Below are positions 1-64,000 of a stretch of 64,000 nucleotides of DNA, one piece after another. This stretch comes from Macrostomum lignano (lineage: Eukaryota), in assembly GCA_002269645.1 (NCBI GenBank), contig NIVC01000934.1, forward strand, positions 210,166 through 274,165, in the 5' to 3' direction. Every line of letters starts with the position of its first letter. Position 1 is the stretch's first letter. The translations under genes were made by a program, and so were the position numbers. A model generated the notes under the pieces. That model made no database searches. It saw nothing but the letters and a program-made list of their open reading frames with translations, and had not been told where the DNA came from.

Positions 1-67
1 TCTGCTCTGCACACCCGGATGCTTTCGGTCGATTGAGAAATTTCTGTATTGAAAACGCTGTATTGAA

Positions 68-150
68 GCTGGTGTTGCATTGCAGCTGGTGTTGTATTGC
101 AGCTGGTGTTGCATTGCAGCTGGTGTTGCATTGCAGCTGGTGCTGCATTC
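68..150. repeat. 17-bp tandem repeat (gctggtgttgcattgca), ~5 copies
   Basis: Directly visible tandem units. Confidence 0.85.
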
Positions 151-882
151 ATTCAAGACCTTTGTGCAAAGACGACCTTAGTAGTCCTCGCTGATTTGGC
201 TCACACGACTTTTCCGGTGTTTTAAGCCTCCCAAACACGACTGTTAACTGAACCTTTCCTTTGTAACTGAGACTAATGTTGCATGCTCATCTTAAAAAAA
301 CTCGAAGTCTATTCGTGTTTCTCAATTCGAGTCAAAGCTGCACGAACAATATTTGAGAAGGCTGCAACTCGAATCCTTGCTTGGCATCCAATCTCGAAAA
401 AAACTATGCACAGAACAAAGAAAATTTCGTGCACTTGGCGATGGATATGGGATTTCCGTTCCTCCTCAGAACTTCTGCTTTAGATTTTTTATTAGCTAGA
501 TTCCTTTCCGGTAGAGCTAGGTGAAAGTACAAACTGGACTCCAGAAAATTAATAATTAATGATTAGTAGGATTAAAGCTGATGGGGTTTTGCAGTGTCAC
601 GGAGCCAGCAACAGATTTTTCAGTTCACAGGGGCTCAGAACTCTGCCACAGATCAGGGTGCACGCGCACACGGAGACGTACACGAAGGCACACAGCTCTC
701 ACAGGTTGTGCAGAGGCCCTGAGGTATTGGCCCTTCATTTGCACATCCCTCGACAACCCCAGGCTCGACAACACAGCGGGTTTTGTTCCGTTATTTTAGG
801 GTGCAATTATAGAAATCTTGGTGTGCGTGCGGGTGCTCGCTAAAAGTACAACGGAAAATCTGTTGAATCTGTCAGTTCTCGT

Positions 883-2075
883 TCAACTCCGATCAGCCGG
901 AGCTTCGGTGCCACGGCTTGCCGGGGCAAGATTCGCCATCGGGATCGGCGTTCTCCGACTGACAGCTGCTGACGCCGTGTTTCGGCGCCGGGACTGACAA
1001 GGGTTCCCAGACTGGAGCTCGGGAACACCGTAGGATGAGCATCTTCTCCTCGGGCCATCGCCACCGCCGCGGCAGTGTAGCAGCTCCTTGGCGGCCTGCT
1101 TGAACTGTGCGTTGCGGGACAGCAGCACGAAGACGCTGACGCACTGGTTCACCAGGGCCAGGCAAATGAAGTCGTAGTTCAGATTCCCAATCACGGAGAT
1201 ACGACTCAAATCTCCGTTGCGGCCGAGATTGTCGAAGGCGAATTCCAGCATCGGCCTGGCAACAATCAGCGGTGCGTGCAGCGCCAGGTACGCGCACCCG
1301 ATGATGAGCACCACCACAGTGCCGCTCGTGGCCGCGCCCCTGGCCTGCTGCTGGCTGGAGGTCAGGGAGCGCCGAACTTTGAGCGCAGAGCTGACCTTGT
1401 AGATCAACAGCAAGTCCAGCAGCAGAATGATGAAGATGAACACTGTCGGAGGATAGGAGACGATCAGCTGTAGAACAGCATGAACTCACGGGCATGCGGA
1501 ACCGTGTAGCAGTAGATGAGCGCGGTGCGAGGAAAATAGACGTATTGGTGGCCTGTCAGCAGACTGCTTGGCAATGCGATGAGCACCGTGCCGAGCAGGC
1601 TGAGCAGCAGGGCTCCTCCAGCCCAGCGCCGGCCAACCTGCTTCATGGCCAGCGGCCGCAGCACCACCAGCACCCTGTCGCTGACCAGCACCAGGAGCCA
1701 CAGGCAGGTCAGCACCTGCAGTACATTTGTTACTCCTCGCGCAGCTCTGCAGCCGGCATCGCTCAGGTTGTAGAGCATAAAGGACACTCGACCTCTGGTC
1801 AGCCACGGCAGGCCCTTGTTCAGCAGACCGTTGAATGTGCCGTTGAAAATCAGCGATATCAGGTCCGCGATGGCGATGCAGCCGAGGTACAGGTTCTGCC
1901 TGGTGAGCGGTCTCAGCCGAGCCAGCATGTTGTGGGCTACGAGCAGGTTGCCCAGGACTCCAATGAGCAGCAGCAGCGGTACGAGCACAGCTGACAAGGC
2001 TCCAGATACGATGGACAAGGCGCAATTGAGCGTCCGGGAGGCCTGTCCGCTGTCGCAATCTGCCATCATTCTCAT
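883..2075 (-). CDS. Intronless rhodopsin-like (class A) orphan GPCR, split by a 1-nt frameshift at ~1470
   Basis: ORF 2075-1464 gives TM1-4 (GVLGN, IAIADL, SDRVLVV, Cys in GCRA and YCY). ORF 1443-883 gives TM5-7 and tail. Restoring one C (TTC TAC [C]AG CTG ATC GTC TCC TAT CCT CCG ACA GTG TTC) joins them as FY-QLIVSYPPTVFIF. Confidence 0.85.
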
Positions 2076-2665
2076 TCCCGCCTCTAGGAACCGCGTCCGC
2101 AGCTCGCATTGCTGCCGTCAGTCATGGTGGAAGCGGTTCTGCCCTGTGCTCTGGCTGGCGAACTCAACTCTATTTACTGGGGTTACTCGTCATCTTTTCG
2201 TGGAATTGTCCCGCCAATCATGAGGCAACTCGCACAGTGGGTTTGTTGGGAGTTCAGGGCCTCAATGGTAGGATTGAAAACCCCTAATGACTATAGGAGC
2301 GTATCGGTAAGGCAAATAAAATGAATTATCTAACAATAAAAAGGTACTTTACCGGGCAACTTCAGCCAGATTACCGAGCTGCAGAATTACGCGATGAGGC
2401 AAAAACACTCCGTGTTTTGTGACACTCCGTGTTTGGCCCCTTGCAAATGAAAGGTTGTGCAATTTTGGGTTGTAGGATTTACAAGTTGGATTTTAGATTA
2501 TATGAAATTTCGGGTTCATGGAATTTAGGGGAAGAGAAAAATGTTGGCATTAGGGGTTTTGAAAAATAGGGGGTTGTGTAGGCACCCTATTACGCAATAT
2601 GCAGCACCTCGTATAGAGGCTCCTTTGTAAAAAGATAGCAGTTGGATCAGAGTATATCTGACAAT

Positions 2666-2969
2666 AAGCATGACATCACTGTCAAGGTTATCATGTCACG
2701 ACATCACTGTCAAGGTTATCATGTCACAACATCACTGTCAAGGTTTATCATGTTATGACATCACTGTCAAGGTTATCATGTCACGGCATCAATGTCAAGG
2801 TTATCATGTCACGGCATCAATGTCAAGGTTATCATGTCACGGCATCAATGTCAAGGTTATCATGTCACGGCATCAATGTCAAGGTTATCATGTCACGACA
2901 TCACTGTCAAGGTTTATCATGTCACGACATCACTGTCAAGGTTATCATGTCACGACATCACTGTCAAGG
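2666..2969. repeat. 28-bp minisatellite (ttatcatgtcacgacatcactgtcaagg), ~10 copies
   Basis: Visible tandem units with acat/gcat variants. The overlapping ORFs are repeat artefacts. Confidence 0.9.
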
Positions 2970-3906
2970 TTCTATTTGGGGATATCGGTTCGAGCAGGAA
3001 AGGGTGGGAAAAATGAAAAAGTTGGAATTCAGCTACACTGAGATGCATCCAAAAACAGACATTGAATATTTCCAGATTTATGAAGACAATGCGCGGAGAA
3101 GGGTCGGTTCTGCATTTCTGAGCTGCCATGTAACAGGTCCTTGGACCGAGAATGATACGCAGAGCATATCCGCACAGGTGAGTCAGAACGCATTAAATAT
3201 AAACATTTTGTACAGGGATCTGAATGGCAATAATGCTATGCTGACAGGAAAGACATTGTCAAGATCATCGAGATTCAAGGTTCATCGTTTGGTCTTGTTA
3301 CAGTCGAACCGTGCGGTGGTGCTTTGAAATGATGTAGGGGCATGAAGGTATCACATACTGCGAGCTCAAGGACCAGCAGCTGCCTGAAACTTTGACTGCA
3401 TGCCGCCTCTGCTGAGCGCAGCTTTCCAACACACTTTTCGAATGCTACCATTGCTGTATGACGAAGAACCCGACCGAACTAATGGATGCGGCTTCATCAG
3501 TAAGGCCGCCTATTACTCCTTAAAACAGGGGGGGGGGGGATAGCTGCCCATGCCTGGTACTTTATGTCGCTTCAAAAGTACCTGAACTGACAAATAGCAA
3601 ACACTTCTTACCTGCGTAACCTGTCTCTTTTATCTCTCATGTGCCTGCAAGAGAGCTCTCTGGACTCCGCTTTTAGATAGGCGGACTTCAGATATAGGAA
3701 GCTCTCAGCTTTGTTGGCCTTATTATGAGCTATCTCAGCTTATATTTGCAGACTGCCAGAATACGCATGGACAATAATGTGTTTTTGTACTGGCATCTTC
3801 ACAGATTCACAAGTCCACCAAGTGTTCCAGCTCGTAATATATTCTTGAATTTCGCATGCTTGCGTTGCTCTGTTCTGATAGCACAGCAGACATTTTGCAT
3901 TTTGCT

Positions 3907-4290
3907 TCAACTGTCAAGCTGAAGTTCTATTGGCTCTTCTGGCACCTCTGTTACCTCTAGCACTTCCGGTACTTCTGGCATTTCTGGTGCTTCTGGTGCC
4001 TCTGGTACTTCTGCAGCTTCTGATATTTCTTGTACTTCTGATATTTCTTGTACTTCTGATATTTCTTGTACTTCTGATATTTCTTGTACTTCTGATATTT
4101 CTTGTACTTCTGATATTTCTTGTACTTCTGATATTTCTGGTACTTCTGGCACTTCTGGCACTTCTGGCTCTTCTGGTACTGCTGGCACTCCTACTGTTAA
4201 AGCGCCATTTTGTAGCTCAAAAGACACAAACGTAAAATGCAGAGCTCCTGGTTACGAGTATTTTCATTTAGTTTAAAAGTTTATTTGATT
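3907..4290. repeat. Duplicated flanking module A (copy 1) containing an 18-bp minisatellite (tacttctgatatttcttg)
   Basis: Same flanks (caactgtcaagctgaagttctattgg ... agctcaaaagacac) recur at 6882-7800 and in part at 13320-13500. Confidence 0.8.
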
Positions 4291-4295
4291 CATTT

Positions 4296-5158
4296 TGTGG
4301 TGTCTGGCCTGTTGAGTGCTCTTGCACTTTTTGAGTTTTTTTCCGTGCGCCCTAGGCGGCCATCCCCGGACCAGTTCTGGCTGCCCAACCAGGCAGAACT
4401 GGTTGGGGGTCGCCCGGCACGGCTTGTGTCTTTCCCCGCGGCGGCCTCTGATTGGCTGGGCCTGTGAGTTTGCGCTTTTCGCTCTAGCCCCCATTCAGTC
4501 AGATCTGCTCGGCGGGCACGCTGATTGGCTGAGAGGTCATTTCTTTTGTTTGGCGTTTCTCTCTTTCACACTGTCTGCCCCTCTACGCTGTTTCAAGCGA
4601 GCCGTGTCTAGACGGTCTCTTACTGCGAAGACTGTTAATTTTGCATGCGATACTCAAGCGAGCCGTGTCTAGACGGTCTCTTACTGCAAAGACTCAATTT
4701 ATTGCATGCCAAGTGGCCAAGTGGTCAAGTGCTAGCGATATTCAAACGAGCTTCACAGCTTCTGGCACCGGTAAGACCCCAAGTTCATTTACTTCTTTAG
4801 CTTTTCTGAGGCCTTGCCGTAGCAGTGGTTCCATAGCTAGAGCGTCATCACGCCTGCGACTGTGACCACTGCAGCACAGCAGCGTTGTATAATTATTGTA
4901 GTACTGTACCGGTTACTTTATATAGTGTGTACAACCTACAGTATCGAAACTAGAAGCACTCGAGAGTGTCACCACACCTCGAGCTGCAGCGTGAACTCGG
5001 AGTGTCACAACACTAGATGGAGCGACCCATTATCGCAGAGCGTCGCCACGCCTGCTCGTATCCATACAAGTACCAGACAGAGCGTCACTACGCCTGTTAT
5101 ATTACGTATAACATATTGTACCTGGGACTGGGCACTCAAACCGACCCGGGTTACGACA
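4296..5158. mobile_element. Probable solo LTR (863 bp) inserted in duplication unit 1
   Basis: Absent from the homologous positions of units 2 and 3. Termini TGTGGTG...TACGACA (TG...CA, imperfect inverted). Flanks attt/attg (near 4-bp TSD). Internal direct repeats at 4593-4626 and 4654-4687, and gagcgtc..acgcctg x3. Confidence 0.55.
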
Positions 5159-5484
5159 ATTGGATGTGCTTGCCACTTTGCAGAAGTACTTTTATATCTG
5201 TTAACTGTTGTCACGACTAGTCAAGAACAGTCGAGGATTAGGGATTTAGGTCGGGATTCCGTCCGAGCACTATCATAGGACGGATACTAATGTATACCAG
5301 ATGAACTTAGAGCACGCATTAGGCATATTTAGCAGAACACTGACATTCACCGAGATTTAAAAGCTAAGTTTGAGATGCTAAATCTGAATATTGCTTATTA
5401 TTGTTAAATAATATTTGCCAAAAAGTTCAGAAAAATGCCACAGCTCAGATGCCAATTAGAAGAGCCAGCAGAGCGCACAGGCAG

Positions 5485-6273
5485 TCAATGATGGATGGAC
5501 AGCAGAATGAGACAGAAGTGCAGGACTTGCCACGGCCTCGTCCAGAGGACACCGGCGTCATCAGGATTCCCGATGGCATCGAGCACAACTCCAGCGGTGC
5601 TGAAGCTGCGGAGCTCGATGCAGCAGCCCCAGAAGGAGAACGGAACGCGGAACAGAAAGGCGAATATGGCGAGCAAAAGTGCGCAGGCGGATGGTAGCAG
5701 CAGCTTGATGAGGCTTCCTAGTGGGACAAATTTCTTGAAGGCGTAGAGATACTGGGTTCGGAGAGCGTTCAGTGGGATATTGTGCAGCAGCGAGATGAGC
5801 AGGCTGAGCAGCAGGGCGCTGCGGCCAGCCCGGATTCTCTTTAGCTGTTGATCCGAGAGTCGCTTTCGTCTGCGGCCGGTCTGGACTCTCCTGTTGCTGA
5901 TCCGTAAGTCGCTTTTGTCTGCAAATTTACTGCTTCAGGGTAATGGAAGAGTTCAATGTAACAGAGCTCAATTTAAAGGCAGCTAACCTTCTTCGCGAAC
6001 GGTAGTTACACAGCAGCAGGAGGTGCTGAACACAATCAGTACGCCTAGGAGCAGAATGCCAGCAATCACTACAAACAGAATGTACAGCGGTTGCAGATGG
6101 CTGATCTTGGCGGTGCAGTCTCTGTCAGAGCAGGAGCAGTGAGATGTCGACAGGTACAAAATCATGACACCTGGAAGGATCAGCCAGCTGCCCAATCGTT
6201 TTTGAAAGGATTCAGCGTTGCGGCCTTCAATAGCAGCTTCGATTGCTCCAGGTATTTCGGCGGCCACTTCCAT
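5485..6273 (-). pseudogene. 5-TM family copy 1 (exons 6273-5988, 5918-5485), damaged: 25-codon in-frame deletion and 4-bp frameshift
   Basis: Paralog of the copies at 8286-9183 and 14411-15544. GT-AG 69-nt phase-1 intron; spliced length 720 nt. Duplicated atgg at 5491-5498 gives an early TGA; the ancestral stop is at 5445-5447. Confidence 0.7.
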
Positions 6274-6881
6274 GATAAATTGAATTTCTTGGTCCGACCG
6301 GGCGTAGCTTGGTTGGGTGTTAAAATCAGTGGGTCTCGGCTCTTGTGGCCCTTATGTAATGCGGGGCGGGCTGCCTCTGACCCGCCAAGTGTGATCGATA
6401 TTTTCAGTTAGTTCCTAGTTCCTAGATAATCCAGCCCGTTCTCTTATGAACTACGGAGCTTAGGCATGCATGTCCGAAACGCTATTTTTAGGCACTGCGT
6501 TCGGTTTCTCTGTTAACCGCCGATTTCGGAAGTTGAACCGGGCTCAGCTGCGTACAGCTGGCTAATACGGAACTACGTGTGTGCAGCAGTTGTGCGAAAA
6601 TATTTCGGCGACTATCTTTTTCCAAAAAAATTTCACTAGTCTTTACCAACTAATAGCCAGGGTTGCATTATAAATATATATAATACCGGCTTATCGAGAA
6701 AGTATCCATTTTACTAAATTATTATTTTATCCGTACTCACCGACGATTCGAGATTAAGAAAGTGTCATGCTGCTGCCAGTAGAAGCTGCCATTTGCTCAA
6801 TAATTTAAAAAGCCAGACTGACTATAAGGCACAGCTTAAAGCTGATGGGGTTTTGCAGTGTCCACGGAGCCAGCAACTTCA

Positions 6882-7800
6882 ACTGTCAAGCTGAAGTTCT
6901 ATTGGCACTTCTGGCCCTTTTGGCACCTCTGGTTTACTGGTTACTTCTGGCACTTCTGGTACCTCTGGAACCTTTTGGTACTTCTGATTACTTCTGGCAC
7001 TGCTGGCACTCGCACTCCTTTGGTACTTCTGGTTACTTCTGGTTTCTTCTTCTGGTTTCTTCTGGTTTCTTCTGGTTACTTCTGGTTACTTCTGGTTTCT
7101 TCTTCTGGTTTCTTCTGGTTTCTTCTGGTTTCTTCTGGTTACTTCTGGTTACTTCTGGTTACTTCTGGTTTCTTCTGGTTACTTCTGGTTACTTCTGGTT
7201 TCTTCTTCTGGTTTCTTCTGGTTTCTTCTGGTTTCTTCTGGTTACTTCTGGTTACTTCTGGTTACTTCTGGTTACTTCTGGTTACTTCTGGTTACTTCTG
7301 GTTACTTCTGGTTACTTCTGGTTTCTTCTTCTGGTTTCTTCTGGTTTCTTCTGGTTTCTTCTGGTTACTTCTGGTTACTTCTGGTTACTTCTGGTTACTT
7401 CTGGTTACTTCTGGTTACTTCTGGTTACTTCTGGCACTCCTTTGGTACTTCTGGCACTTCTGGTACCTCTGGAACCTTTTGGTACTTCTGATTACTTCTG
7501 GCACTGCTGGCACTCCTTTGGTACTTCTGGTTACTTCTAGTTACTTCTGGTTTCTTCTGGTTACTTCTAGTTACTTCTGGTTTCTTCTGGTTACTTCTGG
7601 TTTCTTCTGGTTACTTCTGGTTACTTCTGGTTACTTCTGGCACTTCAAGTACCTTTGGTACTTCTGGCACTTCGTGGTACAATACTTCCGGTACTCCTAC
7701 TGTTGAAGCGCCATTTTTTAGCTCAAAAGACACAAAGATAAAGTTTTGCACAGGCAGAGCCTTGATTAGGAGTATTTTCGTTTCATTTGATGCGTGTGCC
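6882..7800. repeat. Duplicated flanking module A (copy 2) with an expanded 9-bp-based minisatellite (tacttctgg/tttcttctgg)
   Basis: Flanks homologous to 3907-4290; internal block at ~6941 repeated at ~7447. Confidence 0.85.
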
Positions 7801-8285
7801 ATTGTGCATAAGTAGTTATTATTTATATCACTTTTTAGCAACTTTACTTGAAGGAAAGGTGCTGTCACGACTAGTTAAGAACAATCGGGGATTTGGGTCG
7901 GGATCTCCTCCGAGCAACTATGGAATTTTAGGTTCGCATGAAGTCGTGAGTAACAAAATAGTGGCATTCACAGTGATTTAAGAGCTAAGTTTGATTTACT
8001 GAATCTGAATATTGCTGGTAATCTTGAAATAAATGAGAGAACAAAAATTAACTTGTTTTTATTTACTTTAATTCAATTGCCAATGCATTTCGACCCTTGT
8101 AGGTCATCGTCAGGGCAGTAGTGAAATTGAAAATTTTAATAAACAGTTGAATAAATATACCTGTAATAAGTTGATTACACAATATAAATTAATGTACGTA
8201 GTTTTCAATCGAAACAAGTTAACACACGGTGCGAGCAACTCTACCAGAATCTTGAAAGAATCTTTAAGTTCAGAGAACTGCAACC

Positions 8286-9183
8286 TCAGATGCCAATTAC
8301 AAGAGGCAGCAGAGCGCACAGGCAGTCAATAATGGACAGCAGGATGAGGCAGAAGTGCAGGACGCGCCACGGCCTCGACAGCAGGACATTGTCATCAGGA
8401 TTCCCGATTGCAGCCCGCACCACTCCAGCGGTGCTGAAGTCGCGGAGGTCGCTGCAGCGGCCCCAAAAGGAGAACGGAACGCGGAACAGAAAGGCGAATA
8501 TGGCGAGCAAAAGTGCGCAGACGGATGGTAGCAGCAGCTTGATGAGGCCTCTTAGTGGGATAAATTTCTTGAAGGCGTAGAGATACTGGGCTCGCAGAGC
8601 GTTCAGCGGGACAGTGTGCAGCAGCGAGATTAGCAGGCTGAGCAGCAGGGCGCTGCTGCCAGCCCGGATTCTCTTTAGCTGTTGATCCTTGAGTCGCTTT
8701 CGTCTGCGGCCGGGCTGGACTCTCCTGTTGCTGATCCGTAAGTCGCTTTTGTCTGCAAATTTACTGCTTCAGGGTAATAGAAGAATTTAATGTAACAAAG
8801 CTCAAATTAAAAGGCAGCTAACCTTCTTCGCGAACGGTAGTTACACAGCAGCAGGAGGTGCTGAACACAATCAGTACGCCTAGGAGCAGAATGCCAGCAA
8901 CCACAACAAACACAATGTACAGCGGTTTCAGATGGCTGATCTTGGCGGTGCAGTCTCTGTCAGAGCAGGAGCAGTGAGATATCAGCTGCTCAGGACACGT
9001 TACGTTAAAGGTCAACGTCTGTAGCTCCGAGGCAGCGGTGCAATCTAGCACGAACTGCGACAGGTACAAAATCATGGCACTTGGAAGGATCAGCCAGCTG
9101 AACAATCGTTTCTGAAAGGATTCAGCGTTGCCATCTTCAACAGCAGTTTCGATTGCTTCGGGTATTTTGGCTGCCACTTCCAT
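8286..9183 (-). CDS. Unknown ~5-TM Cys-loop membrane protein, copy 2 (exons 9183-8823, 8752-8286; 275 aa)
   Basis: Donor GAAG|gttagc, acceptor tttgcag|AC, 70-nt intron; 828 nt in frame. Five hydrophobic stretches, a Cys-rich loop with NVT sequon, and a TSCCC motif. Hydrophobic ORF conserved in four copies. Confidence 0.75.
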
Positions 9184-10179
9184 GATGAATTGAATTTCTA
9201 TTTCAGTGATAACTGAACTGCGGTTTAATAAATTCACTAAAGAGTTATCAGTTAGTTTCTAGGTAATCCAACCCGTTCCCATTATAAATTATAGAGCTTA
9301 AGGCATGTAAGTCCGGCCTCCGTACAGCTATTTTTAGGTATTGCGTTTGGTTTCTCTGTCAACCGCCGATTTCCGGAGTTGAAGCCGGCATCAACTGCGT
9401 ACAGCTGGCAAGCATTGAACTAAGCGTGCATGTTTTGCGCGCAAGTCTTTCTGCGACTGTCTTTTTCCAAGAAATTTCACTGGTTTTCTTTATCTGGTGA
9501 CTAGGATTGTATTATACATGTATACGGGCTAAAATGTGCAAGTTATCCAGAAATTATCTGTCCAAGTAAATTATAGTTTTATCAGTATTCAACGATTCGA
9601 GATAAAGTACGAGCTAAGTGTTGTGCATTTAGACAGTAGGAATAGCCTGTGCCAAAGGGGTTTTGCTCTTTTATTTAATAAGCTGCACTGACTATAAGGC
9701 ACCGCTTAAGCCTCAGTTGCGCACGGCAGTTTTTTCCGTTGCGGCTGGGTGTCAGATGCTGCAAGTCAGTCGATTTGTTCCGACACACGGCGGCTGTAAA
9801 ACCCGCTGGTTGGCTATGCAAAATTCTATTTGCCTGCCCGTTTTGCCAGGCACAATGGCAAGAGTTGAAATTAATTAGCTCCTTATTAATGCATCCTACC
9901 AGCCCTGCCGAAAGCTCATGCGCGCAGAGACGTTGAATGCACAGTACGAGCTAAATTGTCCACCAAGATGCACATGCCAACTTCGGAGGCAGATGTTAAG
10001 GGTTACGGCCAGAAATAGCTGAACTAACCTGAAATGCGACAGTGCTTGCTTTTTCTCTCGCCGAAAATATACAAATAAACACCCCTGTTTAGCTTAAAGT
10101 GTTTTTATAAAAGCAGCTCAGCTCATAACTCAGCTCAAATTTTTTTCTTGTCAAAACTCTACAAACTTGTCGAGACTCG

Positions 10180-12956
10180 ATGGAGGCCAACTTAATAGCG
10201 GCTCTGGAGACCGGAGACAGCGAGCGACTGTTGTTCCTGTGCTGCGAAGTCGGCTCCAACATCACCCTAACTGTTGGCGGATATCGTGAAGGCAGAGTGG
10301 AGCAGACCCTGGTGCACCACATCGCATGCAGGACCAACAGTCCGCACTGCCTGGAGATCCTGATCCACCGGTTCGGACCGAGTTGCCTCACCTGCAGGAA
10401 CCAGTACAACCAGATGCCCGTGCACCTGGTCGCGCTGGTCCAGGATGAGACCTGGCTGCCCATGATTCTCACTGCTGCCGGCAGAGACTGCTTCAACCAG
10501 CCCGGCCAGTTCGGCCGGACAGCTGTGCACGCGGCCGCCTCGAACGTACGGACGGGTGCGGTCTTTGACTGGCTGATCAGAACGTGCGGGCGCGACTGTC
10601 TCGCCGTTCAGGACGACTACGAAGACACTCCCGTGCACCAGGCCGCCATGAAGAGGGACTACCGGTCCATGGAGCTCATCAAGTCGCTGATCGGTCCTTC
10701 TGTCTTCTATTTCCAAGGTCGATGCCAGCGAACTGCCATCCACTGCGCCGCCATGAACAAACAGGACAACTCGAGTCTTAAGTGGCTGGTCGGTGAATGC
10801 GGCAGCGGCTGCCTGACTCTGAAGGACGGCCAGGGCAGCACGCCGCTTCACCTGGCTGCGCTCTACCAGAGGGCGGACTCGCTGCAGTTCCTCGCTGACC
10901 AGGTCGGCACGGAGGCTTTCTCAGCCAAGAACAACAGCGGGTGGACGGTGGTGCACCTGGCTGCGCAGAATACAGTGAGCGACTCCGCTCTCGCCTGGTG
11001 CATCAGCAACTTGGGCCCGCACTGCCTGGTCGCCAGCGACTCACGTGGCCGAACACTAGCTCACCTGGCCGCTCAACACCAAAGTGTGGAATCGTTGAAT
11101 CGCATTAAGGACTCGCTTGGCCCATCGGCTTTTCAGCTTCCTGACAGCGAGGGAAACTCGGCGTCCAACTACGCTAGAAGGAACAGCAGGAGTAGCCAGG
11201 TGCTCAGCTGGATGACGCAGACGCAGAATCAATTTCCAGCGCAGGAACCGTCGCTGGGATTGGATTCGAAGCTGCCAATCAGCACGTACTCCGATTCCGC
11301 CTCCCCCATGCAGAGCGGATTGGATTCGAAGCTGCCAATCAGCACGTACTCCGATTCCGCCTCCCCCATGCAGAGCGCGGCCAGCGTTGTTCAAGTGAGT
11401 AAAAATCGACGCGATGACAGCTCAGGTACAGCCGTCTCGCCGGTTTCTGGAGCTTCAGCAGCTTCTACCTCACAACCGGGACGAAGAAGCTCTCAGATGG
11501 AGCTTTCGGCCACGCGTTCGGGACGCCAAGGCTCGGAGCAGCCACCTTCGTTCTCAAATAGAACGTCATCAGAGTATTCGTACGTCTGAGAACAAATTTG
11601 AACATGCTTCAATTTTAACCATTCTACGAGCGTACGTTACTTCCAAACTAAAAAACATCAACTTTCGCTATTTTAGGTGCCCACCGGAACTGGATCCAAG
11701 CTTTGCTAGCTGGAAATTTATTCTAGACTGTGGCAAGAAGCACCCAATCGGAAGGGGCGGCTTCGGCAAGGTGTACAAGGTGCTGACTGACAAGCTTCAG
11801 ACGGTGGCCGTCAAGATTGTCAAGCTCAATGACACCAAGAACCCCACAAAGCTTGCAAAGGCAATTGAACGCGAGAGGCTGGGCATTGAGATTCTGAAAG
11901 GCATTCGACACCTGAACATAATGCAATTTCTCAAGTATGAGCGCTCCAGCACCGGCCAGTTCTGCATCTTCACCGAGCTGATTGCCGGCCACAGCCTCCT
12001 GGACTTGATGAACCTCCAGGGCAGGCCTTTCGATGAAGAGGCAGTAAAGAAGATCTCGGTGCAGGTAAATCCCATGTTTGATTCAGATTATGTTTTATTA
12101 GAGGCTGTGTGCACCCTGGTGCACTTTAAGCGACATTGTCACAACCGGCGAGAGGCATTACTGCTCATTCCACCGACTCCCCTGAGCAGGCACACAGGCG
12201 CAAGGATATGTACGCAGTCATACGCACAGGCACACACTCACACAGGAGTGTACAGCGGCCCTAACTTTAGGCATGTACACTTCACTGTGCCTTGGGGGTT
12301 GGCCTTCAGGGACGTTGATTGCACGAGCAGAGCCAAGCGAAGATTCCAATTTAGCATAAAATTAATGTGACTGCGCTTGGAATCGAGCCTGGGCCGCTGG
12401 CACATCAGAGTGCCACGCTAGACCACTAGGCCGCGGACCCCTCAGAACTCAGGTCAGAACTTCAAATATCTGGGCGGAATTCCAGGTGTGCACCGCTCTC
12501 AACTTCCTGCACAATTGGACAAGGCCAGTCGTTCATCGGGACATCAAGTGTTCGAACATAATGCTCACTCACGAAGGCGTTGTCAAACTCATCGACTTCG
12601 GCCTGGCAAAGCAGATCGTCTCAACATTCATGGAGGTGAGCACCGATCACCTGGGAGGCACCTGGTACTACATGGCTCCCGAGCTGTTCAGGGACGACGG
12701 CCGAATCACCTACTCGCCAAAGACTGACGTCTGGGCGTTCGGCTGCGCAGTGTTCGAGATGCTGGAGATGAAGCCGCCAAACGGAGAAGTGTGCGTGCAC
12801 CTCATTCCAGTTCGAATTTGTCATAGAGAGATGCCGGAGCTCCCGGCTCGAACCTCCAGCAGTCTGAAGGACTTCTACCGCCGGTGCGTGGAGCGAGACG
12901 CCGCAATGAGAGCGGACACGGCAGATCTGCTGCGTCACGGCTTCCTGGCAGACTGA
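10180..12956 (+). CDS. Ankyrin-repeat + Ser/Thr kinase (STE/MAP3K-like domain); exons 10180-11579, 11677-12064, 12486-12956; 752 aa
   Basis: N-terminal ankyrin repeats (TAVHAAA, TPVHQAA, TPLHLAA, TVVHLAA). Kinase motifs GRGGFG, VAVK, HRDIKCSN, DFG, APE and DVWAFG are intact. GT-AG introns keep frame (2259 nt). Confidence 0.9.
12170..12440 (-). mobile_element. tRNA-derived SINE-like element in kinase intron 2
   Basis: Minus strand reads GGCCTAGTGGTCTAGCG (A box) ... GGCTCGATTCC (B box). The body (gtgtacagcggccct..ggcatgtacac..gccttgggg..ggccttca) recurs inverted at 55140-55320. Confidence 0.6.
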
Positions 12957-14410
12957 TTGCAGTTGGGACCTGCCGTACATCACTGAGTTTAATCAGACAA
13001 TAATTTCAGCTTTACAAGCTATTTCTTTCACTTACTGCACTTAAACAATATTTATTCAGGAATAGGTGGAGCCCGGCTTCATTTGCTAAGCACAGTTGCT
13101 TCAGTGTGACAAAAAAAATTGTCTCGCATTGCTTTACCCAAGTCTGAACTCTCTGTTGTATTGCACATAAATACAATAATGCTATAATTGCTAAATACGT
13201 TCGGAAATAAAATTACAGGGTCGGTAAACTCAGCCCGCGGGACACATAACGGGTCGTGAAGCCTCCCTATCCGGCTCTTGGGTCCTTTGAAACTCCACAA
13301 TAGCAATCCATCTGCTCTCAGATAGGTGGCACTTCTCGTACTTCTGGTGCTCCCGGTACTCATGTTAAAGCGGCATTTTATAGCTCAAAAGATACCAACG
13401 CAAAATTTCGCACACACAGAGCCCTTGGTTGTGAGTGTTTTTGTTTCGTTTAAAAGTTTATTTGATTAATTTGTTGCATTTTGCATTGTGCATAAATAGT
13501 GATGATCTACGCTCGTATATTGTTTTTTAGCAACTTTACTTAAGGGAAAACTGTTGGTTGTCACGACTAGTCAATAACATTCGGGGATTTCGAATTTGGG
13601 TTGGGATCTCCCCCGAGCACTGCTACTCGTATAGGACAGGTAAAAGTGGACAACTGATAAATTTAGGGTTTGCATGAAGTGGTGTTTAACAAAACACTGA
13701 CATTCACTGAGATTTAAAAGCTATGTTTGAGATGGTGAAAGCCGTTGCAGATGGGGTTTTTACCGCTTCTAATACCTAAAATGCTTACTATCTATAAATA
13801 AAACTATGGAATTACCGTTGGTACAGTGTGCCCCTGGTAGCTCCAGTGCCCGAGCTGCAAGACACTGTTGGCTACTGATTCTAAGCCCAAAACGTCATTA
13901 TTAATGATCGAGAGAGGAATCCTGGATTCCTTCACGGATTTACTGTCTATCACGACTCACTGACGCATCACGTTTATATGTCTAGGCATCACATCTTAAT
14001 TTCCCCTGGGACTTCCCCCCTTTTTCTTTGGTCTCGACTGTTTGGGGACTGGCACTTGGCAATTTGCCCTTCCGCTTCCCACTGCAACACGCTTCATTCA
14101 GTCAAACACTGTTGAGACTGCTCCTCGACAAATGACTAAGAGAAAGCAAGGCTAAGAATTGATTAAAACGAGAACAAAAGAAAAGCAGGTTAACATTTTT
14201 TGGTCCTCGCGCTCCACTGCCGGTATACTCATACCATTTTAAATGTATTTCCACTGGTTCGCGTTTAGTGCAATAACGTATGACATATTAAAAAAAAATT
14301 TACAGCATAACAAAGTGAGAAGTTTTTGGCCGGAATTAATTAGCAGAATATCAGTATTTTTGTCAGCCAGGTATATAAACTTTGCTAAAAGTTCAGAGAT
14401 CTGCCACACC

Positions 14411-15544
14411 TCAGATGCTAAGCAGAAAAGCCAACAGAGCGCACAGAAAGTCGATCATAGACAGAAGGATGAGACAGAAGTGCAGGACTCGCCCCGGCCT
14501 CGACAGCAGGACATTGTCACCAGGATTCCCTATGAAATCCCGCACCACTCCAGCGGTGCTGAAGCCACGGAGGTCGCTGCAGCAGCCACAGAAGGAGAAC
14601 GGAACGCGGAACAGAAAGGCGAATATGGCGAGCAAAAGTGCGCAGGCGGATGGAAGCAGCAGCTTGATGAGGCTTCCTAGCGGAAGAAATTTCCTGAAGG
14701 CGTAGATATACCGAGCTCTGAGAGCGTTCAGTGGGATATTGTGCAGCAGCGAGATGAGCAGGCTGAGCAGCAGGGCGCTGCGACCGGCCCAGATTCCCTT
14801 ACTGTTGATCGGAGGGTCGCTTTTGCTGGGGCCGGCCTGGGCTCCCCCGCCGTAGGTCGCAGGGTCACTTTTGCTGGGGCTGGCCTGGGCTCCCCCGCCG
14901 TCGGTCGCAGGGTCGCTTTTGCTGGGGCCGGCCTGGGCTCCCCCGCCGTCGGTCGCAGGGTCGCTTTTGCTGGGGCCGGCCTGGGCTCCCCCGCCGTCGG
15001 TCACAGGGTCGCTTTTGCTGGGGCCGGCCTGGGCTCCCCCGCCGTCGGTCGCAGGGTCGCTTTTGCTGGGGCCGGCCTGGGCTCCCCCGCCGTCGGTCGC
15101 AGGGTCGCTTTCGTCTGAAAATTTAATGCTTCAGAGTAGTAAAAGAATTTAGTGTAACAAAGCTTTAATTAAAGGCAGCTAACCTTCCTCGCGAACGGTA
15201 GTCACACAGCAGCAGGAGGTGCTGAATACAATCAGTACGCCTAGGAGCAGAATGCCAGCAATCACTACAAACAGAATGTACAGGGGCAACAGATAAATGA
15301 TATGAGCGGTGCAGTCTACGCCAGTGCAGGAGCAGTAAGACGTCAGCTGCTCAGGACACGTTACGTTAAAGGTCAACGTCTGTAGCTCTGAGGCAGCAGT
15401 GCAATCTAGCACGACCTGCAACAGGTACAAAATCATGACACCTGGAAGGATCAGCCAGCTGCCCAATCGTTTTTGAAAGGATTCAGCGTTGCGGCCTTCA
15501 ATGGCAGCATCGATTGCTTCAGGTATTTTGGCTGCCACTTCCAT
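14411..15544 (-). CDS. Unknown ~5-TM membrane protein, copy 3 (exons 15544-15184, 15114-14411; 354 aa) with a 16-aa repeat in the loop
   Basis: 69-nt GT-AG intron at the same position as in the paralogs; 1065 nt in frame; six 48-bp units encoding ATDGGGAQAGPSKSDP. Confidence 0.75.
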
Positions 15545-16092
15545 GATTAATTGAATTTCTATTGCAGAGATACCTGAACTGTAGTTAAATAAATTCACTG
15601 ACGAGTTTTCAGTCAGTTCCCAGATAGTCCAACCCGTTCCCTTTATAGATATCAGAGCTTGGGGGTGGTGCATGCAAGTCGATACAGGTATTTTTAGGCG
15701 TTACGTTTTGTTGGCTGGCAAACACGGAACTTCGTGTGCATCACTTTCGCGAAATCTCAGAAAGAACTCTCTGTTGCATTGTACATAAAAACAATAAAGG
15801 AAAAAAGCGCTATAGCGGTTCAGAACAAAATAAGCGGACTTGACTGCTCTTTTGGAAGCATTTGCTACTGTGTACGGCTCTCGGACTGCTCAGTGCGAGC
15901 TCAATATAGATGCTGAGCTGTGATGTGCATGCAAGCAAGCTGTGCGCGTGTCGAGATTTCTGTAATAACCTAACTTTTTACCTCGATGTGGGACTAAAAT
16001 TGCTTGCACAGAGAAGCTACCTGAAAGGCCATTTTACCATTAAGCAACAGTTTTGAAGGCCCAGTAGTTTAGCTCACCTGGCCTTCAGTTCG

Positions 16093-16740
16093 ACGCTTAG
16101 CGCTCCTGACACTTGGGGGCTCCTGACACTTGGGGGCTCCTGACACCTGGGGGCTCCTGACATCTGGGGGCTCCTGACACCTGGGGGCTCCTGACATCTG
16201 GGGGCTCCTGACACCTGGGGGCTCCTGACATCTGGGGGCTCCTGACACCTGGGGGCTCCTGACATCAGGGGGCTCCTGACACCTGGGGGCTCCTGACACC
16301 TGGGGGCTCCTGACACCTGGGGGCTCCTGACACCTGGGGCTCCTGACACCTGGGGGCTCCTGACATCTGGGGCTCCTGACACCTGGGGGCTCCTGACATC
16401 TGGGGGCTCCTGACACCTGGGGGCTCCTGACATCTGGGGGCTCCTGACACCTGGGGGCTCCTGACATCAGGGGGCTCCTGACACCTGGGGGCTCCTGACA
16501 CCTGGGGGCTCCTGACACCTGGGGGCTCCTGACATCTGGGGGCTCCTGACACCTGGGGGCTCCTGACATCTGGGGGCTCCTGACATCTGGGGGCTCCTGA
16601 CACCTGGGGGCTCCTGACATCAGGGGGCTCCTGACACCTGGGGCTCCTGACACCTGGGGCTCCTGACACCTGGGGGCTCCTGACACTTGGGGGCTCCTGA
16701 CACTTGGGGGCTCCTGACATCTGGGGGCTTCTGACACCTA
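16093..16740. repeat. 17-18-bp minisatellite (gctcctgacacctggggg)
   Basis: Directly visible. Confidence 0.95.
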
Positions 16741-17129
16741 GAAGATTTCTGACATCCAAACTGTGGCATCTCGCAAATTTAGTCAGCCCAAAAATAATAA
16801 AATAATTTAGAAAAAAACTGTTTGCCAGGCCGTGACAAAATTATTTTAGTTAGTCATCAAACTAGTTCTATATGGTACGCTCATTAAAAATAGTTCGTTC
16901 AAGAAGATAAAATATTTCTGGAAAGATACTCATAGGGTTGCAAAAAACAGGAAAAATGCTATTAAACCTGTTGACATCTTACAGAGTGCTGTTTCATGCT
17001 CTTGCAATAGGGACACTCGGACACAGAAATTGTTTTCTGATGTATCAAACTGCCGCAGATGCCACTGTAATGGTAAAGCCTGCAGCGGTGGAAGCTGACC
17101 AGTTGTGTGGTGTAGCATTGGGCTGAGCT

Positions 17130-17550
17130 AGGAGAGGAGAGGAGAGGAGAGGAGAGGAGAGGAGAGGAGAGGAGAGGAGAGGAGAGGAGAGGAGAGGAGA
17201 GGAGAGGAGAGGAGAGGAGAGGAGAGGAGAGGAGAGGAGAGGAGAGGAGAGGAGAGGAGAGGAGAGTAGAGGAGAGGAGAGGATGAGAGGAGAGGAGAGG
17301 AGAGGAGAGGAGAGAGAGGAGAGGAGAGGAGAGGAGAGGAGAGGAGAGGAGAGGAGAGGAGAGGAGAGGAGAGGAGAGGAGAGGAGAGGAGAGGAGAGGA
17401 GAGGAGGAGAGTAGAGGAGAGGAGAGGAGATGAGAGGAGAGGAGAGGAGAGGAGAGGAGAGGAGAGGAGAGGAGAGGAGAGGAGAGGAGAGGAGAGGAGA
17501 GGAGAGGAGAGGAGAGGAGAGGAGAGGAGAGGAGAGGATAGGAGAGGAGA
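17130..17550. repeat. (GGAGA)n microsatellite
   Basis: Directly visible. Confidence 0.95.
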
Positions 17551-17702
17551 AAGACAGGTGCAAAAGGACGAGAAATCAAGAAAATGAAATACCATGAGTT
17601 AAGCAGTTTGTCGTTTATAGCAGTTAATTTTGCCAGTCATATTCTAAGTCAATAACAAGCATCCTATACAGCACTGTTCAATAAGAAATCAACACTGAGT
17701 TC

Positions 17703-18858
17703 TCATAGAAGCAGGGCCAAAAAAGCGACAACAATTTCAACCAGCATCAGCACGAACAGGAAGTAGTGTACAACCAGCCACGGTTTTTTCCTGTCTGCAC
17801 TGCTCGCTGCGACCGACGCCACTGAAATGCTGCTCCAATCCCAGCGGTCGCAGCTGCCACAGAAGGAGAGCGGAATCCGGAATATGAAGGAGAAGCAGGC
17901 GAACAGGATGCTGCTCACCGATGGCAGCACCAGCTTCGCCAGGCTGCCCTGCGGCAGGTGCCTTCTGAATGTGCCGAGATACTCAGCTCGGATTGAGTTC
18001 AGCGGGATGATATGCAGCAGCGAGATGAGCATACTGAGCAGCAGGGCTGCGCGGTTCAGCCTCATCCATTTGACTCTCGCGTAGCCAGGAATCTCTGGAT
18101 GGGGGAATGGTTATGTATGGAATGCGTTTAGAGGGCGCTGTGATCCTTTATCAGCTGCTGACTCTGGACTCAGTGACTTTTTGGTTTAGCAGCGGGATAG
18201 AGCTCAGTTTGAGCTTAGTAGGGAAGGTAGATACGAGATCCCACCTTGGGTGGCAGCGGGATAGAGCTCAGTTTGAGTAATAGGGAAGGCAGATACGAGA
18301 TCTCACCTTGGGTGGCAGCTTCCGTGTTCGATCCCGTCCAATTTGGATTAATGTCTGAAATTGATGAATTTTTTCTCTATCAATGATGCCATGCTTAGAG
18401 GGTTTAAGGATGCTGGCAATGATGCTCGTGAGCTCGTAATTGAATTCATGGAGACATTGTCTGCCTCAGTTGAAAGTTGGCTCACCTCGATACTCGGAGC
18501 TGCAGCAGGATATAATAAAGATGACAAGCAAACAGAACAGGACCAGGGAGGACATCACCAGGAAGAAGACATAGATCGGGCGCAGGTGGTTGATGCTGGC
18601 AATGCATTTTCCGTTCTCGCAGCTGCAATATCGCAAAAGGTCTTCGGGACAGGTGGTCGAATTGAATGGAAGAATTTCTGTGTAGCAAATGCAGTCTAGC
18701 ACGAACTGCAACATGTAGATGATGACAATGCCGGGCAGGAAGAACCACTTGAATAAGCAGTTGCACCGCGTTTGGCAGTCGGAGTCGGGCTCCCTCGAAT
18801 TGCGATGCTCCTCAGTGGCAGTTTCTATGGCCGTGGGAATCTTCACTACAATCTCCAT
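17703..18858 (-). CDS. Unknown ~5-TM membrane protein, copy 4, diverged (exons 18858-18486, possibly 18354-18307, 18094-17703)
   Basis: Conserved motifs LDC..NSTTCPE..YCSC..C, ALLLSMLISLLHIIPLN and RIPLSFCG. Donor CGAG|gtgagc and acceptor catccag|AG keep frame. Confidence 0.7.
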
Positions 18859-21800
18859 GTCAGTTTCTAATTGCACCTGTGCTTAACTCAGTTATCGAGT
18901 CAATATTTCTCTGTGCTGCCTTTATAAACTGTAGACAGCAAGAGCACAATGCTATTGAATTATTTTTAAAACTGACTAGCAGTCTACAACCTTGATATAA
19001 AGTGACAATGTGTTTCCTTGAGGCATTGCAAATTCTATTGAAGTTTTTCCATTCTTGTGGTGTGACATCAAGGACGGAAAAAATTAGTTGTCCGCTTACT
19101 GACGAAATTTTTAGCGAATTCGTTGCGCACTTTGTGGAGGAGTGGCAGAGAAGATTCCTTGCTAAGGGGTGACAGAAATTTGAGCTTTGCTGAGTACGCC
19201 GCTCAGTGGTCATTGGGAAACCCCAATAATAAAGCATACTCTCCGAACTTTTCATATGACATATACCCCTGATAAATTAAATCGCAGGAGGCGACATCGT
19301 CCGACAACCAGAGCTGATGCAATTTTGCCTATTCCGCCGACTCCGGAGCGACATACGGACTCGCGGATATTGTACGCAGACACGCACTCATACATGTACA
19401 TACGCTTCACGAACCGCTAGTATGGAGTAGTCCATTCAGTTTTCTTAGTTAATTTCATGCAAGCAGAGCTGTGCTGTGATGTACGCTCGTTTAATTGCTA
19501 GCCAGGGCGAGAATGGCAAAGACTATTGAACTGTACAGTAAATGCAAGTGCAGAAGACAGAGACAGAAGTTTTAGTGTGGCAGCTGAGAAAAGAACAATA
19601 ATGTTGAAAATAGCACAATGCAATCATGAGGTTTGGCTGCATTGCTTGTTTTGTCGCATCTTTCGATGCAGGCTGCAGCAGGCATACGAGCTGTACGTTC
19701 TTTATTGCTTTTAATGAATCCTCGAAAGGCTTAGAGAGAGCGAGAGACCTAGCTGCAGCTTCTCAGATCATTTGCATATTTATAAATGATAGCAGCTATG
19801 TACACTACGAGCACAATATACATGTACAAGCAAATTCCTATCGATACATATACATATGCAGTGTATACAGGAGGGATGTACGGGAAGCCTCTCTAGGTGG
19901 TGGAGAGCTCTGCGGTTTCTGAACTACTTAATACATGATGTACATGTACTTGTTTGAGCATATATTTAGTCTATTAATTTGTTAATCAGATAGATGTTAT
20001 TTGAGTAGTAGAAGTCTACCTTACTGATTTCTCTTTAAGAGTTTCTCTCGTCTCTTGGCATTTTGCCGGCCATGCTGCCCTAGTGCTGGCCAGGTTTAGT
20101 TTCATTTTTTAACAACTGTCAGTTTTTAGTGTCCATTCAATGCCATAGGACCAAATCACAAAGAAATGTTTTTGAAACGTCTTCCTTGCCTATATATATT
20201 TACGTTTAAACAGCCTGCTTCTCCCAATCAAATGCTACATTTTGTTAATATTTAACAAATGATTTCAAAAGTTCAAAAAGACTGAATAAAGAAATTAACT
20301 ACTATTAGAGTGTCCAGTAAAAGTAAGCAATCTTGCATTCTTTTCATTTAATAATAATGATACATCGGCAAATGGCTTATGCGTGACGCTTGTGGCACAT
20401 GAGATGATAATCGTTAAAATACGTAGAACGCTCTATATCAGTAAAAAACGCATCGCATACATAGAAAATATATGGGCACTGGCGGATACAAAAATTTGAA
20501 TCCAAAATCCAAAATCCAAAAAAGTAGAAAAGTAAGGGATGGAACCAACTTTTTGGGTTGGACCTAAATAAGCCCCAAAGCCCAAAATTACAATACCCCT
20601 TATATGCAAGTTCAGCCACTGCAAAAGAGGGGGCGGTGGCCACAACCTTTTCAACCTTCTGTTATGTTGAGAAATTGGCAATTGAAGAGTGAGTGCAAAA
20701 AAGAAAATTTTCAACTAGAGTCTAGCAAGAAATAATGATCAAGAAGAATATGCTGAACAAATATTTCCTAATAATATTTCCTAATTTTTCCTAATTTTTC
20801 CTAATATTATTATTTGTTTATAGTGGATTTCTAACTTCTATTATATTTCATTTTCATAGAAAATTCTTTTTTGTTCTTTAAACCATGTTTTTAGGTCTAG
20901 TTTGTTATAATGATTTTATAACAGGTAGGTAGGTGGGACCAATTTTTTTTTCTAAGTCCCAATCAATATATGCATCTGGTATACAAATTTTAGGCCTAGT
21001 GAATAAAAAATGCAAATAAATTTTAGAGTAGGCCTACACTATAGATAAATTTAACCTAAAAATTATAATGTTATTTGGCTAGCATTTTTAGATAAAATTA
21101 CAAGATAGAATTTATCCTATATGTAATCATTATTAAAAAAGTCAATAATAATAATTTATATTTCTTAAGATTATTATAATGAAAACTAATTGCTAAAAAT
21201 AAGGTAATAATTTTAATTTACTTACAAAGTCAAATTACCTTCTTTGGATAGGCCTAAATTTTGGTATATATAGGGGTCCCAATCCTGGGATCCTAGCTTT
21301 TTGTTAGTGTTCGGGATCCTGGGTTTGGGATCCCAATAAACATGGGATTGGAATTTACACTTTATAAAAGTAAATATTTTTCATCTTGCAGTTAGCACTT
21401 TACAGTTTTGAGAGAATTTTTGTATCCTGAGAATGAAGTTATAGAATGAAAGACAGTAGGACTATAAATCAACTATATCAAGCACTACTAGTCACTAGAC
21501 TAAAGGGGCTGATTCTAATCTAGACTCTAATTGTCTAAGTGGCAATGGCCTAGACACTGGGCTTACTAGCCTGGACCCTGCTGAAGTGCGCAGGCACAGT
21601 TAAGGAAAGGAAAGTGAAAAAGGAGGGTGGGGTATACTGGTATAGACTGGGTTCTGAGTCTGAGTCTTTATATATATATAAAGTGGTCTATATTAGGGGC
21701 AGAAAGAGGCATTAGTGCAGTATATATAGTGTTAATCCAAGGGAAGAGGGTGTAGTTTAGTATGTATCTACAACTAACAACTAACTTCAACTATTTTATC

Positions 21801-24800
21801 AATACAGTTCTTATATAAGCTAGAAATAGAAAGTAGAAACCCAATTACCCAAATGATGCTCAAATTGGTTGAGAAATTTTCTTTTTCTATTTTTTTAATA
21901 ATGAAATTGGTATTTAATAGCAGTGTTTAAGTTTTTTATAGATAAGTACTTAATCAATATTAATACCATTTGCTATATTAACTTTGAAACCTATATGATA
22001 GCCTACATTAAGTGACTAGGTCAATTTATTCTATTATTATTTTTTATTGCAAATTTCCAAGTTATAAGCCAAAACAAGATTCACTTTAAATAAATTAATA
22101 GTAATTTAAAAATGCCAATCTTTAAGAAACAAATAAATAAATTCTATGTAATATATTAATTAGTATTAGTTTGTTTCATAGTAATTGATAAAGAAAAGAC
22201 ATGCATCTTTTTTTATTCATTGCCTATATAAATATATTTGGTCAATACTCTACTTTGCTTGTTATTGATTAGAGATAAGATAAATATTTGGAATTAAATC
22301 GAATTGATTGAATATTTAGTTTGAATTGAAAAGTTGAGAATCTAAATACTGAATAGTTGCTTTGATATAGGATGAAGATTAAGAACAAGTCAAGAGTTAA
22401 GCATTGGTGCTGTTGCTTATAACTTAAAGGAAAAATTAGAAATAAATAGTAACTAGGGCATTAAGGACTAAAAAGTTTGCATTTGAAGAGTAAAAAATAT
22501 GGACTTGTGACTTGTGGGCTTATGGCTTATAAATAAGGGAGGGAATTAAGAATGAGACTATGTGGCATATCCTAAGGAAAGGCATAGCAGGGTTGCTTGA
22601 GTTTAATTTGAGCAGTCATAAGGCTCATTCCATATAAGCATGGTTGTAACATGACAGGTTATTTTTACTTATAAAATGAAATCTAATAATAGAATATACT
22701 AAACCAATATTTTAAATGAAAGATTATTTTGTCTAGAATATATTTATAGAGTTTCATATAGATATCATCATTAGTATAGATGCTATTAAACCTTAAATGA
22801 CACTTATGGTCGTAACGACAGGATTTTTGACATATAGAAACTAAAAGGTAAAAGTCTTATAACATTTTTCATTTTTGATATTTTGCAATACATTTTTTAA
22901 AATTTGACTAAGAACATCTTTAGAAATCATACTCTTTTATTAGAATATATAAACTCAAAAGGCAACAAAGATACAAAAGAAAAGGCAGCCTTATGGTCGT
23001 AACATTATGGTCGTAACATATTTTTTTCTGTCAATTCAGTAACTTTGAGGTACTAATGCATTAAAAATATAATAGATTATTTGGTCACCAATGCTTTTAT
23101 CTGATGATGCAAGTACTATACTTTTATCTATAGTTTGTTTCAACCTTCAAAAGCTTTCTATTTGTTTTTAAAAGGTACAAAATCTTAATGATGTCTTTTG
23201 CTTCGAAAAATGTCCAAATTTTTACAAAAATGACTTTTTGCCAATTGATAACATACTAATCCAACATTTTACCATTCCTTTATTCTTAGATTGTATATAT
23301 TGCACAATATAAACATTTGGTAAAAAAATAGGCTAATTAGGCAATGGCAAGCAAAAATATTGACTTTTTTCTATTTTCCAAATATGTCCATCTTATATGG
23401 AATGAGCCATAAGCACATTTTGTTTGGATTAACTATTTTAGTTTTAGGAGGCTTTGAGACTTTAGGAAAAAGAACATTAAGAATGAACTTTATAGAACAT
23501 GAGGCCAACTCCTCCTTTGGAGGAGAAAAGGGAAGAACTCCTATCACTGGAATTCTATTCCCTGAAATCTATCAGCTGAATTCCATGACCCAAGTCCCAT
23601 CATCCAACTCTGAAGACAAAAAATCCTCTCCATAAAATTGAACACTATCGAAATGCTCTCTGGGAAATAGGACTCAGTCGAAATTTTCTCTATCAAAAAG
23701 AACTCAACTCTCAGGATTCATTAGTTAGGGTTAGGGTTAGAGTTTCCACAGAGCTGCATGTTGAAAGATGCCAATAAAAATATTGAATTAATTGAATAAA
23801 TTGATTGCATAACTAGTTTTTCAGTCAGCCAGTATCAGTCTCAGTTAAAGTTAACAAAATGATTGTGCAATCTAAATCAACCCTCCAATACACAGTGGCA
23901 GTAAACCCTCCCCCCCAACTTTATCTATTACATCTTGCAAAACTGAATACAATCTTTGCAGAAAGTTAAAAGTATAGAAATCATTTTTCAAATGCTGTGC
24001 TTTTCCTTTTTCACATTTAAAGCAAACAACTTATATCCCCAAACTCAGCGTTGCAAGATCTATCCAGCAATATAAGTCTCTCCTCTCTAAGTTCAAAACT
24101 CAAGGAACAATTAGCATCTGAAATTTCCCGATTTCTAGCATTGGAATATTGAGTGTACATTCACTGCTTGCTACAGTGAGAGGCTTGCAAATTTATGCAT
24201 TGAATTTCACTGTCTACCAGTTAGCAAGGCTCCAAGTGTACAAACGCAGCCACTTAGAATGCCCCATCCCCTCTCTGGAGAGAAAATGCACTACCAAGAT
24301 AGGAAAAAGTTGTGGCTTAATCACTCAAAATTGATGCAAATTTTTTTCAGAGCAGAAAAAGTGGCCAAAGAAAGTTAAGAAAGTTTTCTGTTTTTTTTAA
24401 CAAATGATTTTTTAAAATTCAACATCAAAATACCCTATTTGTTGCATAGGAAAATTCTGCATTGATATATATATAAGTCCCGCATTTGAGTTGCCAGCTA
24501 TCTAGGAGATACACATTAAACCTGATTGATCAATTGATCCACTCAGCTTTATATTATAGAACATGAATTTGAAGCACTGTTTCTCACAAACTCAGAGGCC
24601 TAAAGCTGGCATTTGGTCTAGGTATGTTTTATTAGATAAGATTAGTATATAGGATGCAAGCCTAGTGATCAAAGGCTGCTAAATTGAATAAGGCTAGATA
24701 TTAAATATGATGTTGCTTCTAGCAGCAAGTATAGCTAAACATTTTCATACAAATTTAATCATTGCAATGGATGGCTATACCAAAGTGCTTACCAATGTGG

Positions 24801-26518
24801 CAGTTTTCCAAACAATGGAGCAATGAATAGATCATTCATAGAACAATGAAAGTCAGTCCACATTGATAATTGACTTGATAGCAGTTTATTTAGAATGAAT
24901 TTGTTTAACCATCAATTAGTACTACTGACAAGTGACTAATGAGTAGCAAGATAAGTAATTGATTGAAATATTTATTTAGTATTATTTCATATTCAAATCA
25001 TATCAAATTGGTTCAAAAATTCATTTTATCCCATCTTTATTATTGACTCCAGCCACTATAAATTGATTGTATTAATAGCTAGCCAATCAGAGCAAGTATA
25101 AGGTAAATAATACATCATTGTAAAAAGTGTTGATACCAATGATTAGGGGAGGGGTTTAGCAAGTATAGTAGAATTAGGTTAATATATAGTGTTTCACCTA
25201 GATAAATTCAAAATATAGATCATTGATATAGTCTAGATTAGAAAGTGAAGGAAATTGAATAGAAAGAGAAGGAAGAGAAAAAAGATGAGCAATAAAAGGA
25301 AAAAGGACATAAGATGAGGAGAGGGGGGGGGAAAGATAAAAGAAGAAGGGAAAGAACAAAGAACTGAGAAGACAGCTAAGAGTAGGCAAACCTTAAGTGG
25401 GCCATTATAAGTGGGCCTTAAGTGGGCTATTATAAAGTTTCAAAGGACCCCCAATAGCCAAACACAAAATCTTTTTGGTCCATCTGTGGCCTATAGGCCA
25501 GAGTTTATGAACCCCTATACAAGTCCAAGCTTGTGTAATTGAATATTAGAGTTTTTACAATAGAAAGGACAAGCCATTTGTATAATATCACATTGAGTAT
25601 TCTTATATAGATAAATATGTAGATTATAAGTTTGTTTGTAAATAGCCTTATTATTACATTGTTTAGCAATTTGACGATCATTATTCGCATATTTACAAAC
25701 AATGAACAATCATTACTACAAACAATGCATTGTCTATCGGATTGTCAAACAGAAAAACAATGCAAAGAATCAGCAGTCGCAGCATGTGACAACTGACAAC
25801 GATTTGTCTATGGCTCACGCCTACCGGCGCTTGCCAGACAATCGTTGTCACGCATTGGGACCGCTGATTATTTATCCATTGTATGTTGTTTTATTTTAGG
25901 AGGATTCTAATTGAGAATTTGATTTAGTGTGCACCTTAAATGACATATCAAAACATGTTTCAAGACCTTGAGGTATTTTTATGCAGTGACTGGCTCAGTT
26001 CCATTAAAAAGTTTTTCCATTGCTAGTGAAAAAAAACATTTATTTTAACCACTGTTGATTTTTACAATGTTACTAAGGCATAGTTACTAAAGCTATTAAA
26101 AGCACTAAATTTTTAACAAAACTATTATGTTAATTAAAAATTTGCAATGTTTTTCTGGTTTACAATATTATATAAGCATGACTATTAAAATCTATCCAAT
26201 ATTAATTTTTATCAGTATTTTTATTTAAATTTCTATTCCTAAATCAAAGTTTAGACACCTTTGGTATTAATTTATTGATTGAGTTAAAATTTATATATAT
26301 TTTATAGTAAAGCTAATAATAATATTGCTAATTAACTATTACCAGTGATCTACTTAGAATACTTCTTTGTTAAATCTGAATACTGAGTATGGACCAGATT
26401 TATAGAGCTAAATACCTGACAAATTTTAAAACATTAGCACTTAAATTGTGTGAAAATGCTTCCTAAAGTTTCTTCAATTTTAATTATAGTTTATTGTAAT
26501 GATAAAAATTAAGTATGT

Positions 26519-26958
26519 GATTCATCTAGTCATAAGCTGTAGTGATGAGTGATGCTGGCACTGATTCATCTAGTTATCAGCTATAGTGATGAGTCATGCC
26601 AGCACTGATTCATCTAGTCATCAGCTGTAGTGATGAGTGATGCTGGCACTGATTCATCTAGTCATCAGCTGTAGTGATGAGTGATGCTGGCACTGATTCA
26701 TCTAGTCATCAGCTATAGTGATGAGTCATGCCAGCACTGATTCATCTAGTCATCAGCTGTAGTGATGAGTGATGCTGGCACTGATTCATCTAGTCATCAG
26801 CTATAGTGATGAGTCATGCCAGCACTGATTCATCTAGTCATCAGCTATAGTGATGAGTCATGCCAGCACTGATTCATCTAGTCATCAGCTATAGTGATGA
26901 GTCATGCTGGCACTGATTCATCTAGTCATCAGCTGTAGTGATGAGTCATGCCGGCACA
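26519..26958. repeat. 44-bp minisatellite, ~10 copies
   Basis: Unit gattcatctagtcatcagct(g/a)tagtgatgagt(g/c)atgc(tg/ca)gcact. Confidence 0.95.
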
Positions 26959-27170
26959 ATGCACTATTCTACAATTTTGCTTGATTTGGTATTGATTTGC
27001 TTAATTATATTTTAGTCTGTTACAAACCACAGTACAAATACGAGCATTGCCATTGGCCTCTATTTATTTCGATACATATCGGCGCCATCAAACCCGATGC
27101 ACCAGCCAGTCAAGGCGGCCAACCTGCATTCAAGACGAGTCGCGCGCGCCAGCCGCCGCAGCAGCCGGAC

Positions 27171-29662
27171 ATGGGCTCCTCTAACCAGGATGACCCGCTG
27201 CCCAAAGAGGTGTACTCCAGGTGGGCGGACTGGCTGCTAGGCTCCTCGGAGTCTCTGTGGGCCCAGGAGCCGCCGGACCAGCAATGGCCGGACAGCAGCA
27301 AGGAGGAGGACCTGGAGATGCGACTGCCAGCTGAGCTGCTCAGCGACATCAACAATGCCACGGCTGAGCTGCCGCCCACCATGCCGCCGCCGCTGCTGCC
27401 GCCTCCACCTCTGCAGCAACAGCAGCAGCAACAGCAGCCAGTGCAGCTGCCTGCCCACCACCAGCCGCTGATGCCGCCCGGCCCCAGGCCTCTCGAAACC
27501 GGCGGCCATCCGGATCGTCGGGAGCGGACAACGTCGACCAGTTCAGCGGCCACGCGTGCGCTGCGCCTGTCTCAGATTCCTCCGCTGATGCCGCAGCCGC
27601 CGCCCAACGCAGCCAGGCACCAGCCGCATCAGCGCCCAGCCTCCTCCAGCAGCGTTGGCGCCACCGCTGCACCAGTGCGACAGCCGCGCCGACGGCAGAA
27701 CCGGCAGGCGACACCGCCGGCAGCTGTGGCAAACGCCGGGGTGGCTGCCAGCGTCGCGGGCGTCTCCGCGGCGTCGGCACCGGTTTCTGCTGCTGCCAAT
27801 TGCGGTCACTCCGCGACTGCCGGCGCTGCGAACTCCGCGCCGGCCGAAGAGATGCCGCCACCTCCGCCGCCGCCGCCGGCTCCATCAGCGCCGACACCTG
27901 TCGGGCCGGACAGCAGCCGGAAGCCGACCTACTCGGACATCATCAAGAAGCAGAAGGCCGCCGCCGCTGCCGCTGCAGCCGCCGCCGCCACTGCGGCTGC
28001 TTCGAGCTCTGCGGGCTCTGCAGCCGGGTCGCAGGCTGCCTCGTCGCCGAGTCATCAGCGGGCGGCGGCAGGCGACAGCCCAGTCAGGACTCAAGCCGCC
28101 GCTGCCCCAGCAGCACCTGGCAAGCGAGAGGCGTCCGCTGCAGCTGGACCTGCCGCGGTTCGAAATGCCGGCCACCCTGCAGGCGTAAATTCTGGGACTG
28201 CGGCCGCTCAGCCGTCTGGGACCGCGGCAACGCCAGCGGCTCCGAGCTCCAGCGACTCGACCAACTCGACCTCCGTCACCGGGCGGCGCGGCAATCGCCA
28301 GACATCTGCTGGCCGGCCGCTAGCCATCCCGCGCCGCAGGCCACAAAGTCTCAGCATCATCATGCAGTCCAGCCTCCTGGTCCCAATCATCATCATCAAC
28401 AGCAGCAACAGCAGCAGAAGCTGGCCGATGGCGCGCAGCAGCGATCCGCTTCCATAGACTTGTCTCAGCCATCGCCGCTGCCGGCCCAGCCGCTCAGCGG
28501 CAGCAGCGAGGACCGGCGCCAGCAGCAGCTGCTCAACAACGCCAAGCCGTTGCCGCCCGGCCACTGCGGCGGCGGCTCCGCCCCGGCCACCGCCGGCTTC
28601 ATCAACAATCTGCACCGGGGCTCCTGCGACAGCAGCAGCCTGGACGACAGCGCCGGGAGCGGCAGCGGCGTCGGTGGCAGTCGCCAGGCTCTGGCCGGCC
28701 GGCCCAACAGCGCATCCGGCAAGTCCGGTGCGGCGGCTTCAGCGGCCCGGCGTCGGCAGACTGCAGGCGGCGCCTCTTCCGCCTCCACAGGACGGTCCGG
28801 TGGAGCTTCAGGCGGCTCCAGCGCCTCGGGTAGCGGCGGAGGCGGCAGCGGCCTTGTTGAAGGCGCCTCGCTGCTGCTGGTGGCCTTCTTCCAGCTGCTG
28901 CTGTGCTGCGTCCGCTCCCTGGCCGCGGCCGCCGTTGGCCTGGCGCTGTCCTGCCTGGCCTGGTGCCGCCAGCACCGTCAGCAGCGTCGCCGGCGCCGCC
29001 GCCCAGCTTGGCTGCCGGCCGGCCTGCAGGCAAACGTGGAGCTGCCGCTGACCGCCGAGGACACGGTGCGCCGCCTGCTGGCCTGCCAGGACCACCGCGA
29101 CGCCTACAGCGTGCTGGGCGTCAGGCGGGACGCCGAGCAACGGGAGATTGTGCAGCACTACCGGCACCAGCTCCGCCTGCTGCAAGCCGCGCCAGCGGCC
29201 ACCTCACCGGGGGTGCACGAGGCCGCCCAACTGCTGCAGCGCGCCTTCGCCCTGCTGGACGGCCACGCCAACAGGCGCGAATTCGACAGCGGGGCGGCCG
29301 GTGGCCACGCCGACATGGCGCAGCTGGCGGCCGACCTGCAGCTGGCGGTGCACCGCCTGCCCTGCGCCAGGTGCTCCGGCCGGCACCTGTGGCTGCCCAC
29401 CGACCTCAGCCCGCAGGCCGCCCGCTACTGCTCCGCCTGCCGCGTCCGCCACCCGGCCCAGGACGGCGACCTGTGGGCAGAGTCGCGCCTGCTGGGCCTT
29501 CGCCGGGTCTTCCTGGCCTGCCAGGACGGCCGGGTCTGCCAGGTGAACGAGCTGGCCAGGTGCCAAGCTGAGCTGTTCGCCAAGCTGCAGCCCGACTGCC
29601 ACCGCTGCCAGCTGCGCCGGGCCGAGGCAGCCCCGCCCTACCGGTTCGTCTACAGAAAGTAG
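27171..29662 (+). CDS. DNAJC14: DNAJC14/DRIP78/Jiv-like protein: low-complexity N-terminus, TM segment, HPD-less J-like domain and Jiv90 Zn domain; one frameshift at ~28260-28340
   Basis: C-terminal CARCSGRH..ARYCSACRVRHPAQDGDLWAESRLLG matches the Jiv90 signature, preceded by J-like AYSVLGV..EIVQHYR..LQRAFALL. The N-terminal ORF (frame of 26997) must shift -1 to join ORF 27800-29662. The start codon is a best guess. Confidence 0.8.
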
Positions 29663-32600
29663 CGGCGCCTGCCCTCACTCTTGATTGTGTTTTGTAAGAT
29701 TGTGACTGATAATGAATGACAACTAGGAGTCCTCTAGTGGGGCTCGGTTGCAGGCAAATTCCAGTCTTGCCACACGGTCTGGTTTCACAGAATCGAGCTA
29801 GTAAAACGCTATCGCAGGTTTTTTAACTGGAGGATTGTTTATGGAATTTTCCTGCAAACTGGTTGATCCCCCGCCGCTCGGATGGTTCCGCTTTTACTCA
29901 GACTCGAATGCCGCGATGCCCCCCATGGCGCTTAGACACCCGCCTGTGTTTGCTGCCCCCTCCCCTGCTCTGCCTCTGTCTGCTTTTTTCTTACTCAGAC
30001 TTCAGCGCTTTTCTACATCATCTCAATAAGCAAAGCTTGCTACTGCGTCCGCCCCTGGCCCTACGGTTCTGATTAATTATTTATTAATTTGCAGTTAATA
30101 GCCGCCCTCCTCCAGACTGCCCAAGCCGACTGTTTTGCTAGATTCGTAGCGTACATTTCTTACATACAGTAAGCTTTAATCTCACGTCACTAATACTGAT
30201 TAATAATGATAATATTATATAATAATCTGCTTGGCGGACTTGACAGCACAATTGGCCTTTGGCGCTGAGATATTTTTGCTCCGGTTCAACTTGCGCTTAT
30301 TGAGCGGCATTCTGTAATTTTATCTCATATCTGCCTTGCGCGGCTTATGTATACTACTCACCAAATGCCGATTTGTTAGTAGTATGTATCGCCAGGGACA
30401 CTATTATAATAATGATAAAATCTATTTTTACTATTTAGTGCTAAACAGGAAGGTGCCATCCAATGTCAGTGCTCATTGGTCCAGTGCAGTCTAGAGTGCG
30501 CACTCGCCAGAGTAACTTCCCCTCAAGACTGGTTGGTCAGCAGTTCTTCCATCCTTGGTGCAGAATCCGACATCGTCAGCAGCAGAAAGCGGTGGCTTCA
30601 AGCCCTCAGTGCCTTTTGTGTGTGTGTTCGTCCCAAAATAAATCAGTAAGGCAGTAGAGCTCTTTAATTTTTTCGACGTATGTCGATGTGTCAGCCGGCC
30701 TTTTCTCAATATCCCCAGCGAAATGTCCCCTTTCCTGCCGACACTTTTCTCCGTGGTTTTCTGAGTTCATTGTTCTCCTTTTATCTTTTTAACAACTGTT
30801 ATCACACAGCCAGTTTGGGAATTACAATTATATTTCTAAGAAAATTTACACGACGCTTCACTTTAACGGTTGAGGTTTCTGCTCTTCTATTGTTGCATTC
30901 TAAAAACTGAAAATTTGTCTTGCAATTTCCTTTTTTCCGAGCCAAAGTTATAATAAGCTGACCTGCAGACGCTAAAAAATGAGGATCAAAACATAAGCGA
31001 AAATGATGCATATTTTCAAACAGATCCGTTAGACTTGTTTAACATATGATCTCCATTGATTATGTTCATGTAAATCTTCTGTGACTATGTATGGGCATTC
31101 AGACTCATCACAAAATTTTTCGAAAAACATGCCTTTGAAGACTTGAAGACGCAAGAAATTTGAGAAGCAGCGCAACTATTGTCAAGCTCTATACGTTAAT
31201 AAACGGAAAAAACCATTCGGAATATGATTATTCAACGTTTCCTTTTTATTGTGAAAATCTATATTAATAGTTAAAAATTTAAAGATAATTCAAAGTAAGT
31301 TATGAGCTCACTAACGACGCAAGAGAACATGTCTCAAATGAGTTTGTTTTTATCCTACGTTTTAACGCGCTTTTCAAAAAGGACGCTCTCGTCTTCCACG
31401 GCTCGCCCGACACTTCTTTGCGTGCCCTCGGCAATGTTCAAACTGCTGCCTGTTGTGACCTGGAAGTTTTGTGAAAACTGAAGAGTTACAAAGGTTAAGT
31501 CAAAAAGTTTTACAGTAGCCTAATTAAATAGCTAGGAAATGTGTAGTTGTGCTCTGCATCAAGCAGATGTGTATTGAAAAGCTTAGAAGTGACTATGCCA
31601 TTCAAGTTTGGCACCGTGTCAATAATGGGTGTATAACATATAATAGCGTCGGCTAATTAGTATCTTAATGTCATAGGCCTAACTTTATACCACATAATTC
31701 GATATATGGCTTTTTATTATATGTTAATGACTTATTGGCTTATTGCATCATAGGCCTATGCTTGAATGAATATATAAAGTGCAATATCAAGTACCAAGAC
31801 TTCCTTGGTAGTATAGCATTGCTGGCTTTGATCCTTTGCCTGTAACTAAAGCTTTTAGGTGGTTGTAACCTATATTTTCTCTTCAAATTATAAGTCACAT
31901 TGGCATTCTTAGCTGATTAAGTCATTGGTTAATATACTTTGTAGGGAATTGTGGCTGCTTCTATGACTATAGTAGGCACTTCAGTGAGAAAATTAAATTT
32001 CAGAAATTGTTATAGGCTGCTATTTCACTAGATAGATCTTACTTTCCCATTTCCAAAATGGCCAAACTTTAGTGATTTGGTTGAGTAATAAGGAAACTAC
32101 AGCTATTTTAGTAACCCCGATTTGTGCCTTTAGCCAATGGAATTTTTACATTACGGTTTGTGATCATTTTTGGCCAAAAAGTTGGCTTTTTGTCTTTGAA
32201 CACTTGTAATTAATTTTCTAGCCAACCAAAATGACTGTGCTTGGTGTCATTTTGTTCAGTTTTTTAGTGTTAATTGTATGAATTATATATTTTAATATTA
32301 TTTTATATGCCCAAGTTGCTAAGCTAATTGAAACAGGATGGGTGTATGAAATTTTGACTATTTTAACCAGATACGCAATGATTGCAATTTTAAAAATACA
32401 ATAGCATCTGTTCTGCTTGCTTAATTTATACAAGGCTAGTGTCATTTTGTTCAGGTTTTTACCTACTATAATACTATTCTACTTCTTGCCCTAAATTTTT
32501 AATGCATGACAGACACCCCAACTGCAATGTAATGTGCTGTACAGGCTTTGCGCATGGGTTTATTAAAAAACGGTTTTGCCTATCGTGTTCAGCATAGCAG

Positions 32601-34148
32601 AATTAGTTAAATGACACAGAGAACTAGTTTGCCGGAAGGCAGAGTCTCACAAAAAACACGAAATACACGTTTCAATGGGTATTTTACATGTAAACGTATC
32701 AAAAAAAGAAACCTCCACAAAATTTTTGCGCCTATAGCTATTGGCAAGCGGTTTTTTTTACTGTGCTTGTATTGTCAATAGGTAATGAAAAATATAAAGA
32801 GAAACAATGCAGGAAAAGGATTTCATGGAAAATTTTGGATTTGAAATTTTGCATAGAGCCATATGGGCATTAAAAGAAAAAAAAAATTTTTTTTAACACC
32901 AGAAAAATGTTTTTAAATTATCCCTTTACACTATAAAACCTTTGTTTCCATTATAAGAAACACATTGCAGCTAAGAAAAAGCATTTTCTGAACCACTGTT
33001 TTTTTATTCATTTTGGCTTCAATTTTATATTCCTCCTAAAAAATGGTCAACTTTAAAAATAGACAGTGCAAAAAGTATAACAAAGCTAGACTTGCAGTTG
33101 GTGTCATTTGAAAGAGCTCCTTTTTACCTTTTAAATGCATATTTTACTTTCATCCTGGCTTCTATAGTTTCTTTAAAATCGCCCTTGAAAAATTGGACTT
33201 TTTTCTTACTTTTTTGCCATTGGCACGCACTTCTTATAACTCACTGAAGTCCCTAACTATAGCTTACAATGATGAGTGGTAGTGGTAGATAAGCTAAAAT
33301 GCACAGATAGAACTTGATATATTTCTATCCTAGTATATAGAGACTTTGTCTTGCAAAGCAGCCTCAATCTGGGTTTTTTGTCTAGCTTACTAGATATTAA
33401 GTGCAATTTTGCATCTATTCTAAGGTCTAATTTTAAGGTGCAAATTTTAAAAGCAGGGTTTGGCACTACTGCAAGTTATATAACTAAAAAACAAAAATTT
33501 TTGTTATGCTAAGCTATCATTTTTCAGTTTCTTACAAACTTGAAAATTAAATTTAAGAAGCCAAATAATGATTTTTAATATAATAACTATTTTAATACAT
33601 TTTGTTTTATTGACTATTATAGCTCATGAGATATGACTCACTTTGCTTTAATAATTTAACATCATTGGAAACTAGTTTAATTTATTAAAATCTAAATTAC
33701 ATATATCTGAATCAAAATTAAATTTTAAGGACTGAAATCACATTGTGGCTCATATTTTAGGGTGCAATTTTGAATTCTTAGATGCTATTTGTACCAATTT
33801 ATATAAAAAACCAAGGTCTTAATACTATGTTACTCTTTTGCTAATGGCAAAATGGGAGGTTGCAATCAAGGTATTAAAGGTATATGCTTAACTTAGATAG
33901 GCCTAAGTTGAACTTGGCTTCAACAAATTTCTTGTACTAAGATTTGTCTTTGCTTTGTATTTCCCAAGTGTAGGATTTATATAGACTATTGTCTATTACA
34001 AAGCTGCAATATGCCTCAATAGCTTTTATTTCTGCTGATCATCAATTGGCTTATATGACCAGGTAGCTCTAAAACTATGATAGCCTAATGATGTATTGAG
34101 CAGGACTCTTTTTCAGCTGCATTTCATAGTTAATCATATCATTAACTA

Positions 34149-34439
34149 CATACATGCGCAACCTCCAAATTTCGGTCGGCCGTGCGACTTAGTTTTAACA
34201 AAAATGCGACATGTAGTTTTTGGCCAAAAAATGCAACTTACATGTAAAAAAAACCCAAAAGCAAAATTAACGCAACTTTGGGTAAACGGCAGGAGTAACT
34301 ATGACTGTCTTATAAAGCCAAAATGCATCATCAGCTACTTAGTACTACTACTCTGTGTTTTTCGGGTCGGCATTTTTGCGACTTCCTTGGTTGGCCGCCA
34401 AATCGGTCGGCCAGATCGGCTGACTGTTGCGCATGTATG
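34149..34439. mobile_element. hAT-type MITE, 291 bp
   Basis: Perfect 14-bp TIRs CATACATGCGCAAC/GTTGCGCATGTATG; perfect 8-bp TSD attaacta (34141-34148 and 34440-34447); subterminal tcggtcggcc repeats. Confidence 0.9.
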
Positions 34440-36088
34440 ATTAACTATACATTTTACTGTTTTGACCTTGGGTACTTTGGTATAGCAGATGAAAGGCTAG
34501 GTATAATAGGTGATGTTTGTCTTTGACATTTTAGTGTTTAAAAAGCAAAGACAAAGATTGGCAATAGTTGTTAATTCATAATGTTGATTCTTCTACCCTG
34601 TTGTCTTATCTTGCATCCCAGAATTAATGTTATATAAATATATTGGTTTGGGCCTTGCGCCTATTAATTGCTCTGTTTATTATAGGTGCTTCTTACTCCT
34701 AGGAGTGTCCTCTGAGTAAGCCTCTGTATAAGCACAAGCCATCTTCTCAAACTCATTTTGTCATGCCAAGCCTCTCAAGTGATGCAATGCCTTCCTAAGA
34801 CACTGCTCCTGACCTGCCTTCTGGGACATCCATTAGGAGCTCAATGTCAATGGTCATTCCAGCATGTCACTTAGAGGCAAAGTTGAGATTCAGCTAGCCT
34901 CATTTGATGGCAACTGCCTAAACTATAGCTGTGAGGTTCAGGAAGATGCTCTAGTATAGACAAGGCAGGTCATCCTGCAGAATGTAGAGGTATAGGATCA
35001 CCTTGGGTGCCACATCTCAAGTGACGTCTGTGAATGCCTTCTCAAACTCTATTGCCTCCTGAGCAATGGCCATGACACAGAAAGGCAACTGGACTAGGTT
35101 GGCCACATAGTCTCGTCATATGGACCATTGACATTCCATTGTAGGCATAGATGAGAGCTACCTGGGTTTGCAAGGCCACAGATGAGGTCATGTCAATCAG
35201 GGAGGCCATTACCCTCTTGGGACTTTTAATGATTATAATAACAGTCTATATATATTTTATAAAGAAAAATGAATGTAAAAAATTTCTAAATCTAACTTAA
35301 GTCCCTATTCAAAGTGAATTTAGCCCATACTAATAGCCAAAAAAGAGAAAAAATGCAATTAAACATGGTGTGAAAGTCATAGCCATATAAAGCTTTGAAA
35401 ACCTTATATTGATTGATATTGCTACCTACTATTGCTGTCTAGGCATTCAGGGGTTGCATTGCTAAAGCCTTGCTAAGAGCAGGCCTACTAAGCTGTATGC
35501 AGGTACTAGTCATGCTGCCACACTTTAGCAGTTCTGCAAAGTGGTATAGGTTCAAGTTGCATGTGCTTGCACATTTAGCAGAGCCCAAATGCCAGCCAAT
35601 TTTTTATCAATTATAATAGCTTCTGTAAGCATCTATATTGATGCACTTAAACTAATTTTGTTTTAATTTGCAAGTTGCTAAGTAACAACTTCTATAGTTG
35701 TTATAGCATCCCCTAGCTACGAGGGGCTAGCTACGCATAGTCATACGAGTAAGTTTTAGGCTTTCTTATTACTATTACGAGCTATGCCCAAAACAGGGTA
35801 AGTTAGAAAGCATTGCAGTTGCCCATTGCCTCTAATTATCCAACCCTCTATCATCGGTGTGAGCATTTGGTTCTGCTTTACTAATTGCTCACCTGAGCGC
35901 TGAGTTCCTCTCCCTCAATCAGCTAGTTCGCTGCACCTGTCACCTCCACCCCGCTGCCCCTTTAATTGCTGGGCCAGCCATGCAGTCAGTTTGGTGACAG
36001 AAGCCGCTGTACACCCTGCTCAGGAGTACATAAGCATGAATGCCTGCTTATGCAATGCAACCCGCAGCCAAGCAGCCAGCCAGCAGCC

Positions 36089-36538
36089 ATGGAGCGCACC
36101 TACATCATGATCAAGCCGGACGGTGTCCAGCGCGGCCTTGTTGGCAAAATCATCAAGCGATTCGAGCAGCGCGGCTTCCGCCTGGTTGCCATGAAGATGA
36201 TGCAGCCCGGCCGGCCGCTGCTTGAGGAGCACTATGGCGATCTCAAGGCCAAGCCGTTCTTCCCCGGCCTTATCGACTACATGCTGTCCGGCCCGGTGGT
36301 CTGCATGGTCTGGGAGGGCGAGGAGGTGGTCAAGATCGGCCGCATGATGCTGGGCGCCACCAAGCCGATTGACAGCCTGCCCGGCACCATCCGCGGCGAC
36401 TATTGCATCGTGACTGGCCGCAACATCGTGCACGGCTCGGACGCGGTGGCCTCCGCCCAGAAGGAGATCGCCCTGTGGTTCAAGCCGGAGGAGCTGGTGG
36501 ACTACAAGCTGGCCAACCATGGCTGGATCTACGAGTAG
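36089..36538 (+). CDS. NME1: Nucleoside diphosphate kinase (group I NME1/2-like), 149 aa, single coding exon
   Basis: [18 protein letters not shown]...[15 protein letters not shown] with the catalytic His; C-terminal WIYE. The symbol is family-level only. Confidence 0.95.
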
Positions 36539-37026
36539 ATCTGGAGCATGACCTGCCCCAGCTGTCTGATGCGACTGACTCTGTCTGTTAATGCTATAGC
36601 CCAACTCCTCAGTAACTTAGCTCTCTTTTCATTCTCTATATTATCTGGGTTTGTAGCTTTTCTTAGTCTGTTCTGGTTCCTCTTCTCTGTTCTCTATGAA
36701 GCTTTGGCACCAGCTTTTGCCCTTGATGCGTTAGATTATGAGCACCCTAATTGCAGTGTTAACAATGCAGAGACCAGTTGCTTTAGTTTGTTAAGTTGGC
36801 CCTGCCGATTGCCCCGGCAGAATTGACCGCCTGTTCTTCTTGCAATACACGAATGAAAAGCGCTTAAGTTGCTTGCTTGTCTCCAGCTTGTTGGTCAACT
36901 GCTTCTTTGCACTTGTTTTCAATTTTGCTTTTTTTCCCGTAAGGCTACTGGCAGTAGTGTTTTGAGCAAGCTAGGCAAATTTATTTCTTAACAATAAGTA
37001 ACTCAAAGTAGGTCTCTGCAACTATC

Positions 37027-37516
37027 TTGTATTCCCAGTGTCTCATACCCGGTATTTCCTGTGTCTCATACCCGGTATTTCCAGTGTCTCATACCCGGTA
37101 TTCCCAGTGTCTCATACCCGGTATTCCCAGTGTCTCATACCCGATATACCCAATGTCTCATACCCGGTATTCCCAATGTCTCATACCCGGTATTTCCAGT
37201 GTCTCATACCCGGTATTTCCAGTGTCATACCCGGAATTCCCACTGTCTCACACTTGGTATTCCCAGTGTCTCATACCCGGTATTCCCAGTGTCTCAGACC
37301 CGGTATTCCCAGTGTCTCATACCCGGTATTCCCAGTGTCTCAGACCCGGTATTCCCAATGTCTCATACCCGGTATTCCCAGTGTCTCATACCCGGTATTC
37401 CCACTGTCTCATACCCGGTATTCCCAGTGTCTCATACCCGGTATTCCCACTGTCTCATACCCGGTATTCCCAGTGTCTCATACCCGGTATTCCCAGTGTC
37501 TCAGACCCGGTATTCC
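37027..37516. repeat. 23-bp minisatellite (cccggtattcccagtgtctcata)
   Basis: Directly visible. Confidence 0.95.
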
Positions 37517-38055
37517 GGGTTTCGCACGGGCACAGGTTTCGCACGAGATCACAGCTAGTATATGGGACATTATGTATTCGTATTCTATCCATGGCCGTCT
37601 GGTTGCCCCTCCCCATCCCCACTACTCCCGTCTACCGCCACCCGCCTCCTCCCTCCCGTCTCTCCCGCGCCACTTTCCCGCCATCGATCGATCGAGCCGC
37701 CTCTCCATCTGCTGCTACGGCAGCTTTTGCTGCTTTCGGGCTTATCTGACTCCCCTCTCTTTCCCTTGTAAACCCGGGGGCGTGCGCGCATCTTCCCTTA
37801 GGCCGGGGAATATTTCTCTCTCGAGTGGCCCTCGCTGCCCACGCGGCCTGTCTTTATTGGCTGTTGCAGCTGCCAGTCTATGGGACTGACGGCATTCCAC
37901 TCGGCGTGACTCACCCGGCCGTCAGTGGGATGTATATAATAACCCACTTATTTGGCTTAGTCTGCTTTCGCTTATAAGATAGCGCCTTATTAATAACTTA
38001 TCGTGTTTTATTATTCCAGCTTTCAAGCTAAACCAGCTACAGACACTGCCGAATC

Positions 38056-40257
<2,202 letters not shown>

Positions 40258-40849
40258 GAGACGCCTAATTAGCATCTCATTAGTTATGCGGAGTGCGAAC
40301 TGAACTGACCAGAATGCTTCATCATTGCAGCTTACCGAAAGCTCCTCAATTTTAATCTCCAGCTTCGCAACTGAGTCACAGCTTACTCGATTGACCAGAT
40401 ATCCAGTTTATTAGTAATAGTAATTCTCGGCTGAAATTTTGCTTTTAATTTACCCGACTCCGTATTCGAATATCCGACTCTGCTTTTCTAAGTTGCAATT
40501 TTTATTTTCGTTTTTAAATAACTGCATTTTCACTCTATTAATATTTAGCTGAAATTTTATTACCGCATTGCTTTGCTAATTACTTATTGTAGTTAATTAA
40601 TTATTAATTTAGTCGCTGCTCTTTTGCCGCTAATCTCGGTAAAGCTGTGCGTGAGCTTTAAACAGCGCAATGCAATTCATTTATCGTTTAACTTATTAAT
40701 ATCCATTCAAATTTATAACAGCTTCCAATAACTGACGCTTGCCGAGCACAAGTTTACTAATAATTACCGTCTTCGATCGCTTATAAATATCACTGTGATT
40801 GTCAGCCTTGTGTTCTTTATTTCTGGGTCAGCTGAATCGCATTGGTATA

Positions 40850-41692
40850 TCCTCACGCTCAGCTGTTATATCCTCATTCACTGCGGTTGAATCCTCATTC
40901 ACTGCGGTTGAATCCTCATTTACTGCAGTTATATCCTCATTGCTGCGGTTGAATCCTCATTCACTGCGGTTTTATCCTCATTCACTGCAGTTATATCCTC
41001 ATTCACTGCGGTTATATCCTCATTCACTGCAGTTATATCCTCATTCACTGCAGTTATATCCTCATTCACTGCGGTTATATCCTCATTTACTGCAGTTATA
41101 TCCTTATTCACTGCGGTTATATCCTCATTCACTGCAGTTGTATCCTCATTCACTGCAGTTGTATCCTCATTCACTGCGGTTGTATCCTCATTCACTGCGG
41201 TTGTATCCTCATTCACTGCGGTTATATCCTAATTCACTGCGGTTATATCCTCATTCACTGCGGTTGTATCCTCATTCACTGCGGTTATATCCTCACTCAC
41301 TGCGGTTATATCCTCACTCACTGTGGTTATATCCTCATTCACTGCAGTTATATCCTCATTTACTGCAGTTATATCCTTATTCACTGCGGTTATATCCTCA
41401 TTCACTGCAGTTGTATCCTCATTCACTGCAGTTGTATCCTCATTCACTGCGGTTGTATCCTCATTCACTGCGGTTGTATCCTCATTCACTGCGGTTATAT
41501 CCTAATTCACTGCGGTTATATCCTCATTCACTGCGGTTGTATCCTCATTCACTGCGGTTGAATCCTCATTCACTGCGGTTATATCCTCACTCACTGCGGT
41601 TATATCCTCACTCACTGTGGTTATATCCTCATTCACTGCAGTTATATCCTTATTCACTGCGGTTGTATCCTCATTCACTGCAGTTATATCCT
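40850..41692. repeat. 21-bp minisatellite (tatcctcattcactgcggtta) with a 273-bp higher-order repeat
   Basis: Variant units recur 273 bp apart (41081/41354; 41221/41494). Confidence 0.95.
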
Positions 41693-42573
41693 CTTTCCCT
41701 GTCTGAGAATCTCCCAAACACTGATTCATCGGGCCGGTCTGAGAAAGCTAAAAGAGAACCGGCTCAAACTGGTTGGGCTCAAAGTGCTCGCAGGCATAAA
41801 CAGTTTTGAGGCCAGACAGCAGACAGAATGTACTTTTAAGGGAGTGCACTGCTCGGTAGAGAACTGCTCGGAAATAGAGACGGGAGGACTCGAGTATTCA
41901 GCCAGTGCGGGACAGGGCAGGCATGCTGGGGATTTTAATCCTCAGTAGTATCTGTTGAGTATATTTGTTCCTATGAATATGCAATTCAGAGTTGAACTGT
42001 CAAAGTTGAGTTAATAATACTGAGAAATTACAAATAGCTCAAGTAATGTACGGCAGACATGCGAGGTCAACAGGTGCGAATAATACGTGTGCGTTAGGCA
42101 AATTATTAATATCATTATACTACTATAATTATAAGCTAATTATATGCAACAGCAAACAGGCTATGAACTCAAATTGAACTACTTTATGTTAGCAATCTAA
42201 AACAGCCGCTTCTCACTTCGCCAATGGTGTTCGAGTGCGCGAGAGTACATAATTGTGCTCAAATATTTGACTTTATTGTGCTATTCAATTGATTCTCTTC
42301 CAATTTCAATTCCGTTACCATGGCTACGGGAGAAGCGGGCGACGCTTGCGCGTTAAGGCCTTGACCTGGCAAAGTAAAACAGGACTAAGAGGGTCCGGGG
42401 GGTCAGATGAGGTCACACGGGGTCACCTGGCATGCGGGTTCGGGCGAACTCAAAAAGCAAAGAAAGCAAAAGGCGAAAATCTGGCGGGCTAGAAAGGCAC
42501 GCAGTTGAGCTCTCCTTTCTAACAGCAGAAGTCGTCAGAAGTCCTCTAAAAGAAGAAATCAGCGGCGGCCGAC

Positions 42574-45500
42574 TTAACTCTTCAGCTCGTCCTCGTATTG
42601 CTTGCGGAAGCAGTCGCCAACTGGGAAGAAATCCCAGCAGCGCTTCTGGTACAGCTCCCACACGTATGTCTCCTGGCCAGTGTACTCAGTGTCCGGCTTG
42701 TTGATCAGGTGCATCAGGAAGAACCTGCGGCGGGGTGGGGGCGGCCGGTTTCGGCTGGAGTTCTTGGCACCTGGTAGACTGCAGGGGTGGCACCTGGTAG
42801 ACTGGGGTGGCACCTGGTAGACTGGGGTGGCACCTGGTAGACTGGAGTAGCACCTGGTAGACTGGGATGGCACCTGGTAGACTGGGGTGGCACCTGGTTG
42901 GCTGGGGTGGCATCTGGTAGACTGGAATATGTCATCTGGTAGACTGGAGTGGCACCTGTGGTAGACTGGGTGAGATCTGGTAGATTGGGGTGGCATCTGT
43001 TAGACTGGGATGGCACCTGGTAGACTGGAGTGGCACCTGGTAGACTGGGGTGACATCTGGTAGACTAGGGTGGCACCTGGTAGGCTTGAATATGTCATAT
43101 GGTAGACAGGGGTAGCACCTGGTAGACACAAGTGCCAATGTTTATGCAGCACACTGATTTAGATTTCCTGTTAAATGTCCAAAAAAGACTACTGAAGCCA
43201 TTGGTGAGTAGCACGCAGCGAATTTGACTCTCACATGTAGTTGGCGAAGTTGTGCTCCTTGTCCACGTGCTTGTCGAAGCCGTGCGGCACCTTGTCGAAA
43301 TACTCTTTGCCGATGCCGCAGATGAAGCAGTTGGACTCCATGTTCTCCTTCACCTGCTCCAGCTGGTCGCGGAGCTCGCCGAAGGCGTCAATGATCAGAC
43401 CCTGGGGGTTGCGTTGGGATCGGTTTGCGTTTGAGGGACAGTGGCGTAAATAATGATTCTTTACTGAAATTCAGCTACTGAGAGGCTGATTGGGGATAAT
43501 TCCCGCCAGACCGGCTGATTGGGAATCTCCCCCCCCCCAAGACCAGGGGATTGGGGATAATCTCCCCCCCCTAACACCGGCTGATTGGGGATCTCCCCCC
43601 CCCCTAACACCGGCTGATTGGGGATAATCCCCCCCAAGACCAGGTGATTGGGGATAATCTCCCCCCCCCTAACACCGGCTGATTGGGGATAATCCCCCCC
43701 TAACACCGGCTGATTGGGGATAATCCCCCCCCAAGACCAGGTGATTGGGGATAATCCCCCCCCTAACACCGGCTGATTGGGGATAATCCCCCCCCTAAGA
43801 CCAGGCGATTGGGATAATCTCCCCCCCCCCCTAACACCGGCTGATTGGGGATAATCCCCCCCTAACACCGGCTGATTGGGGATAATCCCCCCCTAACACC
43901 GGCTGATTGGGGATAATCCCCCCCTAACACCGGCTGATTGGGGGTAATCCCCTCCAAGACCAGGTGATTGGGGATAATCTCCCCCCCCCCTAACACCGGC
44001 TGATTGGGGATAATCCCCCCCTAACACCGGCTGATTGGGATAATCTCCCCCCCTAACACCGGCTGATTGGGGATAATTCTGAAGAAAATTCGGCCAAGAA
44101 TCCGCAAGAGCTCGGACACTGGTCCGCTGCGATCCCCCGACAGCCGCAGGCGCCCACCTGGATGATGGCCAGCAGGATGACGATCACGAAGAAGAAGAAG
44201 GTGATGTCGAACAGGATGCGGTACACCTCGTAGGGGTCGCCGTCGGGCGACTCGATCTCGTCGCCGATGCCGCCGCCGGCGCGCAGGCCGGTGTGCATGT
44301 GGAACACGAAGCAGGTCAGCATGTCGTGGCACTTCAGGTCCTTCGCCCCGCCGTCGCCCTCCTTGACGTAGAACCGGCGGAAGAAGTTAAAGGCCAGTAC
44401 GGTGTACAGGTAGATGATGATGGAGGTCAGCAGCACCGTGAGCACCAGCTGCTTGCCGTTGTGCGTCACGGACTGCAGGATGGTGCGCAGCGTCTTGAAG
44501 CCGATGGCCACGTCCAGCAGGTGGCAGGCGAAGAAGAACTGATTGAAGTTGCCGATCAGCGAGGCGATCAGGTAGAACAGCAGGTACAGGAAGGAGTTGT
44601 CGGTGAGGATCACGCCCCACTTCCACACCAGGTACTGCACATCCAGCCCGCCCAGCAGCCGGCTGATGAGGCCCGGGCTGGGCGCCGCCTCGTCCGACTT
44701 CTTCATCCCCAGCAGCTTCACGATCTGCTCCTCGTCGAACTGGTCCTGGAACTTGTTCAGCACCTTCTTCTTCACGAACTTGTCCCAGTACATGTCCGGG
44801 AAGCTGGGGGTCGGCAGCACCAGCTTGTCCCAGTGGGCGCCGATGTTGTCCTCGCCTGCGGGCCGGGCGGCGGGGAGATTTGTGACTGGCTGAGCCCTGC
44901 CCTACCCTCTCCTCTGCCCTCTCCCCTGCCCTCTCCCCTGCCCTCTCCCCTGCCCTCTCCCCTGCCCTCTCCAATGCCCTCTCCTCTGCCCTCTCCCCTG
45001 CCCTCTCCCCTGCCCTCTCCTCTGCCCTCTCCCCTGCCCTCTCCCCTGCCCTCTCCCCTGCCCTCTCCCCTGCCCTCTCCTCTGCCCTCTCCCCTGCCCT
45101 CTCCCTTGCCCTCTCCCCTGCTCTCTCCCCTGCCCTCTCCTCTGCCCTCTCCCCTGCCCTCTCCCCTGCCCTCTCCTCTGCCCTCTCCCCTGCCCTCTCC
45201 CCTGCCCTCTCCCCTGCCCTCTCCCCTGCCCTCTCCTCTGCCCTCTCCCCTGCCCTCTCCCCTGCCCTCTCCTCTGCCCTCTCCCCTGCCTTCTCCCCTG
45301 CCCTTTCCCCGCCCCGGCCGGCAGCTCACCGGGCTGCTCGGAGATCCACATGCCGTCGAACTCGAGCATCCTGCTGATCTCCTTCTCCCTCTTGAACACG
45401 ACCAGCGGCACCTTCAGGCAGTTGTAGGCAATCAGCATGCTGAGGGCGAAGCAGGTGTGCAGCGCGGCCAGGACCCGCAGCAGCGGCCGCAGGTAGTACA

Positions 45501-48342
45501 CCGAGTCTGACAGGGTCACCCACTCCTCCGGCTCCTCCGCCTCGGCGGCCGTGGCACCCGCAGCTTCGGTGGCGTTGGTGACCGCCTCCACCGTGGCGTT
45601 GACCGCCGCCTTCACCGCCTCGGTGACGGCGGCAGCGATTCCACCTTCAGCCGCCTCTCCAGCGGCAGCGCCGGCGGCGGCTCCGTCGGTGGCGGAGGTG
45701 ACGCGGAAGAACAGCAGGATGAAGTTGATGAAGAAGGCCAGGCCCAGGGCCAGCAGCTTGAAGTTGTAGAAGTTCCTGGCGAATAGGGACAAGATGAAGG
45801 TGGAGGTGTCGATGGTGGGCGTCTCGCACTCCAGCTCCTCCTCCTCGGTGAAGGTCGTCGGCCCGTCGAACTCGAAGGAGTCTCGGCGCTGCAGGTCGCT
45901 GGACTGGTCCACCTTGGCCTCGTCCAGGGCGCACAGCTCGCGGGGGTCCAGCCGCTCCAGGGCGAGCTGCTCCTCCTCGGTGAGCAGCCACGGCTGCTTG
46001 GCCTGCAGCGCCTCCTGCACCTCCAGGCCGGTGTCCTCCGGCGCGAAGGCCAGGGCGAGGGCGAGCCGGCCGAGGTAGGCGAAGCTGCTCTTCACCACGA
46101 AGAAGACAAAGGTGAGCAGGGCGAGGAAGAGGCGCCAGGCGCCGCGCACCAGGCTGGCCGGCGTCAGGCCGCGCAGGACGGCGAAGAAGCCGCAGAAAAG
46201 CGAGCGGAAATTGCGGGAGGCGAACCGCCTGGCGCTGGAGAGCGCGCTGCTCACCCGCTTGACCCGCTCGCCCTCCAGGATGGCCTTTACGGCCGCCACC
46301 TGCGGGGTGGGCGTTGACGGAGTGAGTCTCATAGTGAGAGTCTCGGAGAGAGTCTCATAGTGAGAGTCTTGGAGTAAGTCTCATAGTGAGAGTCTCGGAG
46401 AGAGTCTTTTAGTGAGAGTCTCGGAGTGAGTCTCATAGTGAGAGTCTAGGAGTGAGTCTCATAGTGAGAGTCTCGGAGTGAGTCTCATACTGAGAGTCTC
46501 GGAGAGAGTCTCATAGTGAGACTCTTGGAGTGAGTCTTATAGTGAGAGTCTCGGAGTGAGTCTCATAGTTAGGGTCTCGGAGAGAGTCTTATAGTGAGAG
46601 TCTCGGAGTGAGTCTCATAGTGAGAGTCTTGGAGTGAGTCTCATAGTGAGAGTCTCGGAGTGAGTCTCATAGTGAGAGTCTCGGAGAGAGTCTTATAGTG
46701 AGAGTCTTGGAGTGAGTCTTATAGTGAGACACTTGGAGCGAGTCTTATAGTGAGAGTCTCGGAGTGAGTCTCATAGTGAGAGTCTTGGAGTGAGTCTCAT
46801 ACTGAGAGTCTTGGAGTGAGTCTTATAGTGAGAGTCTCGGAGTGAGTCTCATAGTGAGAGTCTCGGAGAGAGTCTCATAGTGAGAGTCTCGGAGTGAGTC
46901 TCATACTGAGACACTTGGAGTGAGTCTTAAAGTGAGAGTCTTGGAATGAGTCTCATAGTGAGACTCTTGGAGTGAGTCTTAAAGTGAGAGTCTTGGAATG
47001 AGTCTCATAGTGAGACTCTTGGAGTGAGTCTTATAGTGAGAGTCTTGGAGTGAGTCTTATAGTGAGAGTCTTGGAGTGAGTCTCATAGTGAGAGTCTCGG
47101 AGTGAGTCTTATAGTGAGAGTCTTAGAGTGATTCTTTTTTTAAAGTATTGAATTGTGTATCGACATGAGTGTCAGTGAGAGTCAGTGCGTCAGTCGCTCT
47201 CAAGGCATGGTAAGGCAAGTCCCAATATGCCTCAGCCCCATCAGCTCACCTGCCGGATGCTGAGCCCCAATGAGCCTCAGCCCCATCAGCTCACCTGCCG
47301 GATGCTGAGTCCCAATGAGCCTCAGCCCCATCAGCTCACCTGCCGGATGCTGAGTCCCAATGAGCCTCAGCCCCATCAGCTCACCTGCCGGATGCTGAGT
47401 CCTTCGCCCTCTCCGCTAACCCGTTGCGCGTGCTGCATCTCAAAGATGGTGTCCTCGCAGAAGTTGATAAAGGACTCCAGCTTCTCCTTGTCGCCGCCCT
47501 CGTTGATGACGGAGTAGAGGAAGGAGCGCTTGGACTCCTTGATCTGCGGCGCCTCCCACTGGTCGATGTTGCTCTGCGTCACCTCGAAGTAAACCCGCTC
47601 GATGCGGCCGCTGGAGCCCAGAATCTCGATGCGGCCCAGGTAGGGCTCGAAGTAGTCCAGCATGCACTGCGCCTTGCCCACCAGCCGCTCCAGCCTGGGG
47701 TCATTGGGGATGTGCTCATGCAGGTTGACCAGGAGCAGGGCCAGGTTGAAGCCGATCTCCTTGGCGGGGTTGTGGAACCGCTCTGTGAATTCGTTGAAGT
47801 CCACCTTGCCGTCTTGGTTGGCGTCCACGCAGTTCATGATGTACTCGATCTCCTCTCTGCGGGTGCGGCCGGTTCATGAGTCTTTGTTTTTGAGGCTGTC
47901 GGTTTCTGGCTGCTTTTAACGCAATCAGTTCCTTGCCTGGATCTGGAGACTATCAAGGTCTTTGTCTAGAAATTGTTGAAGTCTTTGTCTAGAGTTTCTT
48001 GGGGTCTTTGTCTAGAGTTTCTTGGGGTCTTTGTCTAGAGTATTTTGGGGTCTTTGCGTAGAGATTATTGGAGTCTTTGTCTACATAATTTTGGGTCTTT
48101 GTGTACAAATTTTTAGAATCTTGGTCTAGAGACAATCAGCGTCTGTTCCAGATCTGAAGAGAATTGGAGTCTTTGTTCAAATAAAAACGCACTGCTAGCA
48201 ACAACCAAAACTCGCGCACTCACTCAGAGTACATCTTCTGCTGCATCATGGCGTGCCGAAATTCCTTGTGTGAAATCACGCCGTCGCCGTTGATGTCGAA
48301 AGCCTGAAATTTTGACGATTGATTGATTGATTGACTGATGAC

Positions 48343-48379
<37 letters not shown>

Positions 48380-48934
48380 TATTGGTGGTTGGTTGGTTGG
48401 TTGGCTGGTTGATTGACTGATTGATTGGTTAATTGATTGGTTGGTTGGTTGGTTGACTGATTGATTGACTGATTGATTGGTTGATTGATTGGTTGGTTGG
48501 TTGGTTAGCTGGTTGATTGACTGATTGATTGGTTGATTGATTGGTTGGTTGGTTGGTTGGCTGGTTGACTGATTGATTGGTTGATTGATTGGTTGGTTGG
48601 TTGGTTGACTGATTGATTGACTGATTGATTGGTTGATTCATTGGTTGGTTGGTTGGTTGGCTGGTTGGTTGGTTGGTTGACTGATTGATTGGTTGGTTGG
48701 TTGGTTGGTTGATTGGTTGATTGATTGATTGGTTGACTGATTGATTGGTTGATTGATTGATTGGTTGGTTGGTTGATTGGTTGATTGATTGATTGGTTGA
48801 CTGATTGATTGGTTGATTGATTGATTGGTTGGTTGGTTGATTGGTTGATTGATTGATTGGTTGACTGATTGATTGGTTGATTGATTGATTGGTTGGTTGG
48901 TTGGTTGGTTGGTTGGTTGACTGATTGATTGATC

Positions 48935-48969
<35 letters not shown>

Positions 48970-51900
48970 CTATTTATTGATTAATTGAGTGATTGATTGA
49001 TCGATTGATATCTTGATTGATTGATTGATTGAATGACTGATTGACTTGATTGATTGATTAATTAGCTCTTTACCAGAAAGGCCTCGGAGGAGGTGACATC
49101 CTTCATCTTGAGAAAGATTTCGAAAAACTTCAGGATCATCTGAAATTGGATGAAATCGAATAAAAATGTGATGAGTTCAACATTCGCCTTGTACTACTGA
49201 CAATATTAAGTCTCATTCAGTAGTATATAAAATTCTCACCCACCTCAACATTGGCTGAAGACTCGATCAGCGTCTCCACCATCTGCTTGCCGATGGGGCC
49301 GCCGACCACGTTGCCTTCAAGCATGGACAGCAGCATGACCATCATCTCCTTCTTGAGCTTCATGAACTCCCGCATCAGCTCCAGCTGCTCCGGCTGCTTG
49401 GACAATTTGTCCTGCATGTGAGCGAAGATGTAGAAGAACCCGCCGATGGCGTCCCACAGCCGGCTGTGCGCCAGGGCCAGCTGGTTGCCCACGCAGGGGC
49501 CCTGGATGTACTCTGTGAGGCTGCAGAATATCTGCTTGCCCACCTTGATGCCCGTGACAAAGTTCAGCTTGCCGGCTGTCTCGATGTTGTCCTTGCCGGA
49601 GTAGTGCCAGTAGAAGTCCATCATGGAGTCCTGGGGTGGAGATGGGATAGATTGAGTAGATGGGGTAGATAGGGTGGATAGAGTAGATGGGGTAGATAGG
49701 GTGGATAGAGTAGATGGGGTAGATAGGGTGGATAGAGTAGATGGGGTAGATAGGGTGGATAGAGTAGATGGGGTAGATAGGGTGGATAGAGTAGATGGGG
49801 TAGATAAGGTGGATAGAGTAGATGGGGTAGATAGGGTGGATAGAGTAGATGGGGTAGATAGGGTGGATAGAGTAGATGGGTAGATAGGGTGGATAGAGAG
49901 TAGATAGGGTAGATAGGGTGGATAGAGTAGATAAGGTAGATAGGGTGGATAGAGTAGATAGGGTAGATAGGGTGGATAGAGTAGATAAGGTAGATAGGGT
50001 GGATAGAGAGTAGATGGGGTAGATAGGGTAGATAGAGAGTAGATAGGGTAGATAGGGTGGATAGAGTAGATGGGGTAGATAGGGTGGATAGAGTAGATAG
50101 GGTAGATAGGGTGGATAGAGTAGATAGGGTAGATAGGGTGGATAGAGTAGATAGGGTAGATAGGGTGGATAGAGTAGATGGGGTAGATAGGGTAGATAGA
50201 GAGTAGATAGGGTAGATAGGGTGGATAGAGTAGATGGGGTAGATAGGGTGGATAGAGTAGATAGGGTAGATAGGGTGGATAGAGTAGATAGGGTAGATAG
50301 GGTGGATAGAGTAGATAGGGTAGATAGGGTGGATAGAGTAGATAGGGTAGATAGGGTGGATAGAGTAGATGGGGTAGATAGGGTAGATAGAGAGTAGATA
50401 GGGTAGATAGGGTGGATAGAGTAGATAGGGTAGATAGGGTGGATAGAGTAGATGGGGTAGATAGGGTGGATAGAGTAGATAGGGTAGATAGGGTGGATAG
50501 AGTAGATGGGGTAGATAGGGTGGATAGAGTAGATAGGGTAGATAGGGTGGATAGAGTAGATAGGGTAGATAGGGTGGATAGAGAGTAGATAGGGTAGATA
50601 GGGTGGATAGAGTAGATAGGGTAGATAGGGTGGATAGAGTAGATAGGGTAGATAGGGTGGATAGAGTAGATAGGGTAGATAGGGTGAATAGAGTAGATAG
50701 GGTAGATAGGGTGGATAGAGAGTAGATAGGGTAGATAGGGTGGATAGAGTAGATAGGGTAGATAGGGTGGATAGAGTAGATAGGGTAGATAGGGTGGATA
50801 GAGTAGATAGGGTAGATAGGGTGGATAGAGAGTAGATAGGGTAGATAGGGTGGATAGAGTAGATAGGGTAGATAGGGTGGATAGAGTAGATGGGGTAGAT
50901 AGGGTAGATAGAGAGTAGATAGGGTAGATAGGGTGGATAGAGTAGATAGGGTAGATAGGGTGGATAGAGTAGATGGGGTAGATAGGGTGGATAGAGTAGA
51001 TAGGGTAGATAGGGTGGATAGAGTAGATGGGGTAGATAGGGTGGATAGAGTAGATAGGGTAGATAGGGTGGATAGAGTAGATAGGGTAGATAGGGTGGAT
51101 AGAGAGTAGATAGGGTAGATAGGGTGGATAGAGTAGATAGGGTAGATAGGGTGGATAGAGTAGATAGGGTAGATAGGGTGGATAGAGTAGATAGGGTAGA
51201 TAGGGTGGATAGAGTAGATAGGGTAGATAGGGTGGATAGAGAGTAGATAGGGTAGATAGGGTGGATAGAGTAGATAGGGTAGATAGGGTGGATAGAGTAG
51301 ATAGGGTAGATAGGGTGGATAGAGTAGATAGGGTAGATAGGGTGGATAGAGAGTAGATAGGGTAGATAGGGTGGATAGAGTAGATAGGGTAGATAGGGTG
51401 GATAGAGTAGATAGGGTAGATAGGGTGGATAGAGTAGATAGGGTAGATAGGGTGGATAGAGTAGATAGGGTAGATAGTTACGGCAAGTTATAGCAGCAGC
51501 CTGAATCGCCCTACCTGCAGCCTGAGCAGGTAGTCCACGGTGCAGATGATGAGGTTCACTGTGGTGGTGTTGCCGGCCTGAGTCCGCAGGTAGTCCTGGA
51601 AGGCCAGGTTGTGGCCCTCGCACAGCAGCTGCAGGAAGCGGAAGATTTTGCAGGTGAAGTCGGCGTCCTGCAGGGTGACCACCGACTCGATCGGCACGCC
51701 GAGGTCCTGCGCCTTCTTGTAGCGCTCGAAGGCGTCGAGGTCCAGGACGGTGCACTGCTGCATGAGGCCGGCCAGGCTGGTGAAGAAGCCGACCTCCTTC
51801 TTGTCCTTCAGGTGGCTCAGCATCTTGCGCTGCACGTCCATGTTGCCGCCGAGAAGGATGGAGATGCCCAGATCGATGGTGGCACGGACCACCTCTGTGT

Positions 51901-54900
51901 CTTCGCCGTTGGACGCCGCGATGTTCAGCAGCACCATCTCCGCGGCGCCGCGGTCGGCCAGGCGAGCCTGCAAGATTTCAAGAATGATTCAGCAAGAGTT
52001 CAAGAATGATTCAGCAAGAGATCGAGAATGATTCAGCAAGAGATCGAGAATGATTCAGCAAGAGATCGAGAATGATTCAGCAAGAGATCGAGAATGATTC
52101 AGCAAGAGATCGAGAATGATTCAGCAAGAGTTCAAGAATGATTCAGCAAATATTCGAGAATGATTCAGCAAGAGTTCGAGAATGATTCAGCAAGCCTGAT
52201 TAGCTTCTAAGCTCACCTGTTCGGACAGCAGCTGCTGTTTCTGCATCTCCTGCTCCTCGAAGGAGGCGCCCTCGCCACCGTCGTCGCCATCGCCGCCGTC
52301 GTCGTCGTCATCATCCTCGCCGGAGCAGCTCATGCCCATGATGTTGGCGTAGGCGATGTACAGCGGGTCGTCGCCTGACTGGTCGCTGGCGGACCGACAC
52401 AGGCCGGTGATGAGCTGCTTCAGCCCGTCGGTGCAGGAGATCTCGGGCTCCTCCTCGGCTTCGATGACTCCAGGCGCGGCAGCGCTGGTGATGTCCTCGA
52501 TCAGCTTCACCACCGGCGGCTCCTCGTAGGACAGCCACTGGCGCTTGTAGGCCTTCAGGAACAGGTTGATGACTCGGTGGCGCGGCAGGGCGTGTAGCGG
52601 CAACACCCGGAAGCAGGCCATCACGGCGCGCTTGCGCTGCGAGGTCACCAGCTTCTTCCATACGCCTTTGTGCGTCTGCGGCGGGTGGTCCACCATGTAG
52701 AGGCCGTGCAGCACCTTGGCCATCTTGAACACCTTCAGAATAAGATGGTCGCGGCTGACCCGCTCAACTAAGGCGGCCATGCGGCTCTTGTCGCCCATGT
52801 TCTGGTAGAGGATCTTCTGCCAGCGCTGCTGCGGAGAGCTGGCTTGCTGCGGGATGGGGCGAAGGATCTGATTGGTTACGGGCTTGTGGGGTAGTGAGGT
52901 GGGTGGCAAAGAATCTGATTTGTTGCAGGCTTGTGGAAGTAGTGAGGTGAGTGGCAAAGGATCTCATTGGTTGCGGGCTTGTGGGGTAGTGAGGTGGGTG
53001 GCGAAGGATCTCATTGGTTGCGGTATTGTGGGGTAGTGAGGTGGGTGGCGAAGGATCTCATTGGTTGCGGTATTGTGGGGTAGTGAGGTGGGTGGCGAAG
53101 GATCTCATTGGTTGCGGTATTGTGGGGTAGTGAGGTGGGTGGCGAAGGATCTCATTGGTTGCGGTATTGTGGGGTAGTGAGGTGGGTGGCGAAGGATCTC
53201 ATTGGTTGCGGTATTGTGGGGTAGTGAGGTGGGTGGCGAAGGATCTGATTGGCTGGCGCTGGAAGACCATCCCAAAGAAAATTCCGTCACCCCCAGCTTA
53301 CATCATTGATGTTCTCGAACTCGGCTTTCAGGTACTCGTGAACTTCGTCCTCAAGTTCTTTCTGCAAGTGGGTCAGAGCGATTTGCTACTGAAACAGCAT
53401 AGTAAGTGGTATTAAGCGAGTTTCAGCAACTGAAAATAATGCAAAAGCGCTGCAATTGAGCCATGTTGCAATGCAACAAAAAGCTTAGATTTCAACTCAG
53501 GGAAAACTGTGCTCGCATGCTTTCCGAGTTTGTGCTGCTCACAATAATCAGTTCGTGAAGATTGTGGATTAAAGGTTTGAGTTACATCACTAGTTATTCA
53601 CTGGGGTAAAGTTCTATCTAAACTGTAGAGTTATTGACAACATAATTGACTGAATCGCTGACTAACTAATTAACTGATAGTAATTAAATAGGAACTGAAA
53701 ATACCTGACACTGCTGGCAAGATAATTAAACTGAACAGTGAATCGAATTAGTTCAACGGATAAAACTGGTGACACAGAATATTCGGCAAAAAGCACCGCC
53801 TGACTGCTTTAGTTGGTTAAAAATTGTCACACACTGCTTTAATAGGCACAGGTTAAGATATTTAAGCTCCATCGGCAGCAGCAGCTCTACCTGCGCGTGC
53901 GTGTCGCTCCAGATGGCTTCGTCCTTCAAGGCATAGGACTGTAAATCGTGGGGTTGACAGTTTGATGACGACCCGAAAAGTGTATGTACTACTGTTAAAT
54001 TAGCTAGCTTAAAACTGCCTGCTGACTCCCGTTTTCAGATAAAGATGTTGAATAGATTCTGGCCTGCTGAAATCAATATAGAGGTACTTACAGCTGCTAA
54101 CTTCTTCTTGGTCTTCTGCACCAGCTCCTGCTCCCGGCCGCCCAGTGTGCTCAGGCCTGCGAGGCAGGAATGTTTAGAATGAACTGTAATCCTGACTTGT
54201 CTGTGTAAATTTCTATCCCTCACAGCGATCGCTGATTGGCTGAGCTCAAAGGCTGGCTTGCTGCGCACATTTCTATCCCTCACAGCGATCGCTGATTGGC
54301 TGAGATCAAAGCCTGGCTTGTCTGCGTACATTTCTATTCCTCACAACGATCGCTGATTGGCTGAGCTCAAAGCCTGGCTTGTCTGTGTACATTTCTATCC
54401 CTCACAGCGATCGCTGATTGGCTGAGCTCAAAGGCTGGCTTGTCTGCGCACATTTCTATCCCTCACAGCGATCGCTGATTGGCTGAGCTCAAAGGCTGGC
54501 TTGCTGCGCACATTTCTATCCCTCACAGCGATCGCTGATTGGCTGAGCTCAAAGCCTGGCTTGTCTGCGTACATTTCTATTCCTCACAACGATCGCTGAT
54601 TGGCTGAGCTCAAAGCCTGGCTTGTCTGTGTACATTTCTATCCCTCACAGCGATCGCTGATTGGCTGAGCTCAAAGGCTGGCTTGTCTGCGCACATTTCT
54701 ATCCCTCACAGCGATCGCTGATTGGCTGAGCTCAAAGGCTGGCTTGTCTGCGCACATTTCTATCCCTCACAGCGATCGCTGATTGGCTGAGCTCAAAGGC
54801 TGGCTTGTCTGCGCACATTTCTATCCCTCACAGCGATCGCTGATTGGCTGAGCTCAAAGCCTGGCTTGTCTGCGTACATCCCTCCTCCCCGATTGGCCCT

Positions 54901-57900
54901 CTTCCTCACCGATAGGAAGCAGCCGCTTCATGCAGGCCACGCCTAGCGAATTGTTAAGATTCTCCATCTTGTTCTTTTTGCCCTTCTTAGTGGTCATTCT
55001 GTTCTGCTCCTGATCCGAGTCCGTCTTCATCTTTGAGGCGTTTGGCGACTCCGTGTTGCTCATGATGAGAGCTAGTGGGTTGATCTCGTTCTGAGACACG
55101 AAGCTGTGCTCCTCGCGTTTCATGTACTACGGGAGTGAGGAATTGCAAAATTTGAGAATTGGACGAGAATTGGCTGGGAGGCTGTCGTGCGATTCACATC
55201 ACAGCCATGAAGGCCAGCCCCAAGGCGCACAGAGTGTACATGCCGGCCGATTTGAAAGTCAGGGCCGCTGTACACCCTTTGTGAGCACAGAATTGTGTGT
55301 GCTGAGGAGTCAGCCAGTCCTATAATCATCTTGCGAATTTTTATTTCATTATAACTCCCAACTCACGTGAGATCGAGCCCACACGAAGAAGGTGTCAGCG
55401 ACCGCGTGGCAGAGCCGCTCTGGGATCAGCGAGGGCGCCTTTAGCCAGGTGGTCCGGTGGATGTCGATAAAGCGGATGAGCAGCGGGTAGAAGGCGAACA
55501 TGTTCCGCACGACCTTCTGCACCTTGGCAGACAGCTCCTCCTCCAGCTCCGTGGGGTCGGAAACGTTCCTCTTGTCCACGAAGAACTGCAGCTCGGCCTC
55601 CTCCATCTTCAGCACCTCGTCGCGGAGTTTCTCGGCCACGGGCAGGAAGTACTGCTGAAGCATGTCGTCTGTGGCGTTCTCCACGATGTTGCGGGTGCGC
55701 ATGGCGATGCGGGTCATCCAGGGCGCGTCCTCCACCTCCATGTTGTTCTTGATGAGGTTCAGCACGCTGCCCAGCACGGTGTTCATCAGGTTGGAGGTGA
55801 CCTCGGTGACCTGACTGTCGCCGCCGTCTGTCTGGTTGTCGGGGCCGCGCTTCCACCAGTAGGGCAGGTAGCTGCACAGCATCGGCAGCGTCAGCTCGAT
55901 CACGTGGGGCGCCTCCGAGTAGTTGCCGCCCGTCTCTGCCAGCTTGGCGATCTCGCTCACTATGCTCTGCAGGTTCGGCAGGGTGGTCACGATGTCCGTC
56001 ATCACCTCCCGGATGTCTAGGGAGAAGTTCTCCAGACTGTCCTCAGAGATGTTGTACAGGATTGACGTCTTGTTGCTCTTGTTGAACTTCGGCTCGAGGA
56101 AGGCCACCGGGAAGGTGTTGGCGAAGGCGGCCACGCACTCGCCAACTAGGGGTCGGTGTCTGCGGGGAGAGAGAAGGCGCTGAACTGCTTGAAGAGATCT
56201 GATTAGCTAAGACGGCGCTGAGAGGCTCTGATTGGTGGGAGATGTCTCCTATTGGCTACGGAGGTCTCTGATTGGCTACGGAGGTCTTTGATTGGCTACG
56301 GAGGTCTCTGATTGGCTACGGAGGTCTCTGATTGGCTAAGGAGGTCTCTGATTGGCTACGGAGGTCTTTGATTGGCTACGGAGGTCTCTGATTGGCTACG
56401 GAGGTCTCTGATTGGCTACGGAGGTCTTTGATTGGCTACAGAGGTCTTTGATTGGCTACGGAGGTCTCTGATTGGCTACGGAGGTCTCTGATTGGCTACG
56501 GAGGTCTCTGATTGGCTACGGAGGTTTCTGATTGGGAGTGAGATAGACTCACCTGTCCAGCTCGCTAGAAAGATAATCTCTCTTCACATCGGAGAAGTTG
56601 AAGCAGCCGATATTGTAGAGCCCGCTGAGTATTTTGTAGCAGAACAGCTGGATGTCGCCCACTGAAATTATGAAATTTGTGCCGAATGTCTCGCACTGCG
56701 GATGCGTGCCTGTTGCACACAACTAAACAAAAAGTTTATCAACTTTTGAAACAGAACGCAAATCAACAAAAAAAGAGATTGAGAGTGGATATTTTCGGAA
56801 AACAGTTAAACTTAAACAATTGAAAACAAAGTTTGAATTGAGTTTAGTGTCAGTTACAACAAAGTTAAATAAAGTATCGTAGAGAAGTTAACAGGGGAAC
56901 TCAACACGAACCAGCTTAGCAACAAGCATTATTGATACCTGAGTGAGAGTCGCCTGCTTTGGCGCTGGAGCCTGCAGTTTGTTTTTGCCATGTCTTTACC
57001 AAAAACTTAAGCATGTTTCGCTGCGTCTGAACTTTTTATAGTGTCTTAATTGGAATAAGGGCTAAAGATTCAATGACTACGAACAGTGTACTTTTTAAAA
57101 TACGTAATGTACTTTGCTGTATGATTTTCTACATAATTCTGAAATAAATTTCTCATGTATGGAATGTACTTTATAAAGTTTGGGGTGTACTTTATAAAGT
57201 TTAGAATGTACTTCCAAAGTATGAAATGTACTTTTAAAGTATCTAATATACTTATGAATTATTTAATGTACTTTTAAAGTATTCAATTCGCTTTATAAAG
57301 TTTGGAATGAACTTTTATTGTACAATGTGGCATGTACTTCTGTCGAAATGAAATTTTATTCTGCAAAATGCACTTCACTCACCCAGCAGCTGCTCTCCGC
57401 ACTGATTCTGATGCACGTGCTCAAAGAAGGTCTTAAGCACTGGCACCAGCGCCATGTAGATGTAGTTCAAGCTGGTGGCGCCTCTCTGCAGGGTGCCCTT
57501 GATGTGGGAGAATCTTCCTTTCTTCACGTGCCCGACCAGCTGCATGAGGTCGTCGGCGCAGTTGCTGAAGAACGGCAGGATGTACGCCCTGGCGATCTCC
57601 GGGCTGTTCTTGATGATGGCTCGGATGTCCAGCGACTGCACCACGCCTTCCAGACAGCGGACACAGGTGCCGACGTCGTGTCCGAAGGCCTGGATGTTGG
57701 ACCTGAGCAGCAGGAACAGCTTGGAGAACAGGATGCAGGTGTTCTCCTTCTCCTTCGTGGACGTCTGCTCCACAAAGTACCTCTTATTGGACTGGAAGTA
57801 CTTCTCGATCAGTGGCAGCACCACCTTGCCGAAGAATTTGATCTCCTGCGAGGCCTGCGTGTAGTTGTTGGTGCGGGTGAACTTCTCGCCGTTCTGCAGG

Positions 57901-60900
57901 TTCGTGATGGACATGTAGGCCCGCTCCACGTAGTGCAGCAGCTTGGTGAGCAGCAGGAAGGCGAACCGGTTCTCCACCGACTGCACGGCCGGGTTCTCGC
58001 TCTCGGTGCGGTGGACGGCCTTCTGGTCCGGCGGCGGCTGCAGGATGATGCCCTGCACCTGCAGGTACTTCAGCAGCTCCTGCGCCATCTGGATGTTCCG
58101 CTGCTTCTCGTCGGATGTGAGCAGGTCGTAGTGGATGAGCCCGGGCACCAGGTTGAGCCCGATGGCGGCGTAGCGCTCCTCCTTCTTGCGCAGCTCGTTG
58201 AAGTGCGCGAACTGCGCCAGCCTGTCGCAGGCGGTCAGGGCGTCGCCGCGCAGGGTGATGTTCCTGAGGTCCAGCGGCGCGGGGTTGTAGCCGTGCGGCG
58301 ACTCCAGCGGCTTCATGCCGCTGCGCCTCTCGCTGCTGCCGGCCTGCGACTTGTCCTCGTAGGAGATCTTCCAGTTTAGCGCCACGCTGGCCAGCAGGAT
58401 CTGCTCGACCGAGTAGCGCAGCTGCTTCTGCTCCTTCTCGGCCAGCGTGTGGTACGGCTTCAGGTTCGGCTGCGTCTTGTTCGCCTCATCGTACACTGAG
58501 TCATACTTCCAGCCCTGAGGGGGATGGAGGCTGGGTTCAGATTGGTTCTGCAACTCAACCCCCGGACTCTACTCCCCATCCCACACTCTACTCCCCATCC
58601 CACACACTCCCCATCCCACACTCTACTCCCCATCCCACACACTCTACTCCCCATCCCACACTCTACTCCCCATCCCACACACTCCCCATCCCACACTCTA
58701 CTCCCCATCCCACACTCTACTCCCCATCCCACACTCTACTCCCCATCCCACAGACTCTACTCCCCATCCCACAGATTCTACTCCCCATCCCGCAGATTAT
58801 ACTCCCCATCCCGCAGATTCTACTCCCATCCCGCAGATTCTACTCCCATCCCGCAGATTCTACTCCCATCCCGCAGATTCTACTCCCATCCCGCAGATTC
58901 TACTCCCCAGTCTCAGATTCTACTCCCATCCCGCAGATTCTACTCCCATCCCGCAGATTCTACTCCCATCCCGCAGATTCTAATCCCATCCCGCAGATTC
59001 TACTCCCATCCCGCAGATTCTACTCCATCCCGCAGATTCTACTCCCATCCCGCAGATTCTACTCCCATCCCGCAGATTCTACTCCCATCCCGCAGATTCT
59101 ACTCCCATCCCGCAGATTCTACTCCCATCCCGCAGATTCTACTCCCATCCCGCAGATTCTACTCCCATCCCGCAGATTCTACTCCCATCCCGCAGATTCT
59201 ACTCCCATCCCGCAGATTACTCAGCCGGGCCCACCTGCTCGATCTGCTCCATCGCCCAGCTGTCGTGCCAGTGCTCCACAAAGTGATTGACAAGTCCGGC
59301 GAGATTCTGCGGCACCTTCTGGCTGCGCACCTCGGTGTAGCCGGCCTCCGGGTCGGCCTGGGAGGCGAACTGGTTGCGCACCCCGGTGGGGCAGGTGTAG
59401 TCGGGCGGCAGGGCGCAGGCGATGGATGACAGGCAGGGCAGCGCCTGGCTGAACAAGTCGGCATCGTAGGTCTTGTCGGACAGTGCGTCGAAGATCTCGC
59501 TGAACAGCGTCATGGTGAGCGCCTTCTCCTGCTCGGTGGCCACCTGGCGGCCGCCGCGCACCGAGGAGCTGTAGTAGTAACCGAACTTCTTGTAGTGCAC
59601 CGTCAGCATGCGGAGCGGCACCACCGACTGGGCCGTGAGGTTGCGGATGTCCTGCACGATTTTGTCCAGCAGTTTGGTAAAGATGTGCGGGTTCAGCTGG
59701 CTGGTGATGGCCACCAGGAACTCGCTGATGGTGTCCCGCTGGTTCTTCGTCAGGGTGCTGGTCTTGCTGAGCTTGTAGGCGGTGGACAGGGTGACGTACA
59801 GCAGGCTGTCGTCCACGTCGGTGCAGCTGAAGAAGGTGGCGTGGCGGGTGAGCAGCGGCAGCACCGAGTTGCAGATGTACCGGTTGATGGCCAGCGCCAG
59901 GTCGCTCTCGGCCAGGCCCGGCACGTTCATCGTGGTGGCGTCGCGCATGTCTGGCAGGAAGCAGTTCTTCATCAGCCGGAAGAACGTCTGCGGGTCCTCG
60001 GTGCCGTAGATTCGCTCCAGGAACAGCACCACGGAGGCCTTGTGCTCCGGCAGCAGCCCGGGCGGCAGCCCCGTCTCGTCCTTGTACTCCTCCTCGCCGT
60101 CCTCGTTCACCTGGGGGCCGGGCGATTCGGGGCGTTTCGGGGCGATTCTTGGAGTGATGAGAGGGCGATTCTTGGAGTGATGAGAGGGCGATTCTTGGAG
60201 TGATGAGAGGGCGATTCTTGGAGTGATGAGAGGGCGATTCTTGGAGTGATGAGGGGGCGATTCTTGGAGTGATGAGAGGGCGATTCTTGGAGTGATGAGA
60301 GGGCGATTCTTGGAGTGATGAGGGGGCGATTCTTGGAGTGATGAGAGGGCGATTCTTGGAGTGATGAGAGGGCGATTCTTGGAGTGATGAGGGGGCGATT
60401 CTTGGAGTGATGAGAGGGCGATTCTTGGAGTGATGAGAGGGCGATTCTTGGAGTGATAAGAGGGCAATTCTTGGAGTGATCAAGGGTGATTCTTGGAGTG
60501 ATGAGAGGGCGATTCTTGGAGTGATGAGAGGGCGATTCTTGGAGTGATGAGAGGGCGATTCTTGGAGTGATGAGAGGGCAGTTCTTGGAGTGATGAGAGG
60601 GCGATTCTTGGAGTGATGAGAGGGCAATTCTTGGAGTGATGAGAGGGCGATTCTTGGAGTGATCAAGGGTGATTCTTGGAGTGATGAGAGGGCGATTCTT
60701 GGAGTGATCAAGGGCGAATCTTGGAGTGATCATGGGGTGATTCTTGGAGTGATCAGTAGCGATTTTTTGAGTGATCAGGGGCGATTCTTGGAGTGATCAG
60801 AGGACGATTTTGGAGCGATCAGAGGACGATTTTGGAGCGATCAGAGAGTGATTGTTGAAGTGATCAAACAAAAAAAAATTCGAAGGAAAATTGAATAAAC

Positions 60901-63900
60901 AGTTGCTTAATTGAGTGATTTTTGGGTGATTCTCCGGGTTCTCACAGGACTAAGAGACCTGGCATTGCATGGAAAATCCAAGCAAATCTCTAAGCAACTC
61001 ACCTGGAAGTTTACCTTCACCGGCTGCAGGATGAACCGCAGGCTCAGCACGCCCTCCAGGTCTGTCATGGACACCAGCGATTTCAGGATGGCCCGCATCC
61101 GCAGCGAGTCGCTCCTGGTGGTGTTCGGGTCCGGAGCGCAGCGGCCCAGGAGGTCCACCAGCACGGCATAGAACGTGAGCACCGCGCCGCCCATGTCGAT
61201 GTAGTCTTCGTCATCGTCAGCGGGCAGTCTTGACAGGTCGTAGTCCGTCTCCGGGGTGGCCATCTTGCCCAGGATCTTCTCCTCGGATTCGGCGATCACC
61301 TTCGCCAGGATGTCGTCCTCGGCGCGGTACAGCGCGATGTGAATCGACATGGCGATGCCGTCTTGGATGGCCTTCAGCAGGCCGCCGCCGCTGCCGCCGC
61401 CGCTGCTGCCGCCGCGCAGGGCGGGTCCGAGGCACTCGGGCCGGCGGATCAGCAGCCGCACCACCAGGCTGGCGTTCTCCTCCACCGTCTCGCCGTTCAC
61501 CCAGACGGTGAAGCGCAGGAAGTCGAGGAACCGCTCGCCCTCGACGGGGTCCCAGCCGACGTCCGGGTAGCCGAAGGCCAGCAGCTCCGTGTTGGACTGG
61601 ACTCCGCAGCGGGACAGGTAGCTGGCGATCCGCTCCAGCTGGGCCTCCTTGAGCGCCAGCGCGAGCTCGTTGTTGTCCATGAAGGACGAGTAGGCCACGT
61701 CAAGCGGGCAGCTGCCGCGCAGGCTGGCCTTGGTGAGCAGCATGCTGCCGTTCTCCACCATGAAGCTGAGGTGCTCAAACACGGCCCGCTGGTTCTGCAC
61801 CCCGTGCGGCAGAAGTAGCACAGGAAGCGGCAGCACATGACGATCATGTTCTCTGAGGAGCCGCCTTCCTCCGGCGCGGCACCGGCCGGCGTCACCTCCA
61901 TGGCGAGCTTCGACTTGTTCAGCGTGTGCACCATGAGCTGCATCACCGTCTCGTGCACGCTGAGGCACCTGATGAGGTCCGGATGCTGGAAGAACACTGT
62001 GTTGTTCATGATGTCCCACAGGCTGGCCTTGAGCATCTCCTCCTCGGCCGGGGACACCTGCACTCCGATGAGGCAGCGCACCTTGCCCAGCGCCTGCAGC
62101 AGCTTGCTGACGTCCGCCTTCGAGCTCGAGTTGATGACGTAGGCGCGGTTCAGGGCGTCCACGATCTCGCCGAGGGCGTTGTACTGCCGGTGCAGCAGGC
62201 TGAACATCTCCCGCAGAAGCCGGAGGTTCTCGATGGTCTCCGAGTTCGCCCACTTGATGATGGTCTGGCAGATCAGCTCCTGCAGGTTCTGCGGCCCGGC
62301 CGGCGTGTCGGCGAGGCTGGAGAGGTCCTGCGCCTGGCGGCGGCCCATCTTGATGAGCAGCTGGTTGAGCATCCCGCCGCCGCCGCTGTCGCCTGATTGC
62401 GCCGCGTCACCTCCGGCCGCCTCATCGACTTTCCCGGCCCCGGCTTCGGCGGCCGCCTCCTCCTCCTCGGGCTCGACTCCGCAGCAGGACAGCAGGGTGG
62501 AGTGGTAGTGCTGCAGGAACTCCTTCAGGCTGGCCCGGCTGGTGCAGTGCAGGAAGGTGCCGTACTCGGCCCGGTTGTAGTGCACCAGCGACCGCATCTG
62601 CTCCTCCGGCGGGCAGCGGAACTCGCGGGTTCGTCTGGCGGCCACGGCTGATGGCAGGCTTGAGTTCTTGATGTCCAGGTACTCTTGAGCTGGTGCTGCA
62701 GGCGGGCGAAGGCAGTGATGGGGATTTTATTCCCAATCTGGGAGGTTCAGGATAGCTAGAGGATCAAAATCCCCAACCTGGGAAGTTTAAAAAAGGAGAG
62801 GATCAAAATCCCCAATCTGGTGAATTCGAGAAAGCTAAGGGATTAAAATTACAGTGACCAGTAGAGAGTGACCAGTTGAGAGTGACCAGTTGAGAGTGAC
62901 TATTTGAGAGAGACCAGTTGAGAGTGAACAGTAGAGAGTGACCAGTTGAGAGTGACCAGTTGAGAGTGACCAGTTGAGAGTGACCAGTTGAGAGTGACCA
63001 GTTGAGAGTGACTATTTGAGAGAGACCAGTTGAGAGTGAACAGTAGAGAGTGACCAGTTGAGAGTGACTATTTGAGAGTGACCAGTTGAGAGTGACTATT
63101 TGAGAGACCAGTTGAGAGTGAACAGTAGAGAGTGACCAGTTGAGAGTGACTATTTGAGAGTGACCAGTTGAGAGTGACTATTTGAGAGTGACCAGTTGAG
63201 AGTGCCAAGTGGAGAGCGATCAGTTGAGAGTGACCGGAATTCGGGAAAGCTAATGGATCAAAATTAGAGTGACCAGTTGAGAGTGACCCGTTGAGAGTGA
63301 CCGGAATTCGGGAAAGCTAGGAGATCAAAATCCCAATCAGGAGGAATTCGGGAAAGCTAGGAGATCAAAGCTCAAATCAAGGGGATTTTAAGACACCTGG
63401 GATCAATCTAGGGAAAACTTTCTTATCTGGGATATCTGTGACTTGAAATCCCACTGAATAGACAGCTAGAATCGGTTGAATTTAATTCCTCATCAATTCC
63501 GCATCCCAATCAGACAGAAAATCCCAACTCACAGACTGCGCCTCGGTCACGAAGTACTTGGCGGCCGCGATCAGCGTCTCCAGGCGGTGCTGCAGCTGCG
63601 TGTCGCACAGCAGGTGGAACAGCTTGCACAGCTGCGTCTTCGTGCTGTCACTCAGCGAGAAATCCAGCACCGCCTCGTCGCCGTGTCTGTCGGCCTGCAG
63701 CTCCGGCGGAAAGGTCCTGGGGTGCACCGCCGACAGGATCCGGAAGATCTCCTCCACTGACAGGCAGCCCATGGCCAGGAGGTTGTTGATCACCTTCAGC
63801 AGCGGCCTGCGGGTTCAGGTCGGTCTCAGCTGGTCACTCTCACTTGTCACTCTAAACTCAACTGGTCACTCTCAACTGGTCACGCTCCCCGGTCACTCAC

Positions 63901-64000
63901 ACAAACTGGTACTCGTAACTGCCGCCCACGGGGTCCCTGAGGTGGCCGCCCAGCGCAGCGGCATTGATGAAGAGCTGGATGCAGTCGTCCTTGAGGCCCT
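42574..64000 (-). CDS. RyR: Ryanodine receptor, 3' portion (5' end lies beyond the window)
   Basis: Exons: >64000-63901, 63806-63533, 62695-61003, 60110-59235, 58514-57383, 56661-56553, 56159-55367, 55126-54910, 54156-54092, [53938-53891?], 53361-53302, 52846-52217, 51967-51515, 49630-49244, 49139-49074, 48303-48224, 47856-47385, 46299-45330, 44855-44158, 43401-43235, 42724-42574. Motifs: [10 protein letters not shown] pore, KRAVMACFR CaM-binding site, EF-hands, CFICGI..HNFANY Zn site, [16 protein letters not shown]. Two 1-nt frameshifts (~62682, ~61800). Confidence 0.96.
42780..43100. repeat. 20-bp minisatellite (gtggcacctggtagactggg) in the last RyR intron
   Basis: Directly visible. Confidence 0.9.
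43480..44080. repeat. ~30-bp minisatellite (gggataatccccccctaacaccggctgattg) in an RyR intron
   Basis: Directly visible. Confidence 0.9.
44900..45310. repeat. 12-bp minisatellite (ctctcccctgcc) in an RyR intron
   Basis: Directly visible. Confidence 0.95.
46320..47125. repeat. 26-bp minisatellite (gagtgagtctcatagtgagagtctcg) in an RyR intron
   Basis: Directly visible. Confidence 0.95.
47230..47400. repeat. 45-bp repeat x4 containing the RyR exon donor site
   Basis: ccccatcagctcacctgccgg at 47236, 47281, 47326 and 47371. Confidence 0.9.
48320..49060. repeat. (GATT)n/(GGTT)n microsatellite in an RyR intron
   Basis: Directly visible. Confidence 0.95.
49645..51478. repeat. ~27-bp minisatellite (gatagggtagatagggtggatagagta), 1.8 kb, in an RyR intron
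   Basis: Directly visible. Confidence 0.95.
51975..52195. repeat. 22-bp minisatellite (agaatgattcagcaagagatcg) in an RyR intron
   Basis: Directly visible. Confidence 0.9.
52860..53250. repeat. 47-bp minisatellite in an RyR intron
   Basis: gaaggatctcattggttgcgg.. recurs at 53050 and 53097. Confidence 0.9.
54200..54880. repeat. ~61-bp minisatellite in an RyR intron
   Basis: catttctatccctcacagcgatcgctgattggctgagctcaaag.. ~11 copies. Confidence 0.95.
55140..55320 (+). mobile_element. Headless copy of the SINE-like body in an RyR intron
   Basis: Reverse complement aligns by eye with 12230-12330. Confidence 0.55.
56250..56530. repeat. 20-bp minisatellite (gattggctacggaggtctct) in an RyR intron
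   Basis: Directly visible. Confidence 0.95.
58565..59220. repeat. ~20-bp minisatellite (tactcccatcccgcagattc and a cacactc variant) in an RyR intron
   Basis: Directly visible, with a gradient between two unit types. Confidence 0.95.
60140..60860. repeat. 23-bp minisatellite (gattcttggagtgatgagagggc) in an RyR intron
   Basis: Directly visible. Confidence 0.95.
62850..63300. repeat. 14-bp minisatellite (gagagtgaccagtt) in an RyR intron
   Basis: Directly visible; inverted copies at ~63830-63895. Confidence 0.95.

What the first reader, a model, noticed from the sequence alone, without database searches (positions are those of the whole stretch)
5445..18858. Tandem array of four genes for an unrecognised 5-TM, Cys-loop membrane protein
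Seen: four minus-strand paralogs (5485-6273, 8286-9183, 14411-15544, 17703-18858) share a phase-1 intron after TM2 and give in-frame spliced ORFs of 239-354 aa. Conserved layout: TM1; loop C-x(14)-CP-x(6-7)-CxC-x(4)-C with an N-glycosylation sequon (NVT/NST); TM2; juxtamembrane SCC(C); variable loop; ALLLSxLISLLHxxPLN; TM4; RxPxSFxGxC; TM5. I do not recognise the family; the tetraspanin CCG motif and the 7-TM GPCR layout are absent. Inference: a lineage-specific, fast-evolving cell-surface receptor or channel family. Local birth-and-death with a variable loop resembles immune, allorecognition or chemosensory loci.
Basis: partly seen in the sequence, partly recalled or inferred. Interest (0 to 1): 0.82.

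Follow-up and report, generated by a model that had tools for sequence, protein, structure and literature searches.

The report
Flatworm-only membrane protein gene cluster
Four neighbouring genes in the flatworm Macrostomum lignano encode a small membrane protein with several membrane-spanning segments that has no detectable relative outside this species; one copy is tightly conserved and the other three are duplicating, swapping sequence and decaying, which is ordinary for a species-restricted gene family whose function is still unknown.

Summary
Four minus-strand paralogs sit at the stated coordinates, each with a GT..AG phase-1 intron after the second hydrophobic segment, giving ORFs of 239, 275, 354 and 254 aa.

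The window is Macrostomum lignano contig NIVC01000934.1. Copy 2 is identical to GenBank BOX15_Mlig015542g1, a model built from RNA-seq, so it is transcribed and spliced as proposed.

No relative was found in Pfam, in PDB sequences, or in an exhaustive HMMER scan of 1.84 billion proteins. The AlphaFold model was unusable (pLDDT 45). One UniProt member is labelled "TMEM273"; that label fails the test.

Copy 4 is under strong purifying selection: 10 synonymous to 1 nonsynonymous change across three versions of the locus. Copies 1-3 are young and relaxed (dN/dS 0.6-1.0), mosaic by gene conversion, and partly dead; copy 1 is a pseudogene.

The "variable loop" is basic, follows the CCC motif and is probably cytosolic. 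It is built from a 48-nt coding minisatellite with 1 to about 7 units. This weakens the receptor or allorecognition reading.

Most likely this is a Macrostomum-restricted, glycosylated, palmitoylated membrane scaffold or auxiliary subunit. That function is inferred, not shown.

The parts
17703..18858 (-). c4, the conserved founder-type gene (254 aa). Exon 1 is 18858-18486, the intron is 18485-18095 (391 nt), and exon 2 is 18094-17703 including the stop.
   Evidence: This is the only in-frame AG acceptor that gives a full-length ORF. The gene is 47% identical to c2. Across three versions of the locus it shows 10 synonymous and 1 nonsynonymous substitutions. The exact protein is absent from the 15-billion-protein collection, so it is unannotated.
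18307..18354 (-). Possible 48-nt in-frame cassette micro-exon of c4 (DINPNWTGSNTEAATQ). The acceptor is tttcag|AC and the donor is CAAG|gtgaga. Including it would give a 270-aa protein.
   Evidence: Read directly from the sequence. The frame is kept in L002, with one I>V change and one synonymous change. Untested because no RNA-seq tool was available.
18189..18319 (-). 62-bp minisatellite inside the c4 intron. Each unit carries a donor-like CAAG|GTGRGA.
   Evidence: TRF reports 2.1 copies in the window. I counted about 22 copies by eye in L002, while the flanking exons stay nearly identical.
14411..15544 (-). c3 (354 aa). Exon 1 is 15544-15184, the intron is 15183-15115, and exon 2 is 15114-14411.
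   Evidence: Spliced ORF. It is 76% identical to c2. The exact protein is not in public collections.
14809..15111 (-). 48-nt (16-aa) coding minisatellite in the c3 loop (SDPATDGGGAQAGPSK, 6.3 copies).
   Evidence: TRF gives period 48, 6.3 copies and 96% matches. The array is in frame. The equivalent gene in L002 has no expansion. P0002 and P0003 differ by exactly one 16-aa unit.
8286..9183 (-). c2 (275 aa), the transcribed and annotated member. Exon 1 is 9183-8823, the intron is 8822-8753 (70 nt), and exon 2 is 8752-8286.
   Evidence: The spliced translation is 100% identical to PAA74616.1/PAA86177.1, BOX15_Mlig015542g1. That annotation is derived from RNA-seq transcript assembly (PMC5730564).
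5485..6273 (-). c1, a pseudogene or truncated copy (239-aa ORF). Exon 1 is 6273-5988, the intron is 5987-5919, and exon 2 is 5918-5485.
   Evidence: A 75-nt in-frame deletion removes C48, C63 and the N-glycosylation sequon. A 4-nt insertion gives ...SIHH* while the ancestral stop still aligns downstream. The same insertion, plus loss of the promoter and exon 1, is seen in L002 and L003. The copy is a mosaic of c2-like and c3-like tracts.
9200..9709 (-). Duplicated upstream (promoter and 5'UTR) block of c2. Paralogous blocks lie at 6290-6839 (c1) and 15561-15712 (c3).
   Evidence: Self-blastn: 6416-6839 against 9253-9709 is 71% identical; 8693-9352 against 15056-15712 is 83% identical.
6877..7783 (-). 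Duplicated downstream block of c2, holding a 10-bp satellite (TACTTCTGGT, about 61 copies). Paralogous blocks lie at 3905-4295 (c1) and 13327-13734 (c3). The tandem duplication unit is about 3 kb.
10180..12956 (+). Unrelated ankyrin-repeat protein kinase gene that interrupts the array between c2 and c3. It is context only, not a family member.
   Evidence: Pfam Ank_2 at 5.7e-26 and Pkinase at 4.1e-31, spread over three ORF pieces. It holds the same position in L002 and L003.

Best explanation
SHOWN:
- These are real protein-coding genes of a family restricted, as far as public protein data go, to Macrostomum lignano.
- Each encodes a protein of about 250-275 aa with five hydrophobic segments.
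- c4 is the constrained, older member.
- c1-c3 are a young subfamily produced by tandem duplication of a roughly 3-kb unit. They evolve under relaxed constraint, exchange tracts by gene conversion, change the copy number of a 48-nt coding minisatellite in one loop, and die; c1 is dead.

INFERRED topology and mechanism:
- The N-terminus is cytosolic, because K/R lie just before the first hydrophobic segment.
- A 40-residue extracellular or luminal loop is held by disulfides (5-6 Cys) and N-glycosylated at a conserved sequon.
- Cysteine clusters lie at predicted cytosolic membrane boundaries: SCC(C) after the second segment, FxGxC after the fourth, and CxxxCxC before the first in c4. These would be S-acylated.
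- The variable, basic or repeat-rich loop after the CCC motif is a disordered cytosolic linker.
- The most conserved element is the third hydrophobic helix, which carries a Ser/Ser/His/Asn polar stripe. It would mediate helix-helix packing with itself or with a partner.

I therefore think the proteins act as small palmitoylated membrane organisers or auxiliary subunits. In that respect they would work like tetraspanins, MS4A, FXYD or claudin-like auxiliary subunits without being related to them. I do not think they are ligand-diversified receptors.

The confidence of 0.6 covers the whole statement. The SHOWN part alone I would put near 0.9, and the scaffold or auxiliary-subunit function alone near 0.35.
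For: - Gene structure and four copies.
- Species, plus transcription and splicing of c2.
- No relatives anywhere.
- Long-term constraint: dN/dS of 0.29-0.30 between c4 and c2/c3/c3'.
- Recent constraint on c4: 10 synonymous to 1 nonsynonymous change. By my own arithmetic, the binomial P is about 7e-6 against the roughly 75% nonsynonymous sites taken.
- Relaxed young copies: dN/dS 0.64-1.02; 7 synonymous to 12 nonsynonymous for c2 and 2 to 6 for c3' between locus versions.
- Gene conversion.
- Pseudogene.
- About 3-kb duplication unit.
- 48-nt coding unit and compensated frameshift.
- Hydrophobic segments, and charge and Cys counts per loop.
- The sequon is conserved at one alignment column in proteins only 47% identical.
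Against: - Function is wholly inferred. No expression site, partner or phenotype was found; a search for the gene identifier in the supplements of six papers returned nothing (two of them hold no supplement text).
- Topology is not settled. The first and third hydrophobic segments are marginal on a crude insertion scale. The short loop between the third and fourth segments holds 4 K/R in 16 residues, which would fit a 4-TM topology in which the third segment stays cytosolic.
- The structure model is unusable: pLDDT 44.8.
- Only c2 has transcript evidence. c3 and c4 are not in GenBank's protein set.
- Absence from other flatworms rests on annotated proteomes only. Genomes and transcriptomes of other Macrostomum species could not be searched.
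Confidence: 0.6

Rival explanations
1. One reading: a fast-evolving cell-surface receptor or recognition family (immune, allorecognition or chemosensory type), in which local birth and death and a variable loop generate recognition diversity.
For: - The array is tandem, with a pseudogene and copy differences between locus versions.
- Young paralogs have dN/dS of 0.64-1.02.
- The loop varies in length among paralogs and alleles.
- An odd number of conserved Cys (five) in the outer loop of c1-c3-type proteins could allow intermolecular disulfides.
Against: - There are only three intact genes per locus version, and no further clusters appear in the protein databases.
- The variable loop is basic, follows the CCC motif, tolerates a frameshift, and is probably cytosolic.
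- The Cys-loop dN/dS is below 1 in all three young pairs.
- c4 is almost invariant.
- The exposed surface would be only about 40 + 16 residues.
Confidence: 0.1
2. An oligomeric pore or channel. The invariant third helix, with its Ser159/Ser163/His166/Asn171 stripe, would line a conduction path in a multimer, in the way CALHM, Orai or MS4A-type small channel subunits work.
For: - The third hydrophobic segment is the best conserved part of the protein. It has polar residues spaced three to five residues apart, which would lie on roughly one helical face (my reading), and a conserved Pro.
- Its synonymous divergence is also the lowest of any segment.
Against: - There is no similarity to any channel family in Pfam or PDB.
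- The Foldseek hits are noise: best E is 0.67, on a model with pLDDT 45.
- A polar stripe fits helix packing equally well.
Confidence: 0.1
3. Only c4 matters. The c1-c3 subfamily would be functionally dispensable duplicates drifting towards pseudogenes, and c2 transcription would reflect an inherited promoter rather than any need for the protein.
For: - c1 is dead in all three locus versions.
- The c3-type gene in L003 has a 4-nt deletion at the end of exon 1.
- Synonymous to nonsynonymous counts are 7:12 for c2 and 2:6 for c3' between versions.
- A frameshifted stretch is tolerated in the loop.
Against: - The transmembrane cores of c2, c3 and c3' remain intact. The combined transmembrane segments give dN/dS of 0.49 for c2 against c3.
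- The c2 ORF is identical in two locus versions.
- Indels in the loop always restore the frame.
- The single-contig 4-nt deletion could be a long-read assembly error.
Confidence: 0.15
4. A divergent member of a named family: TMEM273 (as UniProt labels one member), or MS4A, tetraspanin, claudin/PMP22 or FXYD.
For: - UniRef names A0A1I8I1Q1 'Transmembrane protein 273'.
- There are weak, non-significant matches of the second transmembrane segment plus the Cys/basic stretch to phospholemman (E 0.18-0.47), TMEM52 (0.04) and TMIE (0.26).
Against: - Genuine TMEM273 proteins are about 105-aa vertebrate proteins with a single hydrophobic stretch, carrying Pfam PF14986.
- No flatworm member hits PF14986 at E<=10.
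- The profile-profile probability is 0.08%.
- No other Pfam family reaches its threshold.
Confidence: 0.02

Closest known systems
Tetraspanins, MS4A/CD20 and claudin-like auxiliary subunits (small palmitoylated polytopic membrane organisers)
   Same: Similar size (about 250 aa). They share several hydrophobic segments, one disulfide-bonded glycosylated outer loop, juxtamembrane cysteine clusters suited to S-acylation, and a tendency to form tandem gene clusters. The general properties of those families are from established knowledge.
   Different: There is no sequence or profile similarity. The CCG motif is absent, the large Cys loop is the first loop rather than the second, and the claudin W-GLW-C-C motif is absent. 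There are five rather than four hydrophobic segments, and essentially no C-terminal tail.
FXYD/phospholemman (single-pass regulators of the Na,K-ATPase)
   Same: This was one of the weak database matches. A transmembrane helix is followed by palmitoylatable Cys and a basic stretch, and it aligns to residues 87-134 of c2.
   Different: E is 0.18-0.47, which is not significant. There is no FXYD motif, and the flatworm protein is multi-pass rather than single-pass. The match is an analogy for the juxtamembrane segment only.
TMEM273 (Pfam PF14986), the name UniProt attaches to one family member
   Same: Only a hydrophobic helix.
   Different: There is no PF14986 hit, and hhalign gives a probability of 0.08%. 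TMEM273 is a vertebrate protein of about 105 aa with one hydrophobic stretch. The label is an annotation artefact.
DRD4 exon-3 48-bp VNTR (a coding minisatellite in a cytosolic loop of a membrane protein)
   Same: An in-frame 48-nt unit whose copy number varies inside an intracellular loop without disturbing the transmembrane core. The DRD4 fact is from my own knowledge.
   Different: The protein and unit sequence are unrelated. Here the copy number differs among paralogs and locus versions; population polymorphism has not been shown.

Membership tests
This family itself (Mlig015542-type proteins) | Phase-1 intron after the second hydrophobic segment; C-x13/14-CP-x6-CxC-x4-C loop with an N-x-T sequon; SCC after TM2; ALLLSxLISLLHxxPLN; RxPxSFxGxC | tested here: met
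   All features are present in c2, c3 and c4. c1 lacks the first half of the Cys loop.
Tetraspanin (PF00335) | Four TM segments, a large second outer loop with a CCG motif, and a Pfam profile match | tested here: not met
   No Pfam hit at E<=10. There is no CCG motif, and the Cys-rich loop is the first loop.
MS4A/CD20 (PF04103) | Pfam profile match; four TM segments with both termini cytosolic | tested here: not met
   No Pfam hit at E<=10. The Foldseek match to CD20 chain 6vja_C has E 4.6 on a model with pLDDT 45, which is noise.
CALHM (PF14798) | Pfam profile match | tested here: not met
   No Pfam hit at E<=10.
Insect-type gustatory or odorant 7-TM receptors (PF08395, PF06151) | Seven TM segments; Pfam profile match | tested here: not met
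   At most five hydrophobic segments. No Pfam hit. Foldseek matches to Gr64a and Gr43a have E of 3-7, which is noise.
Claudin/PMP22 (PF00822) | W-x-GLW-x-C-x(8-10)-C in the first outer loop; Pfam profile match | tested here: not met
   The motif is absent from the loop and there is no Pfam hit.
Cys-loop pentameric ligand-gated channels (PF02931/PF02932) | An N-terminal ligand-binding domain of about 200 aa carrying the C-x13-C loop, followed by four TM segments | tested here: not met
   The N-terminus is 26-35 aa long and there is no Pfam hit. The word 'Cys-loop' in the finding's title is descriptive only.
TMEM273 (PF14986) | Pfam PF14986 match; a vertebrate protein of about 105 aa with one hydrophobic stretch | tested here: not met
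   No PF14986 hit for any member, including the one so labelled. hhalign against a 12-sequence TMEM273 alignment gives probability 0.08%.
FXYD (PF02038) | FXYD motif before a single TM segment; Pfam profile match | tested here: not met
   Only a non-significant PDB sequence match, E 0.18-0.47. No Pfam hit.
Five-pass, N-in/C-out, glycosylated and S-acylated membrane protein (the proposed layout) | Five membrane-spanning helices; outer Cys loop glycosylated; cytosolic Cys clusters acylated | tested here: inconclusive
   Five Kyte-Doolittle peaks, but the first and third are marginal on a crude Hessa-type sum, and loop charges are ambiguous. The AlphaFold model has pLDDT 44.8. Glycosylation and acylation cannot be tested with these tools.

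The most novel reading that the evidence does not exclude
The family is a Macrostomum-born class of polytopic membrane protein with a fold not yet seen. The young c1-c3 subfamily, with its gene conversion and 48-nt coding VNTR, would generate individual-specific variants. These would be used in cell-cell or partner recognition, for example sperm-recipient interactions in this hermaphrodite, in which reproduction-related genes are reported to evolve rapidly, or self/non-self discrimination.
Probability: 0.05. Interest if true: 0.7.

Novelty: new member of a known kind. Interest (0 to 1): 0.3.

Why it matters
As it stands, this is a well-documented example of something common in flatworm genomes: a taxonomically restricted family of small membrane proteins turning over by tandem duplication.

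Its practical value is threefold:
- It corrects annotation. c3 and c4 are missing from GenBank, c1 is a pseudogene, and the UniProt 'TMEM273' label is wrong.
- It separates one strongly constrained member (c4) from the relaxed young copies. That makes c4 the sensible target for RNAi or tagging in M. lignano, the only flatworm with routine transgenesis.
- It gives a compact case of a coding 48-nt minisatellite and a compensated frameshift tolerated inside a membrane-protein loop.

It would matter more only if expression or population data tied the variable copies to recognition or reproduction.

Tried and rejected
- **Pfam.** hmmscan of all members at E<=10 gave nothing real. TMEM52, DUF898, DUF6366 and TMIE appeared at E 0.02-0.26, all on the TM2-plus-Cys stretch and all below their cut-offs.
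- **PDB sequences.** Single-sequence and profile searches gave only chance hits: phospholemman and CaV3.2 at E 0.034.
- **Protein databases.** The word-indexed search of 5.8 billion clusters found only M. lignano proteins, and c4 alone found nothing. The exhaustive HMMER profile search of 1.84 billion representatives found one cluster, the family itself.
- **Structure.** AlphaFold2 with a five-sequence alignment gave pLDDT 44.8 and pTM 0.33. Foldseek against PDB gave a best E of 0.67, to a designed helical bundle. This route was abandoned and the second structure job was not used, because no deeper alignment can be built.
- **TMEM273 label.** Tested and rejected.
- **Metagenome scan for relatives.** None found.
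- **Expression data.** A literature search for the gene identifier found nothing. For six M. lignano papers the supplement search returned nothing; two of them hold no supplement text.
- **Rfam.** The scan of the whole window found nothing.
- **Alternative c4 acceptor at 18354.** Used as a plain second exon it runs into a stop. It works only as a 48-nt cassette exon.
- **Transposon or viral origin of the repeat unit.** Considered and dropped. The Pfam scan of the long ORFs between c2 and c3 returned only ankyrin-repeat and protein-kinase domains.

Full report
**What is there**

| Copy | Exon 1 | Exon 2 | Protein |
|---|---|---|---|
| c1 | 6273-5988 | 5918-5485 | 239 aa |
| c2 | 9183-8823 | 8752-8286 | 275 aa |
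| c3 | 15544-15184 | 15114-14411 | 354 aa |
| c4 | 18858-18486 | 18094-17703 | 254 aa |

Each exon 1 has a length of 3n+1, so the intron is phase 1. It falls right after the cysteine cluster that follows the second hydrophobic segment, and it has GT..AG ends. The introns are 69-70 nt in c1-c3 and 391 nt in c4.

tblastn finds these four copies and no others in the 64 kb window. Identity to c2 is 85% for c1, 76% for c3 and 47% for c4.

**Where it comes from, and whether it is expressed**

[quoted passage not shown] The window is contig NIVC01000934.1 of assembly Mlig_3_7.

The GenBank annotation of that assembly was built only from a genome-guided RNA-seq transcript assembly (StringTie/TACO, then TransDecoder). 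Transcripts overlapping repeats were filtered out (PMC5730564). So c2 is transcribed and spliced at the junction proposed.

The exact c1, c3 and c4 proteins are absent from a 15-billion-protein collection. c4 alone retrieves nothing. They are therefore unannotated; the repeat filter is a plausible reason for c3 and c4.

**Is it a known family?**

No test placed it in a known family.
- Pfam hmmscan at E<=10 gives nothing for c2 and c4. For the other members it gives only sub-threshold noise on the TM2-plus-Cys stretch.
- PDB sequence searches, single-sequence and profile, give only chance matches.
- A profile search of 5.8 billion clusters returns three clusters, all from M. lignano.
- An exhaustive HMMER scan of 1.84 billion representatives returns one, the family itself.
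- A metagenome scan finds nothing.
- AlphaFold2 on the five available sequences gives pLDDT 44.8, so the Foldseek output (best E 0.67) means nothing.

One UniProt member (A0A1I8I1Q1) carries the name 'Transmembrane protein 273'. I fetched genuine TMEM273 proteins, using a query sequence recalled from memory that proved 98% identical to human TMEM273. They all carry Pfam PF14986 and are about 105 aa long. The flatworm proteins do not hit PF14986, and a profile-profile comparison gives a probability of 0.08%. The label is an artefact.

**Evolutionary behaviour**

The Mlig_3_7 assembly holds three versions of this locus: the window, L002 (NIVC01000292.1) and L003 (NIVC01004203.1). This matches the redundancy that the genome paper attributes to the extra large chromosomes of the DV1 line. 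All three keep the same gene order: c4, a c3-type gene, the ankyrin kinase, c2, then c1.

The copies behave very differently.
- **c4 is tightly conserved.** Across the three versions it shows 10 synonymous and 1 nonsynonymous substitutions. About 75% of sites are nonsynonymous, so the binomial probability is about 7e-6 by my own arithmetic. Between c4 and c2/c3/c3', dN/dS is 0.29-0.30 with saturated dS near 1.6. The c4/c1-3 split is therefore old, and the protein has been under constraint.
- **c1-c3 are young and relaxed.** Pairwise dS is 0.11-0.23 and dN/dS is 0.64-1.02. Between locus versions, c2 shows 7 synonymous to 12 nonsynonymous changes and the c3-type gene shows 2 to 6.
- **Paralogs exchange sequence.** Several of the c2 replacements are the states seen in paralogs. 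c1 is an obvious mosaic: its 5' end and third helix are c3-like, and its middle is nearly identical to c2. That pattern indicates gene conversion.
- **c1 is a pseudogene.** It has a 75-nt deletion that removes two conserved cysteines and the sequon. It also has a 4-nt insertion that truncates the last helix. The same insertion is present in L002 and L003, where the promoter and exon 1 are gone as well.
- **One more possible casualty.** The c3-type gene in L003 has a 4-nt deletion at the end of exon 1. This could be real or a long-read assembly error.

Self-comparison shows a duplication unit of about 3 kb. It includes the upstream region and a downstream 10-bp satellite.

**The variable loop**

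The loop after the CCC motif is built from a 48-nt (16-aa) unit.
- P0003 has one unit.
- c1, c2, c3' and P0002 have two units.
- c3 has about seven; TRF reports period 48, 6.3 copies and 96% identity.

In c1 and c2, a +1 insertion followed by a +2 insertion puts about eight codons into another frame, turning SDxPINS into KRLKDQQL, and then restores the frame.

The loop holds 14 Lys/Arg in 44 residues in c2. Its dN/dS is about 1 or higher.

A segment that tolerates copy-number change and frame change while keeping the ORF open behaves like a disordered linker. Its position after a juxtamembrane Cys cluster, together with its charge, argues that it is cytosolic. This is inference, not measurement.

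c4 may carry a homologous 48-nt cassette exon at 18354-18307, which could not be tested. The rest of its intron holds a 62-bp minisatellite, with 2 copies here and about 22 in L002.

**Topology and likely mechanism (inferred)**

There are five Kyte-Doolittle peaks. The first and third are marginal on a crude insertion-energy sum.

Evidence that the first loop is outside:
- K25 and R26 lie just before the first segment.
- An N-x-T sequon is conserved at one alignment column in proteins only 47% identical.
- There are five to six Cys in the first loop.

Evidence favouring five spans, N-terminus in and C-terminus out: cysteine clusters sit at what would be cytosolic membrane boundaries in that model. 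These are SCC(C) after segment 2, FxGxC after segment 4, and CxxxCxC before segment 1 in c4.

Evidence the other way: the short, basic loop between segments 3 and 4 would fit a four-span alternative.

The best conserved element is the third helix, ALLLSxLISLLHxxPLN, with a Ser/Ser/His/Asn stripe.

Putting this together, I think the proteins are small, glycosylated, S-acylated membrane organisers or auxiliary subunits that pack through the third helix. The alternatives are a channel subunit, a recognition molecule, or, for c1-c3, dispensable duplicates. None of these is excluded by direct evidence.

'Unrecognised and lineage-specific' and 'local birth and death' are supported.

The analogy with immune, allorecognition or chemosensory loci is not supported:
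- The family is tiny.
- The variable part is probably inside the cell.
- The outer loop shows no excess of replacements.
- The most divergent member is strongly conserved.

**Novelty and interest**

No paper in the searched library (PMC open-access and bioRxiv full text) mentions the gene. The family has no Pfam entry or meaningful name.

It is a new family, but of a familiar kind: species-restricted tandem clusters of small membrane proteins are common, and this window is full of minisatellites. Nothing here would surprise a flatworm genomicist or open a long-standing question, so interest is modest.

**Limits**

- Genomes and transcriptomes of other flatworms could not be searched, so 'restricted to M. 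lignano' rests on annotated proteomes only.
- No RNA-seq, topology predictor or deep alignment was available.
- The dN/dS values use Nei-Gojobori counts on few sites, and gene conversion blurs the pairwise distances.

Noticed in passing
window 10180-12956 (+): An ankyrin-repeat protein kinase gene sits between c2 and c3 (Ank_2 5.7e-26, Pkinase 4.1e-31), spread over three overlapping or adjacent ORFs in different frames. It contains a perfect 60-bp x2 repeat at 11257-11377. It is not among the genes called for this contig in GenBank. It holds the same position in all three versions of the locus.
   Followed up: partly
window 36083-36535 (+); gene model from about 4706: An intronless nucleoside-diphosphate kinase CDS, 70% identical to human NME1. 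The GenBank gene model for it starts near window 4706 and so runs more than 31 kb antisense across the whole four-gene array. This may be a real long transcription unit or a transcript-assembly merge.
   Followed up: partly
window 27800-29662 (+): An ORF with DnaJ and Jiv90 domains (Jiv90 2.9e-22) lies in a very GC-rich stretch (GC 0.69 at 28-30 kb), flanked by AT-rich DNA (GC about 0.30 at 20-26 kb and 32-34 kb).
   Followed up: no
window 44902-46332 and 60907-62253 (-): Ryanodine receptor exons (RR_TM4-6 3.7e-35; RIH domain 3.2e-25). A large RyR gene appears to occupy the right third of the window.
   Followed up: no
window 49640-51477, 48317-49063, 16102-16739, 17130-17550, 7024-7640, and many others: The window is crowded with mini- and microsatellites: a 27-bp unit x67, GATT x187, a 17-bp unit x38, AGGAG x85, a 10-bp unit x61, and more. 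Many of the long mechanical ORFs, such as 49317-51755 (812 aa, no Pfam hit), and the extreme GC skew at 48-52 kb coincide with these arrays.
   Followed up: partly
UniProt A0A1I8I1Q1 (P0005), a c2-type protein from the older ML2 assembly: It is publicly labelled 'Transmembrane protein 273'. Pfam PF14986 and hhalign both reject any relationship, so the name should not be propagated.
   Followed up: yes
L003 4860-4900 (NIVC01004203.1): The c3-type gene in this version of the locus has a 4-nt deletion at the end of exon 1 (ACCGTTCGCGAAGAAG becomes ACCGCGAGGAAG), which shifts the frame. It is seen in one contig only, so it could be a true null allele or an assembly error.
   Followed up: partly
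window 17850-18047 against 5620-5817, 8454-8651 and 14579-14776: The stretch covering the third and fourth helices is the only part where c4 and c1-c3 are still alignable as DNA (70-73%). Its synonymous divergence (0.4-1.0) is well below the rest of the gene (above 1.2 or saturated). Either an old conversion tract or a nucleotide-level constraint could explain this.
   Followed up: no
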